Sequence record: PZ212788.1
Reading direction: 5' to 3' (one strand)
DNA length: 64,000 bases
Origin: a phage
Shown here: positions 1 to 64,000 of the stretch, piece after piece
How the letters are laid out: each line of letters opens with the position of its first letter
How positions within the stretch are numbered: the stretch's first letter is position 1
Made by a program: the position numbers and the translations under genes
The notes under the pieces: generated by a model
Told to the model about the DNA's origin: nothing
Databases searched by the model: none
Seen by the model: the letters and a program-made list of their open reading frames with translations, nothing else

Positions 1-1794
1 TTGGACGGGGAAGAAATGTGGTGTGACGCTTGTTATCAACTCTACACCTTGACAGGTGAGGAAAAGTATTACACCGCGTTTAAACAGTCTTACAACAAAT
101 TGCTTAATTTCAGTGATATAAACGCCTACGACAAACTGTTTAGGAAGACCACGTTGATTAAGGCACCGTTTACAGATGGTACTTGCCTTGTTGCAGGAAC
201 AGTTCCTGCCATGAGCAGGGACAGTGACGGGTATATCAATTTTAGAATGAACGCACGCCAGCCTTGCGAAATAATTCAAAAAGGGACTACATACAAAATA
301 GGCAGAGATGCTGAAATTGTTATGAATTTCGGAGGAGAAGGGGTTCTGTTCCAGCCACATTTCATCCTTAATGATGGCAACAATAACAAAAAACAGTACA
401 GGATAGGGGTTCCTTTTGGAGGGGCAGAGGTAACAGAAATAGTTGCCAAGGTTACTGATTTCGTAGAGGTAGTTGGTAAAGACGGTAATCCGTATCTCTT
501 ACCTAAAGAGGAAAACATTGTCGTAAGCGGTGGCGCTAGTGTTAGTATGCAGTATGATACCGACATTTACAACCACTCTGACAACTTCACCCGTTGTAAT
601 ATAGCAAGAGGTAAAGTAACTTTCAATTTTGGGAGAGAGATTTCTTTAAACTCAGTAACTTATCGATCAGATGATGAGATGGTAAGGGTCAAATTTCTTG
701 ACAAAGATAGGTGGTTATGGTATGCTGATCTATATGCCACTAATGGACAATGGATAACAGAAACTCTTACTCTAGGAGATTTCAAACTAGATCCGACACA
801 ACCTCATCACACCGAAGAAGAGATTAAACCTTTCTTTGCTAATCCTAAGGGGCTCACCTCTGTAGATTTCAGCCTAAGCGACAGGCAGATAGGTAATGGC
901 TTGTTTGATCTGTACTGCGTAAACACGCTGCCGCAGTTCTATATTGCAGATAGGGATGCTTATCTGATCTGGTTTAGCGTATGGATGGCAAGCAAGACAG
1001 AATCAACCGCTAAGGTTGGTGATTGCTATGTCAGAAACTACAAGCAAGGTGCATACAGGCACACACCAGGTGTGTTCCCTGCCGGAAAGGTGATAGATAA
1101 GGAAAACTATCTCTTAGAGGAAAGGCCAAATTGGCCCTACCCTGGCATGCAATACCCAGCAGTCTACTGCATGGGTGCAGAAAACATAGATCGCCATAGA
1201 TTGTCAAATACAATAGGCTTTCTGTATGACTCTCAAGTCTGGTATAATAATACGTTTAAGACAGAGGGTCCAGTTGCCTCACGTTATGTATGGCAGAGAG
1301 GCAATGAAGGGTTGACTGGTTGGTGGGAGATGGTAGATAACTCTAAGCTCCAGTCAAGATCTTTTGTTGCTGCGTGCCGCACAATATATGAGCTCAAGAA
1401 ACATAAAGAACCTGTTGATGAAAGACTATTCCTGTTCTGCCAGAAATGGGCATGGTTCCTCAACAGATTCCAGTCATCTCATTCAGGAAATCTGCCTACA
1501 GACTTTAACACCTCTGGGGGATATTCTTATCAGGACAGAGGAGACAGGATGTGGGTGGTAGGTGAATGGCTTGCAGGTTGCTGCTGGCTAGGTCTGTGCG
1601 GGTATTCAGAGACAATACCTCAAATAGATATTGTTGTGGAAGCCTGTGTGAAGCTACTGCAAAAGCACCACTTCATTAATGGGGATAATATTTTAAACGG
1701 CTGCTGGGCAGTTTCTGATCCGGTAGGCTATCACTCTGGCGAAATCCTTCGCGGTCTGGGCCTTTATGCTCAATACCGTGGATTGTACCTTTAA
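1..1794 (+). CDS. Tail-associated structural protein, C-terminal 597 codons (5' end outside window)
   Basis: Open frame from window edge to TAA 1792-1794, directly upstream of and co-oriented with the tail fiber gene; no catalytic motif recognised. Confidence 0.5.
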   Translation: MDGEEMWCDACYQLYTLTGEEKYYTAFKQSYNKLLNFSDINAYDKLFRKTTLIKAPFTDGTCLVAGTVPAMSRDSDGYINFRMNARQPCEIIQKGTTYKIGRDAEIVMNFGGEGVLFQPHFILNDGNNNKKQYRIGVPFGGAEVTEIVAKVTDFVEVVGKDGNPYLLPKEENIVVSGGASVSMQYDTDIYNHSDNFTRCNIARGKVTFNFGREISLNSVTYRSDDEMVRVKFLDKDRWLWYADLYATNGQWITETLTLGDFKLDPTQPHHTEEEIKPFFANPKGLTSVDFSLSDRQIGNGLFDLYCVNTLPQFYIADRDAYLIWFSVWMASKTESTAKVGDCYVRNYKQGAYRHTPGVFPAGKVIDKENYLLEERPNWPYPGMQYPAVYCMGAENIDRHRLSNTIGFLYDSQVWYNNTFKTEGPVASRYVWQRGNEGLTGWWEMVDNSKLQSRSFVAACRTIYELKKHKEPVDERLFLFCQKWAWFLNRFQSSHSGNLPTDFNTSGGYSYQDRGDRMWVVGEWLAGCCWLGLCGYSETIPQIDIVVEACVKLLQKHHFINGDNILNGCWAVSDPVGYHSGEILRGLGLYAQYRGLYL

Positions 1795-1798
1795 CATA

Positions 1799-1819
1799 GG
1801 GGGCTGTTTGCCCCCTTTC
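1799..1819 (+). terminator. Terminator-like hairpin (weak)
   Basis: GGGGGC-TGTTT-GCCCCC stem-loop followed by TTTC, between upstream stop and RBS of next gene. Confidence 0.4.
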
Positions 1820-1829
1820 AGGAGAAAGA

Positions 1830-4800
1830 ATGGCTGATATTAAAGTTGTCAGAATTGAATCTCTTCCTGCCACTACCGCAGTGACAGAGGATGATTACCT
1901 GGTTGTTCAACAACCAGACCTGACTCGTCGTGTAAAAATTGGCGATGTTGTCCATGTGGATGGGACTGTTTCTCATGTAATCTCCTTTAAGGAAGGTGGT
2001 AAGTTAAACGGCCCAATGGATTTTGCCTACTTCGAAGAGGAAGACCTCTACCTGCGTTGGAAAGGCGAATTTCCACACACTGTTCCTGCACTGTCTTCAC
2101 CGTACTCCGATGGTGGGATTACTGACGCTGCATGGATGGTATATACAGATCCGTCCTTAAGGGAGGAGCTGGAATCTACTATTGGCGCATCTATGATCAT
2201 GACAGCCGAAGGGCAGTCTGTCCAGGATGTGATGGATGTTACGGTTCAGACAGCTAACGATGCTAAAGCACTTGCACAGCGGGTAGATTTTGGTACAGTA
2301 CATACTGTAGGCGATGTTATTCACCTTGTCAACTTTGTGGGTCCTGCAGTTATTGAGGAGGGAAGAACCACCAACTACCCTTCCGTAGCAGCTGGTGAAA
2401 GATTTCTGAACGGTGTGGTATCTCGTCGTGATACTACAACTGTTGATGGTATTTTCCGTGGCGCTACCACCGGAGCCATGTACACCATTGCAGTAACCAA
2501 CGGTGTAGCAACAACGAAAAGAATAGCACTTCGTGATGAATTTAAACGCCTAGAGGCAAACAACCCAACAAGAACAGTTATCCGTGCTGGAGATGATTTA
2601 AATACGGCAGGGTACTTGCAGCTTGATGCAACAGGCCGTTGGGGTATGTGGAACCAACAAACAGCTTCGTGGCAACCTCTTGCTATAGAGCAAGGCGGCA
2701 CAGGGGCTAGAGATGCCGCTGGAGTCCGTATCAATATCGGTGCTTTCTATAAGCAACGTGCAGCCCTTGAGCCAAATTTCAATATCAATAACTTGACTGG
2801 TAATCAGGATGGTGTATACTATCAGCCAATGACTGCTTATGCAACTGAGGCGAATGGTTACCCTGCAGGTTCTGGTGCGGGTCACTTGATTGTTTGGCAG
2901 AACAATGCTAACGGCGGTACAGGTTGTCGTCAGGAATACTATCCATTCTCTAACGTAGATGTTTGGTATTTGAGAACCTATCAGGCCAACACAAATCAGT
3001 GGACTGCATGGCAGCCGATGGTCAGACCTCGTAACGATGATACCTTCAGATCTCATATTGGCCTTGGTAAAAACAACTCGCCAGCCTTCGGGCACCTTTA
3101 CTTAGCTCAATACTCGGGAGATGTTAAATCGGCCTCAGGTATTCTCCATGGAGATAAATATAATACTGACGGTGTCCTTGAGCATGGATATAGGATCTAT
3201 TCTGAGGTAAGAAACGACAATAAGGCTTGGTTGACAATCCACCTGCACAAAGGCGCAAAAGGATCTGAAACTCATAGATATTTAGGCTTCCGTGAGGATG
3301 GGGTCTTAGATTGTCCTAAATATATGCAGGTTGGTGATCTGAACGGTCAGATGGCAAACTGGGGACTTGGAGAATGGATCCGCAGTTCAGGAGCAGAAAG
3401 AGGTTTCTGGGGATCTAAGAAAGCCGCCAAGATGGTCATCTGGGATGGCGGTATGGACGAGCAAGGTGAAGGAACGCTTGAGTGGGGTGTTTATAACAAC
3501 CGGAAAGCCAAATGGGAACCACTACCGATAGCTTGTGGTGGTACCAGTGCCAGGACTGTAGGGGATGCTCAAGCACAATTCAGAATCCCTCTGGCAGCAG
3601 GTGCTAGACCATATGTAAACCTGCCTAGAACTGCAGCTATGCAGGACGGTAAGTATTATCCTATTATCGTCAGAACTGACCCCAACTTTGCAGCAACTAT
3701 CGGGACAGATTTAACCATTGTCACCAGATCTTCTTCTGGCGGCGACCCAATGAACTGTGCTACACTACAGTGTCACTACAGAACTGGTGGCTGGACAGAC
3801 AGAGGTGATTCTTTCCAAGGGGTTATTAATTTCTACCAAAACGAGAAAGCAATCCTCGGATGTGTATCTCCAACCAGAGGTAAGCAGGAGTATGTTGCAT
3901 TCTATGTAGAGGCACGTGCATTCCCTGTTACAGTATATGCTGGCGCTACTGTAATAGAAGTGTCAACCAGGGAGGCTGATTGGCAGGTAGGCAACGTGAC
4001 AGGTAACCAAGATGGTGTCAAGTTCTGTGCTCCTCTGGAATCTGCAGATTTGAGTCTTGCAATCAAAGGTGATGATGTAACAAACACCAGACCTCTGGTT
4101 GAGTTCAAAGGAACATCAGGTTTCTACACTGGTGGTGGAACTATGTGGCACTACCTGGGGACTCCTGAACGCTATGCAGTGATGAGCAAAATGAACATGC
4201 CTAAAGTCGAGCTTTGGGCAGACGGTATTGACTACATTTGTCCTGGTAGTCAGACCACTAGAAAAGCACTGTTCTCTAACGCAGGGTTCCAAGCTGCATC
4301 GGAAGGAACAGAGGATCTGATCAACAACACCTTTACCTCTAAATGTGGTAATGGTGCAAGACTGCAAGGCCAGGCAGAGTTCAGATCTACTCCGGAAGCT
4401 GGTCAAGTTATCGTTCGCGATGTTGTAGGTACAGCTCATAAGTTCTACAATTTCAACAAAGACGGCACATTTTTCCCTCCTGGAGGCTATGTTTGCCAGA
4501 CAGGTGCTGACTGGAACAATCAGTTTGGTAATACAAACCCCTCCAAGATAATGGCTGGCAATGTCAACGGGCCGGAAGGTTCGATGGTTGTTGGTGGACT
4601 GTCTGTGGCGTTTTCTGGAAACTATGCTTTCCAAATGGCTGGTCGCCTTGATCAGTTATACACTAGGTCTATCGAAGGTGGTAACCATAGGGCATGGAAC
4701 AAGGTTATTCAGCACCGTGGTCAAGGTCTGGGGACAGAAGACCTTAATGCCTACGATGGTAGCCGTGAAGGTTTCTATCACCAGGGTTCAAACGCTGACG

Positions 4801-5642
4801 CACTTGTAACAGATCGTCACTACCCTGCTCCGTACGCTGGTACACTGCTTGTTTACAAAAACACAGCTAACAGACCTCAAGGTTGTGTGCAGGAATATAT
4901 CACCTATTTTGGTGACAGATATACTCGTGCTGGTAACTACGTTGGCGATGTCTTTACTTGGGAAGAATGGAGACACGATGCTGGTAAGGGCATCCAGTTA
5001 AGACCTAATTACACTTTTGGTGAAACCAGTAATCAACTGGAAATTCATATCGGTGCTAATGGTCTTCCCTCCAACGCAGATGGCTTACCTAAGGATGATG
5101 CTGTACTCCATTATTGGGGTAACGGCAGCACAGGGGATCGTCCAAACGTGTTAGAGTTTAAGGTTCGTGACGAGTCTCAAGCAAATTGGGTATGGCATTG
5201 CGGTACCTTGCCGGATAAATCAAGATATCTTTCTGTAAACGGTGCTGTGAATTGCACATCTGTCAATCAGAGTTCTGACAGAGACCTGAAAGATAACATA
5301 GCTGTTATTCCTGATGCGTTAGAAGCTATCCGGAAGATGAAGGGTTATACTTACACTCTTAAAGAGAACGGTATGCCTTATGCAGGTGTTATAGCACAAG
5401 AGGTGCTTGAAGCGCTGCCGGAAGCAGTTAGCTCTTTCGTGCAAAGAAAGGAAATCCCAAACCCTGATCAGGATGGAACTCCTTTAGTAACAGAGGAAAG
5501 ATTCTACAGCGTGGATTACGCAGCCGTAACAGGCTTGCTTGTCCAGGTTTGCAGGGAACAGGACGATAAAATAACCGCCCTTGAGGAGCAGGTTAAAAAA
5601 TTGACAGAGGTTGTTACTGGGTTGCAAGAGAAACTTAAGTAA
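1830..5642 (+). CDS. Long tail fiber protein (1270 aa) with C-terminal intramolecular chaperone / S74-type self-cleaving domain
   Basis: RBS AGGAGA upstream of ATG; C-terminal SDRDLKDNIAVIPDALEAIRKMKGYTYTL plus coiled coil is the hallmark of autoproteolytic fiber chaperone domains; internal GGTGARDAAG and GGTSARTVGDA fiber repeats. Confidence 0.85.
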   Translation: MADIKVVRIESLPATTAVTEDDYLVVQQPDLTRRVKIGDVVHVDGTVSHVISFKEGGKLNGPMDFAYFEEEDLYLRWKGEFPHTVPALSSPYSDGGITDAAWMVYTDPSLREELESTIGASMIMTAEGQSVQDVMDVTVQTANDAKALAQRVDFGTVHTVGDVIHLVNFVGPAVIEEGRTTNYPSVAAGERFLNGVVSRRDTTTVDGIFRGATTGAMYTIAVTNGVATTKRIALRDEFKRLEANNPTRTVIRAGDDLNTAGYLQLDATGRWGMWNQQTASWQPLAIEQGGTGARDAAGVRINIGAFYKQRAALEPNFNINNLTGNQDGVYYQPMTAYATEANGYPAGSGAGHLIVWQNNANGGTGCRQEYYPFSNVDVWYLRTYQANTNQWTAWQPMVRPRNDDTFRSHIGLGKNNSPAFGHLYLAQYSGDVKSASGILHGDKYNTDGVLEHGYRIYSEVRNDNKAWLTIHLHKGAKGSETHRYLGFREDGVLDCPKYMQVGDLNGQMANWGLGEWIRSSGAERGFWGSKKAAKMVIWDGGMDEQGEGTLEWGVYNNRKAKWEPLPIACGGTSARTVGDAQAQFRIPLAAGARPYVNLPRTAAMQDGKYYPIIVRTDPNFAATIGTDLTIVTRSSSGGDPMNCATLQCHYRTGGWTDRGDSFQGVINFYQNEKAILGCVSPTRGKQEYVAFYVEARAFPVTVYAGATVIEVSTREADWQVGNVTGNQDGVKFCAPLESADLSLAIKGDDVTNTRPLVEFKGTSGFYTGGGTMWHYLGTPERYAVMSKMNMPKVELWADGIDYICPGSQTTRKALFSNAGFQAASEGTEDLINNTFTSKCGNGARLQGQAEFRSTPEAGQVIVRDVVGTAHKFYNFNKDGTFFPPGGYVCQTGADWNNQFGNTNPSKIMAGNVNGPEGSMVVGGLSVAFSGNYAFQMAGRLDQLYTRSIEGGNHRAWNKVIQHRGQGLGTEDLNAYDGSREGFYHQGSNADALVTDRHYPAPYAGTLLVYKNTANRPQGCVQEYITYFGDRYTRAGNYVGDVFTWEEWRHDAGKGIQLRPNYTFGETSNQLEIHIGANGLPSNADGLPKDDAVLHYWGNGSTGDRPNVLEFKVRDESQANWVWHCGTLPDKSRYLSVNGAVNCTSVNQSSDRDLKDNIAVIPDALEAIRKMKGYTYTLKENGMPYAGVIAQEVLEALPEAVSSFVQRKEIPNPDQDGTPLVTEERFYSVDYAAVTGLLVQVCREQDDKITALEEQVKKLTEVVTGLQEKLK

Positions 5643-5649
5643 CTGTTTT

Positions 5650-5680
5650 GCCCTCGCTTCGGCGGGGGCTTTTTGTTTGT
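5650..5680 (+). terminator. Rho-independent terminator
   Basis: GCCCTCGC-TTCG-GCGGGGGC stem-loop followed by TTTTTGTTTGT. Confidence 0.8.
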
Positions 5681-5681
5681 A

Positions 5682-5710
5682 TTGCGTATTAACTCAAAAT
5701 CTGGTAAAAT
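5682..5710 (+). promoter_or_regulatory. Sigma70-type promoter
   Basis: -35 TTGCGT, 17-nt spacer, -10 TAAAAT (TGG immediately upstream); about 30 nt before ATG 5742. Confidence 0.55.
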
Positions 5711-5741
5711 AGCTATCATGATTGTTTAACCTGGAGGCACA

Positions 5742-6332
5742 ATGTTTTTATGGGAAAGGCCTAGATACCTTCCAGATATTAGATTAGAGCTGCTGGCAGA
5801 TATTGTTACGTTTAAAAGTCCGTTTACAGGTAAAACGCAAAAAGTAACCTATGCCACACCTAACTGGAAAGGCACTTTGACGGTCTCCAATATCAGCGAA
5901 TCCCAGTTGCTAGAGCTTAAGAGCTTTGTTGATCAGGTGTATAAAGATGGGAACATCTTTCTCATTAAAACTTACGGTCACTCAGTAACAGCTAATGAGC
6001 CAATCGCCCTTGGGCCTACTGGTAACGACGATTTTTTGAAGACGGTCGGGTGGGAGCCAAACAGAGACATAGCCAGAGCTGGAGATAAAATATCTGTCAA
6101 TGATGAATTGAAAGTGGTAACAGCTCCAGTGCGTAGTGATGGTGTTGGGTCTGCTGTTATAGGCATATCTCCAAGACTTAGAAAACCTATTGCCGCAGGG
6201 GACACCATGAAGATAATAACTCAATCTCCGAAGGGTAGGTTTCATATCAGAGATATTTATAAAATTAAGCAAAAAGTCGATGCTATGCAAAAAGGTGATA
6301 ATATAGTTATCAACTTCTTTGAGGATTTCTAA
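5742..6332 (+). CDS. Minor tail/baseplate protein, hypothetical (196 aa)
   Basis: RBS GGAGG; weak resemblance of KGTLTVSNISESQLLELKSFV to lambda gpM from memory; position in tail module. Confidence 0.4.
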   Translation: MFLWERPRYLPDIRLELLADIVTFKSPFTGKTQKVTYATPNWKGTLTVSNISESQLLELKSFVDQVYKDGNIFLIKTYGHSVTANEPIALGPTGNDDFLKTVGWEPNRDIARAGDKISVNDELKVVTAPVRSDGVGSAVIGISPRLRKPIAAGDTMKIITQSPKGRFHIRDIYKIKQKVDAMQKGDNIVINFFEDF

Positions 6333-6333
6333 G

Positions 6334-6885
6334 ATGATCAGAGCGCCATTAGATAATTTATTTCTTGAAAAGCTGGAGCTTGATGGTGTTGAGATCTTAA
6401 TTGCTGCAAAGCTGGAGCTACCGACAGGAACTGTCAGGGTGTGCTCAGGCACTGGTGTTGTAGTAATTGAGGGGCAACATTTTATAGGGATAGGTGGATC
6501 AGCAACATTGACCGCTGTGTCTGAGAAAGATGCCACCAACTTCGGATCTGTGGTAGCAACATTGAACGGGTTTGATCCTAAGTATGTAGGTGATCTGCTG
6601 AAGACGGAGTATTCTGGTTGTCGTGCCACGTTGTACATTACCGCTATGGAGAATGGTTTGCCTGTTACAACTAATGGCTTGTTTGACGGACTTATAACAG
6701 ATATGGCTATTCAGACAGGCGAGAATAGTGCTTTGTCCATATCCATCTCTTCCATCTTCAACAGCTGGTTAAGAGGTTTTCCTTATCGGTACACGGAGGA
6801 AAGCCACAGCTCAAGAAACGATAACGACAGATTTTTTAAATATGTGGATCAGGTGGCGAGCCGCCCGATCATTTGGGAGGTTTAA
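6334..6885 (+). CDS. Tail/baseplate component, hypothetical (183 aa)
   Basis: ATG 6334 with RBS GAGGA chosen over ORF-track TTG 6319; stop overlaps next start (TAATG). Confidence 0.45.
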   Translation: MIRAPLDNLFLEKLELDGVEILIAAKLELPTGTVRVCSGTGVVVIEGQHFIGIGGSATLTAVSEKDATNFGSVVATLNGFDPKYVGDLLKTEYSGCRATLYITAMENGLPVTTNGLFDGLITDMAIQTGENSALSISISSIFNSWLRGFPYRYTEESHSSRNDNDRFFKYVDQVASRPIIWEV

Positions 6886-7310
6886 TGAGCACACACCCTC
6901 GTTTAGTGGATTGGCAAGAAAGATTGTGGAAAGTGTTTGACGAAGAGGCCACCATACCTTTTGAATGGGGATTCCACGATTGTTGCACCTTTGCAGCTAA
7001 GTGTGTTGATGCCCAATACGGAACAGATTTTCTTTCTAACTTTGAAGGAACGTATAAAACAGAGTTGGAAAGCAAGAGATGGTGCATGCTTCATTTCAAA
7101 ACCACACATCTGCCCACTATTTTTGATTTCTTTATGACTCGACTGGACACTCCTAAACAGGTTCAGCGTGGTGATATTGTTATTTTCGAAGGCCTGAACG
7201 GGCTCACCGCTGGTGTGTTCTGGAACAACCAGATTTGGGCGAAAGGGGATAAAGGGGTCTTTATGTTCGACATGAAAGATTCTATCGTTGTTGATGTCTG
7301 GAGGTATTAA
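6885..7310 (+). CDS. Tail tip assembly protein, NlpC/P60-like (lambda gpK-like)
   Basis: ATG 6885 with RBS GGGAGG; motifs FHDCCTF and GDIVIFEG...AGVF resemble Cys peptidase tail proteins; lies immediately before J-like gene. Confidence 0.4.
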   Translation: MSTHPRLVDWQERLWKVFDEEATIPFEWGFHDCCTFAAKCVDAQYGTDFLSNFEGTYKTELESKRWCMLHFKTTHLPTIFDFFMTRLDTPKQVQRGDIVIFEGLNGLTAGVFWNNQIWAKGDKGVFMFDMKDSIVVDVWRY

Positions 7311-10300
7311 TGCCAATTGCAATGATTGATAACATCGTTGCTTCTGCAAGATCTTCAAGTTATGACTGGAACGCATCCAAGGCAGCTCTGGCTGACAGCC
7401 TGAACACTGTTACCACCAGAACTCTGGATAAGATTTTTGAGGGCAACAAATCTTACAGAAGTCAGCAAGATAGACAAAAGCTTCTCAGATCTTCTGCTGC
7501 ACCTTGCTCTGTAGTGTATGGGAAGACACGCACATCTGGATTACTTGCGTTTTTGGAGCAGGACAGGGACAGGACCCTCCATTGTGCTATTGTTCTTGCC
7601 AATCATCCCCTGGAAGGTATAGAAGATATACTCATCGACGGTAATCCTATTTCCTCGTATGGAGATTTGATATCGTGGGAGCTACATAACGACAGAAAAA
7701 CATCTGATCCTTTCATGGGTACACACTGCCCGTCGTGGTCACCAGACATGATAGGTAGAGGGATCAGTTGGCTACGTGCCAGCTTCAGGTTTGACCCTAA
7801 CAAGTTCCCTTTTGGGTTGCCAAACGTTACACTCGTCAAGGTTGGTAAAAAATGCTATGATCCTCGTATCAGTAAAGAGGTGTATACCAATAACGCGGCC
7901 TTGGTGATTCTAGACTATTTAAGAACGTACCTTAAATGTCCTGACGAAACCATCAACTGGGAGTCCTTCAAGGAGGCTGCTAACATATGCGATGAGGCGG
8001 TAAGAAACGCGGACGGAACTAGTGAGCGCCGTTACACCATTAATGGTGAGTTCGATATGGATGAGGCCCCAGCAAGTATTATGGCAGAAATGCTGAAAGC
8101 TTGTGGTGCAGATCTCAGCTATGTAGCTGGTAAGTATGGACTGCTGGTAGGTGCATATTATGGTCCGGCAACAATGACACTGAGTGAGGACTGTGTCTGT
8201 GGTGAGGTTAAGATCTATCCGGAAGCCTCGTTTGACAAAAGATCCAACACAATAACTGGCAGATTCACCAGTCCGACTAAAGGGTATTCTGAAACAGATT
8301 TTCCATCAGTATTTGTCCCAGAGTGGATAGAGAAGGATGGAGAAAGAAAGATAATCGATATAGACTACCGCTTTGTTACCAGTCCTTACCAAGCTCAGCG
8401 TGTTTCTGCAATCTTCTTAAGACGTGCTAGAGCTGGCAGGATTATTGAAGTCACCTGCAATATGCGAGGTTTTAAATTTAAGCCTGGTAGTTACGTTACA
8501 ATGGACCTTCCAAGTATTGGTATAGTGGGCCAAGAAATGAGGGTTCTTGAGTGGGAGTTCACTAAAAAGGGTGGTGTTAAGGTAAAACTTCGCCAAGATG
8601 CTAAAGAGTGGAATGATGCCACAGGGCAACTTCCTGATTCCGGCGATGTAGATATTCCGATATCCCCGTCCGGTGTAGCTCAACCGCAAAACTTCAGATA
8701 CTCCGTTCTCCAAGCTGGGGAAGTAACTCACGGTGTTTTGGCTTGGGACAACGTTGGAACTTACGCTCAAAATATTGTGCAGGTAAGAAAGAACGGAGAG
8801 ATTGTTTGGACAGCACAGACAGTTGAGCAGTTTGTCCGAGTAGAAGGCTTGACCAAAGGGTCATACACAGCAACCGTGGTTGCAACATCTTATAAAGGTG
8901 GTGTATCTCCAGAAGCCTACTGCGAGTTCAACATTCAAGCACCTGAAGCTCCTGTTTCTGTAGAAGTTAAGCAGGGATACTTTGCTATCACCTTGATTCC
9001 GCATAGTAGGGATTTAGCAAGTGTTAGCACCCAGTATGACTTTTGGACATCCGGTATGACAAGGTTGCCAGACACCAGTGATGCAACCGTTACTTCAAAA
9101 GCCACCCGTATGGGTGTTGGTTCAACTTGGACATCTGAAGGTCTGCAGAACGATAAGATTTATTATTGGTATATTAGAACCACAAACGCTTTTGGTAGTT
9201 CTCAGTTTGTAGAATGCGCTGCACGCTGCTACACCTCTATTGAGGATTTGATGCCTCAGATAGATGCTGAATTCAAAAAGACAGAAACTTATAAAGAGTT
9301 GATGAGTACTTTGGATTCCTCTATTGAAGAGGTTGAAAATCGTGTCACAGAACTTAACAGGTACATGGATGGTAGGGTAGATGAAGCGTTCCAGCAACTT
9401 GGGGACAGAATAGGTGCGGTAGTTACAGAAACAACTCAGAAGTTTGAAGATGTCAATGGTAACATTACAGCGCTGGATAGGAAACTTGTTGCTGCACAGA
9501 ACAAATTCACCAACGATCTGAACACTGAAAGTGGCAGACTGGCATCTCTGATCGAGACAACCAATAAAGCAACTACTGATCTTCTGAACAAAAAGACAGA
9601 GGCTTTAGATGAGAAATTGGTTGCCGCCAAAGGTGAGCTGGTAGAGCAGATAGAGGGAGTTGAGAGCGGGTATTTAGCCGGAGATAAAACTCTGGATGGT
9701 AAGATCAATACTCAGAGAACAGAACTTGACGCAAGCATCTTGAGCACTAACCAGGCAACTGTGGATCTTTTGAACAGGACATCTGAAACTCTGGATCAAA
9801 AGATCAGTCAGACAAACGCGACGGTATCTAAAAACTATACCACCCTGGATGGCAAGATAACCACCGCAAAAACTGACCTCAACACCTTGATTGCCAATAC
9901 CAACAAGGCCACCACTGACTTGTTGAATCAGAAAACATCTGCACTGTCAGAGCAGATAACTTCTGCACGTGGGGAGATTTCTACCAACAAGCAGGCGATT
10001 GATGCTTTGGATGGAAAACTGACTTCCACAAAAACAGCGCTGGATGCTACAATTTCCGATACCAACAAAGCTACTGTGGACCTTATCAACGGCACAGCGT
10101 CAGCTATTCGTCAAGAACTTGCTGTTGCTAAGCAGGAGATCATTGATGATGTTGGGGATGTGTCCGAAATCAGGGCTGCAGTAGCTACAACATCTAAGGC
10201 TGTAACCGACTTAGAGGGTAAAGTAAATGCTCAATGGGGCACAAAAATACAGGTAGACTCCGCAGGGAATAAATATGTTGCAGGTATCCAGTTGGGGATG

Positions 10301-11149
10301 GAAGGGTCTGGAGGCCAAGTTCAATCCTACTTCATGGTTAGTGCAAACAATTTTGCGGTATACAACCCTGGAAATGGAACAGCAACCCTTGCTTTCGCAA
10401 TCAAGAACAACCAAGCGTTCTTGAAAGATGCTTTTATAGAGAACGGGACGATTTCATCTGCCAAGATCGCACAAGAAATTTCGTCAAACAACTACGATGG
10501 CAACGGGTACCATAAATACGGTTGGTATATTAACAAGAACGGGCACGCCCAATTTATGGATGTATGGGTGAAAGGCAACATCAACGCCAGTTCTGGTAAC
10601 TTCACAGGGGCAGTTAACGCCACTAGTGGTACCTTCCGTGGGGATGTTTATGCCAATAATGGTAGCTTTAGGGGCACCATAGATGCAACTGGAGGTACCT
10701 TCCGTGGACGTGTAGAAGCTTCCGTTATCCGTGCTAACCAGTTCGAAGGTGCAATCGTTGCACATAGGACCTACGGTGACTGTTCTCCAGTGTACAACTC
10801 GCAGCAAAGGGTTTGCCGTTGGAGGTGGAGATATGTGGACAACGTGCAAGGCCAAGGTAAGAACGTAACATTCTTCTTTAAACTGAATGGTACTCTTGCC
10901 AGCTCACAACTGAATGCATGGATAGCTGGTCATCAGATCCTTGCTGGCAAGAAGTATTTTAACGACAACAACGGCATGTGTGCGGTAGGGATAACAGGTC
11001 TGGGTGAACAAACTATAGACATTGTTATCGAGATTTACACACCGTGGTCAACGTCTAGCGTGACAGGTGTCACAATCTCCTGTCCTACTGTGATCGTTAG
11101 TCGTTCTAACTCAAGCTTCCAGGGACCTTGGAACGAGTCTCACGACTAA
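7310..11149 (+). CDS. Central tail fiber / host specificity protein J-like (1279 aa)
   Basis: Segments FDFWTSGM...YYWYIRTTNAFGSSQFVECAARC and KYVAGIQLGMEG...FMVSANNFAVYNPGNGT match recalled lambda gpJ regions; FN3-like central part. Confidence 0.8.
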   Translation: MPIAMIDNIVASARSSSYDWNASKAALADSLNTVTTRTLDKIFEGNKSYRSQQDRQKLLRSSAAPCSVVYGKTRTSGLLAFLEQDRDRTLHCAIVLANHPLEGIEDILIDGNPISSYGDLISWELHNDRKTSDPFMGTHCPSWSPDMIGRGISWLRASFRFDPNKFPFGLPNVTLVKVGKKCYDPRISKEVYTNNAALVILDYLRTYLKCPDETINWESFKEAANICDEAVRNADGTSERRYTINGEFDMDEAPASIMAEMLKACGADLSYVAGKYGLLVGAYYGPATMTLSEDCVCGEVKIYPEASFDKRSNTITGRFTSPTKGYSETDFPSVFVPEWIEKDGERKIIDIDYRFVTSPYQAQRVSAIFLRRARAGRIIEVTCNMRGFKFKPGSYVTMDLPSIGIVGQEMRVLEWEFTKKGGVKVKLRQDAKEWNDATGQLPDSGDVDIPISPSGVAQPQNFRYSVLQAGEVTHGVLAWDNVGTYAQNIVQVRKNGEIVWTAQTVEQFVRVEGLTKGSYTATVVATSYKGGVSPEAYCEFNIQAPEAPVSVEVKQGYFAITLIPHSRDLASVSTQYDFWTSGMTRLPDTSDATVTSKATRMGVGSTWTSEGLQNDKIYYWYIRTTNAFGSSQFVECAARCYTSIEDLMPQIDAEFKKTETYKELMSTLDSSIEEVENRVTELNRYMDGRVDEAFQQLGDRIGAVVTETTQKFEDVNGNITALDRKLVAAQNKFTNDLNTESGRLASLIETTNKATTDLLNKKTEALDEKLVAAKGELVEQIEGVESGYLAGDKTLDGKINTQRTELDASILSTNQATVDLLNRTSETLDQKISQTNATVSKNYTTLDGKITTAKTDLNTLIANTNKATTDLLNQKTSALSEQITSARGEISTNKQAIDALDGKLTSTKTALDATISDTNKATVDLINGTASAIRQELAVAKQEIIDDVGDVSEIRAAVATTSKAVTDLEGKVNAQWGTKIQVDSAGNKYVAGIQLGMEGSGGQVQSYFMVSANNFAVYNPGNGTATLAFAIKNNQAFLKDAFIENGTISSAKIAQEISSNNYDGNGYHKYGWYINKNGHAQFMDVWVKGNINASSGNFTGAVNATSGTFRGDVYANNGSFRGTIDATGGTFRGRVEASVIRANQFEGAIVAHRTYGDCSPVYNSQQRVCRWRWRYVDNVQGQGKNVTFFFKLNGTLASSQLNAWIAGHQILAGKKYFNDNNGMCAVGITGLGEQTIDIVIEIYTPWSTSSVTGVTISCPTVIVSRSNSSFQGPWNESHD

Positions 11150-11157
11150 CCTTTAAA

Positions 11158-11186
11158 GCCCCGCTTCGGCGGGGTTTATTTTTATG
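11158..11186 (+). terminator. Rho-independent terminator
   Basis: GCCCCGC-TTCG-GCGGGG stem-loop followed by TTTATTTTTAT. Confidence 0.8.
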
Positions 11187-11192
11187 CTCAGA

Positions 11193-11221
11193 TTGACTAT
11201 TGTTACAAAATTTGGTAAAAT
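11193..11221 (+). promoter_or_regulatory. Sigma70-type promoter
   Basis: -35 TTGACT, 17-nt spacer, -10 TAAAAT preceded by TGG. Confidence 0.6.
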
Positions 11222-11254
11222 ACCTTGTAGAGATTTTCATACCGGAGGAGTGAC

Positions 11255-12745
11255 GTGGCTAAGTATGGATTGACAGAGGCTGGTTTCGTTATACCAACCC
11301 TAAATGACCTAATCGTTGAAACTAAGCAAAGCCTGATCCGTGCTTTTGGCGAAAACTTCAACGTACAGAGTAACTCCGTTGCAGATAAGCTGACCACTAT
11401 CTTCAACGAGCGAGAGTATCAACTTATTCTTATGGCAGCATCTGTATACGCATCACAGACGCTGTATGGGGCAGAAGGTATCTACCTAGATGAGCTTCTT
11501 GGAAGACAGGGTATTTACCGAAGAGGCCGTTCTAAATCATCAGGTACCTGCCAGTTGACAATCAACACAACTGTGCCGTACAATATGATTTATGATTCCA
11601 AAACTTATACGCTGGACAGTGGCAACTTTGTTCTTAGCAACGATGTGCAAGTAGCAGGGAATCTTATTGCTCACAGAATAAATGCTCCAGACCTAAGGAT
11701 TGGGAAATACAACTTCCAAATTACCAACCAGACAGATGGAAGTATCAAAACAAAAAGTCTGGTTTTAACAGATAAGTCTCTGGACTCTTCTGATTTGCCA
11801 AGCTTTTACGGAGAGATTAAGCAATTCATTGTCGATAATACAACCCTGTTGAACGACGATTTGATTCAGGTCGATATGTTGACAGGAACGTTGTGGATAG
11901 GGTACAATTCGAATCTTGATCAAGTTGGACTTAATAGTAGAGTAGATTTCAGAGTATCCCCGATTGTAGGGGAAAGAACTATCACCCTGGATGTTATCGC
12001 TAACGAGGCTGGTGAGCTGTCAAGAGAGGCAGAAACCGTGACAACAATGTCACCTACTCCCAGTGGATTTATCAAGCTTACCAACCGAGAAAGATTCAAC
12101 GAGGGCAGGGATGTTGAGAAAGATTCCGAGTATCGCTTAAGAGCTTCCAGCACAAAACAGTTAACATCGAAGGCTACCCGTCCTGCAATCCTTAGCGCTG
12201 TAAGCGAGGTGAAAGGTGTTGAGAAAGTGAGAGTGTTCTCCAACAACACTGATAAAACTGATGCTAAAGGTATACCTCCTTACAAGTTCCAAGTGGTTGT
12301 GTTTGGTGGTGCAACGGAGGACATTTGCCAAGCACTTTACCAAACTATAGCCTGTACGAACAGGACTTATGGTAATATTTTCTACGATGTCACTACATCT
12401 GACGGTCAAACTGAAAGAATTTATTACTCCAAGGCAAATACCTACCGCCTAGATGTAAGAATTACCTATTCCGGCGCTGCGCTTTCCACAACCGAAAAAG
12501 ATGCCATTGTAGAGGCTCTTTTGCAGGTTGTTAACGGACTGGATGTTGCAGATACGTTGTACAATATCCAATTGGTCGGTGCTGCATCCGCTGCTGTGTC
12601 GATAGGTAGATTTAATAGACTGGTAATTCAAGTTAAACCAGTAGGAGCTTCTGATGAAGCTTACACTACAAACGATATTGTTGCGAACATGACCGAGGTG
12701 TTTGACCTCGACGAAAGTAATATAACTTTCCAACAAACTATTTAA
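11255..12745 (+). CDS. Baseplate J-like protein (gp47 / P2 gpJ family)
   Basis: GTG start with RBS GGAGGAG; N-terminal AEGIYLDELLGRQGIYRRGRSKSSGTCQL matches the conserved GEYLDxL...G motif of Baseplate_J proteins. Confidence 0.6.
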   Translation: MAKYGLTEAGFVIPTLNDLIVETKQSLIRAFGENFNVQSNSVADKLTTIFNEREYQLILMAASVYASQTLYGAEGIYLDELLGRQGIYRRGRSKSSGTCQLTINTTVPYNMIYDSKTYTLDSGNFVLSNDVQVAGNLIAHRINAPDLRIGKYNFQITNQTDGSIKTKSLVLTDKSLDSSDLPSFYGEIKQFIVDNTTLLNDDLIQVDMLTGTLWIGYNSNLDQVGLNSRVDFRVSPIVGERTITLDVIANEAGELSREAETVTTMSPTPSGFIKLTNRERFNEGRDVEKDSEYRLRASSTKQLTSKATRPAILSAVSEVKGVEKVRVFSNNTDKTDAKGIPPYKFQVVVFGGATEDICQALYQTIACTNRTYGNIFYDVTTSDGQTERIYYSKANTYRLDVRITYSGAALSTTEKDAIVEALLQVVNGLDVADTLYNIQLVGAASAAVSIGRFNRLVIQVKPVGASDEAYTTNDIVANMTEVFDLDESNITFQQTI

Positions 12746-12756
12746 GGCGGCGAGAT

Positions 12757-13443
12757 ATGGCAGAGATTAAGTCGGATGTTAACCACATCCACACTCTGCC
12801 AGATTTTGTTCAGGGAGGTCTTGACTACCTGCCTGGAGATTTTCTGGCTGAGAAGGTTAATTTAGTCACATTCTTAACCGTATACCTTAAAAGGTTGGAG
12901 GATGTTGATAAGATGCTGGTAGGTTTGGCTGAAGGAAGATTGCTTAACAATGCCAGCGGAAGATACCTTGACGAAGTTGGTAATCAACTTGGTATTCTTA
13001 GGAATGGACTTTCAGATGCTGATTTTCGTGCCACACTAATTATTCAGCAGGCCGCAGCATCAAGGGGCGGGACTCGCGAAGATGTCATCTCCACCTTGCG
13101 ACAATTGTTCGGAAGAGACAATTTCGATACGTGGAAAGGAGACAACTTCAGGTTTGACATAAATATTAGAAAAACTTGCTTTGACATATTGCAGTCTATC
13201 GATCAGATCTTAGATATGCTACCATTGCCTTGTCATTTGCGTCTTACAGAATCGCAAGGGCAAGCTTTTGGTTTTGAAGGGGACTCTACAGCTCTTGGCT
13301 TCGGATCAGTATGGGAAGAAAACCAGTTTGGAGTTGGTGGGCTGGCTACTTTGCTGTATGTTCCTGACGTAAGACCTGATTGGGACACCACAACCATTTA
13401 TTGTGAAAGTATTACAGTAAACGCAACTAGACAGGAGGGTTAA
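12757..13443 (+). CDS. Baseplate/tail protein, hypothetical (228 aa)
   Basis: Follows baseplate J-like gene; stop overlaps next start. Confidence 0.4.
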   Translation: MAEIKSDVNHIHTLPDFVQGGLDYLPGDFLAEKVNLVTFLTVYLKRLEDVDKMLVGLAEGRLLNNASGRYLDEVGNQLGILRNGLSDADFRATLIIQQAAASRGGTREDVISTLRQLFGRDNFDTWKGDNFRFDINIRKTCFDILQSIDQILDMLPLPCHLRLTESQGQAFGFEGDSTALGFGSVWEENQFGVGGLATLLYVPDVRPDWDTTTIYCESITVNATRQEG

Positions 13444-15515
13444 TGGCAACAGCTGTTTTTAAACCTTACCGTGATTACTCTACAATGGCTGCACGGTTTC
13501 ATTACCGAACAGTTCAGGATACTGCCGTTCCTGGTAGGGATTATGATCATGTTGAGGGCGATGTAACTATCCCAGTTGGGGCAACCAGTATTGAGATCCC
13601 CGTGGAAATTGTTGACAAATTACCCAACAGGTTGCCAAGAAGCTTCTTTATGGAGTTTTCATCAAAATCTCAAGGGGTGATGATTGGAACACAAAGGGCG
13701 AAATGTACAATAGTTTCAGATGAGAATCTTGACAGGATATCTTGGGATACTGTTGAGGAGAGAATGTTTCACCCAAGATATTGGGTTACAACCACTCAGC
13801 AGACTGAAAGTACCTGTATTGTTGCAGATAACAACTGTTGTATTAACCGTTTAGTGTCAAGAACATATGGAGGTATGGCTGGGTGCATTTGGGAAACAGT
13901 TGACAAGTATGACCATTTCGGTATTGGGTTTGATGATCACTATGAGATGAGAAACACCAAGCTTTGGTTCAGAATGTCAATAACCAATGCCAGCAACTTC
14001 TCCACCCCTGAAAAGATGATTATGACTGTAGACCTTGTTGATGGCACAATCATCTATGTTCCTTTAGCTCAATATGCTGTCAGCATCTCAGAGGATAAGA
14101 ATGTTGCAGAGATTCATATTGATTTCGAGGACTGCGTCGGGATGGATCAGAACAACAACATGATGGGTGTTGATCCTCGACAGGTGAGAAGGATTTTAAT
14201 ACCGCTTATGCCTAAAGACTGGGTAAGTAATAGCACAGACCCGAGAACGGAAAATGTAGAGTGTGAGTTGCGCCTAGATCTGCTCCAGCCAGACACAGGC
14301 TGGAAAATGATGCAACTTAACAATATTCAGGTTAAAGAGCACGACGTTGGGATCTGCACCGCATATGACGATATGTGGAACGTATCTCCTTTAAGGGTGT
14401 TGAACAATATCAAGCGTCTGGGCTATACCGGAACCATAAACCATTATGTTGGTATGAGTCATTATTATGACTACACATGGTCAGGAACCCAATGGTCTAT
14501 AAACAGAACAGGGGCGCTAAACGCTGCAGCTTATAAATGGCATGATGATTTTATGTACAATGCCAAACGACATAACTTCGACGTTATGCAATCTGTAAGT
14601 TTTGAGCTTTTCAGCGATGCCTGCCCGTTGGAATGGACCCAAAGAGACTGGAACGATAACTACGCTAAAACAGGGTATACACCCTGTAGCTACCTCCTGT
14701 CTCCAACCATTGAAGAGGGTATGAATTTCCTTACTGCAGTATTTAAGAATTTTGCATCAGCCGCTATGAGAAACAACCTGCCAGTGATTATGCAGGTTGG
14801 TGAACCGTGGTGGTGGTACAATACCGATACTCGTAGACCTTGTATTTATGATTACCCTACAAAGCAGGCGTTTTATGATGAGACAGGTGAGTATGCATTA
14901 GATATTGGGACTATTGACGATCCTAAAACTGGCGGTGTTTACGACAAGTATGTAGCATTTTGTCGTGGTAAGCTTGGCGCTCGTATTGCGGCTATTTCAA
15001 AGGCAATAAAGGCACACGCTGCATCAGCTCAGATGACAGCTTTGCTGTTTTTCCCAACCATCATGGAAACCGAGCTTACGCAAAAGCTGAACCTTGCTGA
15101 CCAATATAAAAAGGAAGCAGGTGCTCTTGATTTCTTCTGCACCGAGTGCTACGATTGGGTGATGCAGGGAGGTATTGAAAAGGCAAAAGAGTCTGTAAAC
15201 ATACCTATCGTTAAGTTAGGTTGGCAACCGTCTGAAATACAATACCTTGCAGGGTTCGTTCCTAGTAAAGAGCTTGCTCCGGTATATGGCTACGACCCAA
15301 CCAGGAATTACCAAGAATTTTTATGGAGATGTATCTGCGGAAACATGGCAACCATAGAGTATAGATACCCTGAGGTAAAACAGTATGTGTGGGCATACCC
15401 GCAAGTAATGTCTGACAGCATCACTGTTACAGCCAGAGATTCTACCGTGCTTCATATGGGGCAGGTTGCTCTGAAAGGGTATGTAGAAGATGTTGTCCCT
15501 CCAGACTTCTCATAA
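13443..15515 (+). CDS. Tail fiber / tailspike-like protein (690 aa)
   Basis: Large Trp/Tyr-rich protein in fiber cluster; possible carbohydrate-active domain, unverified. Confidence 0.4.
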   Translation: MATAVFKPYRDYSTMAARFHYRTVQDTAVPGRDYDHVEGDVTIPVGATSIEIPVEIVDKLPNRLPRSFFMEFSSKSQGVMIGTQRAKCTIVSDENLDRISWDTVEERMFHPRYWVTTTQQTESTCIVADNNCCINRLVSRTYGGMAGCIWETVDKYDHFGIGFDDHYEMRNTKLWFRMSITNASNFSTPEKMIMTVDLVDGTIIYVPLAQYAVSISEDKNVAEIHIDFEDCVGMDQNNNMMGVDPRQVRRILIPLMPKDWVSNSTDPRTENVECELRLDLLQPDTGWKMMQLNNIQVKEHDVGICTAYDDMWNVSPLRVLNNIKRLGYTGTINHYVGMSHYYDYTWSGTQWSINRTGALNAAAYKWHDDFMYNAKRHNFDVMQSVSFELFSDACPLEWTQRDWNDNYAKTGYTPCSYLLSPTIEEGMNFLTAVFKNFASAAMRNNLPVIMQVGEPWWWYNTDTRRPCIYDYPTKQAFYDETGEYALDIGTIDDPKTGGVYDKYVAFCRGKLGARIAAISKAIKAHAASAQMTALLFFPTIMETELTQKLNLADQYKKEAGALDFFCTECYDWVMQGGIEKAKESVNIPIVKLGWQPSEIQYLAGFVPSKELAPVYGYDPTRNYQEFLWRCICGNMATIEYRYPEVKQYVWAYPQVMSDSITVTARDSTVLHMGQVALKGYVEDVVPPDFS

Positions 15516-15527
15516 TCAGGAGATAAA

Positions 15528-16568
15528 ATGTCAAAACCTAGTTTTCCATTAGAGATTTGGGCAGAGGAGGATCAGGTTCTGCCTAACACCCACAGACAGA
15601 ACAGGCTACGCCCGATTGATGATTTGTGGAGAAAAGGTTGGGATCTTGGTCAAAAGCCATCCTGTGAAGAACTTAACTATATTTTCAATATGCTCGGAAC
15701 TTGGGCAAAATACATTGCTGACGAGCAGATCCCCGCTCAAGAAGGCCGTTATCTGGTACGTGATAATAACTTGAGCGATCTTTTGAACATCCCTGTTGCC
15801 CGTAGAAACCTTGGGATTATCACTAAGGAAGAGGCAGACGCCAGGTATGTAAAAGTTACAGGTGATACAATGACAGGCCCCTTGGGGTTGCAACGTATCA
15901 ACTTTAAAGCTGCCGAGACAGATAAGGCTTGGATAGAGACAACTATTGGCCCAGATAAGACAACTCTCGACTTTGGGTTAAGTGATAATACCGGGTCGTT
16001 TGATGATGGTGGTACATCTACAGTAGATGCGTTTCGTTGGAGATTCCAGCCAACTCAGCCGGATATTAATCCAGAGTTCACTTTGATGTACCTTAACGCG
16101 ATCACGGCTAATCGTGCGCTGTTGAAAGTGGTAGGCAATGTTGAAGTTGTCGATAACATGAGGTGCAATAACCTTACTATCAGCAATACAGCAACATTCA
16201 CCAACTGTAATGTGGCTAGTCAGTTGACGGCTGGGTCAGTATATGTTAATGGTGGTGCAAGTTGTGACAGTATGGTTGTAAGAAGCCAGCACTGTGTTGT
16301 CGGTAACAGAAATGTGGTGCGCTCCGTGAATGGAGTGACGGCTAACGGTAACGGTGATGTAACGATCACTATCCCGCAGACAGGTGTGCAAGACATCAGA
16401 ATCGGTGCAAGACTTGTGGACGGCGTTTCTGAATCTCCAATCCGCAACGGCTACGTTGTCACAGGCTGGCATTTCGGTGACAAAAAAGAGATGCGTGGTT
16501 CAACCTACTGGGCAGGACCTTTACAAAAACTTGTAAATGGTCAATGGATCACTGTTAATTATGCATAG
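15528..16568 (+). CDS. Receptor-binding tail fiber protein, paralog A (346 aa)
   Basis: RBS AGGAGA; paralogous to 17583-18626 (shared NAITANRA, GNRNVVRSVNG, C-terminal KLVNGQWIT); followed by Tfa chaperone gene. Confidence 0.55.
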   Translation: MSKPSFPLEIWAEEDQVLPNTHRQNRLRPIDDLWRKGWDLGQKPSCEELNYIFNMLGTWAKYIADEQIPAQEGRYLVRDNNLSDLLNIPVARRNLGIITKEEADARYVKVTGDTMTGPLGLQRINFKAAETDKAWIETTIGPDKTTLDFGLSDNTGSFDDGGTSTVDAFRWRFQPTQPDINPEFTLMYLNAITANRALLKVVGNVEVVDNMRCNNLTISNTATFTNCNVASQLTAGSVYVNGGASCDSMVVRSQHCVVGNRNVVRSVNGVTANGNGDVTITIPQTGVQDIRIGARLVDGVSESPIRNGYVVTGWHFGDKKEMRGSTYWAGPLQKLVNGQWITVNYA

Positions 16569-16582
16569 ATCGGAGGACTAGC

Positions 16583-17167
16583 ATGAAAATACTTCAAGAG
16601 TTTAAACTTTACCAACCGGGATCTGGCGAATACCACTCCAACAAGGAAACCAAGGAGCTGACCCCTCAAGAGGTCGAGGATTACACCGCATACACTGGGT
16701 ATTTTTTACGTAATGATGATGGTGATTGGTATGTGCAGTCACGAACATTACGACAAGAAAATCCAGGGTGTATCTTCCTACTTGTTGACGAGAAGGGAAT
16801 TCTTAAGACATCTACAGAAGAACCTGATGCCTTATGGCCTGCTCCAGGTCTTCGTGTGGTTATCGCCAAAAAAGAAGAGGTACCAGAAAACATTATGCTT
16901 CACCACGACGCTTTGCGTTTAGTTGGTGATGAATTTGTCACAGACAATGAATTCTTTGTTCAACAGGCAGAGGGTGTCATAGAGACAGAACTTGCTTGGG
17001 CTACTGCTAGAATTGGTGCCTATCAAGACATGATTGACCTTGAATATGATCTTACTGATGACCAGAAACGTAACATCAGAGATTTGAAAATGTACAGGGT
17101 AAAACTTCTTGAAATAGATACATCTAAAGCCCCTGACATTTTCTTCCCGGAGCGACCTACCCTCTAA
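16583..17167 (+). CDS. Tail fiber assembly chaperone (Tfa family)
   Basis: C-terminal KMYRVKLLEIDTSKAPDIFFPERP matches the conserved Tfa C-terminal signature (YRV..L...DTS.APDI.WP). Confidence 0.7.
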   Translation: MKILQEFKLYQPGSGEYHSNKETKELTPQEVEDYTAYTGYFLRNDDGDWYVQSRTLRQENPGCIFLLVDEKGILKTSTEEPDALWPAPGLRVVIAKKEEVPENIMLHHDALRLVGDEFVTDNEFFVQQAEGVIETELAWATARIGAYQDMIDLEYDLTDDQKRNIRDLKMYRVKLLEIDTSKAPDIFFPERPTL

Positions 17168-17178
17168 GAGGAGGTGTT

Positions 17179-17493
17179 GTGGAGTTGGATTTGGCGGCAT
17201 TGTACGGTATCTGCATGGGTACCGTTGTCCCGATCTGTGTATGGGCTTTCAACCAGTGGCACACCAAATGGAAAGGCATTTCCAAGAGGTTGGATGAGCT
17301 GGAGAAAGACCTCATCTTAGTGAAAAACAGTATGGTTACAAAAGATAGACTTGATTCCGTTATCGAGACTCGGTTAAGCAAGCTAGAGGCCGATATTAAC
17401 GACCTTAAGCAGGATGTCAGGACAGATGTCTCCGGCATCCGAGCTGATGTACAAAAGATTTTGCACATGCTCGTAGAGCATAGTAAAAGGTAA
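17179..17493 (+). CDS. Membrane-anchored coiled-coil protein (104 aa)
   Basis: GTG start with RBS GAGGAGG; N-terminal hydrophobic segment LAALYGICMGTVVPICVWAF then heptad-rich region. Confidence 0.4.
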   Translation: MELDLAALYGICMGTVVPICVWAFNQWHTKWKGISKRLDELEKDLILVKNSMVTKDRLDSVIETRLSKLEADINDLKQDVRTDVSGIRADVQKILHMLVEHSKR

Positions 17494-17502
17494 ACAAAGG
17501 TC

Positions 17503-17536
17503 AGAACGGAAAGGACTCCGTTCTTGCATTTTGTTC
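17503..17536 (+). terminator. Rho-independent terminator
   Basis: GAACGGA-AAGGAC-TCCGTTC stem-loop followed by TTGCATTTTGTTC. Confidence 0.6.
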
Positions 17537-17552
17537 TCTAAAGTGTTAAAAT
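17524..17552 (+). promoter_or_regulatory. Sigma70-type promoter for fiber paralog B
   Basis: -35 TTGCAT, 17-nt spacer, -10 TAAAAT; overlaps terminator 3' arm. Confidence 0.55.
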
Positions 17553-17582
17553 AGTCCTAAGGAATTTTCTCAGGAGAACGTG

Positions 17583-18626
17583 ATGACTAAACCAGTTATC
17601 CCTCTTGATATTTGGGCCAATCAGGATGTTGTGCTTGAAAATACGGGAGAGTTGAATAAGTCTCAACCAAAAAAAGAAGAGAGATTGAAAGGTTGGGATA
17701 TGACACAAAGAATGGCATGTGAAGTTGTTAACTTTGAACTTCACATGCTTTCTGCGTGGTTGAAGCATTTAACAGAAGATGTTGTCCCAGGATGGGATAA
17801 TAGATTCTTAAAGGTCACTAATAATCTAGCAGACGTTCCAGACAAAGCTGCTGCACGTCAAGTTCTCAATGTATACTCACCTGAAGAAATGGACGATCTA
17901 TATGTTGACAAGTCTGGAGACATAATGACTCAGACTCAAACTTTAGGTCTCCAAAGAATCGAGTTTGCATCTGCGTCAACAGACAGTGCGGCAATATATA
18001 CCACCATAACGCCAGACAAGACGACGATGGATTTCTGGATTATGGACAACATCGGTGGTGCTGACGGCACAGACCTTGATGATCCTTCTCACCAAATAGA
18101 CGGGTTCCGTTGGAGATTTCAACCTTCTGGTGGGCAGCCTGTGTTTTCGGCTATGAAGCTCAATGCTATAACTGCCAACCGTGCAAGACTGGCTATCCAA
18201 GGAAATCTTGAATGCAACGATGCAAAAAGTTCCTCTGCAAATGCCAATGCGGTCACGATACCAAGAGCCACTGTTAACGGACAACAATCCTGCGGAAGCG
18301 CTCAAATAGGTGGAAGAGTTGATTGTAACGATGAAACCGTTAGAGGCCAATATGCAACCGTTGGTGGAAGAAACGTGGTCCGCAGGGTAAACGGTAACAG
18401 CGCAGACGGTAGTGGTAACCTTACTGTCCCTATGCCCAGTAGAGGGGTTGACGATGTAAGGATAGCAAACCGTTTCAAAACCACCTACAGAGAGTCAAGA
18501 GTCTACCCTGGACATGTGATGTGCTCTGGTAACTACGCTTATAAACACCCTTATCAAGGTGATTACTGGACAGGTGCTATCCAAAAACTTGTAAACGGTC
18601 AATGGATCACTATATCTTATGCTTAA
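17583..18626 (+). CDS. Receptor-binding tail fiber protein, paralog B (347 aa)
   Basis: ATG 17583 with RBS AGGAGA; paralog of 15528-16568; last 30 nt nearly identical to paralog A 3' end. Confidence 0.55.
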   Translation: MTKPVIPLDIWANQDVVLENTGELNKSQPKKEERLKGWDMTQRMACEVVNFELHMLSAWLKHLTEDVVPGWDNRFLKVTNNLADVPDKAAARQVLNVYSPEEMDDLYVDKSGDIMTQTQTLGLQRIEFASASTDSAAIYTTITPDKTTMDFWIMDNIGGADGTDLDDPSHQIDGFRWRFQPSGGQPVFSAMKLNAITANRARLAIQGNLECNDAKSSSANANAVTIPRATVNGQQSCGSAQIGGRVDCNDETVRGQYATVGGRNVVRRVNGNSADGSGNLTVPMPSRGVDDVRIANRFKTTYRESRVYPGHVMCSGNYAYKHPYQGDYWTGAIQKLVNGQWITISYA

Positions 18627-18637
18627 AAAGAGGGTAA

Positions 18638-18904
18638 ATGAAACTAACTCAGTTTTTATGGGGACTGGTTGCGGCATCTGATGACCCTACGAAAGTATCC
18701 CAATCTAAGCTATGGTCGAACATAGGCATGGCGGTGATGACTGGGGTGTTTATTCATATGGGGTATAATGATACGCTTCCTGAATGGTATGCGTGGATAT
18801 ATGCACCTTCAGTAGCCTGCCCCCAGCTTATTAGCAAATTCATCTCGCTCCGGTGGGGTTGCCAGCACCCTGACCACGTTAAAAACGAAGAGCAAAAAGC
18901 TTAA
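18638..18904 (+). CDS. Small hydrophobic protein (88 aa)
   Basis: RBS AGAGGG; hydrophobic core IGMAVMTGVFIHMGY; sits where a fiber chaperone or accessory gene would be expected. Confidence 0.35.
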   Translation: MKLTQFLWGLVAASDDPTKVSQSKLWSNIGMAVMTGVFIHMGYNDTLPEWYAWIYAPSVACPQLISKFISLRWGCQHPDHVKNEEQKA

Positions 18905-18913
18905 GGAGAAATC

Positions 18914-20659
18914 ATGGCGCAAGACATGACAAGCTTCGAGCAGGCGGTAGATCAAGTAATTGTTGATTCTGAACGTTTGCACTTGATTGTCAACGGTAAC
19001 GCTGTGGATGAAGTTGTCGTAGAGGATGGGACCACTATCCCTACGGTACGAAAAGCCATGCTTGACACCCTTTATTTTAAAACGCCACCAATCCCTTGGG
19101 CGTATGGTGCATCCACAACAGTTTTTAACCAGTTGTATGAGTTTAAAGGGGATACAGGCACTCAGTGGTGGTACGCCCCAGCAGCATCAAAATCTAACCC
19201 GGTTAGAATGCCAGCAGATCCTTCACAATCTCCAAACTGGAGATTATACACCGACTCTGCAGTAATGGCAAAATACTACGCAAAACTTAACAGCCCAAGG
19301 TTCGAAGGTGACCCGCGAGTACCTACACCTCCAATGGACGACAAATCCGAGTCTATAGCAAACACAGAGTTTGTTGTTGACTATGTGGATAGCATATTTG
19401 AAGCCATGGAGGGAATGAAAGTTACTGTAGGGTCTTTGGTGGTAAAAGGTCTTACAGAACTTGCTAACACTATAGTTGGTGGCACACTCACCTTACATGG
19501 GCCTGTTAATGGAGCAGATTCTACTGCACGCTTCAGGAACCTAATCCTCACGGCAAATACTTCTACACTTACTTTTGCGTGGAGTGATCCTAAGCATGCA
19601 GACTGGAGAAGCACAGAGCTGCAACCTCATGAAGTGTCCACCCACAGGGTTATAGCTGACACTATAACTTCTGGGAAACCAGTGGCTAATAATAACGATG
19701 TGCATTTTGATGGTCTAGGTAATAACTTTTTTGACTACGTGTACATTCGTGGTAATGCCATGAAGGCAGCAACCGAACCGACATTGCAGGTAGATGGAAC
19801 CACCAGGGTTAAGAACCTTGAGGTGACAGGCACTGTTACAGGGATAACCTACTCTGTCGATGGCACCATGATTTACCCTAGCTATATTGAAAGCACGGGG
19901 GACGCATTAATAAATGGTGATTTAGAAGTTGGCGGATCTGTAGTTATTCGAGGTACAGCCTCTATCCAAAACATAGCTCTGAATACCCTAAGAGTCAATG
20001 AGCGTGCAACTTTTGAAGGGGAAGGGCTTACAGCCAACAAAGGTGTAATTACCGAGCTGACAACCACTACTTTAACTGCAACAACTGCAAACTCTGAAAA
20101 CTGCAACGTTACCAGAAACTTGCAGGTAAATGGAGATGTTAGTTTAAACGCAGCAGGGACGGGCACCACCTACCTTCACAACCTTGAAATATCCGGCACA
20201 GTGACTGGGTGGCTGCCAGACTTCTCTAATGTCAACTTTGTTTGTAATGGCATTAACTCCAGTGGCAAGATAACCACCTCTCAAGAAATTGAGGCGGGTA
20301 AAACCATTACTGCCCCTACTTTCCACGCAGGAAAGGTAGATTTTGATTTAGAGGAGGTTGACGCGTCCAGTGGGACATGGACACCTAACGGGCAGGCCAG
20401 TATGTATGTTGTCCACGCGAAAGGGGATTTTACAATAGGACAATGGCCTGGTACATCAGCGGAAGATAAACCTTATCCATTCACTGCGGTTATCTATGTC
20501 ATTCAGGATGCTGTAGGTCACAACGTGACTTTGCACGATAAGTATGCTATCCTGTCGGCAACGCCTGTTATTAATAACAAGGCTAATAGTGTTACCTTGC
20601 TGCAATTAACATATTGTGGTGTTGGTGATATCGTAGACGTAGTAATTGCACAACGTTAA
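18914..20659 (+). CDS. Tail fiber protein (581 aa)
   Basis: RBS AAGGAGA; N-terminal LNSPRFEGDPRVPTPPMDDKSESIANTEFV resembles the conserved SPxFxGxPxAPT...IANTxFV motif of T4 gp34/37-type fibers. Confidence 0.6.
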   Translation: MAQDMTSFEQAVDQVIVDSERLHLIVNGNAVDEVVVEDGTTIPTVRKAMLDTLYFKTPPIPWAYGASTTVFNQLYEFKGDTGTQWWYAPAASKSNPVRMPADPSQSPNWRLYTDSAVMAKYYAKLNSPRFEGDPRVPTPPMDDKSESIANTEFVVDYVDSIFEAMEGMKVTVGSLVVKGLTELANTIVGGTLTLHGPVNGADSTARFRNLILTANTSTLTFAWSDPKHADWRSTELQPHEVSTHRVIADTITSGKPVANNNDVHFDGLGNNFFDYVYIRGNAMKAATEPTLQVDGTTRVKNLEVTGTVTGITYSVDGTMIYPSYIESTGDALINGDLEVGGSVVIRGTASIQNIALNTLRVNERATFEGEGLTANKGVITELTTTTLTATTANSENCNVTRNLQVNGDVSLNAAGTGTTYLHNLEISGTVTGWLPDFSNVNFVCNGINSSGKITTSQEIEAGKTITAPTFHAGKVDFDLEEVDASSGTWTPNGQASMYVVHAKGDFTIGQWPGTSAEDKPYPFTAVIYVIQDAVGHNVTLHDKYAILSATPVINNKANSVTLLQLTYCGVGDIVDVVIAQR

Positions 20660-20667
20660 TATATCTA

Positions 20668-20693
20668 ACCGCTCCTGACGGGGCGGTTTTCTT
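20668..20693 (+). terminator. Rho-independent terminator
   Basis: CCGCTCC-TGAC-GGGGCGG stem-loop followed by TTTTCTT. Confidence 0.65.
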
Positions 20694-20707
20694 ATCTGGA
20701 GAACACA

Positions 20708-23700
20708 ATGCTTCCAATCCCTTTGCTAAAACTTGGTCGTCATTTCCTCGATAAGAGGGGTGGAATTAAGGAACTTGCTGTTCTGTCATACCCAATAGAC
20801 AACAGTGATGGTACAAGCAACACAGTATCCTATGTAAATAGCTTAGCTATACTTTTTGATGATGGTCAGCTTAATATTACTGGCTATAATAGGTTCGGAG
20901 AGTGTCGGACTGGAGATCTTGATACAATAAACTATCCTAATGAGGCAGCTTGGAACGTAGACCATGTTTGGAGAGCTGACCGTGCATTTGTAATCCGCAC
21001 ATTCGATAATAAATTTTTCTATATTGGTTGCACAGCTGGTCTTATCGGATCGGAGGCAGCAGGTGGAAACGATGTTTGTGTCAGAGAGTGGACACCTTTG
21101 CCGGAACAGATCGTAACAGGGTTGCATTTGGACACCCATCCTGAGAGACTTGTTGAAGTAATGGGTGGCGTAAACAATACCGTGTGGGTAATTGCTGCAC
21201 CAGAGGCTGATGGTATGCTTCACCTGTACGGCTCTGGCAATAATACTTACGGCTCTCTTCATGTTGACAAAAGTCAACACGCTACTCCAGTTAAGATCGG
21301 TGAAACATCTGAAAGTCCAGAGACAGGTCCTTGGAAAAATCCAAGAATTAATTGTGAAGTTCATGACAACTCGGTTATTTTTGGTGGTCCTAACGGATTC
21401 TGGATTGCAGGTTACGACTTTCTGAGAAATAACAGTAGAAACGACCTTGTTTGGCCTCCTGTGCAGATTACTCGTAACGATTTGAGGGGCATTCCTGCAG
21501 ATGAGGAGTGGAAAGGGTTTATGTGTGGTCCTAACGGGGCAGTAATTGCTACACAGAGGATGCATAGACCCGATGACCAGCAGCTTGTTAACGTATTTTA
21601 TGGTCAAAACATTTGGGGAGATGATACATGGCGGGAACTGAATATCACCTACACCCATGAGGTAATGATGGCTCGTGGGTACGGCACAAGTGGCATTTTC
21701 TTCAATAATGGCACCAAGCAGTATCGTGGATTCTCTCGCAACTTGTGTAATGATATTGGTGCACAATCTGCAAACAATAGTCCTAGGTCCGATTTTATCC
21801 ACTATCAAGCTCTTGCTACAGCTAAATATGTTGAGCAACGCCTGCCAGTTAGCTGGACAGAGAGTGTTTATTTCCAAGGCATCCATAGAGAAGGTTTCTT
21901 AGGGACCTTTACTGTTGTTAATGGTAAACTTTGGTGGTCAGGCATCCCAAGGGGAAGTTTTGCAGGCTCTAACAACCTGTTTGGAGGCAGACTTAATAGC
22001 CAGGGGTTCACAGAGGTTCCTGAGAATTGGTATAAAAATGTCCCGGTAGACAGTTGGGGTGTTGAGGATATTTTCGACGTTAACGGTGTTAGCAGCGTTA
22101 GCAATATTTACATTGGTGACACGGTCAAGATGAAGTTGAAGCCTCAGCCAGAGGGGGCTACGTTCATTATTGACAAGATTGAACTGGTAAATGCTGCAGG
22201 TACGGTTGTTACAGATGCAAATTACCAATTCTCCACCAACTGGAACCACGGAGGGGCCAATGAAGTTGTTGTCACCCAGTATAACAGAAATGTTAACAGA
22301 CGTGGCCTGTACTCTGTAAAAATAACCTATCATGACAAGCATGGCACAGGCAGAACCCATACGACAAGGACTTTGAACTGGAACACCATAGTTCCTGCGT
22401 ACCCGTCTGATGGTAAATGGCATACTGTCGGTAGAAACAAACAGTTCCATGTCAACGATACTGTATACTTTGGGTTGAATGCGGCTCAGCCTGCAGTAGA
22501 AGGGGATACATCGTATATGGTCAGACTCCATAGAATGGATGCCGGATCAGTAACTTATGATGTTACCCAAGAGATTTATAATCAGCGACGAAATACCTAT
22601 GATAACTTGGTGCAGACACAGGCCTTATGGGAGTTCAACCCAAACGGCAGAGGTGGTAAAATGTTGCAGGTCAATGAACAAAACGGGACATCGTTAACTG
22701 TTCACGAACACCCAAACCCTTGGCCTGATCCTGGAAAACCTAACTCTGGTGCTCGTACACTGAAAATTGTCAGCCATGATGTAGGATATTTCGGAATACG
22801 CTGGGAAGCTACAGTAAGATATGCCGACGGGACAACAAACAACATAGGGATCACTCTTGGTGGCACTAGTGAGGATAACTCACTGAAAATTGCCTACACC
22901 CCTAGAGGCATCTCTATTGACAATATGGATGTTGTTCGCAACGGTTACGGCGATGTGAATGTCAAAGTTACTCTTGGCGAACATCTTGGTGGGGAAAGGA
23001 TCATCATGTATGCCTTTGATCATGACCCTCGCACCAACGGAACCTATGCAGACCAGGCGTGGAGCTACCTGATAAGCGCACCTGAGCCAAATACTAAAGA
23101 GTTCTACTACGGTATGAAGCGAGATGTGTGCAAGAAAACAGGAACACATGACTGGATTGCTATCTGCGTTAAAGATGAGCGCACAGCTTGGGACGAGCCT
23201 GTTAACAGATGGTTCATAGGGATTCCTACCAGAAGTGATAAATACGTTGAAGACTATATCGTGTGTATGGGCGGCACCAACCTCAACATGTGTTGGAACG
23301 AGGATGCTGCAAACAAATACTCTGACTATGACTATATGAGGGACTACTCTTGCAATCAATGGTTTAACCAATCCGGATATGCTAATCGACAGTCAAGAGT
23401 AAATCCTGCAATCTTTACAGATACGCAGGTTTTCTTGTTGAAACAGGCAAACGAGGTTCAGACCTTCAAGAATAACTATGACCCTAATAAGTGGTTCTAC
23501 AACTGTTACGGGGCATACTTTTGGGGACCTGCTGAACTGCCTGACAGCGGCTCTTGCTTCGAGGCTGCAACCTACGGCAGCGACTATATCATGGGACAGG
23601 TCAAGAAGTACAAGATGATCCCAGGGCCTGAAACTTTAGGTAACGCTGTTGACCCATACATAAATTTCGCAGCTTTGCATGCGAATATGGATGGTGCAAG

Positions 23701-26335
23701 GTATCCGTTCAACGTTCCAGTCGCCAATGGGTACAGACGTGTCGTGATGATTATCAAATGCGATCTGATCGGAAAGCAAGTTCTTGCAGAAAACGGAACA
23801 TCCACACATCCTTTTGAAGTTGCTCTGCACTACCAGTTTGCAGACTCACCATATGCGGGAGATAAAAGAATCTCCGACACAGACTCTAAGCGCTGTAAGA
23901 AAGTTTTACTTGGAGCCGGGTGGTGGTGGTACGAGTTTGATTTAACAGATAAGTTCACAGATGATACCAAAACTCTCACAGGTATCCGTCTGGACCTTGG
24001 TGAGAACATGCACAAAGCTGTTTGTGATGGCACCTACGGTGATCCTACAGTATACTTGAAGTATGTCTCTCTTGAGCATCCAGAGGATGCCGTAATCGGT
24101 CCTAAACTGAAATTGTTCGGCTCATGGATTGCCAAGGATAGAGTAGGAATGGGTAAGAAAGTGAGAGGATTCCTGATAGACGCAGGGACAGAGGACATGC
24201 TGGTTAATGCAGTGTGGCCTACGCTAGAAGGCACTGCCTACAACAATGCAGCTAGGTCTATAAATTGGTTCAACATTCACAGAGCTATGTGGACCACTAA
24301 CTGCTACTTGTGGAGAGAGCTTAACGATCAGGCCTTTGGCTTTAGTGACGGCAGAAGGATGGCGATCATTTGCTGGACAACACTGCAAAGATGTTATGAC
24401 CATGACTACGAGATTGGCGGTAGAGCATGGAAAGATATCAGAGATAGAATCATATACAATTTTGCAGATGATAATGGTGGCGGGGCATATAACTTTGGCA
24501 CAAGCCGACTTATCCACTTGAACGGATCTTTAGCCTACAAGAAAGAAGGTTACTCTGGGTCCATGATCGAGTGGGGCCTGGTAAAAGATGCTCGTATATT
24601 GATGGGCCAGCAACTTGCTGCCGCAATAGGACCTAGCGCAGTGCAGTCTGTTAAACCAGCGTGGTTCGATATTCCATTGTGGTCACCTGGAACACCAGGA
24701 ACTGCTGCAATCAACCCTACCACTGGGGATCTAGAAATCTCATGGGAGGACTTGAAGCAGGTCGGTGGTTGGGATAAAACAGGGTATCAGGTTCAGTGGT
24801 GGAGGCCTGATGGATCTTTAGCCGCTGATGAGTTTGTTAAGGACAATTTCTACACTATGTCTTCTGCAAAAGCACAGCAATTGTTCGGTCAGGCCACTCC
24901 GTCAACGATCACCATGTCTATGTGCTGTAAAGACAACAGGACTGGAGCTCTGGGACCGAGGGTTGCTAAGGTTTTCTCAGGTATTAAATGGAATCTTCCT
25001 GTTCAAAGTGTTTCATGGAAGCAAATAGGTGATAACAAGCTGCTGGTTACCCCTGCCTGTCAGTTCAACGCAACTCTTAACGTTGATCCTGCTGTTGCGG
25101 CAAACTCAGCTAAAGCTTCTGACTTCTCTGTGTCTAACACTGCTATGGCAGATGTGAGGAAGATTGACACACTGAACGCCAGAATTACCTGTAAAAACAC
25201 TTATGGCACATTCCAAATCATCAACAACTTCACAGATGCTGATTCTAAGGTAGTAAGGACAGCAAGCCAGACTCTGAGTTTAGGGACTCTGGCCTATGCG
25301 GCCCTGATCACCGAGCAGTCGGCAACACTCCAAGGAGGTGGTGTAGGCAAGTCCATTGCAACACCTGTGTGGAAGCCAAATGAGTGGGTTGTGTTTGATT
25401 TGACTGTGGACTTCTCCAGCGATAATAACTGGACATGGGTAAGGAATTGTTTGTCACAATTGATGGGAGGTCCAAGCTCCGTTAGTGATAGTCACGACTC
25501 TACTGACCCGAGTGTGTTCCAGGTAGGTAAAACTCACCCAGAGACTGGAGAAACGTTGCCTGACAGGAAGTATGCGTTGGTTTGCATCTCTTACGGGAAG
25601 GCAGATGTCACCTTCTCGGGGACACACACTTATAACGGAACATACAATTTCTCAAGGAAGTATAGTCTCAAAGCAGGGAACATTATAGACGAGGTTGGTG
25701 CACTGTATAATCCTGGAAACGGCATAGGGATTGTGGGTGGTCAACTGCAGATGCAGGAACCTTCTATTACCCCTTCCAACGTATCTGGGATTAGAAAGAC
25801 TTGGGAAAGTAGCAATACCAACATTGCAACAGTGGATGCTACCACAGGGCTGGTAACATTTAAAGCTACTGGGAATGTCACCATAAAGTTTGTAGTTACA
25901 GATGATGCAGGCCGCAAAACGTCCTCAACATCATTCACTGTCAAACAGATGGCACCTCAGTGGTTTATTTGGGAAGGAAATCCTCTTGACGGGGCCTACC
26001 CTAGACCTGCAGGAACGTCTAATATGAGGGTCTTTACCGGTCCGGTAATGAACAATCCGACCACAACCACCAACCCTACATTTTTTGGTGCTTACATACC
26101 TGAAATTATTGGCCTACCAAGGAACCAGATACAACTGCTTTTCGGAGCAGGTGTTGATGGTCTAGCCACTTTTGGGTACAGTGACAACATTGATGCAGCC
26201 AGAAGCTCTGGTTGGATTGGATTTAAGTTTCAGTGGAACCCTGGTGGTAGAACATTAGGTATTGCAAGCATAGGTGTTATGCTACCTGGTAACCAGCAAT
26301 ACCATCTCGAAGCTTATACAAACTTCCCTAGTTAA
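20708..26335 (+). CDS. Giant tail-associated adhesin/fiber protein (1875 aa)
   Basis: RBS GGAGAA; N-terminal RCC1-like repeat signature HLYGSGNNTYGSLH; C-terminal Ig-like Big_2-type segment NIATVDATTGLVTFKATGNVTIKFVVTD. Confidence 0.6.
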   Translation: MLPIPLLKLGRHFLDKRGGIKELAVLSYPIDNSDGTSNTVSYVNSLAILFDDGQLNITGYNRFGECRTGDLDTINYPNEAAWNVDHVWRADRAFVIRTFDNKFFYIGCTAGLIGSEAAGGNDVCVREWTPLPEQIVTGLHLDTHPERLVEVMGGVNNTVWVIAAPEADGMLHLYGSGNNTYGSLHVDKSQHATPVKIGETSESPETGPWKNPRINCEVHDNSVIFGGPNGFWIAGYDFLRNNSRNDLVWPPVQITRNDLRGIPADEEWKGFMCGPNGAVIATQRMHRPDDQQLVNVFYGQNIWGDDTWRELNITYTHEVMMARGYGTSGIFFNNGTKQYRGFSRNLCNDIGAQSANNSPRSDFIHYQALATAKYVEQRLPVSWTESVYFQGIHREGFLGTFTVVNGKLWWSGIPRGSFAGSNNLFGGRLNSQGFTEVPENWYKNVPVDSWGVEDIFDVNGVSSVSNIYIGDTVKMKLKPQPEGATFIIDKIELVNAAGTVVTDANYQFSTNWNHGGANEVVVTQYNRNVNRRGLYSVKITYHDKHGTGRTHTTRTLNWNTIVPAYPSDGKWHTVGRNKQFHVNDTVYFGLNAAQPAVEGDTSYMVRLHRMDAGSVTYDVTQEIYNQRRNTYDNLVQTQALWEFNPNGRGGKMLQVNEQNGTSLTVHEHPNPWPDPGKPNSGARTLKIVSHDVGYFGIRWEATVRYADGTTNNIGITLGGTSEDNSLKIAYTPRGISIDNMDVVRNGYGDVNVKVTLGEHLGGERIIMYAFDHDPRTNGTYADQAWSYLISAPEPNTKEFYYGMKRDVCKKTGTHDWIAICVKDERTAWDEPVNRWFIGIPTRSDKYVEDYIVCMGGTNLNMCWNEDAANKYSDYDYMRDYSCNQWFNQSGYANRQSRVNPAIFTDTQVFLLKQANEVQTFKNNYDPNKWFYNCYGAYFWGPAELPDSGSCFEAATYGSDYIMGQVKKYKMIPGPETLGNAVDPYINFAALHANMDGARYPFNVPVANGYRRVVMIIKCDLIGKQVLAENGTSTHPFEVALHYQFADSPYAGDKRISDTDSKRCKKVLLGAGWWWYEFDLTDKFTDDTKTLTGIRLDLGENMHKAVCDGTYGDPTVYLKYVSLEHPEDAVIGPKLKLFGSWIAKDRVGMGKKVRGFLIDAGTEDMLVNAVWPTLEGTAYNNAARSINWFNIHRAMWTTNCYLWRELNDQAFGFSDGRRMAIICWTTLQRCYDHDYEIGGRAWKDIRDRIIYNFADDNGGGAYNFGTSRLIHLNGSLAYKKEGYSGSMIEWGLVKDARILMGQQLAAAIGPSAVQSVKPAWFDIPLWSPGTPGTAAINPTTGDLEISWEDLKQVGGWDKTGYQVQWWRPDGSLAADEFVKDNFYTMSSAKAQQLFGQATPSTITMSMCCKDNRTGALGPRVAKVFSGIKWNLPVQSVSWKQIGDNKLLVTPACQFNATLNVDPAVAANSAKASDFSVSNTAMADVRKIDTLNARITCKNTYGTFQIINNFTDADSKVVRTASQTLSLGTLAYAALITEQSATLQGGGVGKSIATPVWKPNEWVVFDLTVDFSSDNNWTWVRNCLSQLMGGPSSVSDSHDSTDPSVFQVGKTHPETGETLPDRKYALVCISYGKADVTFSGTHTYNGTYNFSRKYSLKAGNIIDEVGALYNPGNGIGIVGGQLQMQEPSITPSNVSGIRKTWESSNTNIATVDATTGLVTFKATGNVTIKFVVTDDAGRKTSSTSFTVKQMAPQWFIWEGNPLDGAYPRPAGTSNMRVFTGPVMNNPTTTTNPTFFGAYIPEIIGLPRNQIQLLFGAGVDGLATFGYSDNIDAARSSGWIGFKFQWNPGGRTLGIASIGVMLPGNQQYHLEAYTNFPS

Positions 26336-26343
26336 CAGGAGGA

Positions 26344-26379
26344 AAATAAAAAAGGGGCCAAACGGCCCCTTTCTTTTTA
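26344..26379. terminator. Bidirectional rho-independent terminator
   Basis: A-tract, GGGGCC-AAAC-GGCCCC, T-tract; lies between convergent genes ending at 26335 (+) and 26383 (-). Confidence 0.85.
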
Positions 26380-26382
26380 TAA

Positions 26383-26583
26383 TTAGTAATATTCCCAACA
26401 TGCCCCATCTTCAGACGGCTTGACGCGCTTACCTTTATGGTCAACATAGGTATAGCCACAACCTTCACAAATAACAGGTGCTGCATAGCCTTCCTTCCAC
26501 TGATCCTCAGTGATCAGACCTTCCAAATCTTTGCAGTCAAAGCCAAACAACTCTTCAGAGCAATCTTTACAAAAATCAGCCAT
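26383..26583 (-). CDS. Small zinc-ribbon-like protein (66 aa)
   Basis: Cys pairs CKDC and CEGC; RBS GAGGA on minus strand. Confidence 0.45.
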   Translation of the reverse strand: MADFCKDCSEELFGFDCKDLEGLITEDQWKEGYAAPVICEGCGYTYVDHKGKRVKPSEDGACWEYY

Positions 26584-26586
26584 TTC

Positions 26587-26994
26587 TCAGTCCTCGCATT
26601 TAACAAATTTTTCTATAGATCCACCAAGCACAGCTTGTTGTTTGATGGCACTTTCTTCATCATAGTGGATAGACTTATGTTCCGTACCTCCAAACTTACC
26701 TGTGTGGAAGGTGTGCACCCAAATCTCTTTAGGAAGGGATTTATTCTCTTCCTCCACCAACTCCCACATACCCCACAAGTGATCTGTGATATCTCTGATG
26801 AAATATCCCTCGCCGAGGTTTGTATTCACACTGTAAGCTGATTCGTGATCTCCGCAAATATAACGGAAGGCAGTGTACTCTTTACCTGGTGTGAAGTGAG
26901 TATCCATTAGTATGGCTGTTAAAGAATAAGGGTCTCGAAAGCCCAAGAACTTTAGTTTAACAATTTCGACATTTACATCTGCAAGATTATCCAT
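26587..26994 (-). CDS. Hypothetical protein (135 aa)
   Basis: ATG at 26994 with RBS GAGGAG 6 nt upstream preferred over ORF-track TTG at 27051. Confidence 0.45.
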   Translation of the reverse strand: MDNLADVNVEIVKLKFLGFRDPYSLTAILMDTHFTPGKEYTAFRYICGDHESAYSVNTNLGEGYFIRDITDHLWGMWELVEEENKSLPKEIWVHTFHTGKFGGTEHKSIHYDEESAIKQQAVLGGSIEKFVKCED

Positions 26995-27155
26995 GACGAT
27001 CTCCTCTGTTTGGTTGGTGAGAATTATATATAGATCTGGTGGTGGTGTCAAGCTTAATTTTAAGAGATCTGAGAGGGTATTTTATTCAGGAAGGCAATCG
27101 CACAGGGTGGAGAAATTTATGAAGGCACAGGCCTCGTTTGAGGCCTTAAATTCTA

Positions 27156-27536
27156 TTATGACACTTTGACATAGCGCTCTGACAAAGCTGGGAAGCCAAA
27201 AGTAGTGCCTATACTACCATAGGCTATCCACCATTGGAGTTCATCGTGACACCATTTTCCGATCAGGAAGGTGCTGGGATAGCGGGTCAGTATTTTGGCA
27301 TAAGCTTTAGGATCTGCATCTTCTGGGATAATGATGCTTGGAATATCTTTGTTATGACCACAGCAGCAGTTTAGCGTTTTCAAACCTGCTGCCCACAAAC
27401 TCATGATAGGCTTAGCCATACACTTATCAAGGCACACACGTTTTTTGCCGTCACGAAGATTTTTAGGCACATCAACGATAACATTTGGATGCTTGGCACC
27501 TTTCACTTTCCAATTATAGGATTTACACTTGCACAT
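27156..27536 (-). CDS. Cys-rich hypothetical protein (126 aa)
   Basis: RBS GGAG; motifs CKCK, CLDKC, NCCCGHN suggest metal binding; family not recognised. Confidence 0.45.
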   Translation of the reverse strand: MCKCKSYNWKVKGAKHPNVIVDVPKNLRDGKKRVCLDKCMAKPIMSLWAAGLKTLNCCCGHNKDIPSIIIPEDADPKAYAKILTRYPSTFLIGKWCHDELQWWIAYGSIGTTFGFPALSERYVKVS

Positions 27537-27586
27537 TTAATCAGTCTCCGTCTAGAAAGCCGCACTATACGTTTTTGAGGTATACT

Positions 27587-27757
27587 TTACTTAAAGTCTT
27601 TATCACCTGCCACGATTGCATGAATCCACTCATTGTGATGCTCAATAGCGGTGAGATGTAACATGATGTAGTGATCGTCATTGCCAAACATGATATGATA
27701 GGCTTTGGCAGCATTTTGATATAACTTCCACATCAGGTAATGATATCTTCGCCTCAT
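27587..27757 (-). CDS. Small protein (56 aa), translationally coupled
   Basis: ATG 6 nt after the stop of the HAD gene with RBS GGAG; below ORF-track length cut-off; fills a 226-bp gap. Confidence 0.25.
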   Translation of the reverse strand: MRRRYHYLMWKLYQNAAKAYHIMFGNDDHYIMLHLTAIEHHNEWIHAIVAGDKDFK

Positions 27758-27762
27758 GGCTC

Positions 27763-28233
27763 TTACTCCGGTGCAGGATCTGGGTAATCTTCAATAATAA
27801 AGGGCCATCCGTTCCGCTTAGCCTCAGACTTATACTCAATCTCCTTCATTGCAAACTCTAACTGATTCTTAGCCGGAATACATGCCGGAGAATCATCAAT
27901 CCAGATATCTGGGTAGATATCAAACTGCGCCAGGTAGGCTGCCTTCTGAACACCACCTGTGTAGAACACACCAACATCGAGCTCCTTGCGCCAATACTCA
28001 ATGTCTACATTGTCTTGAGTAATGAATCGGAAAGTCACAAGGTAGACTGTCCACCCCTCCTTCTTCAGATCCCTGATCAGGCGGGAGAAGATGAAAGGGC
28101 TCGCATTAAACGTTCCATCAAAGTCGATGGCAATGATGTGCGTGCCGTGGCGAGTCTCATATGGATTGCTCGTGGTAAGATTGCTGTAATTAAAAGGGAC
28201 TTCTTCCCCGCAGTAGCTGTAGTCCATATTCAC
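27763..28233 (-). CDS. HAD-superfamily phosphatase, putative 5'-(deoxy)nucleotidase
   Basis: HAD motif I IIAIDFDGTF, motif II VYLVT, Lys in GGVQK, motif IV IWIDDSP. Confidence 0.55.
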   Translation of the reverse strand: MNMDYSYCGEEVPFNYSNLTTSNPYETRHGTHIIAIDFDGTFNASPFIFSRLIRDLKKEGWTVYLVTFRFITQDNVDIEYWRKELDVGVFYTGGVQKAAYLAQFDIYPDIWIDDSPACIPAKNQLEFAMKEIEYKSEAKRNGWPFIIEDYPDPAPE

Positions 28234-28505
28234 ACCTTCTCGTTGATAAATTTACGGGCGGTTTGGTGAGTTGTTTCTGCTGTCTTCAGAATGATATTAA
28301 TTTTATCGTCAAGATCATTCATCTCGGCAGTTAATTCAGGAATCTCTCCGGCATGCATGGTGAAATCATACATAGACATGCCCAAGATCTCATTGATGCG
28401 GCGGTTGCATTCTGCAGCACGCTGGTTCATTTTCCAAGCTAACACCAAAGCCTCCTGCGTAGCCTCTAGTGCAAAATCTAATACGTCGGCCTCTTCTTTC
28501 GTCAT
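28230..28505 (-). CDS. Hypothetical protein (91 aa)
   Basis: ORF with RBS AGGAGAGA; stop overlaps the start of the next gene in the operon. Confidence 0.4.
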   Translation of the reverse strand: MTKEEADVLDFALEATQEALVLAWKMNQRAAECNRRINEILGMSMYDFTMHAGEIPELTAEMNDLDDKINIILKTAETTHQTARKFINEKV

Positions 28506-28562
28506 CTTAGTCTCTCCTGTTGTATTGTTGGTAGGTGTATGAATACCTTATAACTCACCTTT

Positions 28563-29129
28563 TTATTCAAACTGCAATAGTAAGTCCACCACCGCGCTAG
28601 GTCTGTCAACAAATTCCCCAGGTCCACATGCCCACAGAGGGTATCCGTCTACATACCGCCAAATCCAACCTGCAGTGTGGAGTTCGAGCAGGGCAGTACC
28701 GTCCTTACTGTCAACCACTCTTTCCCACAGTGTCGGGCAGCGAAGCTTGAGGATCGGATCCCCTCCCTTATACCCATCCATGTAGATACCCATTGCAAAG
28801 TTCAGCATCATCTTTTTGTGCACTGATCTTTTACTGAGGGTACTCATCACTTCCTCTTTGTGAATGTTTGTAAGCTTCTCCTTGGCTACCCGCAGATCGT
28901 TGCAACCATTGTTCAGCAGATCTTCCAGACACTTGATCCGAAGGTCGTGAATGTCTTTGTCGTGTACCGTTGGCACAGGGTCGTAGCGGTATAGCACTGT
29001 TGATACAAGGTTGCTCGGGTGTGGGTCTGACAGCAACCCATAACCCCAATACTCTTCTGTATCTGAAAGGACAAGACACCCAATGTCTCTGTCAAGCTTT
29101 CCTGTGTTGTAAGCCACATTGACCGCCAT
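28563..29129 (-). CDS. Hypothetical protein (188 aa)
   Basis: Co-oriented ORF in minus-strand block. Confidence 0.45.
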   Translation of the reverse strand: MAVNVAYNTGKLDRDIGCLVLSDTEEYWGYGLLSDPHPSNLVSTVLYRYDPVPTVHDKDIHDLRIKCLEDLLNNGCNDLRVAKEKLTNIHKEEVMSTLSKRSVHKKMMLNFAMGIYMDGYKGGDPILKLRCPTLWERVVDSKDGTALLELHTAGWIWRYVDGYPLWACGPGEFVDRPSAVVDLLLQFE

Positions 29130-29131
29130 GA

Positions 29132-29377
29132 CTATAGCTCCACTAGCAAAGTGCTTTCAAAGTGCCGTTCATGCAAACCGTTGTAAGGGACCACTTCTAC
29201 AACGCCATCACGGACATATGGGGCCATCATGGTGGTATAATCTCCAAACGGGTTGGTATTGTCACTAACCACAACCACCTTCTGCCCTTCCTTGGCAGAG
29301 TGCCAAATAGATCTGCACTTCATCAGGTGTTCGAGAGCTCCAGGTAAAATTTTGTTACGTTCTTTACGGGTCTTCAT
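29132..29377 (-). CDS. Hypothetical protein (81 aa)
   Basis: Tightly packed ORF, 2-nt gap to neighbour. Confidence 0.4.
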   Translation of the reverse strand: MKTRKERNKILPGALEHLMKCRSIWHSAKEGQKVVVVSDNTNPFGDYTTMMAPYVRDGVVEVVPYNGLHERHFESTLLVEL

Positions 29378-29823
29378 AACAGATATAGCTCCTTATGAAA
29401 GTGGTCTTTTAATTTCTCACTGAGAAACTTCTTGATACCTTCCTCTAAAGTGTTTTCGATGTAGTCCAGCTTAACTGCTTCGATGGACATATCATAGATC
29501 GCCAGCTCTAAGCTGTCAAGTCCCATCATAGCATGAACCATAAGATTTTCATCTTCAGATACATTCAGGGGGCTTCCTATAACATCTGGAGGCAGAATAG
29601 TTTCCCAATTATTCTGGGCGGTAGTTCTCCCTCCCTCTACTTTACGGCGCAGTTCGAATGTGTTCTTAGTGTAGAACACTTCATAAGAAACGATACGACT
29701 GTCGCTCTCGTAATAAACGAAGTTCAGGTAGGAGCCTAGCCGCAGTCGGCAAACTTCTACCCCAAACCATTGTTTCTTATAAGAATTCAGGCTAATGCTG
29801 TCGCATTCACGTTTGCTCAACAC
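29374..29823 (-). CDS. Hypothetical protein (149 aa)
   Basis: ORF overlapping neighbour by 4 nt. Confidence 0.45.
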   Translation of the reverse strand: MLSKRECDSISLNSYKKQWFGVEVCRLRLGSYLNFVYYESDSRIVSYEVFYTKNTFELRRKVEGGRTTAQNNWETILPPDVIGSPLNVSEDENLMVHAMMGLDSLELAIYDMSIEAVKLDYIENTLEEGIKKFLSEKLKDHFHKELYLL

Positions 29824-29839
29824 GGCTCTCTCCTTTTTG

Positions 29840-30076
29840 TTAATCTTCGTAAATCAGGATTTCTGCTTTAGGTTTTCGTGCTTTCATGTCCAGCTCTATC
29901 CAGTGCACCATAGCTGTTTCAAGAAAAACAGCCTGGATGCATCCGTCCTCAGCAGCGTGTCCTAGCAGCATAACAAGATCTTCTCCTTCGTCATCTGCAT
30001 CACGAACATACAGAATCTCCCCGGGTTCAAAATCTTTAACAACCTGATTGTTGGATAATTTACGAATTTTCGCCAT
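29840..30076 (-). CDS. Small hypothetical protein (78 aa)
   Basis: One of three consecutive small ORFs of 78-88 aa. Confidence 0.4.
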   Translation of the reverse strand: MAKIRKLSNNQVVKDFEPGEILYVRDADDEGEDLVMLLGHAAEDGCIQAVFLETAMVHWIELDMKARKPKAEILIYED

Positions 30077-30077
30077 A

Positions 30078-30341
30078 TCAGAAACCCTCTAAAAAGCTCT
30101 TGTAGAAAACAATCTCAGTATCCACACCAGTCACAATCTTGTCGTTCCTGATTTCATCGGTAAGATAGGTGTCAAAACGCAGAACCTGTGTGGTGTTGTC
30201 ACACATCCACTCAGCTGTGACCATTGCGAAAATCTTAGCATCTTCATTATCTGGTGTGAATGTTACCACCTCACCGCACTTAAACTTTTCGATAGGCTGA
30301 GTGTTAGCTTTCGGTTCTGCGATAGTGATTTTTGTGGTCAT
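30078..30341 (-). CDS. Small hypothetical protein (87 aa)
   Basis: Tightly packed small ORF. Confidence 0.4.
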   Translation of the reverse strand: MTTKITIAEPKANTQPIEKFKCGEVVTFTPDNEDAKIFAMVTAEWMCDNTTQVLRFDTYLTDEIRNDKIVTGVDTEIVFYKSFLEGF

Positions 30342-30607
30342 TACTCTTCCTCCATAGTTTCACCAAATACTTCGATACGAGCATCGAGCTCGGTTGCTTT
30401 CAGCTCCCCAACAAAATCTTTTAGTTCTTTCTCGTCCAGATCGTAAGCCCACACACAAGAAGAACATGCAGATTTCACAATCAGTAGAGTAGATACACGA
30501 CCTGACTCTGTGATCATGCTCACAATGGTCCCCACAGGGAACGTGTTGATAGCTTTTTTAACTGGGCGTTCAGCTTTAATTACTACCTCTGTTGCCATAA
30601 ATAACAT
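30341..30607 (-). CDS. Small hypothetical protein (88 aa)
   Basis: Tightly packed small ORF, overlap ATGA. Confidence 0.4.
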   Translation of the reverse strand: MLFMATEVVIKAERPVKKAINTFPVGTIVSMITESGRVSTLLIVKSACSSCVWAYDLDEKELKDFVGELKATELDARIEVFGETMEEE

Positions 30608-30613
30608 CCTCTC

Positions 30614-32095
30614 TTACTTAGCGTACTCGATTAATTCCACAGTTTTACCAAAGCTAGGGATATAATTTTTATTATACCCTTCGGTGAGAACCCATAAAGT
30701 ATCGTACTTTTTCCACCTGTTGTCAACAGCCTTTTGTTCAAAGTTATGCTCAAAGTATAGGTCGGTCAGGACGATGACATCTTTTGCATTTGGTATGTTG
30801 GCATCCAGATACTCGAACACGCAAGCAGCTGTTGTGCCCCATGTTGAGTGGACCTCATAGTTGATCATCTCGTCTATGTTGCCGCGAGTATATACTTTAA
30901 CCTCTCCGACTTCAGTTGACCAACAGAACATTGTAACCTTAAACTCTTTATACAGGTTGCACAATCCGGTGATTTCATTGAACATTTTCTTTAAAGTTCT
31001 TTGAGAGATCGAGCCAGAAACGTCTAAAGCCACCACAATATCTATAGTGTTTTCCGGATTACGACCCGGAACAATAACGTGTTGGTTCTTGTTTATAGCT
31101 CCAACTTTTCGCATTGTGCTGGTCAAAGACCCAGATCGGCGACCAGGTTTTCTGTAGGTCAGTTCGGCCTTTCGTTTAGACAACATGCGTTGCTTGATGA
31201 TGTCTATATAATTGATTACAGGCTTACCTCTGTTCTTGACAAACTCACGAACCGCCTCAGGGCAACGACCTCCGGAAGCTTGCATTGCTGCCTCCAGCAT
31301 GTCACCAGAGTCCTGCATGGCCTGATCTTTATCAGATTGGCTGATTACAGGTTGTGGCTGATCATACCCCATAGCCTTTCCAAGATCATCACTAGTGCCA
31401 CCGTTCCCACTCATGTGATCATCGGTTTGTCGCTTATCACCTTGAAAGTTCTCACCTTTACCGTTCTTACTTTTACCGTTATTTTGATCTCTTTGCTTAT
31501 CAAGAACTGCATAAACGTTCTCAGCAATCCATCCATGAAACTTCATGTCGCAGTAGCAGCTGGCTAAGAAGCCAAAAGGCTTACCTTTTACGAACGTAGT
31601 GCTTTTCCCTTTTGGGAAGAAAACACAAGGAGGCTTGCTAAAGTCAACCACAAGGCCTGTGTTGATGACGTGATCACAAGCAATGTTGAACAGTTCCGGT
31701 TCAAAGCTTTTACCACGGACCAGGTGATCACAGATAATATGCCCCACCTCATGTGACAGAAGAAAGGCCACCTCTTTCACAGATTTGGGGGAATAGAAAA
31801 CCTCAGCCATCTCAAACTGCTCGTCAGTTAGAGAAGCCTTAAGAATAGCCTTGCGTTCATCAGCCAACCCCATAATGAACTCAGGACTGTAATAGATGCG
31901 TTTATGGTCGGTTGCCATGGTGGAGCACCATGTGTGGTTTTCTACGAACTGCAACCCTGACAGTAGTGTGCCATAAAACGGCAGCTTTTCAAGGAGATAC
32001 ATACGTGCAGCCTGCAACATTCTCAGGGCATCATCTTTCTGTGAGGCAATGATTTCTGAACTTCTGCTATCCATTAAAACTCCAGAAGGGGACAA
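30614..32095 (-). CDS. vWA-domain protein with N-terminal putative metallopeptidase domain (DUF2201-like, 493 aa)
   Basis: HExxH-type HEVGHIICDH in N-terminal half; MIDAS-type DIVVALDVSGSIS in C-terminal half. Confidence 0.65.
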   Translation of the reverse strand: MSPSGVLMDSRSSEIIASQKDDALRMLQAARMYLLEKLPFYGTLLSGLQFVENHTWCSTMATDHKRIYYSPEFIMGLADERKAILKASLTDEQFEMAEVFYSPKSVKEVAFLLSHEVGHIICDHLVRGKSFEPELFNIACDHVINTGLVVDFSKPPCVFFPKGKSTTFVKGKPFGFLASCYCDMKFHGWIAENVYAVLDKQRDQNNGKSKNGKGENFQGDKRQTDDHMSGNGGTSDDLGKAMGYDQPQPVISQSDKDQAMQDSGDMLEAAMQASGGRCPEAVREFVKNRGKPVINYIDIIKQRMLSKRKAELTYRKPGRRSGSLTSTMRKVGAINKNQHVIVPGRNPENTIDIVVALDVSGSISQRTLKKMFNEITGLCNLYKEFKVTMFCWSTEVGEVKVYTRGNIDEMINYEVHSTWGTTAACVFEYLDANIPNAKDVIVLTDLYFEHNFEQKAVDNRWKKYDTLWVLTEGYNKNYIPSFGKTVELIEYAK

Positions 32096-32107
32096 TGGCC
32101 CCTGTCA

Positions 32108-33085
32108 TTATTTAACGTGTTTGAAAATACCTGCCAACTCGGTCATTGTCATGCGGGTGGTCTTCATAAGATCTGTCATAGCTTTCTCCATAATTGGAGA
32201 TACTACCATAAAGTTTCCTTTAGTGAAACCTTTATTCCAGTCGGTCACCAACAGTGGTTTAAGTCCAGCTCCGAGACGTTCACCAGTTAAAGCACAGCAT
32301 TTGCGAATATACGAACTCTTAAATTGGCTGAACGACAGATCAACTTTCATACCTGCATCGTAGAACGTTTGACAATAGAAAGTGTAAGCCTTAGCAATCT
32401 CAACATCATCAGGCAGTGCAGGAACTTCTTCTGTAATATCCTCTTCGACCTCCTGAGGATCTTTTTCCTCTTCAGAGTTCTGTTCTTCAATTTCTTCTGT
32501 CACAGTCTCGTTTACGATGTCTGAAATGTGTTTGTTGGCTGCACGATCAGCCATGAAATTTTTAAAGTCCTGCATTGGTGACATATCTTCCTCCTCTTCG
32601 TCAAATAGTGCTAGTTTATCTTCTTCTGTCCCGTATTGCAAGATGAAATCTTCAAAAGTATAATCACCTTTCAATTTCTCCATACGCTCTTCGCTCAGGT
32701 GGAGCATCATCTGCTGGACAATTTTTCGATCAGTTTTATCTTTTATCAAGATTGCAGTCTTTTTATCTACCAGACAGTCCTTCAGAGCGTTGCACCTCAA
32801 TCCCACCACACAACAATTATCAATTGAGTAAGGACCTTCATCATCTATCCGCTCCAGAGATGGATAGAAAGGATTTCCCAGCCCGTTTTCATCTGTGTGC
32901 ATGTCAAAAGGTATAAGGGTGTAATCGCACACTCCATCTCCTAAAAGTTTTTTACCAAATAGGAGGTATTCTTCCCATGACAGGTTGAACTCTATATCCC
33001 GTTTCCGTGCATTATTCTGTTTGCGTCTATATTTTTTGAGCAGGCGCTCTAACTCTTCTGGTGTATAATATTTTTCAAGATTCAT
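32108..33085 (-). CDS. HNH-like (His-Me finger) protein with acidic linker
   Basis: ATG 33085 with RBS AAGAGA preferred over TTG 33151; motif CDYTLIPFDMHTDENGLGNPFYPSLERIDDEGPYSIDNCCVVGLRCNALK; acidic EEEEDM and EEQNSEEEKDPQEVEED stretch. Confidence 0.45.
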   Translation of the reverse strand: MNLEKYYTPEELERLLKKYRRKQNNARKRDIEFNLSWEEYLLFGKKLLGDGVCDYTLIPFDMHTDENGLGNPFYPSLERIDDEGPYSIDNCCVVGLRCNALKDCLVDKKTAILIKDKTDRKIVQQMMLHLSEERMEKLKGDYTFEDFILQYGTEEDKLALFDEEEEDMSPMQDFKNFMADRAANKHISDIVNETVTEEIEEQNSEEEKDPQEVEEDITEEVPALPDDVEIAKAYTFYCQTFYDAGMKVDLSFSQFKSSYIRKCCALTGERLGAGLKPLLVTDWNKGFTKGNFMVVSPIMEKAMTDLMKTTRMTMTELAGIFKHVK

Positions 33086-33116
33086 GAGTTGTCTCTTGTG
33101 CTCTGTAGGTGAAGAA

Positions 33117-33145
33117 ATCTTATCAAGTGCCTCAACAGATGTCAA
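33117..33145 (-). promoter_or_regulatory. Sigma70-type promoter for minus-strand block
   Basis: On minus strand: -35 TTGACA, 17-nt spacer, -10 TAAGAT, about 30 nt upstream of ATG 33085. Confidence 0.6.
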
Positions 33146-33158
33146 CCTCAAAAACGTG

Positions 33159-33187
33159 TTGACTTTACCCTAAATCCACGATATAGT
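33159..33187 (+). promoter_or_regulatory. Sigma70-type promoter for plus-strand early block
   Basis: -35 TTGACT, 17-nt spacer, -10 TATAGT; divergent from the minus-strand promoter. Confidence 0.65.
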
Positions 33188-33227
33188 GCACCCATTCGAA
33201 AGAAAACGAACACAGGAGTACTTAATC

Positions 33228-34127
33228 ATGGCAAATCTTAACAGCTTTAGCACTCGGTGGAAACAAGATATCACAACCAATCTCTCAGCAGGCGATATCC
33301 TTTCTGCAATTTACGAGGCTTTGGATGATAAAGCTACTTCAAAAGCGGTTTGTACCAACCCACTAATTCCTGTAGTGATGAAGGTTATTGAGCGTAGATT
33401 GGTATCCGGGTCTGATAAGTGGACATATTTAGATAATGAAGGACACACCTATTCCAATGGGTACGTCGATATAAAAGTAGAATACGCGGTATCATACCGC
33501 CGGAGCGGTTCTGTAACTTTCAACTTCTCTGGAGGTTTTCGATCTCTGGCTACCTCACCTTTTGTTTCCTCAGAGGAGAAGTATGAGCTTCCATTTCTTT
33601 GGATGATGGCTAACGCGACAGGAAAAACCCCCGTTAGCATCCGAGTAAAATACAACTACAACGGATCTAGTAAGATCTATGCCGAGAGTGTCTCAGCAAG
33701 TTTTTATTTTGTGATGGGGGATGGAATCCTCAAACATATAAAGATGTGCGATATGCATGATGTTATAAATGAAGTGACTGATAAGAATGTTCTGGTGAAG
33801 GATCTCAACAATTTTTATACACCCGGAGACTATTACGTCAGCCGTCCACTGTGCATCTTTAATGCCGCACACCCTCTAGGTGAGTATTTGATCGCCAATA
33901 GCGATATTGCCAATAACCGCTTCGAGGTAGCAAGAGTACAGAATGAGGTATTGACATCTTGCAAGAGCGGTGATAAGTTTACCGAAGAAGAGATGGGTGT
34001 TTTAGAAATGATGGGATATAAGTGTAGCCTTTGGGTAGATGAGGTGTTTAATGATTGCATCTATGGACAGGATATTTACCCATTAAAGAAGTATACTGAT
34101 TCCAGTTTAATTTACGCGGAGATTTGA
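33228..34127 (+). CDS. Hypothetical early protein (299 aa)
   Basis: ATG 33228 with RBS AGGAG preferred over GTG 33186, which lies inside the -10 hexamer. Confidence 0.5.
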   Translation: MANLNSFSTRWKQDITTNLSAGDILSAIYEALDDKATSKAVCTNPLIPVVMKVIERRLVSGSDKWTYLDNEGHTYSNGYVDIKVEYAVSYRRSGSVTFNFSGGFRSLATSPFVSSEEKYELPFLWMMANATGKTPVSIRVKYNYNGSSKIYAESVSASFYFVMGDGILKHIKMCDMHDVINEVTDKNVLVKDLNNFYTPGDYYVSRPLCIFNAAHPLGEYLIANSDIANNRFEVARVQNEVLTSCKSGDKFTEEEMGVLEMMGYKCSLWVDEVFNDCIYGQDIYPLKKYTDSSLIYAEI

Positions 34128-34129
34128 CT

Positions 34130-34402
34130 ATGATGAAGTCATGTGGTAGTGTATATTATGTTGGTGAGAATGTTCAGGCAGATAGTGTGTGGAAATCCAT
34201 TAAGTCCACCACCGATGATGCCTTTCTGAGCGGGTTATGCTTTCCCAGCCCAGGGGACACTCTCCCTTACCCTGGAGATTTTGTTGTCAACAAGATGGAC
34301 GGTTATACCGTGTGCCTGATGGTTGAAAAAATCTTTTTAGACACTAGACACAATCACCGTCTTGTGTTAAAATTTCAAGAATGTAAAATGACAATTTCCT
34401 AA
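34130..34402 (+). CDS. Hypothetical protein (90 aa)
   Basis: ATG 34130 with RBS GGAGA preferred over TTG 34124. Confidence 0.4.
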   Translation: MMKSCGSVYYVGENVQADSVWKSIKSTTDDAFLSGLCFPSPGDTLPYPGDFVVNKMDGYTVCLMVEKIFLDTRHNHRLVLKFQECKMTIS

Positions 34403-34415
34403 GGAGACCTTGCCG

Positions 34416-34772
34416 ATGTCTAAAGTTACTTATCGTGCAGCTATTTACTGCAATGAACACCCAATCTATAATGATGGTCACTGCCTTTTTAAAGAAAATC
34501 AATTGGGCTGTATTGTCCTACCTGATGAAGGGAAAGGTTATCTGATTGCATTGACAGGGTTCGAGCCTGAAGCTCTGGAAGCCAATCTGGACTATCTGGT
34601 AGAAGAGGGTGCTGCAGACCTGGTTTCCAATGGCCTCGCCATAAGCCTTGACGAGGTGGAGCGCTTCATGGGCAATTACCGTGTAGTGCGTGAGTTTACT
34701 ATCGAGGTGGAAACTCCAGAGTGGGGTAGCACTGAAACTAACGCCGAAGAAAAAGAAGAGGAGGCAGAATAA
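34416..34772 (+). CDS. Hypothetical protein with acidic C-terminus (118 aa)
   Basis: ATG 34416 with RBS AAGGAGA; C-terminal ETNAEEKEEEAE. Confidence 0.45.
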   Translation: MSKVTYRAAIYCNEHPIYNDGHCLFKENQLGCIVLPDEGKGYLIALTGFEPEALEANLDYLVEEGAADLVSNGLAISLDEVERFMGNYRVVREFTIEVETPEWGSTETNAEEKEEEAE

Positions 34773-35029
34773 TGAAAGTGCAGATCTTGACTAATGCCGA
34801 GAAGATGTTTATTGAAGATACACCTTTTGAAGCTGGTGAGCTACAGTTCGTTTATTTTGTTGACTTAGATAAGGTGTTCCCTGCACTGAATCTGGGTCTG
34901 GATGAAGTCCCTCATAAAGTTTTGTGCCAAGTTGTTCGTGCCTTAGCGGCAGATGGGGATTTCCACACCCTTGAAGATATCCAGACCTACGGGTATCTTG
35001 AACTGCAACGAGAAGAAGAGGTGGACTGA
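34772..35029 (+). CDS. Hypothetical protein (85 aa)
   Basis: RBS GAGGAGG; start overlaps upstream stop. Confidence 0.4.
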   Translation: MKVQILTNAEKMFIEDTPFEAGELQFVYFVDLDKVFPALNLGLDEVPHKVLCQVVRALAADGDFHTLEDIQTYGYLELQREEEVD

Positions 35030-35031
35030 TA

Positions 35032-35412
35032 ATGGCCCGGTGGAAGACAACAGTTGACCTTCATGATCAGTGGTTAGGACGCATCGCTGAAGACGGGAAA
35101 CTAGTAGAGTGGGACAATAAGCATGTTAGCGAGTTGGCAAGCATTGTGGCTGGCAAGTTACGCTCCAAGTTCCCTGAACAACTGGATCCTGATAATTCAA
35201 AGTTCGATCCTGAGTTGGAGGATGTTGTATACTACTTCGATACCGTGGATGACTACGATGCGTGGCTTGCAGCACGGGAGCTTTACCCACAAGGCTCTGC
35301 TATGCGCCAGATGGAAGAAGATTATCCTCCGTGTGAGCAATTCAATAGCGCAATGACTTGCCTCTATGATTGGGCAGATAAGAACCTTGTCTGGATTCGG
35401 ACTGCATTTTAG
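35032..35412 (+). CDS. Hypothetical protein (126 aa)
   Basis: ORF in co-oriented early operon. Confidence 0.45.
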   Translation: MARWKTTVDLHDQWLGRIAEDGKLVEWDNKHVSELASIVAGKLRSKFPEQLDPDNSKFDPELEDVVYYFDTVDDYDAWLAARELYPQGSAMRQMEEDYPPCEQFNSAMTCLYDWADKNLVWIRTAF

Positions 35413-35456
35413 TGGGCAGGAATGGCGGCAAGGATGCCGCTTAAGGAGTAGTAGAG

Positions 35457-35726
35457 ATGTTATACCAGCAATATGAACTTCGTGCAGAAAAAGAGTTAAA
35501 TTTTGACAAAGATATTCACAGATATTATTATGGGAAAGTTAGAGGGCAAGCAAGAAAGTGTACTCCAACACTCTTTTATGCCAGCAGACGACTAGCGCCA
35601 GAAGAGGCAACAGCAGAAAGGGTTGCGTACAACTGGAGAGTCACGTATGATATTGACAGATTCGATGTGATATCTGTTTTGGAAAACTTTGAAAACACTT
35701 ACACACAAGTAGAGGACTTTTACTAA
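35457..35726 (+). CDS. Hypothetical protein (89 aa)
   Basis: RBS AAGGAG. Confidence 0.45.
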   Translation: MLYQQYELRAEKELNFDKDIHRYYYGKVRGQARKCTPTLFYASRRLAPEEATAERVAYNWRVTYDIDRFDVISVLENFENTYTQVEDFY

Positions 35727-36910
35727 TGTCAAGAAACGTATTCGAAAGTGGTCAAATCACTGTCCGTGAGTTGCCAGCTATTATTCAGTTTGCCCAACGT
35801 CATAGCCGATCTGTCCTAATTTTGGGACCAATGGGTGTGGGTAAAAGCCAGGTGATGAAGCAGATCGCTGATAATATGTTCGGTGAGCGAGATGACAACC
35901 TTGTTGACGTGCGACTGTCAGATAAAGATCCTGCCGACTTATCTGGGCTACCTATCCCTGTAGAAGCGGATGGAACTACACGTACAGTGTTTGCAATTCC
36001 AGAATTTTGGCCTGCGGATCCTGACTGGAGCGGAATTATCTTTCTGGATGAGCTCACTCATGCAGATAACTACCTGCAAAAGGTTGCAATGCAAATTATG
36101 CTTGACCACAAGTGCGGCACCTATGCATTCCCTAAGGGTTCTGTTTTTGTGGCTGCGGGTAACCGTTCTACAGATGGTGCGGTTCTTTCGGCGCTCGAAG
36201 CCCCTCTGGCTAACCGTTTTATCATTGTAGAGGTTACAAGCAATGCAGAGGTGTTTATTGAGGACTACGCATTCCTCAACGGGGTTCACTCCTCTGTAAT
36301 TGGGTATCTGAAAAGAGTTCCATCAGCTATTGATAATTATGAGGCTATGGCTGAGATTAATTGTCCATCTTTTGCCACACCACGATCTTGGGTTGCTGCA
36401 TCTGACATCTTGCACGATTTTGACAGCGGTATTATTTCTGACGCTATGGCCCGTGTTCTTCTGCAAGGTGCTATTGGTCACACTGCAGCGGTAGAGATCT
36501 GGACATACCACACCAAGAAACGCAATTTACCGGAAATCGGTCGGATTATGGCAGGTGGCTGCAAAGAATACGTAGGTCCTAAGCAGCCAGACATTTTGTG
36601 GATTCTTGGATCTGAAGGTTGTATCGCTATTCGTAATATGATGGAAAATGCAAGTATCTCAGACGAAGATCTTGTCAGCTGTGTGGCAAACTTCCTCGAT
36701 TTCCTTTGGGAAAACTTCAAGGACGAGAACCGAGATTTTGTATTCTCAGTCTTTATGGCGATGATGAAACCTAATGCCTTAGGAAATGCCTTGCTTATCG
36801 GTAAAGGGCGTGACAAGATTGTTGCTCAGCTGATCAAAGCATACCCAAACCTGATGAAGATTGTAAAAGAGTTTGGTGAAGAGTTTAGCGCCATTTTGGC
36901 TAAAGCTTAA
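35726..36910 (+). CDS. AAA+ ATPase, MoxR/CbbQ-like (AAA_5 type, 394 aa)
   Basis: Walker A GPMGVGKSQ, Walker B IIFLDELTHA, sensor region VFVAAGNRS. Confidence 0.7.
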   Translation: MSRNVFESGQITVRELPAIIQFAQRHSRSVLILGPMGVGKSQVMKQIADNMFGERDDNLVDVRLSDKDPADLSGLPIPVEADGTTRTVFAIPEFWPADPDWSGIIFLDELTHADNYLQKVAMQIMLDHKCGTYAFPKGSVFVAAGNRSTDGAVLSALEAPLANRFIIVEVTSNAEVFIEDYAFLNGVHSSVIGYLKRVPSAIDNYEAMAEINCPSFATPRSWVAASDILHDFDSGIISDAMARVLLQGAIGHTAAVEIWTYHTKKRNLPEIGRIMAGGCKEYVGPKQPDILWILGSEGCIAIRNMMENASISDEDLVSCVANFLDFLWENFKDENRDFVFSVFMAMMKPNALGNALLIGKGRDKIVAQLIKAYPNLMKIVKEFGEEFSAILAKA

Positions 36911-36920
36911 GGGGGGTTGT

Positions 36921-37301
36921 ATGGCTAAAGTAGGTAAGCGGGGAAACTACCTGGTGGTATTGACCGAGGAGCCGGAGAAGGAGTACGAATGCAGCTCCAC
37001 TTGCGTGATCGATATCCGAGAAAAAGATGTAGATGAAATCTGGTTTAAAATATTGGACGCTTGCGATAGCAGTGATTATTTCTTCATTTATGTCAACGAT
37101 AAGGCTGGATTCTTCCATGACGACGGAGAGTTGCCGTATGAAATCTATGAACTTGTAGAGGCTTGCCATCGTGGAGATGCGGAGTTGTTTGGCCTACGGC
37201 TGAAAAGCGGTAAATTCTTCTATCAAGATGAGTGCATGAATCTTCATAACTTTGTAGAGGGAACTTGCAACGATGGAGAGATTTTGGCACACTACGATTA
37301 A
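36921..37301 (+). CDS. Hypothetical protein (126 aa)
   Basis: ATG 36921 with RBS AAGGGGGG preferred over TTG 36873, which overlaps the ATPase gene. Confidence 0.45.
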   Translation: MAKVGKRGNYLVVLTEEPEKEYECSSTCVIDIREKDVDEIWFKILDACDSSDYFFIYVNDKAGFFHDDGELPYEIYELVEACHRGDAELFGLRLKSGKFFYQDECMNLHNFVEGTCNDGEILAHYD

Positions 37302-37312
37302 TTTCTAAGACC

Positions 37313-37340
37313 TCCCCCGCTTCGGCGGGGATTTTCTATT
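37313..37340 (+). terminator. Rho-independent terminator
   Basis: CCCCCGC-TTCG-GCGGGG stem-loop followed by ATTTTCTATTT. Confidence 0.7.
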
Positions 37341-37350
37341 TGGAGTCATT

Positions 37351-37851
37351 GTGAAAATTAAGATCTTTGCTATTATTTTGAGCGCACTTTTATCGCTGCC
37401 TGTTGTTGCAGCACCAAAACAAAAAGTATATCATACTTGCAAGCCCTCAGATACTAAGGAAAACATTCTGGCATGCAATATCTACAGGGAGGCTAGAGGG
37501 GATGGCACGATGGGTATGCTGGCATCAGGGTTTGCCACACTAAACAGGAAATCTCACCCCAAATACCCAGACACTATAAGAAACATTGTCTACCAACCTA
37601 ACCAGTTTTCGTGGACAAACCACGGCAAAACTTTTAAGGTGACAGAAAAAGATTCATGGGATCACGCTAAAAGTCTTGCAAAGATGCTTCTAAAGGTCTA
37701 TAATAACAACCATGTTGCATACATGGCTATGGACATAACAGGTGGAGCAACACACTACCATACAACCAAAGTACGACCGAAATGGGCAAAAAAGATGCAG
37801 AGGACAGCTCAATTCGGGAGTCATATCTACTACAAGGAGCGCAATAAATGA
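37351..37851 (+). CDS. SleB-like cell wall hydrolase with N-terminal signal peptide (candidate endolysin)
   Basis: GTG start with RBS GGAG; signal peptide MKIKIFAIILSALLSLPVVAAP; Hydrolase_2 motifs NIYREARGDG, ATLNR, YQPNQFS. Confidence 0.65.
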   Translation: MKIKIFAIILSALLSLPVVAAPKQKVYHTCKPSDTKENILACNIYREARGDGTMGMLASGFATLNRKSHPKYPDTIRNIVYQPNQFSWTNHGKTFKVTEKDSWDHAKSLAKMLLKVYNNNHVAYMAMDITGGATHYHTTKVRPKWAKKMQRTAQFGSHIYYKERNK

Positions 37852-39830
37852 TTGTAAACAGTAATGAAACTAAAGCAGTACTAACCGGAAATATGGAGGT
37901 CACCAGGGGCTCAATTTCTCTGAACAAAGAGACTTTTGGGCTAATCATTAAAGGGATTTACGAAGATAAGGTGCTGGCAAGCTGCCGTGAACCAATCTTC
38001 AATGCTGTGGACTCCCATGTTGAGTCTGGACGGGGTGATGTACCTATCATCATTCACTCTCCTACAGACCTTGAACCATACTTCTTTGTGCAGGACGTTG
38101 GATTGGGCATGTCAGAAGAGATGGTCCGCAACACTTTCATGAATCTCGGGGAGTCAACCAAGCGCAACAGCAACGCTCTGGTAGGTAATAAAGGTGTTGG
38201 TTCAAAGGCTCCGTTCAGTATGGTGGACACTTTCGATGTTATCAGTGTGCACAATGGTGTTGAAAGCACATATCTATTGTTCTTGGATCAGGGTATCCCA
38301 AACGTTACCAAGATCCGCGAGCGAAAGACTGAAGAGCACAACGGGGTAAAAGTTCAGTTCCATGTTAAGAAAGAGCATGTTCTGAAATATCGCACTGCTA
38401 TTGCGTCATGCCTACGCTATGCAAAGTTTCCGTTTACCGTTACCGACCCTATGACCAGTAAGATGCTGGAAGGTGACAAGGTTGAGGCGCAGTATCGCTA
38501 CGAGAAAGATGGTTGGAAAATGACTATCCTGAAAGGTTATACCAGCTCTGATGAGAGCCGTGTGGTGATGGGACACCAACCTTACCGCTCTAAGTTTCTG
38601 GAAACATTGACAGACTACCCTGCAATCTGTGTAGAGATCCCTATCGGGGATTGCAATATTAACCCTGGGCGCGAATGGACCATAGAGGGGCACGACGATG
38701 GTGGATTCCAGGATCGCCTGGAGGCCTTTGTCAAAGAAGGTATACGTCTTCGTGGGGCAGAAGTTGTTGCGGAATTGGAGACAGCAAAAACATCCTCAGA
38801 AGCACGTGAGATGATGAAGAACAGTGGAGTGTTCGGACACATCTTCGGCAAAAACTTTATGTGGAACCGTTGGGAAGAAACAGGGCTTGGCGACTTAGGC
38901 GATTGTGAAATTTTCGCTGGCGGCTTAAATAAAGGCCGCATAGGCTATGCTCGTTACGGAAAGTCGGAGTTCTTACGAGGTGTATACCTTGTATTTAACG
39001 ACGGAGACGGCAAATATAACCGAAATAAGTGTAACTACTTAAGCGAGATCACCGGACGCAACGTTTTCTATTGCCGTAACACGGATCTGATGGAAGAGTT
39101 TAAAGAAGCGGCACACCACCCGTTCTTTGCAGATACGGTCAAATTGTTATCAGAGCTCCCTCGCCGTCCTGTAAAGAAAGGTGAAACAAAAACTCACTAT
39201 GAGCCAGGGTATTGGGTTAAAAAACTTGAGAAAGATGGTTACTTCCGTCGTGAGCGTATTACTAAGGCAGAGTTCAAGAAGATTAAGCACTGCATTCCTT
39301 ATGAGGGTGATATCCAACGTGGAAGTTGTTGGCTGGGACAGCTAAGTAACATCTACCAGCAAAATTATGACCGTGTGCGTGCGGCACTCAAGATTCCTGA
39401 AGGGGAAGATCTGTACCTGGTATCAGAATCTCGTCTGCTTTGGACTGATCCTGATTGCCAGTATGTTACAGAGAAAAATGTGGAACATTTGTTGAAAGAG
39501 GACGCCTGGAAATTCTTACTGACTCGCGCAGCAAATGAAACTTCATATGACAGCCTGTATAGACAATTAGGGAAAATTATCCCCATGCAAGATTTTGGAA
39601 ATTATCGGCCACATTTCCACAAGTGGGAAGGTAACACCGCGTGGAAGCACAGTGAGCTAAATCATCGTGCCAAAATCTTAATCGCCAACCGAGTCAAGTG
39701 CGGGAAGGCCTATATTGCAAGATTGGAAAAGAAATATCCACTTTTGAAGCATGTGGGCTTGAAATATTGGGACACTCCTGCTATGATTGAATACCGTGAA
39801 CTGATCGACGCAAAGAATAACACCAAATAA
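37848..39830 (+). CDS. rIIA: rIIA-like protein with N-terminal GHKL ATPase fold (660 aa)
   Basis: GHKL boxes EPIFNAVDSH, QDVGLGMSEE, GNKGVGSKAPFS; N-terminal region aligns with recalled T4 rIIA (ETK..GN, DFG.GMS, SKSPFS.TDTF). Confidence 0.75.
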   Translation: MIVNSNETKAVLTGNMEVTRGSISLNKETFGLIIKGIYEDKVLASCREPIFNAVDSHVESGRGDVPIIIHSPTDLEPYFFVQDVGLGMSEEMVRNTFMNLGESTKRNSNALVGNKGVGSKAPFSMVDTFDVISVHNGVESTYLLFLDQGIPNVTKIRERKTEEHNGVKVQFHVKKEHVLKYRTAIASCLRYAKFPFTVTDPMTSKMLEGDKVEAQYRYEKDGWKMTILKGYTSSDESRVVMGHQPYRSKFLETLTDYPAICVEIPIGDCNINPGREWTIEGHDDGGFQDRLEAFVKEGIRLRGAEVVAELETAKTSSEAREMMKNSGVFGHIFGKNFMWNRWEETGLGDLGDCEIFAGGLNKGRIGYARYGKSEFLRGVYLVFNDGDGKYNRNKCNYLSEITGRNVFYCRNTDLMEEFKEAAHHPFFADTVKLLSELPRRPVKKGETKTHYEPGYWVKKLEKDGYFRRERITKAEFKKIKHCIPYEGDIQRGSCWLGQLSNIYQQNYDRVRAALKIPEGEDLYLVSESRLLWTDPDCQYVTEKNVEHLLKEDAWKFLLTRAANETSYDSLYRQLGKIIPMQDFGNYRPHFHKWEGNTAWKHSELNHRAKILIANRVKCGKAYIARLEKKYPLLKHVGLKYWDTPAMIEYRELIDAKNNTK

Positions 39831-39840
39831 GGAGACAGCT

Positions 39841-40422
39841 ATGATTTTCATCTACGAACATTTCAAAACTCGTAAAGAAGCACGCGACCGCCGTGCAGAA
39901 CTTGAGAAGAAGGGTTTCACATGTGCTATTGAGAAAGGTACTACAACATGGACACTGGCAGTAGGTGCCCCAGAGCTGTTTGATCCTGACCGAGACAGTG
40001 TCTGCTATACCCGTGAGGATTTTGAAACCCGCGAAGAGGCCCGTTTATTCCGCTACGGACTGGAAGACAACGGTAAGTACGCCATGATCTTAGATTCAGG
40101 TGAAGGTTCCGTTAAACGTTGGGGCGTGGTATACCCACTGTGTGTTGTTCACGGTGTGGGGGTCACTGGGGTAGCAATCAAGTCAGAAGAACCTTTAGTA
40201 GAAGTCAAAGATCCGGTGCTGGAAGTGGTGAGCAGTGTGTCTCAGCAACAGTCTCGAAGCATCGAGCCTTTGGTAGTTATTTGCGGGGAACTCCTCCAGA
40301 TCACCTGCAACGAAGGCATTTTTGAAATTCGCCGCAGCGAAAGTGAGGAAGTTTACCAGAAAGTCTTCGACCATATTTCTGTTCAGGAATATGATGAGGC
40401 AATTGGTGAAATCCTTGTCTAG
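39841..40422 (+). CDS. rIIB: rIIB-like protein, N-terminal portion ending at in-frame TAG (193 aa)
   Basis: RBS AAGGAGA; same reading frame as 40468-41046; C-terminal YQKVFDHISVQEYDEAIGEI resembles the T4 rIIB mid-region. Confidence 0.5.
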   Translation: MIFIYEHFKTRKEARDRRAELEKKGFTCAIEKGTTTWTLAVGAPELFDPDRDSVCYTREDFETREEARLFRYGLEDNGKYAMILDSGEGSVKRWGVVYPLCVVHGVGVTGVAIKSEEPLVEVKDPVLEVVSSVSQQQSRSIEPLVVICGELLQITCNEGIFEIRRSESEEVYQKVFDHISVQEYDEAIGEILV

Positions 40423-40467
40423 CTGGAACGCAAGAATGAGTTCACCACACTTGCAGACAACCTGATC

Positions 40468-41046
40468 ATGAAAGATGGTAAGCTCTACTACTACGGTGTA
40501 GAGATGCGATCCACCATTGCAAAGAAAATTGAGAAAGATTATGCAGACGGAACGCTGGATGACCGCTATGTGAAATTCCTCGTTCGCCTGCTACGCAATC
40601 CTTCTGCAAAATCTGTAAACATGCTCTACGATTTTATGCAGGCCAACGATATCCAGATTGCAGAAGATGGTCGAATCATTTGCTACAAAGGGGTTCAGTT
40701 TAACGGCAGCAAGTGGGTAGATTGGCACAGTGGTAAAGTTCCACAATACCAGGGTGCTTTTGTATCCATGCCTCGTAACTTTGTAGAGGATGATCCGGAA
40801 GCTGCGTGCTCCTATGGCTTACACTGCGCCAGCAAAGAGTATGCAAAGAGCTACGGCACTGTAATGACTGTCATGGTTGACCCTGCAGATGTGGTTAGTG
40901 TGCCATACCAACACAATAGCGCCAAGTGCCGTGCATGCCGCTATGAGATTGTGGTAGCTCCGGAAGCACGCAAAGATGGAGACCCTATTGAATATGTAGT
41001 TGATCGTGACGGTAACACTATCGACATTCTTTACGAGGAGGCGTAA
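40468..41046 (+). CDS. rIIB: rIIB-like protein, C-terminal portion (192 aa from first ATG after the TAG)
   Basis: FLVRLLRNPSAKSVNMLYDFMQANDIQIAEDG, CSYGLHCASKEYAKSYG and DPADVVSVPYQHNSAKCRACRYEIV match the recalled T4 rIIB C-terminal domain. Confidence 0.7.
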   Translation: MKDGKLYYYGVEMRSTIAKKIEKDYADGTLDDRYVKFLVRLLRNPSAKSVNMLYDFMQANDIQIAEDGRIICYKGVQFNGSKWVDWHSGKVPQYQGAFVSMPRNFVEDDPEAACSYGLHCASKEYAKSYGTVMTVMVDPADVVSVPYQHNSAKCRACRYEIVVAPEARKDGDPIEYVVDRDGNTIDILYEEA

Positions 41047-42416
41047 TGGAAAAAGGGCAGTATGATGTAGGCACAGATGCTGCCCTCGTTGCAATCATGA
41101 GCGGTGAGAATGTCTTCGTTTCAGGACCTGCAGGTTGTGGGAAGACGTATCTCATCAACATGATCCAGTCGATGTATGGAGACTCTTGCATAACGGTTGC
41201 CCCGACAGGGGTAGCCGCTTTAAACGTTAATGGAGCAACAGCACACCGAACCTTCGATCTTGCAGCAGGTGTGAGCATGGAGTCAGACTGGACCGCAATA
41301 AGGGCAAAAACAGCAAAGCCTTTGAAAAGCAAGGCATTTACCATCCTAATTATCGATGAAATCTCTATGATCCGTGCTGATAAGTTTATAGAGATGGATA
41401 GGAAACTCCGCTTCCTTCGAAAAAATGACAAACCTTTCGGAGGCATACAGGTCATATTGTTTGGCGATTTTTACCAGGCACCTCCTGTTGTCTCTTCTAT
41501 GGAGAAGGAAGCCTACTTCAACTTCTACCATACGGACCTGTGTTGCTATACCGAATCTTGGAAAGAGCTTGACCTCCACAACATAGCCCTAATAGATCAG
41601 TTCCGACAGGAGTCTATTCGATTTGCTACAATGCTCAACTGTGTTCGTGAGGGTCGTCGCATAAAAGAGGTTGTAGCAGAACTTAATGCTCGCTGTTACA
41701 AAGGAGGTGTACCAACAGACGCTCTCACAATTTGCGCCACCAACAAACAAGCAGAGGAAGTGAACAGAAGGTTCTATGATGCCATCAACGCCCCAGAGAA
41801 GGTATACACTGGTGAAATGAAGGGTAAGTTTCCCTCCACCCTGCCAGTTGAGCAGGAGATGAAGTTGAAAATTGGCATGAAAGTTATGATAACCGCCAAC
41901 GATGTTGACCCGACGCACAAAGTACCTTATTATGTTAACGGAACACGTGCTACAATTGTTAAATTTAAGAACAAGGCGGTGGTGGTAGAGCTTGAAGATG
42001 GAACACAGGTTGACATAGAGCAGAGGTTGTGGGAGAATAACGAGTATAAGCCATCCCAGAGATACAACATTGCAGAAAGGAAGATGGAGAAGTTTATAGA
42101 GAGGGTAGTGATTGGGTCATACAAGCAACTTCCTCTGAAATCTGGGTACGCTGTAACATCTCATAAAAGTCAAGGACTTACACTAGATTGTTACAACCTA
42201 GACCTTGGAAAGAACGGAGCTTTCTCTCCTGGGATGACGTATGTCGCTTTGAGTAGAGTTAAGACAATACAAGGAATAAACTTGTTGCGTCCACTAAGAG
42301 AGGTTGACATTATTGTTGACCCGCGAGTCGTAGAGTTTTACAATACAACATTCCCTGACTTAGACAAAATTGTCAGGAAAGATTTTGAAACCAGAGCAGA
42401 AGAGGGGGACGTATGA
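41046..42416 (+). CDS. Dda/Pif1-like superfamily 1 DNA helicase
   Basis: Walker A VSGPAGCGKTY, Walker B ILIIDEISM, C-terminal TSHKSQGLT motif. Confidence 0.8.
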   Translation: MEKGQYDVGTDAALVAIMSGENVFVSGPAGCGKTYLINMIQSMYGDSCITVAPTGVAALNVNGATAHRTFDLAAGVSMESDWTAIRAKTAKPLKSKAFTILIIDEISMIRADKFIEMDRKLRFLRKNDKPFGGIQVILFGDFYQAPPVVSSMEKEAYFNFYHTDLCCYTESWKELDLHNIALIDQFRQESIRFATMLNCVREGRRIKEVVAELNARCYKGGVPTDALTICATNKQAEEVNRRFYDAINAPEKVYTGEMKGKFPSTLPVEQEMKLKIGMKVMITANDVDPTHKVPYYVNGTRATIVKFKNKAVVVELEDGTQVDIEQRLWENNEYKPSQRYNIAERKMEKFIERVVIGSYKQLPLKSGYAVTSHKSQGLTLDCYNLDLGKNGAFSPGMTYVALSRVKTIQGINLLRPLREVDIIVDPRVVEFYNTTFPDLDKIVRKDFETRAEEGDV

Positions 42417-42754
42417 GTTTGTGGAGAAATATCGTTAACTACGTGTGCGGCAATCCAACTCCTGAAGAGAAGGATGTTGTGATTCACGATTTTACTAAAA
42501 GATCTCGTGAAAAAGATCTACTGCTAACAAAGGTGACTGATAAAGATCCTGCAGTAGGGGACTGGGCAGGTTTTGCGTTTACATCGGACAAATACACCTT
42601 TAACAAAGGTGACTACCTTGTTGTGGATTTTAACGAAGACATTGAGGGTGCTGAACCTTACTATCAAACCCTTATTGTTGCAGGGTGTGTTGATCTCTCT
42701 GCAGGCATGCACAGTTTGATTCTTTTTGAGCTTGACTCTGAAGACCTTGAGTAG
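42413..42754 (+). CDS. Hypothetical protein (113 aa)
   Basis: Overlapping start ATGA; RBS GAGGGGGA. Confidence 0.45.
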   Translation: MSLWRNIVNYVCGNPTPEEKDVVIHDFTKRSREKDLLLTKVTDKDPAVGDWAGFAFTSDKYTFNKGDYLVVDFNEDIEGAEPYYQTLIVAGCVDLSAGMHSLILFELDSEDLE

Positions 42755-42770
42755 TAAGATGTGAGTATAA
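42742..42770 (+). promoter_or_regulatory. Sigma70-type promoter
   Basis: -35 TTGACT, 17-nt spacer, -10 TAAGAT, spanning the stop of the upstream gene. Confidence 0.5.
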
Positions 42771-42781
42771 AGGGGAGGCAC

Positions 42782-42799
42782 TCCTCCCCACAAAAACTA
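42782..42799 (+). promoter_or_regulatory. 5'-proximal mRNA stem-loop
   Basis: GGGGAGG-CACT-CCTCCCC with no U-tract, about 5 nt downstream of the predicted start site. Confidence 0.45.
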
Positions 42800-42814
42800 A
42801 GGAAGCACTAAACG

Positions 42815-43117
42815 ATGAAACGTTATAAACCATACACTTTTGAAATCGATTTCGAACTTGACGATATGTTTACTGTGGAAGCTCAGGCAGTTGTCCAGTT
42901 GCCAGACTCGGAGTGCCGTGACTCTGATGTTGACTATTACGGGTTTAGACAAATTACCGATGTGCGTGTTTACCACAACGGTGAAGAGGTGGACTTCCAC
43001 CAACTGCCAAACGATATGCGCCACTCAATTTACAAACGTGCAGCCCGTGAACTAGAGTCCTATCTGGATGCAGCGACGACAGCAGCTGCATTTGCTGAAG
43101 AAGTGGGAGGTTTCTGA
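42815..43117 (+). CDS. Hypothetical protein (100 aa)
   Basis: RBS AAGGAAG. Confidence 0.45.
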   Translation: MKRYKPYTFEIDFELDDMFTVEAQAVVQLPDSECRDSDVDYYGFRQITDVRVYHNGEEVDFHQLPNDMRHSIYKRAARELESYLDAATTAAAFAEEVGGF

Positions 43118-43512
43118 TGATTACAGGTGTGAAGATTATCCAATACCACTTAACCAAATTGGAAGATGCTGAAAAAGAGCTTGCAGAAGTTCTGAATAGT
43201 GGATATACTTTGCTATCATGCGCCTGCTCAGACACATACGCTGTGTGGACACTTATCCGGAAGGAAGAGCCTGCGGGGATCTTGGTGCCAAACCCTAAGA
43301 TCATTAGTGAGGTGGATGACTACGCTCAGGACGGCCTGCCAGAAGGCTGGGAAGTATGGGAAGGTGGTGAAAACCCTGCACCAGGTAAGTGGGTAAAATA
43401 CAAACTGCGTAGTGGCGCACAGTACGCTGACTATTCTGATGACCTGGACTGGAGTCATTCTTCACCAGAATCATCTGCAAGTTCCTATGATATCATAGCT
43501 TTTAAGGAATAA
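43117..43512 (+). CDS. Hypothetical protein (131 aa)
   Basis: RBS GGAGG; overlapping start. Confidence 0.45.
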   Translation: MITGVKIIQYHLTKLEDAEKELAEVLNSGYTLLSCACSDTYAVWTLIRKEEPAGILVPNPKIISEVDDYAQDGLPEGWEVWEGGENPAPGKWVKYKLRSGAQYADYSDDLDWSHSSPESSASSYDIIAFKE

Positions 43513-43524
43513 GGAGAAGGTGGT

Positions 43525-44007
43525 ATGTCAGATTTTATGTGGAAAGTTGGTTATTCCTCCCCTGAAATGTGTAAGGCCTGTTTTGTGAAAATAGGTCGCG
43601 AGGATATCGACAAAGTGATTCTTAAGTTTCGTGATGTGGCTGTAATCGGCAACCGAGTGCTTAAGCACTTAAAGAATCTGAAGCTCACCAAAAAGAAGTT
43701 CTTTGGACTTTTCGAAGAGAAGGTTGATGCTTGGACCCATTGCATTCAGGAAGCTAAATCTCACTACAGTGCTATCATTACCCCAGAACGGGTAGCCAAG
43801 ATGGAAGGATTCATCAACAGCACAGAGTTTGAGTGCCTGAAAGCTGCACTTGATAGTTATCCGAAATGCCTCAAGCACTTGGACAAGTATGTAGAAAAGG
43901 ATGGGGAAATGTACCTAACCCTGGACGCATATTATGAGATGCAAGAAATTTTAAATTTAGATTTGACATTGGTATCCACCGAGTATACAATAGGTATCCA
44001 GGTTTAA
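43525..44007 (+). CDS. Hypothetical protein (160 aa)
   Basis: RBS AAGGAGAAGG. Confidence 0.45.
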   Translation: MSDFMWKVGYSSPEMCKACFVKIGREDIDKVILKFRDVAVIGNRVLKHLKNLKLTKKKFFGLFEEKVDAWTHCIQEAKSHYSAIITPERVAKMEGFINSTEFECLKAALDSYPKCLKHLDKYVEKDGEMYLTLDAYYEMQEILNLDLTLVSTEYTIGIQV

Positions 44008-44013
44008 CACTAG

Positions 44014-44041
44014 GCCCTGCCCGAAAGGGTGGGGCTTTTTG
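44014..44041 (+). terminator. Rho-independent terminator
   Basis: GCCCTGCCC-GAAA-GGGTGGGGC stem-loop followed by TTTTTG; same hairpin recurs at 55519. Confidence 0.75.
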
Positions 44042-44058
44042 CATTAGGAGACAGCAAA

Positions 44059-44823
44059 TTGAAATTCATCTACAAAGAACACTACCACAAAGGTGTTGTG
44101 TGGAGTCTATTTGACGGGTCTGGTGGTGCAGTTATTGACTGGGCAAAAGCTGGGTACCTGTGCCTGTGCTTTAATGCAGAAGGTGCTGACCACGGCAGTT
44201 ATGCAGAGGTGATAACCGATCATCCTAACATTCACTATGTGGATTATTGGATTGACCCATGGTTCCCTCAGGAAACTTTTTGCATGTATCCAGCTCCAGA
44301 CTTTATTCTTGCATTTCCTCCGTGCACGCATTTAGCGGTATCAGGTGCTGCACATTTTAAGAAAAAGCTGGCTAAGGATCCTTTGATCCAAATTAATGCT
44401 GTAAAGGATGCTCGGGTTGCGGAAGAGTTGGGAGAGATTTACGATTGCCCGTGGCATGTAGAGAATCCTGTAGGGGTTATGTCCACACTGTGGCGAAAAC
44501 CTGATTACCGTTTTCATCCTTCGGATTATGGTGGGTATTTACCGGAGGATGATGTAAACCCCTGGTTTCCTGAATTTATAGCTCCACGTGATGCCTATCC
44601 AAAAATAACTTGCGGCTGGATAGGCAATGGATTTATAATCCCGGCCACAAAACCTGTCCCGCAAATAGTTGACGCGGTTAGCGGGTATTCCATGCAACAC
44701 GCCAAGCTGGGTGGAAAGAGTGCAAGAACGAAGATGATCCGAAGCCTCACGCCACGTGGCTGGGCAAAAGCCGTATTCTTAGCAAACGAGCCTGTAGTAA
44801 GGAGCAGAATTAATGGGAAGTAA
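44059..44823 (+). CDS. C5-cytosine methyltransferase-like protein, atypical and short (254 aa)
   Basis: TTG 44059 with RBS AGGAGA preferred over GTG 44029 inside the terminator stem; motif I-like LFDGSGG, motif IV-like FPPCT, motif VI-like VENPVG. Confidence 0.4.
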   Translation: MKFIYKEHYHKGVVWSLFDGSGGAVIDWAKAGYLCLCFNAEGADHGSYAEVITDHPNIHYVDYWIDPWFPQETFCMYPAPDFILAFPPCTHLAVSGAAHFKKKLAKDPLIQINAVKDARVAEELGEIYDCPWHVENPVGVMSTLWRKPDYRFHPSDYGGYLPEDDVNPWFPEFIAPRDAYPKITCGWIGNGFIIPATKPVPQIVDAVSGYSMQHAKLGGKSARTKMIRSLTPRGWAKAVFLANEPVVRSRINGK

Positions 44824-46891
44824 ATTTATGGCATCTGCATACAACCGTTTCGGTGAGCCAAACCCGAAAGCAACTAAGTATAAAAGTGGGGGAAGTGTGA
44901 AACGAGACTATCGTGATGAAAAAGAGGTTGAAACTGTAGAGACTGTTTTAGAAAATACTAAAATTGTCCCTGTCCCACAACAAAATATCGGTCTGATGGC
45001 TGCACAATATTTTGGTGTGCGATCAGCATTGTCACAAGAAGACGGTGTGACAGTCACTGCAACATATTTCCCATATTACGACCGCTACGGAAATCTGTCC
45101 GGTTTCAAAAAGCGTGACTGGACTATTCCTAAAGAACAAAGGGGCCACTTCTCCGTTGTTGGCATCGTAAAGGCCAACTCCCAGATGTTTGGTCAAAAGC
45201 TGTGTGCATCTTCCAACAACCGTAAGCAGATTAACGTTTGTGAGGGAGAAGGTGATGTTATTGCAGCATGGCAGGCTGCATATCAGATACAAGTAAAAGG
45301 GATTCTCACCAACGCTAAAGCCCCGGCAAAGGTGAAGCAGTGGGCTAAAGAGGTCCAGGACGGGATCGACGCAGTTATCAACGGTGGTGATCTGGCAGGA
45401 AAACCCTGCCTGCCTTTTGTTGGAATTAACTGTGGATGTGCAAACGCAGTAGATACTTTTGCAAACAATGAGAAGTTTATCCGTAGCTATGGAACAGTTG
45501 TGCTGGCAATGGATAACGATGCAGCTAACGAGGTAGAGAAGCAAAAACACGTCATTAAAGGTGTTGAGGCCACGCACAATATCGCAGCATTTTTGATGGC
45601 TGATAACGTTTACCACGTAGAATACCCTGGTGAAGTAAATGACCCTGACGGGGTAAAAGATATCCGTGACATGCTGAAGGCTAAAAAGCTGGAAGATATT
45701 GTCAACATGTTCCGGCATCCTGTTAAATATGTGCCTGATGCTGTGTCGGACTTAGAAGACTTCTCTATCGAGTCTTTGCGGAAAAAGACTTCCAACGGGG
45801 TAGATATCAGCGCAGAGTTCCCAAAACTGCAAAAAATGCTAAAAGGCTTGCACAAAGGGACACTCGTAATGCTTACAGGTCCATCAGGCGGTGGTAAAAC
45901 AACCGTGGCTAAAAAACTGGAACACTGTATTGCAAGATATCTAATGGACCCGACATGCCCGAAGGCTGATGACTATGAAGAGGATGATCGTCTATGTATG
46001 ATCCATCTTGAGGAGGACCCAGAGGAAGCAATTAACTCCTTGTATGCAAACCAGTTAGGGTTTGATGTTAAAGAGTTTGTTGAAGATCCTAGCCAGTTTT
46101 TAACTGATCAAGAACACGCAGAGATTCACCAATCATGGGCAAAAGCTGGAAAAATCAAAGTGTTCAAACATTTCGGATCTATTCCGGTGGACGAGTTGAT
46201 TACTAAGCTTAAGCAAATGGTTTGCCTGTACCATTGTCGTTATATTGTGCTGGATCACCTGTCCATGGTAATTTCAGGGCTTAATGTTAAAGATGAGCGA
46301 AAAGAACTGGACATGGCTATGACCCAACTGGCTGCGTTTTGTAAGCAGTTTAACGTGTTTATCTTGGTGATCGCTCACCTCAAACGTACAGAGATTGTGC
46401 CTCCTAAGGACAAGGATGGTAACCCATTACCTTTCTGGTATCCTGTGCGAAAAGAGAATTTGCGAGGATCGGCTGGGCTTGAACAGTTGAGTTGGGTAGT
46501 CATAGGTGTCGAGGCCGAAGAAATGGTGGATCGTTCTCGTGGGCGTGTCCGTCTGGTAGGTCTTAAAAACCGTCCAGCAAAAACTTTAGGTATTGCTGAC
46601 ACTTTAGTTATGGATCCGCATACAGGTAAGTTCCATGATGCCAGTAATTGGTACTGGGACAAAGAAATGCAGATGTTTACAGACGGAGAAGGTGGGGAGG
46701 TTGTTTGGAGACCTCAGGCCATGTTTGAGGACCAAGAGCATGCAGTTGTAGAAACACCTATGGGCAAGGTTGTAGCCGATAAGGTTGTAACTCCTACTAT
46801 TAAGCCTGTTGACACGCAGGAAGACCTCCAGTACGATGATCCATCCTCTGACCCGGTCCCTGGTTTTGAGGATGATGAAACGCCTTTTTAA
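44813..46891 (+). CDS. Primase-helicase, T7 gp4-like (Toprim plus RecA-type hexameric helicase)
   Basis: Toprim VCEGEGDVIAAW and LAMDNDAAN; Walker A GPSGGGKTT; Walker B and arginine finger region IVLDHLSMV...IAHLKR; no N-terminal zinc ribbon seen. Confidence 0.8.
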   Translation: MGSKFMASAYNRFGEPNPKATKYKSGGSVKRDYRDEKEVETVETVLENTKIVPVPQQNIGLMAAQYFGVRSALSQEDGVTVTATYFPYYDRYGNLSGFKKRDWTIPKEQRGHFSVVGIVKANSQMFGQKLCASSNNRKQINVCEGEGDVIAAWQAAYQIQVKGILTNAKAPAKVKQWAKEVQDGIDAVINGGDLAGKPCLPFVGINCGCANAVDTFANNEKFIRSYGTVVLAMDNDAANEVEKQKHVIKGVEATHNIAAFLMADNVYHVEYPGEVNDPDGVKDIRDMLKAKKLEDIVNMFRHPVKYVPDAVSDLEDFSIESLRKKTSNGVDISAEFPKLQKMLKGLHKGTLVMLTGPSGGGKTTVAKKLEHCIARYLMDPTCPKADDYEEDDRLCMIHLEEDPEEAINSLYANQLGFDVKEFVEDPSQFLTDQEHAEIHQSWAKAGKIKVFKHFGSIPVDELITKLKQMVCLYHCRYIVLDHLSMVISGLNVKDERKELDMAMTQLAAFCKQFNVFILVIAHLKRTEIVPPKDKDGNPLPFWYPVRKENLRGSAGLEQLSWVVIGVEAEEMVDRSRGRVRLVGLKNRPAKTLGIADTLVMDPHTGKFHDASNWYWDKEMQMFTDGEGGEVVWRPQAMFEDQEHAVVETPMGKVVADKVVTPTIKPVDTQEDLQYDDPSSDPVPGFEDDETPF

Positions 46892-46894
46892 TGT
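46866..46894 (+). promoter_or_regulatory. Putative weak sigma70-type promoter
   Basis: -35 TTGAGG, 17-nt spacer, -10 TAATGT overlapping the primase-helicase stop codon. Confidence 0.3.
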
Positions 46895-46906
46895 TTAACA
46901 AAGAGT

Positions 46907-46932
46907 GGGAGGGGTAGTACAACCGCCTCCCC
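46907..46932 (+). promoter_or_regulatory. Stem-loop upstream of the HNH gene
   Basis: GGGAGG...CCTCCC arms with a 13-nt loop followed by only TTT; weak terminator or 5' hairpin. Confidence 0.3.
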
Positions 46933-46949
46933 TTTAAGGAGAACACTTT

Positions 46950-47684
46950 ATGAACGAGTTCAGAGATCACTGTGTAGCCAATCACTTGTGGTCAGAAATA
47001 TTGGAGTATGACGGTCAAAATCTTTTTTGGAAGATAGACATTCTGGCAGGTAGCGGTGTAGGATATGTTAAAACTTCAGCAGGCTCCAGAGCCGACAAGG
47101 GGCAAGATGCTGATGGCAGGCCTGTGGTTAGCCTAGGAAAGCATTGCACTAAAGGTGCCCACGTCATAATTTGGGAAATGTTTAACGGTCCTGTACCGGA
47201 AGGGTATGAGGTTGACCACATCAAGGAGATAAGGGAAACAGGTGGTGTGGCTGATAACAGTATTCAAAATTTGCAACTACTCGAGCCCACAGATAACAAA
47301 AAGAAAAGTTGCAAGATACCTCGTAGCAACAACAAATCTGGCAGGGTCGGGGTGCACTATTCTGAAGAAAGAGAGGCATGGGTAGCTCAAGGCACAGACT
47401 CTGTAGGGGAAAGGGTCTGGCTAGGCCAGTACAGAACTTTCGAAGAGGCAGAGTGGGCAAGAAAGTTCTTCGAAGATAATGGTTTTTCGCACAAGAGTGG
47501 AAGAGCCGTGCAGTATAATAACACCAGCGGTTGCTCAGGGGTGAATTGGGATAAAACCCATGAGAGATGGGTAGCCAGAATTTATGTAGATGGTAAAAGG
47601 AAATGCCTTGGGTATTTCAAGAATAGGGACGATGCAATAGCTGCAAGAAAGAATGCTGAGAAGAAACAGGAGGAGACAGTATGA
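46950..47684 (+). CDS. HNH homing endonuclease with AP2-type DNA-binding domains
   Basis: HNH core EGYEVDHIKE...NSIQNLQLL; two AP2-like repeats SGRVGVHYSEEREAWVAQ and SGCSGVNWDKTHERWVARIY; inserted between primase-helicase and polymerase. Confidence 0.8.
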   Translation: MNEFRDHCVANHLWSEILEYDGQNLFWKIDILAGSGVGYVKTSAGSRADKGQDADGRPVVSLGKHCTKGAHVIIWEMFNGPVPEGYEVDHIKEIRETGGVADNSIQNLQLLEPTDNKKKSCKIPRSNNKSGRVGVHYSEEREAWVAQGTDSVGERVWLGQYRTFEEAEWARKFFEDNGFSHKSGRAVQYNNTSGCSGVNWDKTHERWVARIYVDGKRKCLGYFKNRDDAIAARKNAEKKQEETV

Positions 47685-50458
47685 GTAATTGGTGCTTCGA
47701 TCTGGAGGCCTCCGGGCTTTTGGAAGACCCAGATCTTTATTATCACTGCGGCCTGTTTAAAGAGCTGAATAAGAACCGTTTTATGCTGTTCCTTCCTCTA
47801 AATGACCGCACACACTACTCCGAGGAGGATATAGAAAAGGCTAAGAACTTCATTCTGGCAAAGAAAACTCTTTATAAAGATTTTGAAGTTCGCATAGCAG
47901 ATTTTTCAGAGTTGGAAGGTTGGCTTACAGGAAATTCTGACTGGTCACCAACAGCTTTGAACTGCCATAACTGCTACAGTTATGACTTTATGCTGATGGA
48001 AAGATTATCTGGTATTCATTTTGATATGTTCCGTGATCCTAAATGTATGGGGACTATCAACGATCACCAGGTTAACCTGTTTGATACGTTGGCGATGAGC
48101 CGAATCTTGTGGCCTGATCGCCCTTTACCAAAAGGTTGTCCGGACTCTGTATTCAACCCGGTTACTAAGAAAATGCAACCTGTTGGTCCTCACGGCCTTA
48201 TGGCATGGGGCTACGCCCTTGGTAACCAGAAAGTTCAAATTGATGACTGGCGCGATCTTCCGTTGTGGAAGTATGTGGATCGTGTATTCGAGGACGTTAT
48301 CATCCAGGAGCTGCTCTGGAAAGAGCTGGTAGCGGAATCAAAAGGTGTATTCTACGGCAAATCTGACATGCAGAACTTTATGTACGATCCAGCCAAAGAG
48401 AAGCCGAAAGGGTTCAAGAAAATCACCTGGAAGAACGCATTACGCCGAGGCATGCTGCAGCACTTCCTGATGGAGCTGCAGGCCCGTCAGGGTGTGTATT
48501 TCGACATAGATGGGGCTATTGCTTTACGTGACCGTTGCGATGCGTGGATGAAAGAGATCGCTGATCGTGTTGAACCTCAACTTCCTTTAAAAGAGTTGTC
48601 AATGTCTCAGCGGCCCAAGTTCCCTGAAAAGCCGTTTAACCAAGATGGGACAATCTCCAATAATGGTTGGAAATGGTTAAAAGATAAGCTTGGCTATCCT
48701 GTAGACATGAGCGCTTTAGAATTCAAAGCCCCGCCTAAGCGAGCATTTACCTCCACAGGAGATGTCAGCAAGATGGGGATAAAATGGTGCGAAGAGATGG
48801 GCTGCAAAGACCCCGACAAGATGGCTGATTTCTTGAGAGGTTATATTAAGGGCACCTCCACACCACAACCTTTACCTAAAGAGCTGATGGATCAGGCAAT
48901 AAGTGATCTGCAGCAGAAGCGAATGCCTGACTGCAAGATACCTATGAAAATCAGCAATCAGGACGACATTAAGCGATACCTGATCAGTGCTGGTTGGCTC
49001 CCAACAATGTGGAGAACTAAGGATGTAACTAAAGACAGCAAGAAGAAAGCTCTACCTGATGCAGATGTTGATGCACGAGTGTATGCATATATGGACGAGC
49101 TTTTAGAGTCAGAGTATTGTGACCTAATTATCAACTTCTGGAACAAAACTGATGCTAAGTTCCAGACAACCGTGCACAAGTTCCGAAGCTTTCCTAACTC
49201 CGAAAGGATTAAAAAGGAAGTATTCGGGAAAATACGTAGAAAAGCTAGGGCACTTATTACTTCTCCGCAACTGAAAGATACGTTTGGACACCTATGCCCG
49301 AATCTTGAAAAATTGAACGGAGAGATGGCTAAAGATATCGTCTTGTGGTTATCATTGCGAAACCGCAGATCGGTCCTTGATCCAATTAAGGAGGATAAGG
49401 TTGATACTGGTCTTCTTAATCACCCACGTTTGAAGATTGACCATAAGCTTCCTGCTAAAAGCTCTGGATTAACAAACACTTCCAGACAGAAACACAGTAT
49501 TTGTGCAAACATGCCTAAACCATCTCCTAAAGTGGTTATGGGTAAAGAGATGCGTAGTCTGTGGGGTGTTCCTCCGGGATACTTTGAGATCGGTATTGAC
49601 GGGTCCAACTTAGAGCAGCTTATCGGGGCTTGGGGTGCCTTTGAGTTCGACAACGGCTTGTATTATGATGTTGTAAGTAACGGAGACGCACACCAAAACA
49701 ATGCTGAGGCATATACAAAAGTGGCAGGCAGAGAGGTGTCCCGTAACGACGGTAAACCTATCACGTATGGGGTTATGTACGGGGCACAAAAAGATAAAGT
49801 TGCAGATATGCTGGACATCTCCCCAGAGTTGGGACAAAGGGTAATCGATGCACTCTGGGATGCCAACCCAGGTCTTAAGGGGCGCAAAGAGGATCTGGAG
49901 AAATTCTGGGAAGCAACAGGTAAGAAGTTTATCTACTCTTTTGATGGTCATGCTATCTGGACCCGATCTAAACACTCTTTACTTAATGCATACCAACAAA
50001 ATGGCGGTGCATCGTTGTGTGACTTAGTTGGAATACTCATGCACCACCAGATGGTGAAGCGTGGGTGGTACGATGAAGGTGTTCGTCGTATTATCTATTA
50101 CCATGACGAATATCAGCTTCAAGTCCCTGACACACCGAAGTATAAGACTGTGTACACCTTCGACACAATCGAAGAACTGGAAGCATTTAAGGCAGAGCAG
50201 GAGGCCAAACTTCATGTGTTCGACGGTCATAAGTACAAAAAGGCACGCAAGGATGAGGACGGAAACGAAGTGGTTGACAGAGACGGAAACACGGTGTACG
50301 ATCCTATCCTGAATGATGACGGAAAGCTTGAACTTATCTGGAGCCCTGTGGGTGAAATGGTGGTGCATTGCTTCTGGCAAGCTTCTAAAATGATGGGCGT
50401 CCCGTTCCAGATCACAGGTGAATACTTGTGTGGTCGTAATTGGGGCGATTGTCACTAA
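47681..50458 (+). CDS. Family A DNA polymerase, T7 gp5-like with 3'-5' exonuclease domain (925 aa)
   Basis: Exo I CFDLEASGL; GPHGLMAWGYALG resembling T7 gp5; motif B ITYGVMYGAQ; motif C YYHDEYQLQV; C-terminal NWGDCH. Confidence 0.9.
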   Translation: MSNWCFDLEASGLLEDPDLYYHCGLFKELNKNRFMLFLPLNDRTHYSEEDIEKAKNFILAKKTLYKDFEVRIADFSELEGWLTGNSDWSPTALNCHNCYSYDFMLMERLSGIHFDMFRDPKCMGTINDHQVNLFDTLAMSRILWPDRPLPKGCPDSVFNPVTKKMQPVGPHGLMAWGYALGNQKVQIDDWRDLPLWKYVDRVFEDVIIQELLWKELVAESKGVFYGKSDMQNFMYDPAKEKPKGFKKITWKNALRRGMLQHFLMELQARQGVYFDIDGAIALRDRCDAWMKEIADRVEPQLPLKELSMSQRPKFPEKPFNQDGTISNNGWKWLKDKLGYPVDMSALEFKAPPKRAFTSTGDVSKMGIKWCEEMGCKDPDKMADFLRGYIKGTSTPQPLPKELMDQAISDLQQKRMPDCKIPMKISNQDDIKRYLISAGWLPTMWRTKDVTKDSKKKALPDADVDARVYAYMDELLESEYCDLIINFWNKTDAKFQTTVHKFRSFPNSERIKKEVFGKIRRKARALITSPQLKDTFGHLCPNLEKLNGEMAKDIVLWLSLRNRRSVLDPIKEDKVDTGLLNHPRLKIDHKLPAKSSGLTNTSRQKHSICANMPKPSPKVVMGKEMRSLWGVPPGYFEIGIDGSNLEQLIGAWGAFEFDNGLYYDVVSNGDAHQNNAEAYTKVAGREVSRNDGKPITYGVMYGAQKDKVADMLDISPELGQRVIDALWDANPGLKGRKEDLEKFWEATGKKFIYSFDGHAIWTRSKHSLLNAYQQNGGASLCDLVGILMHHQMVKRGWYDEGVRRIIYYHDEYQLQVPDTPKYKTVYTFDTIEELEAFKAEQEAKLHVFDGHKYKKARKDEDGNEVVDRDGNTVYDPILNDDGKLELIWSPVGEMVVHCFWQASKMMGVPFQITGEYLCGRNWGDCH

Positions 50459-50507
50459 TGTAAACTATCAACACATGGAAGTGTTGTTGAGCAAAGAGGA
50501 GACTTTT

Positions 50508-50792
50508 ATGGTAGTAGAGCCAACAAAAACATTTACATCCATGACCATTCCTGTTATTATGCAGGTGGAGTGTGTTCAGGTATCTCAAGTGTGGCCTGGC
50601 ACCAAAATCCCAACAGGGCCTGATTTCTTTCAGGTTGGGAAAGTGTACAATGTCTGGAAGGCACCAGATTGTTACCCTTTCATTAAAGATGACCGTGGGA
50701 TGCTGTGGTATCTTGGAAATGACTTGACACTGCACCTTGGGAATGCTATTATTGCAGTATTCAGACTTAACAAGAAGGAGACCGATCAATGA
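50508..50792 (+). CDS. Small early protein, member of bipartite-motif family (94 aa)
   Basis: ATG 50508 with RBS GAGGAG; motif FFQVGKVYNV...IKDDRGMLWYLG. Confidence 0.45.
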   Translation: MVVEPTKTFTSMTIPVIMQVECVQVSQVWPGTKIPTGPDFFQVGKVYNVWKAPDCYPFIKDDRGMLWYLGNDLTLHLGNAIIAVFRLNKKETDQ

Positions 50793-51016
50793 CGACTTTG
50801 GTTAAAGCTACCTTTGTAGAAGAAAAGATGACAGACCTGTCATTCTTTAAAGAAGGAAAGACCTACGAGGTTTATTACGATAAAGCTCGTGCAAACAAAA
50901 TGATTAAAGACGAGGAAGGGGTTGCCTGGTATATCTCTCACCTGGCAAACGGTGAGTATCATATCTACGGAACCACTTTGCTTGCCAAGTTTGTAGTTGT
51001 TGAAGAGGACCTATGA
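50789..51016 (+). CDS. Small early protein, member of bipartite-motif family (75 aa)
   Basis: RBS AAGGAGA; motif FKEGKTYEV...IKDEEGVAWYIS. Confidence 0.45.
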   Translation: MTTLVKATFVEEKMTDLSFFKEGKTYEVYYDKARANKMIKDEEGVAWYISHLANGEYHIYGTTLLAKFVVVEEDL

Positions 51017-51207
51017 AAGTAAAGTATCTTGCTGAAGGTATGAATAGGTATTTTACCCTTGGGGAAGAATATTGGCCCTTTACAAACAACGGTGATGTCT
51101 ACGTGAAAGATAATTTCGGCACGCCGTGGTTTCTGCACTCTAATGGGCTGGGATACTCCATTTACTGCGGTGCAGTGAACAACACAACTCTTGCAGAGTT
51201 CGTTTAG
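51013..51207 (+). CDS. Small early protein, member of bipartite-motif family (64 aa)
   Basis: RBS GAGGA; motif FTLGEEYWP...VKDNFGTPWFL. Confidence 0.45.
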   Translation: MKVKYLAEGMNRYFTLGEEYWPFTNNGDVYVKDNFGTPWFLHSNGLGYSIYCGAVNNTTLAEFV

Positions 51208-51217
51208 AGGAGGTAGG

Positions 51218-51589
51218 ATGTTAGTAAAAGGTACCCACACAGTCAAACAACGTATTGAAGTTGAGATTGATGATTGTGAGCTGAAGCATATTTTACGGTC
51301 ATGCTCCAACGTTTTGCTCCTTAGTATTCTTCAGGAGCGAGCGGAGAACGAGTTCTTAAATGCATTGGCAGGCCGTCCCGGTGACTTCTGTGTGCGTAAG
51401 CGTGGTGACAACAAGTCGTGGTTGTGGGAGATCGATGCCGACTGGGATTACCACAAAAATGAGGGTATAGATGAGCCTATTCGTGAACTGACGGACAAAG
51501 AGATTCAGATGTACAATGAAGTTTGTCATTGGGCAACACGCCAACAAATTTACCTAGACCCTGTGTGGCTGATTGAAAATAGTCGTTGA
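51218..51589 (+). CDS. Hypothetical early protein (123 aa)
   Basis: ATG 51218 with RBS GAGGAGG preferred over ORF-track start 51191. Confidence 0.45.
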   Translation: MLVKGTHTVKQRIEVEIDDCELKHILRSCSNVLLLSILQERAENEFLNALAGRPGDFCVRKRGDNKSWLWEIDADWDYHKNEGIDEPIRELTDKEIQMYNEVCHWATRQQIYLDPVWLIENSR

Positions 51590-51614
51590 CAAGAAGTAAG
51601 GTTAGATGTAAGAT
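51586..51614 (+). promoter_or_regulatory. Sigma70-type promoter
   Basis: -35 TTGACA, 17-nt spacer, -10 TAAGAT; upstream AAAATAGTCG shared with promoters at 60208 and 63497. Confidence 0.6.
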
Positions 51615-51665
51615 ACTCCTCACAAACAGAGTATTGATTGTTAAATAATTAAGGAGACCTCTAAG

Positions 51666-51920
51666 ATGAAAATCATGTTGAAACCAGAATGCGTTGCAAA
51701 CGACCGAGCTTTTAAAGATTGCACACTTGGCGCTACTTATGAAGCAGAGTTTTGTGAGAACCCTTTGGTAAAAGCCCTTTTGGAAGAAGGGGCCCCTCTA
51801 TCACAAGAAGAGCTTGATGAGCTGGAAAACTCAGCACAGTGCCTTACCTTTAAAGATGATGAAGGAGACTCTGTCTGGTGCACTGTTAACGAAGTAGTTT
51901 TTGTAAAAACTGAACATTAA
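51666..51920 (+). CDS. Small early protein, paralog of 51984-52244 (84 aa)
   Basis: RBS AAGGAGA; KPECVANDRAFKDCT and FKDDEGDSVWCT align with KPDYLEKDSAFRDCT and IEDDNGDCVFCT. Confidence 0.5.
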   Translation: MKIMLKPECVANDRAFKDCTLGATYEAEFCENPLVKALLEEGAPLSQEELDELENSAQCLTFKDDEGDSVWCTVNEVVFVKTEH

Positions 51921-51923
51921 TAC

Positions 51924-51952
51924 TTGACAACAGCGATAGGACCTAATACAAT
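51924..51952 (+). promoter_or_regulatory. Sigma70-type promoter
   Basis: -35 TTGACA, 17-nt spacer, -10 TACAAT. Confidence 0.6.
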
Positions 51953-51983
51953 GGTCCTATCAAAACGAAAGGGGACCACAGCA

Positions 51984-52244
51984 ATGACCAAACAATATCA
52001 ACGAATTAAAGCCAAGGTTAAGCCAGACTATCTAGAGAAGGACTCTGCTTTTCGGGACTGCACAGCTGACAAAGTTTACACAGGGGCCGTCCTGTTGAAC
52101 GATAAACTTGAAGTAGATGTGCTGGGTAAAGAGGCCGTTATCGAGGATGACAACGGTGACTGTGTTTTCTGCACCACACGAGAGCTAGAAGTCTTAGAAT
52201 ATTTCGGTGAAATCTTCAACTCCTTAGACGACGAGGAAGCGTGA
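51984..52244 (+). CDS. Small early protein, paralog of 51666-51920 (86 aa)
   Basis: ATG 51984 with RBS AAAGGGGA preferred over ORF-track start 51924, which overlaps the promoter. Confidence 0.5.
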   Translation: MTKQYQRIKAKVKPDYLEKDSAFRDCTADKVYTGAVLLNDKLEVDVLGKEAVIEDDNGDCVFCTTRELEVLEYFGEIFNSLDDEEA

Positions 52245-52633
52245 TGAAAAATATTTGGGATATCGATATCTTTGAAGCCTCTAAGCTTGACGGTGCTGAT
52301 GGAGTGATTATGGTGTCTGATGGCAAGGCAACACTAACTTCCGGAGATATCATCTATGCCTTGGACGAGCTGGCGCTTCTGAAATCTACCGGTAACACTT
52401 TGGAGGAGCGTCTTCAGGGATTCGCTTTCAAAGAAGGTACAAATACAGCCATGATGTGCACCACACGGACAGTTCAGGTTGGTAACGGTGTCTATATGAT
52501 TATTGCTGTGTGTCCTAAATTCAGCAACGTCAACAAAGATGATGCTGACGCGGTCAACGATGTGGTTGTTCTCTTCGTGGGTGACGCTATGGCAGATCTG
52601 ATGAATGCAGGAGAAGCAGCAAATGAAGACTGA
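52244..52633 (+). CDS. Hypothetical early protein (129 aa)
   Basis: ATG 52244 overlapping upstream stop (TGATG), RBS GAGGAAG. Confidence 0.45.
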   Translation: MKNIWDIDIFEASKLDGADGVIMVSDGKATLTSGDIIYALDELALLKSTGNTLEERLQGFAFKEGTNTAMMCTTRTVQVGNGVYMIIAVCPKFSNVNKDDADAVNDVVVLFVGDAMADLMNAGEAANED

Positions 52634-52925
52634 AAACATCACCCCAGCAGGGTTCTTAAAAGTATACCGTGAACTGCTATATACTACAGAGGACAGTGTT
52701 CTAGAGTATCCAGAATATCTTTTGCTGTATAAGTATCTGCAGGAGGCTGGTGAAAATCTGCCAGTTAGTGCAGAAGGTGGTCCAAACTGGATATACAGCG
52801 CATGGAGAAAGGTTGACATTCTCCCAGACCCAGGTAAAGATATGGTAGTTTGGCAGCTTATCAACAACATCGGGATTCCAATCTTTGATGAAGCTGTTAA
52901 AATCTATTTTGAACTTGACGATTAA
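52623..52925 (+). CDS. Hypothetical early protein (100 aa)
   Basis: ATG 52623 with RBS AGGAGA preferred over 52605. Confidence 0.45.
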   Translation: MKTENITPAGFLKVYRELLYTTEDSVLEYPEYLLLYKYLQEAGENLPVSAEGGPNWIYSAWRKVDILPDPGKDMVVWQLINNIGIPIFDEAVKIYFELDD

Positions 52926-52942
52926 TATCAGGAGACCTTAAG

Positions 52943-53188
52943 ATGACTGAAGCAGTTGCTCGCGCAGGACAGAAAGTACGTTGTGTTGAAGTAGGTTTTG
53001 GTGGCAAAGGGTGTCAAAACTTGACTCAAGGCAAGGAATATGCTGTTATCTCTGGTGGTGGCGACGAAAGTATTGTGTTCGAGGGCCACATCCTGGATGC
53101 TGAAAACTTTGAAATCTTTGACGACGATGGGGATCCGATCACCTGCCTGCTGGACGGGAATTGGGGAACTTTCGAAGTGATTGGCTAA
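52943..53188 (+). CDS. Small early protein, member of bipartite-motif family (81 aa)
   Basis: RBS CAGGAGA; motif LTQGKEYAV...FDDDGDPITCLL. Confidence 0.45.
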   Translation: MTEAVARAGQKVRCVEVGFGGKGCQNLTQGKEYAVISGGGDESIVFEGHILDAENFEIFDDDGDPITCLLDGNWGTFEVIG

Positions 53189-53198
53189 CAAATACCTA

Positions 53199-53227
53199 TT
53201 GTAATTTACAGAAGGGGATGCTAAAAT
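53199..53227 (+). promoter_or_regulatory. Sigma70-type promoter
   Basis: -35 TTGTAA, 17-nt spacer, -10 TAAAAT. Confidence 0.5.
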
Positions 53228-53271
53228 AGTGTCTCCTTCTATGTTGTTCAAATAAAATCGGAGATTCCATA

Positions 53272-53640
53272 ATGGAACAAATGAACGATCAAGAGTCGGT
53301 TGCGATGAACGAGCAAGAACAACCTCAAGAATTTTTCTTAGGGTTAAGTAAAGATCAAGTGTCTCTTTTGCTAGTGCTTTCTTCTTTCATGGGAAGACTT
53401 CAGGAGCTCACACAACAACCGGAGGCTGAACAATTATTTCAGGCTCTGCGTGAAGAAGAAAAATATCGTCGTTTGGACTATGCCTTAGGTTGGGTAGCTC
53501 AACAACGAGATATGTTGATGGCCCTCTCTGGGACCACAAGTTTTGCAATGGGCCTGTTGGCTCAAGTTCAGGACAAATTAATTCAAGCAGGGTTTGCACA
53601 CACGGCAAACACTAACGAAGAACAAGGAGACAAAGAATGA
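53272..53640 (+). CDS. Hypothetical protein, Gln/Glu-rich N-terminus (122 aa)
   Basis: RBS GGAGA; start overlap ATGA with the next gene. Confidence 0.45.
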   Translation: MEQMNDQESVAMNEQEQPQEFFLGLSKDQVSLLLVLSSFMGRLQELTQQPEAEQLFQALREEEKYRRLDYALGWVAQQRDMLMALSGTTSFAMGLLAQVQDKLIQAGFAHTANTNEEQGDKE

Positions 53641-54908
53641 GCGTTATTCAACAATTCGCTAACCCGATGAATCCGCGTGAAACTGTTTTACTGGCTCACG
53701 GCATGATTAAACGCGTCAGCATCAAGCCTATCAAAGGTGCTGATCCTACAACAGGTATTAAAACCACTGTGTGGCAAGGTAAGAAAATTGAGTCCAGCCA
53801 CACCATCTCTTTACTGATTTCTGAACTGGATTCCTCTGATAACCTACTTCAAGGTGGTGAAGAAGTTTGGATCAGTATGGGCGATAAGCTGCTTAAACCG
53901 GGTCATCAAGACTCTGTCTCTGTTAAAATTGATGACAAGTGGGAAACCGTAACGCCAGGATGGATCGTAAATATCCCTTTGAAGGCAAACGAGCATAACG
54001 GTAAGACCTACTACAAAGGCTCACTGGCTAAGATGGTTAAGCTGGGTGCAGGAGAGGCTCCAGCAGCGACTCAGCAGCAAAAACAGCAACAAGGTGCACA
54101 ATCACAAGGCCAGAAGCAGAAACCTCAGCAGAATGCCAATCAGGACGTTTTACGCATCTATGGTGATGTGACTCAGATTGTTGGCAACGTGGTTACTGTT
54201 AATGACCACAAGATTGGCGAAGGTGCTATGGTTGTAACTGATGAGCAGCTTAAAGACCTGGTGGTAGGTGGTCGTGTTGCAGCCATTGTTGACAAAGACA
54301 CCGGAAACATTATCAGTGGTTTCAAAGCCTATCCTCCTAAGGCAGAGAACGGCACTCAAGGCTCTGGTGGCAAGCGTAAATCCTCTTACGACCCTATCGG
54401 TGTGGAGACGGGACATAGCATCAATGCGTTGCAGATCATCCTGGATCGCGGGTTTAAGGTAGACGACCCACTGGGCGTGGCTAAAACACTGCACGTAGTC
54501 ACCATTGAGCTTAAGAAAGAGTATGCTCAAGCCACCAACCGAACTGAAGATGAAGTAGGTGCCAGTGTCGGTAATGCGGTGTTGAACGCTTGTCGCCGTA
54601 TTGACAAGAAAACGAAAGTTGATGATTTTGCAGTGGCAATTACTGCAGAAGCAAAAGATGTCTTGACTAATCTAGCTGAGCCGTTGTACGATTGGATCAA
54701 GAACGGTGCTGAGTCCACTGACCATCAAGAACCTCAGGCTGCCAAACAGGAAGCAGCTCCACAGCAAAACACTGTAGACGCTCCTCCTGTAAATGATGGG
54801 GAAGATGACCCGATGGATCAGAATCCAGCACAGTATGACTTCTGTGATGACATACCTTTCGCTCCGGTGGGTTTGCAATATGGAAAAAGCAGAATCCACG
54901 CATTGTAA
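53637..54908 (+). CDS. Two-domain protein with Gln-rich linker and acidic SSB-tip-like motif; possible ssDNA-binding protein (423 aa)
   Basis: RBS GGAGA; linker [20 protein letters not shown]; near C-terminus [19 protein letters not shown] resembles the E. coli SSB tail DFDDDIPF; no enzymatic motif. Confidence 0.35.
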
Positions 54909-55503
54909 GAGGTGCATCAAGTGCGGAGAGGTGAAAAACCTCTCCGAGTTCTACAAACACCCAAAGATGTCTGACGGTCATCTTAATAAGTGCAAAGAGT
55001 GTTGCAAGAAGGCCAGCAGGGAGGCTGACAGGTTTTCCCACGACTCTTCAGAAAAAGGTGTAATACGCGTGCTGTACAAGGCTCAAAAGTGCAACAGCAA
55101 GCAAAGAGGCCACCCTCCTCCGACTTACACCAAAAAAGAGTTTAAGGAGTGGCTATACCTGAACGGTTACAAAGAGTTGTATGATCAGTGGGTAGCCAGC
55201 GGATACGACAAAAGGAAAAAGCCTTCTTGTGACAGGATAGATGATTTCAAAGGGTACTCTTTTGATAATATCCGTTTAACGACTTGGGGAGAAAATAAAG
55301 ACAAGCAGACGGAGGATATTCTGTTGCATAGAAGCACCAGCGGTAGACGGTGTAAAAATGTAAGAAGGCTGGACATGAATGGAAACGTTCTTAAAGAATG
55401 GGTATCCCACAATTCTTGTAGAAGAGAAACCGGAATATGTGTTGATTACTACATTCATGAAAAAATTCCAGCCCCCGATGGATACCTCTATGAATACTTT
55501 TAG
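54880..55503 (+). CDS. Zinc-finger / HNH-like endonuclease-like protein (207 aa)
   Basis: ATG 54880 overlaps the upstream gene by 29 nt; [10 protein letters not shown]...CKECCKK zinc finger; [25 protein letters not shown] resembles the HNH DHID...N motif with His replaced by Arg. Confidence 0.4.
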
Positions 55504-55518
55504 CACCTAACTAACATA

Positions 55519-55547
55519 GCCCTGCCCGAAAGGGTGGGGCATTTTTG
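55519..55547 (+). terminator. Rho-independent terminator
   Basis: GCCCTGCCC-GAAA-GGGTGGGGC stem-loop followed by ATTTTTG; same hairpin as at 44014. Confidence 0.75.
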
Positions 55548-55565
55548 TATAAGGAGATCTGAAAA

Positions 55566-55982
55566 ATGACATTAGAAGATATCATTGTTAAACCTGAGAA
55601 CTATGACCAATACAACCTGTCAACTCAATCTGTAGACCTTGGATGCGCCACAGTTAGTGCGTGGCTGGTTAACGGAAAAGAGCTGGACAAGTGCTTAGAA
55701 GCTCACATGTCTGTTAACAAGTTTCTGGATGAAAATACTCACTGGCTTGAGGGTGCAGGAGTATATGCTTCATGGTTGGAAAGTATGGGATTCGACTACC
55801 AATCTGAAGAAGGGTGGTGGAGCTATTTAGCTATCTGCCCAGAGACGCTGCAATGCTTCATGAAATATTCTGAAGATTTGGAGTACCGGGCGGTGGTTGA
55901 TAGTGCTATTGCCCGTTATAGCCGTAAACCTTTTTCCCACGACATTAAAACTGTGGAAGAGTTTGTTGAAGTTTTCTGTTGA
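55566..55982 (+). CDS. Hypothetical protein (138 aa)
   Basis: RBS AAGGAGA. Confidence 0.45.
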   Translation: MTLEDIIVKPENYDQYNLSTQSVDLGCATVSAWLVNGKELDKCLEAHMSVNKFLDENTHWLEGAGVYASWLESMGFDYQSEEGWWSYLAICPETLQCFMKYSEDLEYRAVVDSAIARYSRKPFSHDIKTVEEFVEVFC

Positions 55983-56008
55983 CACAGGTGGAAAGGTGTG
56001 CAATTATA
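55979..56008 (+). promoter_or_regulatory. Sigma70-type promoter
   Basis: -35 TTGACA overlapping the upstream stop, 17-18 nt spacer, -10-like AATTATAAC. Confidence 0.45.
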
Positions 56009-56078
56009 ACTTCATAGAACGGGAGGACGTGATGAACGAAGAAAACTGGGATGTATAACTAACAGGAGGCCACTGCCC

Positions 56079-56276
56079 ATGATTTATCGAATCCGTGTAA
56101 GAGAAGATGCACCAGGCTGTTACTTTGACTGGCGTGGGTGGTGGTTTCTCCACCCAATGGATGGACTCACAGATAGAATGCTGGATGCTGCCCTTTATAC
56201 AGATACCGACATAGAATATAATCTCTATCTGAAGGACGGTATAGATAACGGCCTGTTTGAAGCAATTCCTGTGTAA
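56079..56276 (+). CDS. Small hypothetical protein (65 aa)
   Basis: RBS CAGGAGG. Confidence 0.4.
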   Translation: MIYRIRVREDAPGCYFDWRGWWFLHPMDGLTDRMLDAALYTDTDIEYNLYLKDGIDNGLFEAIPV

Positions 56277-56344
56277 GAGACTGTGATAGCTATGTTTTAT
56301 GATCTTCCTGTAGCACCACCACCTGTTGAACCCGGAGAACTAAG

Positions 56345-56770
56345 ATGATCTATGAAATGCCAAAACTGATTCGTGACGATGCCCAAAACGCCCACACCTT
56401 TATCATGGGCAAGCGCATGGATATTATTTGTCATAAAGATTTCTGGGAAGGTAGTTACTTCACAGAATATTTTGGTAAACTGGATAATGGTCTGCTGATC
56501 CAGTTCTACACCGATGCGGAAAACAATATCTGCTGGGAGTTCGAAACTGAAGATATCCATAAACTTTTCACCTTCCTAGGTATTAAGGTTGAGGCCAAGT
56601 TTGAAGAAGGCGAGTGCGACGATTGTGGATTCTACGAGGTAACAGATTTCTATCTCCCAAGTGGTGAGAACCTTTACTATGAAAGCCACTTCGGCAACTC
56701 AAATATGCCACAAGGTTGGGATGAGTTTTTTGAAATTGCGGAAGAGGAGCTGACATACCGTGATTATTGA
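56345..56770 (+). CDS. Hypothetical protein translationally coupled to the Macro-like gene (141 aa)
   Basis: RBS GGAGAA; 3' end overlaps the GTG start of 56760. Confidence 0.45.
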   Translation: MIYEMPKLIRDDAQNAHTFIMGKRMDIICHKDFWEGSYFTEYFGKLDNGLLIQFYTDAENNICWEFETEDIHKLFTFLGIKVEAKFEEGECDDCGFYEVTDFYLPSGENLYYESHFGNSNMPQGWDEFFEIAEEELTYRDY

Positions 56771-57218
56771 TACTGTAGCGGGAGATTTAATCTCCCTTTT
56801 TAAGAGCGGTGCTGGTCACCTGATCCACGGTTGTAACTGCTTTCATACAATGGGTGCAGGCATAGCGAAAGATATTGCCCGTGAGTTCCCTCAAGCACTG
56901 GCAGCCGACAAAGAGACTGCCTATGGTAATCTGGACAAGCTGGGTATGTTTTCTTGTTGGGAGCATTTTGCCAAGAACAGGGTCGTATATGGAATCAACC
57001 TGTATACCCAGTTCTACCCAGGGCCCAATGCTGAATACTTCTCAATAATGAAAGGTTTTGAGCGAGTCAACGAGGTATTCAAAGGTGTGTCATTGCCGTT
57101 CTACATTCCTAAAATTGGATGCGGTATTGGCGGTCTAAAGTGGGAACATGTAGAAGATGTAATTAATCTTGCAACCACAGATATTGATGTGGTTGTAGTA
57201 GAGTACAAAAAGTGTTGA
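56760..57218 (+). CDS. Macro-domain-like protein (Macro_2 type), putative ADP-ribose binding or hydrolase
   Basis: Motif HLIHGCNCFHTMGAGIAKDIAREFP matches the N-C...MG.GIA...F.P signature of bacterial Macro_2 domains; second Gly-rich site KIGCGIGGL. Confidence 0.55.
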   Translation: MIIDTVAGDLISLFKSGAGHLIHGCNCFHTMGAGIAKDIAREFPQALAADKETAYGNLDKLGMFSCWEHFAKNRVVYGINLYTQFYPGPNAEYFSIMKGFERVNEVFKGVSLPFYIPKIGCGIGGLKWEHVEDVINLATTDIDVVVVEYKKC

Positions 57219-57243
57219 CGACCATCTTCTGAGGTGATATAGT
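57215..57243 (+). promoter_or_regulatory. Sigma70-type promoter
   Basis: -35 TTGACG overlapping the upstream stop, 17-nt spacer, -10 TATAGT. Confidence 0.6.
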
Positions 57244-57272
57244 TTCCACAACAACTAAGAGAGGAGAGCACT

Positions 57273-57443
57273 GTGGAGACTAAAATCTTAATTCTTGCTG
57301 TGGTAGATACAACCGAAGGAGCTATATTCGAATCTGCAGGGGGGTATTTCTACCTACCATACGGAAAAAGAACTTCCGAGCCAAGTAAAGATTCAATCCT
57401 CAAGGTGTTCCCGTGTGCTTTCTGGCTGGAGATTTTGGTATAA
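57273..57443 (+). CDS. Small protein (56 aa), below ORF-track cut-off
   Basis: GTG start with RBS GAGGAG 7 nt upstream; uninterrupted frame to TAA 57441-57443; fills promoter-to-gene gap. Confidence 0.25.
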   Translation: METKILILAVVDTTEGAIFESAGGYFYLPYGKRTSEPSKDSILKVFPCAFWLEILV

Positions 57444-57469
57444 GATTGCAGAGGATTTGGGAGAGAATT

Positions 57470-57664
57470 ATGAGAAACAAGAAAGAGCTTTACTCTGGTG
57501 AGTGGATCAACGATCAACAGGTGGGAGAGGTAACCTGCTTCCGATGTTTTACCAGGTACAATCTTAAAACTGCACCAAAAAGTGTTCCAAAGACTGATGG
57601 TTATTACATAAAAGAACCTCATTGCCCAAAATGTAAATGCCGATTATACTGGAGTAACCTGTAA
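57470..57664 (+). CDS. Small zinc-ribbon protein (64 aa)
   Basis: ATG 57470 with RBS GGGAGAGA; Cys pairs CFRC and CPKCKC. Confidence 0.45.
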   Translation: MRNKKELYSGEWINDQQVGEVTCFRCFTRYNLKTAPKSVPKTDGYYIKEPHCPKCKCRLYWSNL

Positions 57665-57668
57665 AAGA

Positions 57669-57696
57669 TTGACATCTGAAAACTGCAGTGTATAAT
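57669..57696 (+). promoter_or_regulatory. Sigma70-type promoter, near consensus
   Basis: -35 TTGACA, 16-nt spacer, -10 TATAAT. Confidence 0.7.
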
Positions 57697-57727
57697 ATAT
57701 GCATAAACTAACAGAGAGTGATGTATT

Positions 57728-57919
57728 ATGGTAATTTTTAACCGGGATGGTATCATAGTTAGACAGCACCCCTTCCTTGAATACTATCAAATTGAGCAAT
57801 GGTGCTACGGGGATTGCAGTCACTCCTACGGGCAAAGTTGGGGATATCGCACAGTTTTTGAATCAACAGATCTTGATAAAGTAAAACAGAAAGTTTTAGA
57901 ACTTCTTAACAACAAGTGA
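57728..57919 (+). CDS. Small hypothetical protein (63 aa)
   Basis: RBS GAGAGTG. Confidence 0.4.
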   Translation: MVIFNRDGIIVRQHPFLEYYQIEQWCYGDCSHSYGQSWGYRTVFESTDLDKVKQKVLELLNNK

Positions 57920-57929
57920 GTATCGTGCC

Positions 57930-58262
57930 ATGGTAACTTTGGAAAGACGTAAAGCTATCGCCGCCACACTGGCAGACATCTTTTGGGATTGCAACTTAAA
58001 AGATACCCGAAATTGTGGTGCATCTGTAGATGTATTATTCCCACGGCCTACTATTGTTGCAATGGGCAACCTGCTCGATGTGGTATATGGAGCATGGGAC
58101 AAGGAAGGTGGATTCTATATCTGGCAACCTGACTACGGGACTTGGAAAGAGGTTAGTGGTTCTTCGGACTTCACTCCTGCAGTGGCTAAAATGGATGGCT
58201 GGAAAATCTATGTCGGTAACGACATGGAACTGAAAGGCGAAATTGTTTACTGGTTACCTTAA
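57930..58262 (+). CDS. Hypothetical protein (110 aa)
   Basis: ORF in co-oriented early operon; weak RBS. Confidence 0.4.
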   Translation: MVTLERRKAIAATLADIFWDCNLKDTRNCGASVDVLFPRPTIVAMGNLLDVVYGAWDKEGGFYIWQPDYGTWKEVSGSSDFTPAVAKMDGWKIYVGNDMELKGEIVYWLP

Positions 58263-58283
58263 GAAAGTCCAGGAGATAAAGTT

Positions 58284-58529
58284 ATGAACAAAGGGTGGAC
58301 ATTTGTAGACGGCGTTAAAAACATGCCTCTAGGAAAGTATATTGTAGCCATGGCAGATGAGAATGGAAAGGTTGATTTCGGAGTTTGCGAGGTTGTTCTT
58401 GCAGGATCTGGTGACTATGCTCACAAAACTGGGATAATTAACGGTCATTTCTACTTTGATTACAACCCTGTTGTGGCGTATATGGCTATGCCAGAGTTCG
58501 AGCTCCCAAAGGAAGGTGCAGATGTTTAA
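58284..58529 (+). CDS. Small early protein, possible bipartite-motif family member (81 aa)
   Basis: RBS CAGGAGA; motif MPLGKYIVAMADENGKVDFGVCEV. Confidence 0.45.
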   Translation: MNKGWTFVDGVKNMPLGKYIVAMADENGKVDFGVCEVVLAGSGDYAHKTGIINGHFYFDYNPVVAYMAMPEFELPKEGADV

Positions 58530-58719
58530 GCTTAAATCTGCATGGAACATCGCTGTGGGGGACGAGATCCGTATCCCAGGTGGAAAGACCATTATGAAAA
58601 TATCTCGTATCGAGTACGAAGGTGATCGTGTATTTCATATCTTTGCAGAAGATGGTCGAGAGATTTATATACAGGCAGGATCTCACATCTATATTCGTAA
58701 GAAAGAGGAGGACAAATGA
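58522..58719 (+). CDS. Small hypothetical protein (65 aa)
   Basis: ATG 58522 with RBS AAGGAAGG, overlapping upstream stop; preferred over ORF-track 58456. Confidence 0.4.
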   Translation: MFKLKSAWNIAVGDEIRIPGGKTIMKISRIEYEGDRVFHIFAEDGREIYIQAGSHIYIRKKEEDK

Positions 58720-59045
58720 CAGAGATCATCATTTCAACTGCAGGGTATGTATTCCTGACAATCATTGCACTGGCTATTTTGGTGACAGTGTATGGGTTTG
58801 TTATCCTTCCTATCCTTGAGACATTTAGTTTGTGTCGGTGTTGGAGAAAAGCTTACGGTCCACAACCATGGAAGGACTGGCCCCACCTGGTGCGCTTAGC
58901 GTTCTCTTATGCTTACGATCACTCCAGTAGTGCATGCATAACCGGATACCACGCCCACAACTGGAGCTGGGAAGGGTTGAGGAAATGGAATGTTACAAAG
59001 ACCATACCTCTGCGCATGTACAAACCTAAAAACAAAGACAACTGA
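58716..59045 (+). CDS. Small membrane protein (109 aa)
   Basis: RBS GAGGAGG; N-terminal hydrophobic segment TAGYVFLTIIALAILVTVYGFVILPIL. Confidence 0.45.
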   Translation: MTEIIISTAGYVFLTIIALAILVTVYGFVILPILETFSLCRCWRKAYGPQPWKDWPHLVRLAFSYAYDHSSSACITGYHAHNWSWEGLRKWNVTKTIPLRMYKPKNKDN

Positions 59046-59074
59046 TACTTGAAAATTCCTGGCATATCAAGTAT
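59046..59074. repeat. Inverted repeat at the start of the noncoding region
   Basis: ATACTTGA ... TCAAGTAT arms separated by 13 nt, immediately after the last small gene. Confidence 0.4.
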
Positions 59075-59086
59075 AAGGGGGATTTC

Positions 59087-59181
59087 TAAAATGGATTTCC
59101 TCCTTTTGATATTTCACCGGGCTGGATATTTTAAAATTCTTAGAAAATCAGAAAATGGATCGAAAACTAAAATGGATTTTT
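59087..59181. repeat. Cluster of three AAAATGGAT(T/C) motif copies
   Basis: TAAAATGGATTT at 59087, GAAAATGGATCG at 59151, TAAAATGGATTTTT at 59168; a fourth copy at 59521. Confidence 0.5.
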
Positions 59182-59355
59182 CAGAGTAGGCGCGACAAGC
59201 TGAATAACTCATCCTATCGTTTGCACCATATTCCAGGCCACCATTATAGATTTCCCACACATGCTAACCTCTCTCTACTAGAACTTCCTCCACTTACCCT
59301 TGACCTTCTATGGTAACAATCTAACCGCTATCTTGAAGTTGCGGTGCAGCTTTCC

Positions 59356-59535
59356 AGGTACTCGATCTACTTTTCATTTCAGGGCTTGGATTTTCTGAAA
59401 ATTTTTCTCGATAAATTTCTCAGTACTCGATCTGTTTTTCGTTTTCTGAATCGGATTTTCTGGAAATCGTTCCGGCTCTCAACCTGAAATTTTTGGGGAC
59501 GAAATCGATTTTTCGTTTTCAGAAATGGATTTTTA
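59356..59535. repeat. Imperfect tandem direct repeats, about 65-bp period
   Basis: AGGTACTCGATCTACTTTTCATTTC (59356) versus CAGTACTCGATCTGTTTTTCGTTTTC (59421); GGATTTTCTGAAAAT (59388) versus GGATTTTCTGGAAAT (59453); partial third unit 59491-59513. Confidence 0.6.
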
Positions 59536-59649
59536 AAATTTCTATATGGGAATATTTTAGTGGATACTATTTTATAGTAAATTGTTACGGAGGGTAATTA
59601 GCGTGCTAATTAAATTTATTAAATGCGAGGAGTTCTCATTTAGAATTTT

Positions 59650-59666
59650 GAATGATAATCATTCTC
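59650..59666. promoter_or_regulatory. Fur-box-like motif, copy 1
   Basis: GAATGATAATCATTCTC matches the 3' two-thirds of the Fur consensus GATAATGATAATCATTATC at most positions. Confidence 0.3.
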
Positions 59667-59780
59667 GTTTGCAGAATAACGGGCAGGCCCGGTGATTGTC
59701 TCCCGGCCCCTGTTGCCCCGGCTTGTTATTATAGTATCACACAGGACAAAGAAAGCAAGGATTTTTTGCATAAATTTTTA

Positions 59781-59802
59781 AATGATAATGATAACCGTTC
59801 TC
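59781..59802. promoter_or_regulatory. Fur-box-like motif, copy 2
   Basis: AATGATAATGATAACCGTTCTC contains GATAATGATAACCGTTCTC, about 16 of 19 matches to the Fur consensus. Confidence 0.3.
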
Positions 59803-60207
59803 ATTTTATGCAGCGCCCATCCCCAGTGGTTGTCTCCCCCGTCACCGGTGCCTGCCGTCCTTTCGATAGGTATATTGTGCCACCTGGCGGGGCCGCTGTC
59901 AACACCTTTCAAAAAAAAAAAATTATAACCAGGTGCGCCCACTGCCAGGACCTGGCGGGGGAGAGTGAAAGCTTGCAAACCTGGTAGGGCTATGCTATAG
60001 GGTAGGCAACAACTGGAGAGGAGGTACAAAAATGAAAGGTAATATAATCCCCTGGAAAATGTAGCGACTAATGACGCTGAGGCTATCGCCATGGTTGAAA
60101 AGGCTATGGCGGGAGCGTTGGAACATAAAGAAGAGTACGAAAAAATGGTGGTTAACCTGGCGGGGGCGGCAGGTGGATTCTATCATAAAAATAATTTAAA
60201 ATAGTCG

Positions 60208-60235
60208 TTGACAACAAGGTTAATCATGGTATTAT
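60208..60235 (+). promoter_or_regulatory. Sigma70-type promoter
   Basis: -35 TTGACA, 16-nt spacer, -10 TATTAT; preceded by AAAATAGTCG. Confidence 0.6.
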
Positions 60236-60285
60236 TACCCTACAAGGTGAACAACACCGCACTAACCAGTAAAGAGGATAAATTT

Positions 60286-60483
60286 ATGAACGCATACGGG
60301 ATCAAAGTACGTCGCAACACTCGCCAGGTGGTCACCAATCAAGTGATTTGCCGGGTGGATGTAACCATCAACAACGGGCAAGGCCTTTATAAATTTCGTC
60401 GCGGTCATAGCTATACCCTGCAACAGCTTAATCGTTGCGCCCTGACAAAAGGTCAGATCAACCACTGGTTTAATAAAAAATAA
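60286..60483 (+). CDS. Small basic protein (65 aa)
   Basis: ATG 60286 with RBS AAGAGGA preferred over ORF-track 60208, which coincides with the -35 hexamer. Confidence 0.45.
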   Translation: MNAYGIKVRRNTRQVVTNQVICRVDVTINNGQGLYKFRRGHSYTLQQLNRCALTKGQINHWFNKK

Positions 60484-60486
60484 GTA

Positions 60487-60515
60487 TTGACATACAGTCA
60501 GACACCAAATACACT
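60487..60515 (+). promoter_or_regulatory. Sigma70-type promoter
   Basis: -35 TTGACA, 17-nt spacer, -10 TACACT. Confidence 0.6.
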
Positions 60516-60547
60516 AAAAGCACAAAAGACACTAAGAGGATAAAATC

Positions 60548-60946
60548 ATGAAAACCACTACCTTTAATTTTGATAATGCAGACTTTTCTTTTTCTGATGT
60601 CAAGAACTGCCGCCGTGATCGTGGATTTTACAAGGCTTATAATCTGGTGGGCCTGGACGATGACAATAATTTGCACGAAGTAGCTGAGATCCGGTATTAT
60701 GCCGCCGCCAGCGGGAACACTTACTACTGCGTTTTTTGGATACACGACAACAAGAACAACAAGTACGGCTATACTGGCGGCAAGGCGAGCGGTCACGGTT
60801 ATGATAAAGCTAACGCAGCACTTGAGAGCGCATTAAATGCTATGGGGATCACTGCCGACGGCTGGATCTACGAAGAAGAGTTTTTGTCGGCACTTGCTGA
60901 CCACCTAGGCTATAAAAAGCACATTGTAACATGCGCCCACGAATAA
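60548..60946 (+). CDS. Hypothetical early protein (132 aa)
   Basis: RBS AAGAGGA; Gly/Tyr-rich YGYTGGKASGHGYDKANAALESAL; family not recognised. Confidence 0.5.
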   Translation: MKTTTFNFDNADFSFSDVKNCRRDRGFYKAYNLVGLDDDNNLHEVAEIRYYAAASGNTYYCVFWIHDNKNNKYGYTGGKASGHGYDKANAALESALNAMGITADGWIYEEEFLSALADHLGYKKHIVTCAHE

Positions 60947-60952
60947 AAATCA

Positions 60953-60980
60953 TTGACACGCTGCAAAATTTAAGTAAACT
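60953..60980 (+). promoter_or_regulatory. Sigma70-type promoter
   Basis: -35 TTGACA, 16-nt spacer, -10 TAAACT. Confidence 0.55.
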
Positions 60981-60990
60981 AGACACAAAA

Positions 60991-61009
60991 GGCGGGAATG
61001 TTTCCCGCC
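60991..61009 (+). promoter_or_regulatory. 5'-terminal mRNA stem-loop
   Basis: GGCGGGAA-TGT-TTCCCGCC, about 5-10 nt after the predicted start site, no U-tract; same arms as the hairpin at 63535. Confidence 0.5.
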
Positions 61010-61028
61010 AGCACAAAGGAAAAAGATC

Positions 61029-61424
61029 ATGAATAAGAACGTACGCCGCATCATGAACGAACTGGCAAACGATGAAAAAATTATTGACATGCATTTAGTC
61101 AACATTTGCCGCCGTTGTGTAACATATAACAACCGCGCCGCAAAAGCGCGTGAGATGAACGCAAAAGGCACCTTAAAGCCCTTTCAGGTGGTTGTAAAAT
61201 CTATAACCAGTGCAGCAGGCCAGGCGCATGACCACAACAACGGGAGCACTAATATTGATCCGTCTTACGTAATGAAACGGATCCGGACTTGCAAGAATAA
61301 AGAGCAGGTGTATAATGTCATAGACTGGTTGGATTCTATGGGCGATGTGGTTTACAATAGGTTTTCTGCAGCTATCGAGATCCAGCTTGACAGGTTGGAC
61401 GGTAAAGTACTGAAAACTTACTAA
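61029..61424 (+). CDS. Hypothetical early protein (131 aa)
   Basis: RBS AAAGGAAAAAG. Confidence 0.5.
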   Translation: MNKNVRRIMNELANDEKIIDMHLVNICRRCVTYNNRAAKAREMNAKGTLKPFQVVVKSITSAAGQAHDHNNGSTNIDPSYVMKRIRTCKNKEQVYNVIDWLDSMGDVVYNRFSAAIEIQLDRLDGKVLKTY

Positions 61425-61435
61425 GATTATTTTTA

Positions 61436-61472
61436 GATGGCCTTGACTTCAGGGCCATCAATAAAGTAAACT
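61436..61472 (+). promoter_or_regulatory. Repeated palindrome-promoter element, copy 1
   Basis: GATGGCC-TTGACTTCAG-GGCCATC inverted repeat bracketing the -35 TTGACT, then -10-like TAAACT; 45-bp core is near-identical to the element at 62067. Confidence 0.55.
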
Positions 61473-61504
61473 AATCCCAGTTAAGCGAAAAAGGAGGCTT
61501 GAAG

Positions 61505-61624
61505 ATGAGCACTACACGCCAACACGCAAAGGTAACGATTATCGTTTGCATCATTGGTTACATTCTGGCGCAAATGTTGATGGGTAGCGCCAATGATTTC
61601 GCAAAATTTTTCTTAGACTTTTAA
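61505..61624 (+). CDS. Small hydrophobic peptide (39 aa), below ORF-track cut-off
   Basis: RBS AAGGAGG 6 nt upstream of ATG; predicted single transmembrane helix VTIIVCIIGYILAQMLMG. Confidence 0.35.
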   Translation: MSTTRQHAKVTIIVCIIGYILAQMLMGSANDFAKFFLDF

Positions 61625-61652
61625 TTGACAAGATAACTTAAATCAGTATAAT
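61625..61652 (+). promoter_or_regulatory. Sigma70-type promoter, consensus
   Basis: -35 TTGACA, 16-nt spacer, -10 TATAAT. Confidence 0.7.
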
Positions 61653-61666
61653 ACTAAGCACATAAA

Positions 61667-61682
61667 CGGGAAAACTTCCCAG
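61667..61682 (+). promoter_or_regulatory. 5'-terminal mRNA stem-loop
   Basis: CGGGAA-AAC-TTCCCAG, the same AAC loop and GGGAA/TTCCC arms as the 63535 hairpin. Confidence 0.4.
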
Positions 61683-61704
61683 AACACCAAAAGGAGAAAA
61701 CATT

Positions 61705-62055
61705 ATGAATACTTCCATCACTATGACCGCCGAAGAAAAAGCCCTGCAGATCGCCGCTCTGAAAAAACAGATCGCAGACCTTGAGAATAAGATCGACAAT
61801 TTTGAAATCGACGAAGACAAGTACGACGATAAATATGATGAATGGTTAGACGAGATCTACGGCGAAATCATGATCGGAAACATTTCTTTTCTTCCGTCGC
61901 GTATCCTCAAGGAGCTAGATCCTATCGCTTACCGCTGCGGATTTAGCGACTACATCGACAGCCTGGATATTGAGGACGATGAAGAATACCAGGAATTACA
62001 GACAGAGTTAGAAGAAGCAAAAGAAGAGCTTGCGGAGCTGGAAGAAAACGAGTAA
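61705..62055 (+). CDS. Highly acidic coiled-coil protein (116 aa)
   Basis: RBS AAGGAGA; acidic runs EIDEDKYDDKYDEWLDE and DIEDDEEYQELQTELEEAKEELAELEENE. Confidence 0.5.
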   Translation: MNTSITMTAEEKALQIAALKKQIADLENKIDNFEIDEDKYDDKYDEWLDEIYGEIMIGNISFLPSRILKELDPIAYRCGFSDYIDSLDIEDDEEYQELQTELEEAKEELAELEENE

Positions 62056-62066
62056 GCTTATTTTTA

Positions 62067-62103
62067 GATGGCCTTGACACCAGGGCCATCAATAAAGTAA
62101 ACT
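62067..62103 (+). promoter_or_regulatory. Repeated palindrome-promoter element, copy 2
   Basis: GATGGCC-TTGACACCAG-GGCCATC inverted repeat bracketing the -35 TTGACA, then TAAACT. Confidence 0.55.
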
Positions 62104-62144
62104 TTATACTGTTAACACTGAACTAATGCATAGGAGTTAAAACC

Positions 62145-62390
62145 ATGGCAGCACTAATCACCAAATATTATGCCCCTACCAACACCAAAAGCGCCCGTAT
62201 CATGGTAAAAGGCTTCGGACGTAAAAAGGTGTACACCTGGGATTATGCCTTAGACACGGAAGACAACTACACCAACGCAATGACCGATTTTATTAATGAA
62301 CTAAATAAGCAGATCTTGACAAGTTATAAAGTGACCGATATTGCTTATATAGGTGAAGGCGGGATCTGTTTTGTAGGCATTGTGAAATAG
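62145..62390 (+). CDS. Hypothetical early protein (81 aa)
   Basis: RBS AGGAG. Confidence 0.45.
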   Translation: MAALITKYYAPTNTKSARIMVKGFGRKKVYTWDYALDTEDNYTNAMTDFINELNKQILTSYKVTDIAYIGEGGICFVGIVK

Positions 62391-62400
62391 TTATTTTTTC

Positions 62401-62440
62401 GGTGGTCCTGGTTGCAGGGCCATCTATAAAGATAATTTAT
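62401..62440 (+). promoter_or_regulatory. Degenerate third copy of the palindrome-promoter element
   Basis: GGTGGTCC-TGGTTGCAG-GGCCATC followed by TATAAAGATAAT; same arm and -35 layout but diverged. Confidence 0.35.
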
Positions 62441-62464
62441 TAACACCATGAAAGGAGAAAGTAC

Positions 62465-62818
62465 ATGATCAGCGGGGCAAGTTTTATTATTGGCGCTATT
62501 GCTACGGCTTTAATTGTAAATAAGATCCAGGATAAAAAGGAAAGAGGAAGTACCGCCCTTGCAGAATATCCATTTTGGGCATTCAACGATAACGAAGATT
62601 ATATTATAAAGTATAAAAATAAAGAAGGTGACCAAGTAACACCGCGACCGATCCCGGCTTACAAAATGCAGGAAACACTATACCGCCTGGAGGCGGGAGG
62701 CGCAAAAATTGTAGACTTTTGGGGATACGACCACACAGATCAGGAAGTTATAAAGCGCCGTATCCGGGCTATTCAGGCCAATATTGAAGTTAGCAAGGGG
62801 GGAATATATGAAAATTAA
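62465..62818 (+). CDS. Membrane protein with N-terminal transmembrane helix (117 aa)
   Basis: RBS AAAGGAGA; hydrophobic SGASFIIGAIATALIV. Confidence 0.45.
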   Translation: MISGASFIIGAIATALIVNKIQDKKERGSTALAEYPFWAFNDNEDYIIKYKNKEGDQVTPRPIPAYKMQETLYRLEAGGAKIVDFWGYDHTDQEVIKRRIRAIQANIEVSKGGIYEN

Positions 62819-63005
62819 TTTCGAGAAAATTGTAAAGCGCCCTCATGATTCCGAAGAGCTGCCAGAACGCCGCCAGCGTAACAATAAACTGAATAAGCCA
62901 AAAAGGTTTGGGAAGATCTGGCGTAATCATTATGATCGTAAATTGCCCGGCCTACTTTTGGAACGTGAACGACAGGCAGAACGATACCGCCATAAAGACA
63001 AATAA
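62808..63005 (+). CDS. Small basic protein (65 aa)
   Basis: ATG 62808 with RBS GGGGGAA; Arg/Lys-rich PERRQRNNKLNKPKRFGKIWRNHYDRK. Confidence 0.4.
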   Translation: MKINFEKIVKRPHDSEELPERRQRNNKLNKPKRFGKIWRNHYDRKLPGLLLERERQAERYRHKDK

Positions 63006-63013
63006 CAACCAAC

Positions 63014-63043
63014 GCCCCGCCATTGTGCGGGGCTTTTTATTTC
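63014..63043 (+). terminator. Rho-independent terminator
   Basis: GCCCCGC-ATTGT-GCGGGGC stem-loop followed by TTTTTATTTCT. Confidence 0.8.
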
Positions 63044-63186
63044 TATCCTACGAATAGCGCCCCTGGTTGGCCCCACAAACGCCACAAAAGCCCCTACCTA
63101 TGCAATCCCCTTTCTTGACCTGAAAACAACGTCTAGGGCCGTTTTATGGCGTTAAAAATATTATTGACAGTGATTTTATTCAAAGC

Positions 63187-63215
63187 TTGACACCTTGGAA
63201 TAGTCCGGATATACT
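63187..63215 (+). promoter_or_regulatory. Sigma70-type promoter, second TTGACA 23 nt upstream
   Basis: -35 TTGACA, 17-nt spacer, -10 TATACT; another TTGACA at 63164. Confidence 0.65.
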
Positions 63216-63246
63216 AACCACATCAAAGCAAGAAGGAGTAAACGCC

Positions 63247-63507
63247 ATGCGTAAATTAAAAAATTTTGATAAAGTAGATGTTGTCCTGAATAATTTTTAC
63301 TACTGCAATAATAAAGCCGTTTGGTGGCGTGATAGTTCCACCGATAAAGTTAAAGCGCGCTTTCTCCAAGGGCACTGGCAAGGCCGCCCAGTGATTAAAA
63401 TCTTAGGGCAATTGGTAGCGTTTAAAAATTGCCACCGTGTTGACGACTTTGAAGATATTTTGAACATTTTACGCCACAATAATTTAAAAAATAGTGTTGA
63501 CAAGTAA
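63247..63507 (+). CDS. Hypothetical early protein (86 aa)
   Basis: ATG 63247 with RBS AAGGAG preferred over ORF-track 63187, which coincides with the -35 hexamer. Confidence 0.45.
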   Translation: MRKLKNFDKVDVVLNNFYYCNNKAVWWRDSSTDKVKARFLQGHWQGRPVIKILGQLVAFKNCHRVDDFEDILNILRHNNLKNSVDK

Positions 63508-63524
63508 GCCTCAATAAGTATACT
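63497..63524 (+). promoter_or_regulatory. Sigma70-type promoter
   Basis: -35 TTGACA overlapping the upstream stop, 16-nt spacer, -10 TATACT; preceded by AAAATAGTG. Confidence 0.65.
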
Positions 63525-63534
63525 TAAACACACA

Positions 63535-63553
63535 GGCGGGAAAACTTCCCGCC
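63535..63553 (+). promoter_or_regulatory. 5'-terminal mRNA stem-loop
   Basis: GGCGGGAA-AAC-TTCCCGCC; same 8-bp arms as the hairpin at 60991. Confidence 0.5.
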
Positions 63554-63581
63554 ACTAACAAAGAAAATAGGAGAAAATATC

Positions 63582-64000
63582 ATGACCACCGTTAACATTA
63601 CTACAGGTTACAATTTATCTTTCGACGTGCTGACCGACGAACAAAAAGAAAAAGCCGTTGAAATGGTCCGCGAAAGAGAAGAACACAGCGGGGATAATTT
63701 TTTTGCAGAAAGTGTAATTGAATACTATAAAGAATATGTTTTTCCAGAGTATGGCCTTGAAGATACCGAAGTACATTGGTCAGGCTTTTGGTGCCAGGGT
63801 GACGGCGCGTCAATCAGTGCGGAAAACGTGGATTTAGAAAAATTCTTGCGTAAAGTAAAGGCCCTGACCAAGTTCCGATCAATTCGTCACTTGTTCGGCA
63901 CAATGCACGATGGCGAGCTATCCGCAAGTGTTGAGCGTGATCCATATAGCCGCTATAGTCACGAAAACACTGTAAGCGGGTACATCGATACTACATGGCT
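63582..64000 (+). CDS. Hypothetical early protein, N-terminal 139 codons (3' end outside window)
   Basis: RBS AGGAGAAAA; no stop to window edge; motif VHWSGFWCQGDGASIS, family not recognised. Confidence 0.45.
   Translation, partial: MTTVNITTGYNLSFDVLTDEQKEKAVEMVREREEHSGDNFFAESVIEYYKEYVFPEYGLEDTEVHWSGFWCQGDGASISAENVDLEKFLRKVKALTKFRSIRHLFGTMHDGELSASVERDPYSRYSHENTVSGYIDTTW

Follow-up and report, generated by a model that had tools for sequence, protein, structure and literature searches.

The window analysed here, a stretch of 64,000 nt from the phage sequence record PZ212788.1, belongs to a Vequintavirus (an rV5-like coliphage) and showed 99% nucleotide identity with several isolates; rV5 itself was 98.3% identical, with gene order and lengths alike. 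Five genes corresponding, from 5' to 3', to rV5 gp33, gp32, gp31, gp30 and gp29 were studied, together with the signals lying between them:

15528..16568, + strand: short tail fibre paralog A (rV5 gp33 ortholog), 346 aa; ORF, phrog_4465, E 1.8e-171
16524..16553, + strand: patch in A (QKLVNGQWIT), one partner of a putative gene-conversion tract
16583..17167, + strand: tail fibre assembly chaperone (rV5 gp32), 194 aa; PF02413 Caudo_TAP, E 9e-12; phrog_136, E 2e-36
17179..17493, + strand: protein with N-terminal TM helix and coiled coil (rV5 gp31), 104 aa; phrog_5345, unknown function
17503..17535, + strand: intrinsic-terminator-like hairpin with T-rich tail; scan hit, stem 17503-17510 / 17517-24
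17531..17567, + strand: late-promoter-like element; exact match to rV5 P030 (Table S4C of PMC3606486)
17583..18626, + strand: short tail fibre paralog B (rV5 gp30 ortholog), 347 aa; ORF, phrog_4465, E 7.5e-166
18582..18611, + strand: patch in B (QKLVNGQWIT), the other partner of the putative gene-conversion tract
18638..18904, + strand: hydrophobic membrane protein (rV5 gp29), 88 aa; phrog_1322

The whole cassette was present in 114 of 114 full-length records, always in one fixed arrangement, and other relatives were found to have a single fibre. A scan of IMG/VR with paralog A gave just 5 loci, all of them from close relatives. The locus is the same as that described in rV5 (Kropinski et al., PMC3606486; PMC8594841), with no difference in kind, and the short-tail-fibre module found here, with its two old, intact fibre paralogs and its one assembly chaperone, had been described before. 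The duplication was reported in the rV5 paper of 2013 (PMC3606486) and in the BASEL collection of 2021 (PMC8594841), as were a fibre-fibre identity of 42% and the late promoter before gp30; the latter work also describes both paralogs and their homology to Mu GpS/GpU. As the duplication, this identity, the idea of two chemotypes, the detection in virions and the promoter have all been published, the finding as it was first stated from the sequence alone is known. Published accounts of the module appear to make no mention of the presumed conversion patch, of the apparent replacement of a gene for a protein with four transmembrane segments (4-TM) or of a sister clade with homogenised tips, nor, as far as we could see, of the strong purifying selection on both copies and the compensatory changes in the hairpin. 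The duplication itself is textbook for the genus; what may be added here (3' conversion, exchangeable tips, replacement of a membrane-protein gene) sharpens testable questions and leaves the overall picture unchanged.

Genes and signals of the module

The gene identities proposed from the letters alone, namely two fibre paralogs, a Tfa chaperone, membrane proteins and a terminator with a promoter, proved to be right. Both A and B matched end to end the profile of the Vequintavirinae short tail fibres (phrog_4465; RBPseg class TC1), and with each other they shared 43% amino acid identity (BLASTP E 1e-95) and 51% nucleotide identity in a codon alignment. The start of paralog B was placed at ATG 17583 because the upstream GTG at 17580 reads GCG in rV5 and Murica. 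The DrSchubert ortholog of paralog A is annotated as 'short tail fiber protein'. Paralog A is laid out as a baseplate-wedge anchor (residues 1-110), a shaft (111-285) and a Mu gpS-type tip (286-346). Its residues 1-108 matched the short tail fibre (STF) of phage phiTE (9cuy) with an E value of 1.4e-19 and residues 1-79 of B did so with 3.7e-8, the family profile giving 1.1e-32 with the phiTE N-terminus. At the other end, residues 286-343 of A matched positions 440-501 of Mu gpS (5yvq; whole-sequence E 1.7e-6), and the family profile recovered on the tip both Mu gpS (E 8.7e-10) and Mu S' (E 3.8e-5). Paralog B alone gave no significant match to Mu gpS in a single-sequence search; its tip aligns to that of A with 45% identity, the terminal motif being common to both. 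An AlphaFold2 monomer of B built on an alignment of 10 sequences reached a pLDDT of 32.7 and a pTM of 0.19, too low for the model to be of use.

Paralog A lies directly after the baseplate wedge genes and is followed immediately by gp32, the sole Tfa of the module for its two fibres, which scored 45.7 bits against PF02413 (cutoff 22.1). This agrees with the Tfa-type chaperone expected downstream of A. Neither Mu U nor any other chaperone chain was matched by this protein in a PDB sequence search. The product of gp31, predicted beforehand to be a membrane-anchored coiled-coil protein, does carry a hydrophobic helix at its N-terminus as well as a coiled-coil stretch; its gene comes after that of Tfa in every Vequintavirinae relative examined, and orthologs from PVP-SE1, TH18, GAP31 and NDO71 were 31-32% identical. 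A role of gp31 as an i-spanin was considered and set aside as unsupported, the ORF list containing no embedded or adjacent lipoprotein ORF. Values of dN/dS were 0.049 for gp32 and 0.031 for gp31. Paralog B sits 2 kb beyond A, after gp31 and without a Tfa of its own, and is followed by the small hydrophobic protein that had been anticipated there, gp29, which is 51-53% identical to the proteins at the same place in the same four phages. Searched against Pfam and NCBIfam, gp31, gp29 and the relatives' 4-TM protein yielded weak coiled-coil noise and nothing more. That 4-TM membrane-protein gene occupies, in single-fibre relatives, the slot that here holds B with its hairpin and promoter. Horizontal acquisition of B was also considered and set aside: no close B-like single-copy gene was found outside the two-fibre clades, the best being that of Enterobacter phage FENT2 (43.7%).

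The hairpin before B (17503-17524) had a folding energy of -17.5 kcal/mol (z = -4.4). Across five lineages, 4 of its 8 pairs had changed on both sides in a compensatory manner, and 87.5% of the alignment cells were paired, against 28-56% when the partner was slid. It was weaker in the lineages L017 (-6.0 kcal/mol, z = -2.4) and L020 (-9.8 kcal/mol, z = -0.9). The annotation of a 'terminator' in Murica under the match was set aside, as it sits inside the coding sequence of the gp30 ortholog and is not intergenic. The putative promoter core, TGTTAAAATA at 17544-17553, corresponds to the motif TggTAaAAtA, placed 30-45 nt ahead of a late gene, and is conserved in L017 and L020. Four occurrences of this motif were found in the window against 0.63 expected, all of them intergenic and on the + strand. 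Paralog B has the terminator-like and promoter-like elements that the sequence-only reading had assigned to it; this punctuation is not special to B, since like pairs occur at 5660/5702 and 11156/11213.

The most probable reading, to which we give a probability of about 0.8, is that of a Vequintavirus short-tail-fibre module with two anciently duplicated Mu gpS-type fibres, a shared Tfa and a patch kept alike by conversion. Each fibre would consist of an N-terminal baseplate-wedge anchor, a shaft and a C-terminal receptor-binding tip of about 60 aa, and the receptor would be the LPS core, by analogy and from published host genetics. Both fibres would be late genes, A being read through from the baseplate genes and B being transcribed from its own late promoter behind the hairpin, a punctuation that recurs along the late region. 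The chaperone gp32, encoded after A, would fold both fibres starting from their C-termini, while occasional gene conversion between the copies would maintain the 30-nt identity, covering the terminal motif QK.VNG.W, which is conserved as far as Mu gpS. Of this reading, the gene identities and homologies, the selection on both copies, the synteny, the covariation of the hairpin and the concerted behaviour of the patch were demonstrated. We infer the use of one Tfa by both fibres, and B might fold without gp32; the manner in which the two would share the baseplate is deduced in the same way.

Receptor tips and baseplate anchors

As common coliphages of broad host range, the rV5-like phages find use against pathogenic E. 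coli, and these short fibres are credited with their terminal receptor step. Whether the two fibres stand for two LPS-core specificities or for two structural positions, and whether one chaperone serves both, bears on host-range engineering. The tips were the most conserved part of the fibres between lineages (92-93%). In Vequintavirus proper the A and B tips, each strongly conserved, differ at 55% of their positions, and for this reason dual receptor specificity, suggested by the sequence-only reading and proposed in the rV5 paper as two LPS chemotypes recognised by two fibres (PMC3606486), is plausible in this group, the tips presumably binding different LPS-core epitopes. Host genetics in K-12 suggests that there is one terminal receptor, namely the first outer-core glucose, with no hint of a second (PMC8594841, PMC7229145).

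The sister clade formed by L020, L022 and L023 presents another picture. There, the A and B tips were 84-90% identical at the amino acid level (80% at the nucleotide level in L020) and had genome-specific residues common to both copies, whereas the N-terminal anchor and the shaft stayed A-type or B-type, with 37-39% and 45-50% identity, respectively. This clade therefore has two paralogs and one tip type, and dual specificity cannot be the sole reason for the two copies. An alternative is that structural non-equivalence, in baseplate site or partner or in geometry, and not a pair of receptors is what maintains the two fibres, the tip being an exchangeable module that is perhaps alike on both. 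We consider this a serious contender, although its chances are below even. Besides the sister clade, it is favoured by the difference between the anchors of A and B, which holds in all lineages (A-type and B-type N-termini were 37-40% identical in three lineages, compared with 58-87% between orthologs), and by the role of the anchor in the phiTE STF, where it makes the contact with wedge protein 1 (PMC11972413). The same N-terminal identities speak for an old duplication. However, the strongly conserved and different tips of Vequintavirus proper fit two specificities, and there is no structure with two distinct STF sites, phi92 and phiTE having one STF per wedge. In cryo-EM maps of two Vequintavirus phages, Bas49 and Bas54, STF density was seen at 7-9 Å (PMC12143355), as one density class in which the paralogs cannot be told apart.

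The patch near the 3' ends

The segments 16524-16553 of A and 18582-18611 of B were alike at 29 of 30 nt. The final 30 nt of the two genes had been said to be nearly identical; the match stands, but the patch is not literally final, spanning codons -14 to -5 with 12 coding nt and the stop codon lying 3' of it. It was the best 10-codon window of the A/B alignment, with 9 of 10 codons identical compared with 39% same-codon use elsewhere. With the codon usage of the late genes of the window, the probability of sharing at least 9 of 10 codons given the same amino acids was 0.002, and that of sharing all 10, as observed in rV5, Murica and DrSchubert, was 1.2e-4.

Comparison of lineages indicated that the patch has evolved in concert between A and B. 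Differences within a genome were 0-3 nt, against 3-5 nt between orthologs, and the patch grouped by genome lineage and not by paralog type. In addition, L017-L019 had CTG, GTC and CAG in both paralogs where the window has CTT, GTA and CAA, that is, three shared synonymous changes, for which simulated independent change gave P = 0.0045. Gene conversion between A and B is the best explanation of the near-identity of the patch. These data, together with the homogenised tips of the sister clade, support the recombination-prone conserved 3' segment that had been postulated.

The same identity could have arisen without recombination, from protein-level constraint on the terminal strand plus chance sharing of codons. 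The motif [LI]Q[KY].[VIL][ND]G.W was indeed kept in all orthologs, in Mu gpS and in the phiTE STF, and in the L020 clade the two copies share no more than 4 of the 13 codons for the same terminal peptide. Nevertheless, constraint is an improbable explanation in view of the low probabilities of the codon sharing and of the synonymous changes made in both paralogs of the L017 lineage, and also because the decapeptide QKLVNGQWIT, common to A and B, was absent from all single-copy orthologs compared. The case for conversion comes from a tract of 30 nt and a few lineages, over which synonymous changes made in parallel, or selection acting on the nucleotides themselves, retain some probability.

Gene conversion and the non-equivalence of the fibres might also be combined. 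We advance, tentatively, that the two are non-equivalent baseplate fibres whose anchors have long been kept apart and whose tips and folding-nucleation strand are shuffled by within-genome conversion. If this were true, a single Tfa could serve both fibres, the phage would have a built-in means of transferring a tip that works well between its two fibre positions, and the L020 clade would have one kind of tip where Vequintavirus proper has two.

Retention of paralog B and related systems

The dN/dS values of 0.017 for A and 0.057 for B revealed strong purifying selection on both copies. Paralog B was intact (347 aa) in 9 of 9 aligned genomes, and covered over 100% of its length in every Vequintavirus record listed; three lineages of the sister clade have also kept it, with 351-354 aa. 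Moreover, gp30, gp32 and gp33 are listed among the proteins of rV5 virions detected by mass spectrometry (PMC3606486); no tryptic peptides of these three were found in Table S5 of that work, so their presence in virions rests on its main text. It is very unlikely that B is a duplicate that is redundant or in decay, or that its product is non-structural; this is largely ruled out by its selection, its intactness, its conserved promoter and the report of gp30 in virions, despite its lack of a chaperone gene and the smaller number of records with at least 99% amino acid identity (10 for B and 101 for A).

The sequence-only reading had also suggested a switchable specificity, which was not supported, since A and B lie on the same (+) strand, both in the late direction and without flanking inverted repeats, and both proteins are reported in virions (PMC3606486). 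A DNA rearrangement of the Mu G segment kind, expressing one or the other fibre, is least likely of all and is refuted by the layout of the genes: it could be suspected from the tip homologous to Mu S/S', the chaperone of the lambda gpK/Tfa family (PF02413), which PMC8594841 relates to Mu GpU, and the direct repeat at the fibre 3' ends, but recombination between direct repeats would delete Tfa, gp31 and B instead of switching fibres, the arrangement never varied among the full-length records, and the inverted repeats of the cassette were only 14-18 nt (78-93%) and flanked nothing sensible.

The two-fibre, one-Tfa module nevertheless resembles S/U and S'/U' on the invertible G segment of Mu (PDB 5yvq, 8ju3) in its homologous C-terminal tip, in the family and downstream place of the chaperone, and in having two alternative tips in one phage. 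The chaperone of Mu remains on the virion (PMC9608196); for gp32, presence in rV5 virions is likewise reported (PMC3606486). In contrast to Mu, the rV5-like module has no invertible segment or invertase signature, expresses two complete genes together, where Mu has a constant part and two variable parts that alternate, has a single chaperone where Mu has one per fibre, and carries an anchor of the Vequintavirinae type.

Regarding other baseplate fibres, the N-terminal 100 aa or so of the module's fibres are homologous to the segment of the phiTE STF (PDB 9cuy/9mjn; residues 3-92) that binds wedge protein 1, and phi92 gp147 ('fiber III'), a downward-pointing fibre proposed to mediate stable adsorption, aligns with the fibre over its full length. 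Unlike the present module, phiTE and phi92 have a single fibre copy; that of phiTE is longer (554 aa) and is proposed by its authors to contact flagella and not LPS, phiTE being LPS-independent. T4 gp12 is a functional analogue, being attached to the baseplate and making adsorption irreversible by binding the LPS core, and differs in its chaperone (gp57A), tip fold and deployment. An HHpred similarity to T4 gp12 was reported in 2013 (PMC3606486); it was not reproduced by our PDB sequence and profile searches, which returned no T4 gp12 chain, the limits being E <= 1 for single sequences and E <= 0.1 for the profile. Finally, ORF31 of Salmonella phage S144 (Loughboroughvirus) bears a Mu gpS-type tip, as in this module, on an unrelated baseplate anchor, and S144 has one fibre and two Tfa genes where the module has two fibres and one Tfa. 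The tips of such 52-kb myophages shared about 58-60% identity with paralog A over its residues 287-344 (PMC7432712).

The short tail fibre module of rV5-like phages

At least 80% of the query region was found in one piece in 114 phage records (94.5–99.3% identity), all from the genus Vequintavirus (rV5-like myophages), and Escherichia phages A6-1, naswa, magaca and DrSchubert matched it over its full length at 99.3%. Some 16–21 'Campylobacter phage' records among MG065635–MG065689 (host C. jejuni) are 98–100% identical to the E. coli Vequintavirus cassette, and their host label looks doubtful. The five ORFs were assigned to rV5 orthologs from gene order and length.

Genes of the fibre module in the window
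15528–16568: paralog A, short tail fibre, gp33 ortholog, 346 aa
16583–17167: fibre assembly chaperone Tfa, gp32 ortholog, 194 aa
17179–17493: gp31 ortholog, 104 aa
17583–18626: paralog B, short tail fibre, gp30 ortholog, 347 aa
18638–18904: gp29 ortholog, 88 aa

For paralog B the ORF finder gave GTG 17580 as start; rV5 and Murica have GCG there, and the conserved start is ATG 17583. The module is preceded by genes for a Baseplate_J protein, a baseplate protein and a 690-aa protein, and followed by two more fibre genes. Calx-beta and non-contractile tail sheath domains, both N-terminal and TIM-barrel (PF23844, PF23845), occur in the 690-aa protein (13443–15515), and the DrSchubert annotation calls it a lateral tail fibre that bears glycosidase and deacetylase domains; its gene lies upstream of A in Vequintavirus and TH18 and is absent at that place in PVP-SE1, GAP31 and NDO71.

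The sequence-only reading had described two diverged fibre paralogs, and their products indeed share 43% of their amino acids (E 1e-95), with 51% identity at the nucleotide level. The accompanying genes were also as it had proposed: the chaperone after A matched PF02413 (45.7 bits, cutoff 22.1), gp31 has a coiled-coil region and a hydrophobic N-terminus, and gp29 after B is small and hydrophobic. In searches of solved structures, the N-terminus of A matched the phiTE short tail fibre (E 1.4e-19), its tip residues 286–343 matched Mu gpS 440–501, and B matched the phiTE fibre (E 3.7e-8). A family profile built from seven members matched phiTE (1.1e-32), Mu S (8.7e-10) and Mu S' (3.8e-5), and T4 gp12 gave no match in these homology tests. 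The terminal motif [LI]Q[KY].[VIL][ND]G.W is common to all orthologs, Mu gpS and the phiTE fibre.

The fibre duplication is known biology, since it already appears in published papers. Two paralogs without allelic variation have been described, with one fibre copy in phi92-like phages and Phapecoctavirus and with homology of the fibres to Mu GpS and of the chaperone to GpU (PMC8594841). Density of this fibre class was seen at 7–9 Å by cryo-EM in two Vequintavirus phages (PMC12143355), and in phi92 the homologous protein, gp147, forms fibre III, which points downward (PMC13450770). The present analysis therefore confirms the observation, supports its interpretation in part and is an incremental addition to a known subject.

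The repeated segment near the fibre 3' ends

Two more groups with two fibres came up when B was used as a protein query. In contigs L017–L019, A and B are 87 and 78% identical to those of the window and gene order is unchanged; in a sister clade (L020, L022 and L023) the values fall to about 72 and 50%.

Segments 16524–16553 and 18582–18611 differ by one base, as had been noticed, and make up the core of the region's strongest direct repeat. They are not the final 30 nt of the genes: the segment encodes QKLVNGQWIT, and four further codons separate it from the stop. The same codon is used at 9 of its 10 positions, against 39% of identical residues elsewhere, and all ten are shared in rV5, Murica and DrSchubert. 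With codon frequencies taken from ten of the window's late genes, the probability of at least nine shared codons is 0.002 and of all ten 1.2e-4, so the identity exceeds what protein conservation would produce.

In L017 and L019 the segment reads CAAAAACTGGTCAATGGTCAGTGGATCAC(G/T) in both paralogs, while the A copy of L018 still has CTT for leucine. Relative to the window, the L017 lineage carries the synonymous changes CTT to CTG, GTA to GTC and CAA to CAG in A and B alike. Segments within one genome are 0–3 bases apart and orthologous segments of two lineages 3–5, whereas whole genes reverse this pattern (orthologs differ by 25–30%, paralogs by about 49%). The immediate flanks of the segment differ between the copies. 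When four independent synonymous changes per copy were simulated, only 0.45% of trials left the copies no more than one difference apart. Since the segment evolves in concert within genomes, unlike its flanks and the whole genes, these patterns indicate short-tract gene conversion.

In the sister clade few codons are shared among the last 15 (4/13), which disfavours a functional nucleotide element in the segment and favours sporadic conversion. There the whole B tip is of the A type: it matches the A tip encoded in the same genome at 84–90% (80% of nucleotides in L020) and the window B tip at only 32–37%, and genome-specific tip residues occur in both copies (S, P and E in L022; G, A and K in L020). 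To judge from its sequence, this homogenisation of the whole tip shows the same process as gene conversion on a larger scale, and the suggestion of a recombination-prone conserved 3' segment is thus borne out.

Origin of paralog B and its upstream punctuation

Comparison of copy number among relatives found both single-fibre and two-fibre lineages. The single-fibre order (PVP-SE1, GAP31, TH18, Klebsiella phage NDO71 and one metagenomic contig) is fibre, Tfa, gp31-like, a 157-aa protein with four predicted membrane helices, gp29-like and next fibre; in NDO71 the four-helix gene is annotated shorter (123 aa).

Four-helix gene between the gp31-like and gp29-like genes of related phage loci
L002: 5997–6470
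L004: 6020–6493
L005: 5961–6434
L021: 7958–8431

Exactly this slot (window 17494–18626) is taken in Vequintavirus by B together with its hairpin and promoter, and no homolog of the four-helix protein was found anywhere in the 64-kb window. This protein carries a precomputed Pfam assignment, PF26221 (Phage_phiTE_239). A is nearer to the single-copy orthologs (47–51%) than to B (44%), and no close relative of B was found outside the two-fibre clades, which argues for an old duplication or for acquisition of B from an unsampled relative.

The small membrane proteins conserved inside the module (window 17179–17493 and 18638–18904) have no assigned function. The gp31-like protein (membrane helix plus coiled coil) lies directly 3' of Tfa in every Vequintavirinae relative examined. 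In the phi92-like phage alia a similarly built protein occupies that position (L003: 5555–5896); tblastn found no match for it in the window, and the gp29-like protein of alia is encoded upstream of the wedge gene. The gp29-like proteins of the sister clade (118–126 aa; L020: 7076–7432, L022: 5067–5447, L023: 5076–5456) have an extra hydrophilic C-terminal tail, containing RYSGTGYSRYSDDRYSDNKYSD in L020.

A scan found a hairpin with a T-rich tail at 17503–17524 (−17.5 kcal/mol, z = −4.4). Across five lineages, 87.5% of cells kept pairing, against 28–56% with the partner slid, and both sides had changed in 4 of 8 pairs; the hairpin is weaker in L017 and L020. The promoter core TG(T/C)TAAAATA is conserved in all lineages, and published late promoter P030 corresponds exactly to window 17531–17567 (Table S4C of PMC3606486). 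Motif TGNTAAAATA occurs four times in the window (0.63 expected), each copy 30–45 nt ahead of a start codon and two directly after strong hairpin terminators.

Window intervals that each contain motif TGNTAAAATA
5660–5711, + strand, intergenic
11156–11222, + strand, intergenic
17503–17553, + strand, intergenic
53219–53228, + strand, intergenic

These occurrences suggest that terminator-then-late-promoter units regularly punctuate the late region. B does have the terminator-like hairpin and promoter sequence attributed to it but, as the motif recurs likewise elsewhere, they would be the standard late-region division of the phage and not specific to B.

Retention and possible roles of the two fibres

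Nine Vequintavirus genomes gave dN/dS values of 0.017 (A), 0.057 (B), 0.049 (Tfa) and 0.031 (gp31). Within the genus B is more variable, protein identity of at least 99% being found in 10 records for B and 101 for A. The tips are the best-conserved part of both fibres (92–93% between the window and a diverged lineage). Judged by these values neither copy is decaying, and both gp30 and gp33, with gp32, were among the virion-detected proteins of rV5 (PMC3606486).

Both fibres would be expressed late. By analogy with Mu (PMC9608196), Tfa would bind the distal fibre and start C-terminal trimer folding; one Tfa would probably serve both fibres, and the shared terminal strand may be part of what it needs. 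The N-terminal domains would attach the fibres to the baseplate wedge, as in the phiTE homolog, whose first 90 residues bind wedge protein 1 (PMC11972413). Binding of the tips to the LPS core, whose first outer-core glucose these phages require (PMC8594841; PMC7229145), would then commit the particle to contraction. In Vequintavirus proper, two LPS-core epitopes may be recognised by the two tips.

A serious rival is that both fibres are kept for a structural difference between their baseplate positions, because the sister clade retains two fibres though their tips are alike. Anchors split into an A type and a B type, only 37–40% identical, in all these lineages, so the fibres have long been kept distinct at the baseplate end. 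Switchable specificity, also proposed from the sequence, did not survive: Mu has a switch-type fibre arrangement, whereas the anatomy of this region excludes one. The search with B returned no comparable outside matches for its tip; that of A (16383–16565, residues 287–345) is about 58–61% identical to fibre tips of unrelated phages, namely 150-kb Phapecoctavirus-like and 52-kb myophages.

Follow-up and report, generated by a model that had tools for sequence, protein, structure and literature searches.

The two genes analyzed here are members of the N4 gp24/gp25 family and probably constitute one module, comprising a MoxR-type AAA+ ATPase and a peptidase-vWA subunit, split by an inversion and acting inside the cell early or midway through infection. 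They are encoded by an rV5-like Vequintavirus that infects E. coli (PZ212788.1; genome size, 137 kb), within a stretch of 64,000 nt hereafter called the window. The genes and the type of pair are already known, annotated or described by others: rV5 gp4 was previously called MoxR, and MoxR-vWA pairs of this type were described in jumbo phages by Iyer et al. 2021 (PMC7824862). The split arrangement of the pair across a two-way early promoter region is unusual.

Architecture of the two subunits

The original prediction placed a vWA protein at 30614-32095 and an ATPase at 35726-36910; both ORFs are present there, on the minus and plus strands, respectively, with the HEVGHIICDH, DIVVALDVSGSIS, and Walker A motifs that it named. 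The extent of the vWA gene requires revision, with the mechanical ORF running out to a TTG at 32095 and the likely start being the ATG at 32074, which has GGAG 5 nt upstream. The genes and motifs comprise:

30614..32074, minus strand: zinc-peptidase (DUF2201_N) plus vWA/MIDAS (DUF2201) gene, 486 aa from ATG 32074
31724..31753, minus strand: HEVGHIICDH, putative HExxHxxxxH zinc-binding/catalytic motif, residues 115-124 (H115, E116, H119, H124)
31394..31471, minus strand: Gly/Asp/Lys/Asn-rich loop inside the peptidase domain, residues 209-234, pLDDT below 50
31004..31042, minus strand: DIVVALDVSGSIS, β-strand 1 and MIDAS DxSGS (D358, S360, S362), residues 352-364
30761..30838, minus strand: the other MIDAS residues, T421 within GTT (nt 30830-30838) and D445 within TD (nt 30761-30766)
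35726..36910, plus strand: MoxR-type AAA+ ATPase gene, 394 aa, homologous to rV5 gp4 and N4 gp24
35825..35851, plus strand: Walker A GPMGVGKSQ, residues 34-42 (G37, G39, K40, and S41 invariant)
36041..36055, plus strand: Walker B FLDEL (D108, E109), invariant
36152..36220, plus strand: sensor 1 AAGNR (N146, R147) and arginine finger LANRF (R164), invariant
36374..36391, plus strand: sensor 2 region ATPRSW (R220; P219 and R220 invariant)

The vWA protein, a homologue of rV5 gp12 and N4 gp25, comprises (i) DUF2201_N, scoring 98.1 bits (Pfam gathering cutoff, 23.2), and (ii) DUF2201, scoring 44 bits (cutoff, 26.4). In alignments of 30 and 35 sequences from phages and bacteria, HExxHxxxxH and DxSxS...T...D are invariant, as are G420, T421, T444, and D445. 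The C-terminal vWA domain contains a complete MIDAS site and is fused to a predicted zincin-like HExxH peptidase domain. The structure model matches vWA domains, including those of NorD, the Midasin MIDAS, and BchD. The peptidase fold retrieved no significant solved relative among the profile matches, the weak ones to MJ1213 (E 0.028), BepA, and HtpX being located around the HExxH helix; the designation 'protease' is thus based on the motif and the Pfam label. All family members display a compositionally similar, unalignable counterpart of the 209-234 loop, in a variable, gapped region of the alignment.

Taken alone, the window ATPase reaches no Pfam or NCBIfam threshold (AAA_5, 16.7 bits against a cutoff of 22), so that the profile searches suggested with the original prediction recovered the DUF2201 families and not AAA_5. 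The MoxR-type assignment itself holds: homologues at E about 1e-44 carry AAA_3/AAA_5, the ATPase-family profile matches Midasin (E 8e-10), and the structure model (pLDDT, 83.5) finds its best matches in NorQ in complex with the NorD VWA domain and in CbbQ2 (E 6e-8 to 2e-7; target TM, 0.62-0.66). Given the homologues, the invariant motifs, and the confident model, the protein is predicted to belong with the MoxR-type ATPases, and is presumably functional as a hexamer. NorQ and CbbQ are ATPases with vWA partners, in keeping with the suggestion that such pairs work together.

Gene order and the split layout

The ATPase and vWA genes form a widespread two-gene phage module with near-obligate co-occurrence. 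In vWA-anchored viral loci, the ATPase is located within 10 kb in 79 of 80, and upstream on the same strand in 75 of 80 (median gap, 125 bp). Conversely, all 67 testable ATPase-anchored viral loci contain the vWA gene, with the ATPase directly upstream on the same strand in 65. Among bacterial loci, 78/80 show the ATPase-then-vWA operon, including a conserved chromosomal operon of sulfur-oxidising Gammaproteobacteria with no obvious phage context. This operon is the ancestral order, in agreement with the earlier statement that such pairs are normally co-transcribed. The expected departure from it in the window is also observed, the gene starts being 3.63 kb apart on opposite strands of a divergent junction (about 3.6 kb as first estimated; 3.6-5.3 kb in relatives). 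Across the loci surveyed, the split layout occurs only in the rV5-like loci L007-L010, L087, and L088 and in Erwinia phage Hena1. The surrounding features are:

32087..32103, no strand assigned: GC-rich hairpin, located after the stop codon of the Srd-like gene and before the ribosome-binding site of the vWA gene
32108..33085, minus strand: Srd-like (anti-sigma decoy) gene, rV5 gp11 (PHROG 3118/1400/4592; rV5 paper, PMC3606486)
33117..33145, minus strand: predicted leftward sigma-70-like promoter, rV5 P011, TTGACA-17-TAAGAT, extended -10 (TG)
33159..33187, plus strand: predicted rightward sigma-70-like promoter, rV5 P010, TTGACT-17-TATAGT
33228..35726, plus strand: six leader genes from the rightward promoter to the ATPase (299, 92, 120, 85, 126, and 89 aa)
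35503..35531, plus strand: best promoter-like site of the region, TTGACA-17-TATTAT, 11/12 matches, inside the 89-aa ORF
36921..37301, plus strand: 126-aa gene 3' of the ATPase, rV5 gp3, similar to T5.083
37315..37340, plus strand: intrinsic terminator, CCCCGCTTCGGCGGGG then ATTTTCTATT, identical to rV5 t003

The vWA gene is the second of the leftward arm, after the co-directional Srd-like gene 33 nt upstream, and the hairpin between them has an equivalent in L007. The ATPase is the seventh gene of the rightward arm, its ATG overlapping the stop codon of the preceding gene (TAATG); this arm also carries a cell-wall hydrolase, rIIA/rIIB, and a PIF1-like helicase. The 126-aa gene is the final one ahead of the terminator, which closes the ATPase transcription unit.

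The divergent promoters proposed at 33117-33187 match in sequence the published predictions P010/P011 of rV5. The region contains 19 promoter-like sites against a shuffle mean of 13.9 (sd, 4.1), an excess that is not significant, so that support for the two promoters, which are predictions, comes from their position and from the rV5 paper rather than from statistics. The claim that they drive both genes needs qualifying: the ATPase has its own, better promoter-like site, whose -10 element ends 195 nt before the ATG and which recurs in L007 with equal position and quality, and hence the regulation of the pair may be only partly shared.

In L165 and Certrevirus P7_Pc, the ATPase is followed by the DUF2201 gene on one arm, with one homing endonuclease between them in P7_Pc; four small genes intervene in L164. 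In both L164 and L165, the hydrolase, the PIF1-like helicase, and a downstream small gene of the window have collinear counterparts on the arm that does not carry the ATPase. This synteny with Certrevirus-like relatives fits a single old inversion that moved the bidirectional promoter region and the ATPase, its direction being assigned by parsimony from outgroups rather than from a rooted phylogeny. Such an event, in the lineage containing Vequintavirus, would have flipped the ATPase gene together with a few leader genes and the two-way early promoter region, bringing the ATPase onto the arm of the hydrolase, rIIA/rIIB, and the PIF1-like helicase, and leaving the vWA gene in its place after the Srd-like gene on the opposite arm. 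The shared promoter region would still feed both genes, so simultaneous production is still possible.

The split could also mean that the two proteins are now functionally independent: the ATPase would have acquired a different partner, encoded on the same arm as itself, the vWA-peptidase would act by itself or together with an AAA+ protein of the host, and their co-presence would be a relic. The separation itself, the conserved promoter-like site of the ATPase, the lineage-specific insertions in rV5-group vWA proteins, and the divergence of the rV5-group ATPase beyond the Pfam MoxR models are all in line with this reading, which we nonetheless regard as very improbable. Neither gene is lost in any split-lineage genome examined (L001, L007-L010, L087, and L088), and among records at least 95% identical, the vWA gene occurs in 119 and the ATPase in 118. 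All catalytic and MIDAS residues are kept in split-lineage sequences, both genes remain attached to one bidirectional promoter region, and purifying selection on the two is equally strong, with dN/dS about 0.03 (vWA gene, 0.025-0.029; ATPase, 0.025-0.038). The ATPase family does partner vWA proteins, and the pair is retained among the relatives examined, as the original prediction required.

Related systems and proposed function

Family HMMs built here score N4 gp24 (AAA ATPase) at E 1e-59 and gp25 (vWFA) at E 5e-82, linking the pair to the Schitoviridae. N4 gp25 displays HELWHVGLLH and DTSGS and matches DUF2201_N (3e-87) and DUF2201 (1e-46); identity between N4 and rV5-like proteins is about 21-27%, the rV5-group proteins being 40-110 residues longer. 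Both pairs have rIIA nearby, and both appear to fall outside the late genes. In N4, a single strand carries both genes side by side, with 167 bp between them, and the phage middle RNA polymerase transcribes them as middle genes, whereas the rV5-like pair is split and lies behind host-type sigma-70-like promoters. The 14 core genes of N4-like phages include both gp24 and gp25 (PMC4193335). Their function is listed as 'Unknown' (PMC2784036, PMC4193335).

The published description nearest to the rV5-like pair is that of group 2.2 jumbo phages, which are detectably homologous and show the same architecture, the vWA subunit bearing an N-terminal metallopeptidase, but differ in genome class and in lacking the split seen in this 137-kb phage (PMC7824862). 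An assembly role proposed there is the only function found for the pair in the searched literature, which contains no experimental one, consistent with the initial view that its function in phages is not established. By that proposal, the couple would be a chaperone helping to build tail or head, with the peptidase trimming structural proteins. Group 2.2 homologues of the window proteins in 121Q, RaK2, GAP32, and G17 (E 1e-26 to 1e-38), the requirement of a MoxR-vWA system for tail development in Acidianus two-tailed virus, and some virion protein genes near gp24/gp25 homologues in roseophage RPP1 speak for it. The early-region context does not favour it: the rV5-like pair adjoins early bidirectional promoters, the Srd-like gene, and rIIA/rIIB; the structural block (1-26 kb), in which the late-promoter motif is found, lies several kb away, and upstream of the vWA or ATPase gene this motif appears only as one 1-mismatch match inside the Srd-like gene. 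Furthermore, the N4 pair is transcribed with middle genes, neighbours elsewhere include 5'-3' exonuclease, thymidylate synthase, dUTPase, ThyX, and dCTP deaminase genes, and the chromosomal operon lacks an obvious phage context. Finally, gp4 and gp12 are absent from the virion proteins named in the rV5 main text, although a chaperone need not be packaged. Altogether, an assembly role is unlikely.

The best structural matches for both subunits are NorQ-NorD and CbbQ-CbbO (CbbQ/GvpN/NorQ MoxR group), in which a hexameric AAA+ ring associates with a single vWA/MIDAS adaptor that recognizes the client, nitric oxide reductase or Rubisco. NorD and CbbO are devoid of an HExxH peptidase domain, and the window ATPase shares 16-22% identity with this group and has an extra helical C-terminal region of ~120 residues. 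Metal-cofactor insertion or enzyme maturation, not protein cleavage, is the task of many MoxR-vWA systems. If the phage pair acted like NorQ-NorD and CbbQ-CbbO, like CoxD-CoxE, or like the chelatases CobS-CobT and BchI-BchD, its HExxH domain might bind or deliver metal, or just bind the client; a possible client would be a metalloenzyme of nucleotide metabolism from phage or host, for instance ribonucleotide reductase. We consider this quite improbable: the HExxH glutamate is invariant alongside the histidines, as expected for hydrolysis and unneeded for metal storage; a ferrochelatase neighbours only 9/80 bacterial loci; BchI, ChlI, and CobS were not retrieved in ATPase profile searches; and in phages the pair has no conserved client gene alongside it.

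Other MoxR-vWA systems are more distant. Midasin/Rea1, from eukaryotes, is one giant chain in which six AAA modules are fused; it acts in ribosome biogenesis and lacks a peptidase. In E. coli, RavA-ViaA unites in one operon a MoxR ATPase and a vWA cofactor that stimulates it (PMC3893208); RavA has a LARA domain, ViaA has no peptidase domain, and RavA was absent among the sequence and fold matches. In the ternary conflict systems (VMAP, iSTAND, FtsH, and β-propeller types), the couple is an ATP-dependent switch, sometimes peptidase-linked (PMC7159879, Kaur et al. 2020), and six distant members of the ATPase family weakly match bpMoxR (Pfam); these systems are bacterial defences, whereas the rV5-like pair is phage-encoded, no third component of these types was found alongside it, and PADLOC models gave no significant match.

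Most likely, the pair consists of an ATP-driven chaperone and a zinc protease that is gated by it and targeted through the MIDAS, at work in early or mid infection. The two proteins would be subunits of a single conserved module in which, by analogy with NorQ-NorD, CbbQ-CbbO, RavA-ViaA, and Rea1/Midasin, the ATPase ring receives the vWA domain, and the MIDAS metal of this domain grips an acidic residue of the target protein. Hydrolysis of ATP would rearrange the complex, either switching on the fused zinc peptidase or feeding the target to it. The position among early/middle and nucleotide-metabolism genes suggests a target inside the cell, of host or phage origin, that is engaged early or midway through infection, rather than a part in virion maturation.

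Domain architecture of the two proteins

The 7.5 kb region around the gene pair is 96-97% identical to that of more than 100 rV5-like myoviruses infecting E. coli (genus Vequintavirus), in all of which gene content and gene arrangement agree with the window. The two open reading frames described in the original prediction are real, at the coordinates and on the strands given there, save for the 5′ end of the vWA gene: the ATG at 32074, rather than the TTG at 32095, is the probable start, as it is preceded by GGAG and gives the 486 aa annotated in relatives. The locus comprises the following features:

30614-32074, minus strand: vWA gene (DUF2201_N and DUF2201 domains; homologue of rV5 gp12 and N4 gp25)
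32087-32103: GC-rich hairpin
32108-33085, minus strand: Srd-like gene
33145-33117, minus strand: sigma-70-like site, predicted promoter P011
33159-33187, plus strand: sigma-70-like site, predicted promoter P010
35457-35726: 89-aa open reading frame directly before the ATPase gene
35503-35531, plus strand: sigma-70-like site
35726-36910, plus strand: ATPase gene (394 aa; homologue of rV5 gp4 and N4 gp24)
37315-37340: hairpin, terminator t003
37848-40750, plus strand: rIIA

Sixteen 'Campylobacter phage' records (MG065635-MG065682), whose stated host is Campylobacter jejuni, are 96-99% identical to the E. coli rV5-like phages in this region, and their host attribution looks doubtful.

The vWA protein comprises, from the N- to the C-terminus, (i) DUF2201_N (PF13203, 'putative metallopeptidase'; residues 95-321, 98.1 bits, cutoff 23.2) and (ii) DUF2201 (PF09967, 'VWA-like'; residues 353-488, 44 bits, cutoff 26.4), so that the proposed profile search places both domains above the Pfam gathering thresholds. 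The two motifs originally read from the protein are found at residues 115-124 (HEVGHIICDH, nt 31724-31753) and 352-364 (DIVVALDVSGSIS, nt 31004-31042). In alignments of 30-35 phage and bacterial sequences with identities as low as ~21%, two sets of residues are invariant, namely H115, E116, H119, H124 and D141, the protein containing the HExxH zinc motif and a further conserved ligand, and D358, S360, S362, T421 and D445, the complete MIDAS set (DxSxS, T, D) of a vWA fold. Fold searches are dominated by vWA-domain matches. The N-terminal, mostly helical domain displays no significant solved relative in profile and fold searches, with weak profile matches around the HExxH helix to the minigluzincin MJ1213 (0.028), BepA (0.18) and HtpX (0.71), and the Gly/Asp/Lys-rich loop formed by residues 209-234, for which disorder is predicted, varies throughout the family.

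A search of the literature for 'DUF2201' found no functional study, and the gene pair goes unmentioned in the PA5oct transcriptome preprint. The label 'HNH endonuclease' of PHROG 1314 is contradicted by Pfam, motifs and fold, this group consisting of proteins with DUF2201_N and DUF2201 domains; RefSeq has taken the label over for N4 gp25 (L166, the N4 locus, 5165-6307), as have many phage records. Some Vequintavirus records instead give the vWA gene the 'anti-sigma factor' label of its neighbor.

The Walker A motif GPMGVGKSQ of the ATPase is located, as predicted, at residues 34-42 (nt 35825-35851). The profile search suggested for this protein succeeded only in part, the direct score against AAA_5 (PF07728) being 16.7 bits, under the cutoff of 22, with AAA_3 (PF07726) not listed. 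The window protein alone falls below every curated Pfam/NCBIfam threshold, with a sub-threshold match to generic AAA only (AAA_14), and the PDB sequence search returned solely P-loop matches (ClpB/ClpC, p97); it took a family profile and a structural model to obtain informative matches. The homologues, in contrast, are positive: ~360-aa proteins from a large protein collection, aligned at E ~1e-44 with 34% identity over 85% of the query, bear both AAA_5 and AAA_3, the latter being the MoxR model; 13 of the 35 aligned family members match the two models at E ≤1e-3 (best 2.4e-9), and the partner ATPase of a bacterial operon scores 43.9 bits. Membership in the MoxR group therefore rests on transitive homology (E 1e-44) and not on the direct score.

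In the 35-sequence alignment, G37, G39, K40, S41, D108, E109, N146, R147, R164 and R220 are invariant, covering Walker A, Walker B, sensor 1, the arginine finger and sensor 2, and the profile built from it finds Midasin/Rea1 as its best match (8e-10). The AlphaFold model of the window ATPase (pLDDT 83.5, pTM 0.76) retrieves NorQ or CbbQ2 at Foldseek ranks 1-18 (E 6e-8 to 4e-6, target TM 0.56-0.66), the matched NorQ structure being a complex with the NorD VWA domain. As modeled, the fold is closest to solved MoxR ATPases, including the β-hairpin insertions, with a strand pair (75-81/84-90) following helix 2 and short strands (129-134) preceding the sensor-1 strand. NorQ, CbbQ2 and Midasin/Rea1 all work via vWA/MIDAS partners; thus, the window ATPase does not group with a family that never partners vWA proteins.

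Two other assignments were rejected. A Mg/Co chelatase-type pair (BchI-BchD, CobS-CobT) found no BchI/ChlI/CobS match in profile or fold searches, and an anti-phage defense component found no vWA match in PADLOC, the ATPase matching at the P-loop level only (E 0.003 or worse). The label 'ATPase' of PHROG 13164, which covers the 89-aa protein, is an annotation error with no supporting domain.

Linkage of the two families

HMMs were built for both families, and gene geometry was measured in loci fetched from public collections. Among the DUF2201-anchored viral contigs, 79 of 80 carry the ATPase within 10 kb, the lone miss (L086) having its DUF2201 gene at the contig start. The ATPase lies upstream on the same strand in 75 of the 80, comprising 63 loci with a gap of at most 300 bp (median 125 bp) and 12 with insertions of up to 3.8 kb. 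Conversely, of 77 new ATPase-anchored viral contigs, 10 end less than 1.3 kb downstream and the 67 testable ones all contain the DUF2201 gene, 65 on the same strand and 2 on the opposite one. Bacterial DUF2201-anchored loci carry the ATPase in 78-79 of 80 cases, directly upstream in 78; the carriers of this operon are sulfur-oxidizing Gammaproteobacteria, and the count, derived from a narrow bacterial alignment, samples one gammaproteobacterial clade only. The co-occurrence analysis called for in the original prediction thus discloses a near-obligate pair in viral and bacterial loci, whose usual order is ATPase followed by vWA on the same strand. In cultured phages, the tblastn counts are 652 records for the vWA protein and 813 for the ATPase, and at ≥95% identity 119 and 118 records, respectively, neither gene being lost from syntenic relatives.

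The HMMs of the window families recognize N4 gp24 (E 1.2e-59) and gp25 (E 4.7e-82), which both belong to the 14-gene core of N4-like phages (PMC4193335) and are transcribed with the N4 middle genes. The window proteins are very likely partners of the gp24/gp25 family. In N4 the two genes are adjacent and co-directional, with the ATPase upstream, whereas the window genes are not; this difference concerns gene organization only and is explained by the inversion proposed below.

The junction between the ATPase and DUF2201 genes tolerates insertions: a homing endonuclease gene is inserted exactly there in Pectobacterium phage P7_Pc (orf124; L167, 11564-12061), and several uncultured phages (L015, L038, L053 and others) carry 0.3-3.8 kb at the same place. 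A conserved gene of ~370 aa lies 3′ of the bacterial ATPase-DUF2201 operon in at least 47 of 80 loci (L005 7297-8409; L168-L247), and its product might act in the bacteria as a client or a third subunit. It was rejected as a conserved third component of the module, since Pfam gave no match and neither the window nor any viral locus contains a homologue, and no small gene 3′ of the vWA gene was found to be conserved between lineages.

Split layout and predicted expression signals

In the window, 3.63 kb separates the two genes, which lie on opposite strands. The opposite-strand layout was found only in rV5-like loci (L007-L010, L087, L088 and L001, the last being phage BP9), with separations of 3.6-5.3 kb, and, by coordinates, in Erwinia phage Hena1. 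In three loci from more distantly related members of this phage group, the ancestral order persists immediately downstream of a divergent junction: (i) in L165, the DUF2201 gene directly follows the ATPase gene; (ii) in L164, four small genes stand between the two; and (iii) in the Certrevirus P7_Pc (same subfamily, Vequintavirinae), a single homing endonuclease gene does so. In L164 and L165, the ATPase gene occupies one arm and the genes for a cell-wall hydrolase and a PIF1-like helicase the other; the window has the latter two genes downstream of the ATPase gene, their relative order unchanged. A single inversion of a segment spanning the bidirectional promoter region, leader genes and ATPase gene would interconvert the split and ancestral layouts, and synteny together with outgroup parsimony makes this scenario probable. 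Such an inversion would leave each gene attached to one arm of a shared promoter region.

Purifying selection on both genes is strong, with dN/dS values of 0.025-0.029 (vWA gene) and 0.025-0.038 (ATPase gene), those of the comparison genes being similar or higher (rIIA, 0.04; hydrolase, 0.06-0.07); the comparison with the diverged relative L007 was left out, since its synonymous sites are saturated. A functional divorce of the two genes following the split is unlikely, because both have been retained, their motifs are conserved and selection on the two matches.

The divergent sigma-70-like sites of the original prediction were both recovered by the promoter scan and correspond to the predicted rV5 promoters P010 and P011, and the hairpin downstream of the ATPase unit corresponds to terminator t003 of the same study (PMC3606486). 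P011 and the vWA gene are separated by the equivalent of rV5 gp11, reported as a homologue of the Srd anti-sigma factor (PMC3606486). The N-terminal 130 residues of this Srd-like protein match PHROG entries for endonuclease, endonuclease VII and 'decoy of host sigma70' and are followed by an acidic Glu/Asp-rich region, the Pfam search giving no match. The 33 nt between the Srd-like and vWA genes hold the GC-rich hairpin, just before the vWA ribosome-binding site, and a hairpin occupies the equivalent place in L007 (9975-9994); the window hairpin could dampen read-through or adjust how strongly the vWA gene is translated compared with the Srd-like gene.

On the other arm, the ATPase gene is the seventh, its ATG overlapping the preceding stop (TAATG). 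The best sigma-70-like site of the region (TTGACA-17-TATTAT, 11/12) is located inside the 89-aa open reading frame, the -10 element ending 195 nt upstream of the ATPase ATG, and L007, whose ATPase is 73% identical, contains a site of equal quality (6658-6630, minus strand) at exactly the same distance. This conservation suggests that the ATPase may also have its own promoter; the site is absent from the rV5 promoter table, which covered upstream intergenic sequence only (PMC3606486). With at most one mismatch allowed, the window contains 15 copies of the rV5 late-promoter motif TGGTAAAATA, where 5.6 would be expected, with the copies clustering in the structural block at 1-25 kb and nine on the plus strand of the structural and tail-fiber genes (1-24600). 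None was found upstream of the ATPase, and one copy with a single mismatch lies inside the Srd-like gene; late-promoter control of the pair is therefore unsupported by the positions of the motif.

Other properties of the region were observed in passing. GC skew flips sign at ~26 kb and ~33-34 kb, coinciding with the minus-strand coding block at 26.3-33.1 kb. The rIIA gene, accompanied by rIIB in rV5-like phages, lies a few kb from the MoxR/vWA pair both in the window and in N4 (gp33, L166 9461 onward), a proximity common to two otherwise unrelated groups. In BP9, an 'IS2 insertion element repressor InsA' open reading frame (L001 16687-16989), annotated antisense and overlapping the end of rIIB, is probably an over-call.

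Proposed function and significance

In the NorQ-NorD, CbbQ-CbbO, RavA-ViaA and Midasin systems, the AAA+ ring docks a vWA domain, the MIDAS metal grips an acidic residue of the client and ATP hydrolysis remodels that client (PMC7159879). A vWA subunit with an invariant HExxH would add a zinc protease to this MoxR-vWA machine. The most economical reading, which our analysis leaves evenly poised, is that the pair may form an ATP-gated, MIDAS-targeted zinc protease, proteolysis being gated by the ATPase. Cofactor insertion or enzyme maturation, in the manner of NorQD, is a serious rival, over which the invariant catalytic glutamate favors hydrolysis.

Concerning the client of such a protease, the host-type early promoters, the Srd-like gene and rIIA/rIIB point to an intracellular target in early to mid infection, as do the nucleotide-metabolism neighbors in other phages and the middle-gene status of the N4 pair. 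The sole published hypothesis, put forward for the homologous jumbo-phage pair, is instead virion assembly with processing of structural proteins (PMC7824862). The gene context in the window and in N4, with the pair placed among early and middle genes, argues against it, as does the fact that bacteria carry the operon on the chromosome. Taking the protease reading further, the gp24/gp25-type module might cleave or dismantle a specific host complex soon after infection, for instance a defense, transcription or replication factor, a proposal that we advance tentatively and consider rather less likely than not to hold.

The observation behind the original prediction is correct and was largely on record beforehand: the genes and their family, the promoter predictions and this type of pair are already described, rV5 gp4 being listed as 'MoxR - ATPase' in the genome paper (PMC3606486), so that no long-standing question is opened, and two annotated genes on opposite strands are an ordinary rearrangement. 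New here are (i) the quantified, near-obligate linkage of the two families in viral and bacterial data, (ii) the tie between the rV5 genes and N4 gp24/gp25, (iii) the inversion model for the split layout, and (iv) the context argument against the assembly hypothesis.

The value of the finding resides mainly in the wide spread and strong conservation of the module, the pair being among the most widely conserved phage gene couples (~650-800 cultured phage genomes) and present also in rV5-like and jumbo phages used for therapy and biocontrol. That the pair does something important is indicated by its near-obligate co-occurrence, by its invariant catalytic motifs and by strong purifying selection. 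The rV5-like split constitutes a natural experiment in which co-transcription is dispensable, and these phages offer an E. coli system for manipulating each subunit separately. If the proposed attack on a host complex is true, the module would represent an unrecognized class of host-takeover or counter-defense machinery, core to N4-like podoviruses, rV5-like myoviruses and RaK2/121Q-like jumbo phages, and the rV5 lineage would show that its subunits need simultaneous expression and not a shared transcript.

Follow-up and report, generated by a model that had tools for sequence, protein, structure and literature searches.

The phage DNA analysed here (the window, a stretch of 64,000 nt) carries an rIIB gene that is interrupted by one in-frame amber codon, and most likely this is a private loss-of-function allele of a dispensable accessory gene. 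The stop is located at codon 194, which is a tryptophan codon in every relative examined. It results from a single G-to-A change at position 40421 (TGG to TAG), and this change is the sole difference in about 100 nt from four aligned relatives. Such an ordinary private nonsense allele is a well-known kind of event. Among the four explanations that had been offered earlier for the interruption, namely a natural amber allele, programmed readthrough, suppression by a phage tRNA and a base-calling error, it is the first that our results support.

Results

Organisation of the rIIA–rIIB–helicase region

The earlier note on this DNA had described two open reading frames, 39841–40422 and 40468–41046, sharing one frame and separated only by a TAG codon and 15 sense codons. 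This description is accurate: the offset between the two starts is 627 nt, which is divisible by 3, the separating segment has the composition given there, and all the peptides quoted in the note are found in the window sequence. The rIIA gene that was placed directly upstream is indeed there (Table 1). Specifically, rIIB starts at ATG 39841, 11 nt beyond the end of rIIA and on the same strand, and its frame is open from ATG 40468 to the TAA at 41044–41046. Between the TAG and ATG 40468 there is no in-frame ATG, GTG or TTG. The window RIIA has 98.6% amino acid identity to RIIA of phage MaxTheCat, and exactly the same protein is present on at least 24 public contigs. On the other side of rIIB, the start of the helicase gene overlaps the rIIB stop codon (TAATG), and the helicase is 100% identical in amino acid sequence to that of MaxTheCat over residues 1–454. 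Because of this overlap the premature stop could have a polar effect on the helicase gene.

Table 1. Features of the rIIB region (window coordinates).
Feature	Position	Strand	Evidence or remark
rIIA orthologue, intact, 660 aa	37848–39830	+	PHROG 612 RIIA, E=1.7e-124; Pfam HATPase_c_3, E=1.8e-8
Shine-Dalgarno sequence of rIIB, AAGGAG	39829–39834	+	Anti-SD duplex energy −9.3 kcal/mol
rIIB orthologue, 401 codons, with one amber codon inside (pseudogene or nonsense allele)	39841–41046	+	Collinear with the single CDS of relatives
rIIB 5' fragment, 193-aa truncated product	39841–40422	+	N-terminal SPOR-like repeats; residues 140–193 align weakly with T4 RIIB
Crossover interval of the mosaic junction, 156 nt, contains the amber codon	40378–40533		murica-type on the 5' side, APECc02-type on the 3' side
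Amber codon TAG, mutated base A at 40421; TGG (Trp194) in relatives	40420–40422	+	Alignment
15 in-frame sense codons, ordinary rIIB coding sequence	40423–40467	+	Identical to relatives
rIIB 3' fragment, Met209 to the end, 192 aa	40468–41046	+	PHROG 609, E=1e-55; conserved RIIB C-terminal domain
Dda/PIF1-like DNA helicase	41046–42416	+	Pfam PIF1, E=1.1e-32; PHROG 325

A single intact gene in related phages

Judged by its sequence, the window comes from a Vequintavirus, an rV5-like E. coli myovirus. About 120 GenBank phages of this group, among them rV5, APECc02, Murica and several phages of the BASEL collection, are 96–98% identical to the window in this region. In MaxTheCat, vB_EcoM_366V, inoa, APECc02, CarlMeissner and HdK5 the counterpart of 39841–41046 is a single CDS of 1206–1209 nt, named rIIB in five of these six relatives and 'hypothetical protein' in HdK5. 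Compared by tblastn with MaxTheCat rIIB, the window gene has 98.8% amino acid identity across the stop and one in-frame stop codon. The earlier note had named related phages with two separate genes and the same boundary as evidence that would speak against a split rIIB; every annotated relative inspected has one CDS. As relatives have one 401-aa CDS with which both reading frames are collinear, the adjacency of the two frames is no coincidence.

The intact rIIB genes of Vequintaviruses (rV5, MaxTheCat bas57_0066, CarlMeissner bas48_0067 and Bas54 bas54_0067) have the same length as the window gene and 98–100% nucleotide identity to it in each half, and they share with it the start, the stop and the order of neighbours (cell-wall hydrolase, rIIA, rIIB, Dda-like helicase). 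The window gene differs from them in two ways. TAG replaces TGG at codon 194, and a murica-type 5' half is joined to an APECc02-type 3' half, a combination that was not seen in the records and contigs searched.

Identity of the gene and conservation around codon 194

The assignment of the gene to rIIB stands on its C-terminal part and on the intact orthologue. The sequence 40468–41043 matches five RIIB PHROGs, best PHROG 609 ('RIIB lysis inhibitor', E=1e-55), and in BLASTP the intact orthologue of the relatives has 37% identity to T4 RIIB over 204 aa (E=4e-39). PF26926 (Phage_T4_rIIB) is precomputed on a protein identical to the 192-aa reading frame; our local Pfam scan detected no RIIB domain in the window rIIB. 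The PHROG alignment begins between the stop and Met209, at residue 11 after the stop.

It had also been claimed that the similarity to T4 RIIB runs across the stop, and this is true in part. The T4 alignment does start upstream, at residue 172, which is 22 residues before the stop, but these 22 residues (YQKVFDH...) are not significant alone (5/22 identical, E=5.7 on their own). In a four-way alignment that includes T4, the positions P143, V145, I147, G149, A187 and I191 upstream of the stop are invariant. Position 194 itself varies, with Phe, Ala or a gap in distant homologues, and Trp194 lies in a non-conserved linker.

The first ~140–170 residues of the protein are lineage-specific and SPOR-like, and have no counterpart in T4. 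Pfam SPOR scores 20.2 bits on this region, just below the cutoff of 21, and 'SPOR domain-containing protein' is the PGAP name of an orthologue. When 1.84 billion protein representatives were scanned exhaustively by HMMER with the N-terminal region, three cluster representatives matched; the two full-length ones among them are proteins of ~400 aa in which alignment reveals the RIIB C-terminal domain. A homology search with the N-terminal reading frame gave three fragmentary clusters only and missed the full-length orthologues, but pointed to the frameshifted Logan contig described below. The N-terminal half had no match in NCBIfam and only noise among PDB sequences, and its single-sequence AlphaFold model (mean pLDDT 40.6) is too poor for use.

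Rarity and age of the amber allele

The amber allele was found nowhere else in the collections searched. For a 71-mer centred on the codon, 70 of 104 matching phage records are 100% identical to the TGG version and none of 99 to the TAG version. An exact-pattern search for the TAG allele in viral and genome contigs was also negative. When the codon was left free, the pattern occurred at four viral or metagenome loci; three of these, read directly, have TGG and a 401-aa rIIB, and the fourth (L010) is again the 137,418-nt contig L007. The metagenome part of this search returned only TGG. Nine further contigs that encode an identical RIIA have TGG as well; the gene is complete on eight of them and gives an intact 401-aa RIIB. 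The window rIIB had no match in the E. coli genomes searched and a single one in a plasmid collection, a mislabelled phage carrying an intact rIIB, while an exact-protein look-up of the 193-aa fragment gave no match.

Apart from codon 194 the gene looks undamaged. Over its first 600 nt, HdK5, nomo, naswa, CarlMeissner and EmilHeitz are identical to the window at 599 positions. Over 39841–40533, position 40421 is the sole mismatch to CarlMeissner, HdK5 and nine contigs (L018–L026), except that L021 has one more (40495). After the stop there is no difference from MaxTheCat over 621 nt of rIIB, and none for about 2 kb. Differences from relatives are almost all synonymous (dN/dS 0.06 in the 5' half). 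By these comparisons both halves have been under purifying selection, and there is no decay after the stop. The lack of decay in either half indicates that the stop is very young, and we therefore regard the amber mutation as very recent.

The remainder of the window was surveyed by mapping 96 MaxTheCat CDSs onto it with tblastn. This revealed no frameshift, and the sole other early stop is a TAA located ten codons before the end of a 66-codon hypothetical gene. Deamination of 5-methylcytosine of the Dcm type was considered as the cause of the G-to-A change and rejected, as the minus-strand C sits in GCCAGAC and not in CCWGG.

A mosaic junction around the amber codon

The window matches a murica-type haplotype up to 40533 and an APECc02-type haplotype from 40378 on. 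More specifically, 40378–42403 is identical to MaxTheCat except at 40421. The two parental types are identical to each other over 40378–40533, so the crossover must lie within those 156 nt, which also contain the amber codon. The same junction was not found in the records and contig collections searched. Private substitutions occur nearby at about 1 per 2 kb, which gives a chance of ~8% that one of them falls in the interval. A coincidence of amber and junction is thus possible.

Other disrupted copies of rIIB

Two more disrupted copies of rIIB came up. In the Logan contig SRR14695910 a +1 insertion of C after codon 134 splits the gene into overlapping reading frames of 161 and 258 aa. An ENA contig (L014, 4.5x coverage) has TAA at codon 183 of rIIB; its helicase gene is broken as well, and it shows clustered mismatches. 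As independent evidence this ochre allele was down-weighted: the low coverage, the broken helicase gene and the mismatch cluster make it unreliable. It is important to note that these copies surfaced in searches biased towards fragments, and that recurrence of rIIB disruption is not established by them.

Discussion

Probable loss of RIIB function and its tolerance

If the amber codon is real, ribosomes that load at the strong ribosome-binding site of rIIB would stop at codon 194 and release an N-terminal fragment of 193 residues. No more than traces of the conserved C-terminal RIIB domain would then be produced, by near-cognate readthrough or by reinitiation at Met209, and the allele is expected to be null or strongly hypomorphic. 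Given that the linker holding Trp194 is not conserved, protein produced by readthrough would probably be active. Viability of the phage with this allele would be explained if rIIB is accessory, needed only against particular host defences, as against RexAB in the case of T4, and expendable in standard laboratory hosts. The allele could have arisen neutrally during isolation and propagation, or selection could have favoured it, as a rapid-lysis plaque type or through escape from a RIIB-sensing defence.

Experimental data on related and more distant phages are in line with such tolerance. In the Vequintavirus Bas54, rIIB (bas54_0067, 1206 nt) has been classified as 'Non-essential', with transposon insertions at 56/59 sites (10.1101/2025.11.20.689424, Extended Data Table 8). 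The rIIA gene and the downstream helicase gene of Bas54 are likewise non-essential in E. coli K-12, and T4 rIIA and rIIB are needed only when RexAB is present (10.1101/2025.11.20.689424). In T6, rIIB had a frameshift or a premature stop in all six mutants that escaped the CARD-gasdermin system of Lysobacter, and these rIIB escapers became sensitive to RexAB (PMC10312443). Taken together, the Bas54, T4 and T6 data show that a null rIIB is tolerable and at times even an advantage. The T6 lesions were single mutations in otherwise wild-type genomes (PMC10312443), as is the one described here. The likeness is one of outcome rather than of demonstrated selective history.

Amber (UAG) nonsense mutants of T4 rIIB belong to the textbook history of genetics. 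With these classical mutants the window allele has in common the gene family, the place of the gene after rIIA and a single-transition TAG lesion; the T4 gene is dispensable on permissive hosts, as we propose for the window rIIB. There are also differences. The window phage is a Vequintavirus and not a T-even phage, and its RIIB is a protein of 401 aa with a SPOR-like N-terminal half, whereas T4 RIIB has 312 aa and no such half. The T4 ambers were laboratory mutants obtained by selection, whereas the window amber sits in a deposited or assembled genome.

A possible sequencing, consensus or assembly artefact

The amber could be an error of sequencing, consensus building or assembly, the true base being G or a minority variant having been promoted to the consensus. 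We consider this unlikely, although several observations fit it. The allele is in no other sequence searched, and public low-coverage assemblies of rIIB do carry apparent defects, as in the L014 contig described above. Moreover, the amber lies within the 156-nt interval in which the haplotype switches, as a chimeric consensus might give; a mixed sample of two Vequintaviruses could have led to a chimeric assembly that also produced the mosaic junction. On the other hand, both candidate parental haplotypes carry G at 40421, and chimerism alone cannot create an A. The base change is a clean transition, and it does not lie in a homopolymer. Against the 96 reference CDSs, the rest of the ~64 kb is devoid of frameshifts and of other mid-gene stops, and the differences from relatives are overwhelmingly at third positions, as expected of real divergence.

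A possible non-random origin of the amber

A private amber allele may also be other than a random mutation. It might have been selected against a RIIB-sensing host defence, a reading modelled on the T6 rIIB nulls that escape CARD-gasdermin, or it might have been made in recombination at the mosaic junction. We regard a non-random origin of either kind as quite doubtful. In the same speculative vein, the SPOR-like N-terminal fragment might have a function of its own once it is set free. Since G is present in both parental types, repair of a heteroduplex does not explain the A. A possible reason for the overlap of amber and junction is that synthesis during recombination was error-prone, or that a mixed sample gave a chimeric consensus.

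Possible suppression of the amber codon

Another reading holds that the amber is real and that full-length RIIB is nevertheless made, either in a host with supE/glnV44 or supF (DH5alpha, C600, LE392) or with the help of a mutated phage tRNA. Common cloning strains carry supE44, and at least one related phage, PMBT16, has been propagated on DH5alpha. Since Trp194 is not conserved, Gln or Tyr should be tolerated at this position, and the tRNA-Tyr(GTA) of relatives is one mutation (GTA to CTA) away from an amber suppressor. However, a strong suppressor would extend about a dozen TAG-ended reading frames in the window, and an in-frame TAG occurs in no other gene among the 96 CDSs mapped. ARAGORN found no tRNA gene in the 64-kb window. 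The tRNAs of the closest complete relative are Arg-TCT, Tyr-GTA, Ser-TGA, Thr-TGT, Met/Ile-CAT, Pro-TGG and one odd tRNA-like gene, and none of them has a CUA anticodon. A phage suppressor tRNA encoded elsewhere, as proposed in the earlier note, thus finds no support in the window or in the closest complete relative, although the phage's own tRNA cluster is located beyond the window. Overall, it is very unlikely that suppression restores RIIB here.

A conceivable functional two-piece gene

It is conceivable that translation reinitiates at ATG 40468 and yields an active C-terminal RIIB protein of 192 aa. In T4 rIIB, reinitiation after nonsense codons and tolerance of N-terminal changes are classical results. 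In the window, ATG 40468 is 46 nt downstream of the stop, and the reading frame that it opens covers practically the whole stretch to which RIIB profiles align. Ribosomes could possibly be relayed by an out-of-frame ATG at 40436, which opens a 9-codon reading frame ending with TGA at 40463–40465, 2 nt before ATG 40468. Initiation at ATG 40468 would be inefficient, however. The 20 nt before this ATG contain no Shine-Dalgarno complementarity, and with an anti-SD duplex energy of +0.4 kcal/mol it ranks below all 80 gene starts in the window (median −7.5) and far from the −9.3 of the rIIB start. The positions upstream of the stop that are invariant and shared with T4 imply that the C-terminal fragment lacks part of the shared core (about T4 residues 65–130), and the same organisation is present in no relative. 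A functional two-piece gene is therefore highly improbable. For similar reasons (no Shine-Dalgarno sequence, no relative with a split, one CDS in all annotated relatives inspected) the downstream reading frame was rejected as an independent cistron. Comparison with the relatives identifies ATG 40468 as the internal Met209 codon of RIIB.

Programmed readthrough as a proposed explanation

Programmed readthrough or reassignment of TAG as a means of regulating RIIB dosage is hardly credible: the in-frame arrangement is its sole support, the stop is not conserved and the TGG of every relative examined contradicts it, TAG terminates 12/80 crude reading frames in the window (including the truncated rIIB and a few unlikely minus-strand ones), no second in-frame TAG is found in the 96 mapped CDSs, and neither the window nor the closest complete relative has a suppressor tRNA. 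The sense codon in relatives excludes a conserved readthrough signal.

Implications

No new mechanism of gene expression is revealed by the rIIB amber. Its meaning is mainly practical. In annotation, rIIB should be recorded as a pseudogene or nonsense allele and not as two hypothetical genes. For quality control of the strain it matters that the phage is probably RIIB-deficient. Such a deficiency could alter its behaviour on lysogens or on strains whose defences are Rex-like or sense RIIB, a point of importance for host-range studies or therapy. The allele provides a natural example alongside the experimental dispensability of rIIB in Vequintaviruses. In the unlikely event that the amber is not random, recurrent disruption of rIIB between the N-terminal half and the C-terminal domain would mark it as a 'liability' gene that is frequently toggled in these phages.

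Mosaic structure and disruptions of rIIB

The rIIB gene of the window is a mosaic: its 5′ side is of the murica type, as in HdK5 and CarlMeissner, and its 3′ side of the APECc02 type, as in MaxTheCat, the closest complete relative. The amber mutation lies inside the crossover interval between the two sides. The same junction was not found in any record or contig searched.

Apparent disruptions of rIIB occur in two other contigs as well. In Logan contig SRR14695910_5003 (L015), from a related Vequintavirus, a +1 insertion of C (TCTCAG to TCTCCAG) after codon 134 breaks rIIB into two ORFs, 161 and 258 aa long, that overlap; the frameshift is an independent rIIB disruption. In ENA contig ERZ26722121 NODE_2714 (L014, coverage 4.5x), codon 183 is TAA instead of GAA and codon 194 is TGG. 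This contig is probably a low-quality assembly, because its helicase gene is fragmented as well and it carries a cluster of mismatches.

In the RIIB of Vequintaviruses, the first ~100 residues consist of two SPOR-like repeats. The Pfam SPOR match to this region is just under threshold, and the PGAP name in CP057073.1 is 'SPOR domain-containing protein'. A putative domain of the peptidoglycan-binding type is unexpected on RIIB, which the usual descriptions place in the cytoplasm or at the membrane as a 'membrane integrity protector'.

Features discussed, with coordinates in the window unless a record is named
Feature	Location	Details
rIIB crossover interval	40378-40533	156 nt
SPOR-like repeats of RIIB	39841-40140
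rIIB with +1 insertion	L015:2571-3777
rIIB with TAA codon	L014:1-900
HNH endonuclease ORF	46950-47684	HNH_3, E=5e-12
Family-A DNA polymerase ORF	47681-50458	925 aa
Extra ORF	54793-55503	236 aa; between bas57_0085 and bas57_0086 orthologues
Small hypothetical gene	57273-57473	bas57_0090 orthologue
Lateral tail-fibre gene	1830-5639
Lateral tail-fibre gene	7310-11146
tRNA cluster of MaxTheCat	L012:43829-44641	MZ501094 133828-134640

Database annotation

Sixteen GenBank 'Campylobacter phage' records (MG0656xx) have ~97% identity to E. coli Vequintaviruses, and the 137.6-kb E. coli 'plasmid' CP057073.1 is a Vequintavirus genome; all are probably mislabelled or contaminants. In the tRNA cluster of MaxTheCat (L012 is a stretch of this genome), ARAGORN predicts a tRNA-Ser(TGA) at L012 44109-44199 that is missing from the record's annotation. 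It also reports a tRNA-like gene of 99 nt, listed in the record as tRNA-Lys, for which it calls an abnormal anticodon of four bases. The gene annotated tRNA-Ile(ATA) has the anticodon CAT.

Divergence from MaxTheCat

The HNH ORF, which also has a sub-threshold AP2-like match (30.7 bits vs the 33.3 cutoff), is directly upstream of the polymerase ORF and overlaps it. The MaxTheCat annotation gives the polymerase as a joined CDS in two pieces. High divergence from MaxTheCat at ~46.75-47 kb points to insertion of a mobile homing endonuclease at the 5′ end of the polymerase gene.

The extra ORF gave no match in a Pfam search; MaxTheCat has only a 63-nt spacer at its position. The gene upstream encodes 423 aa in the window vs 408 in MaxTheCat (+15 codons). 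The orthologue of the MaxTheCat gene bas57_0090, in a diverged region of ~91% aa identity, starts with GTG, not ATG, and a GAA to TAA change at 57441-57443 ends it ten codons early, which looks like natural C-terminal length variation.

Most other genes are 98-100% identical to MaxTheCat in aa sequence. Among the large genes, divergence is greatest in the two for lateral tail fibres, at 87% and 84% aa identity, consistent with exchange of a receptor-binding module.
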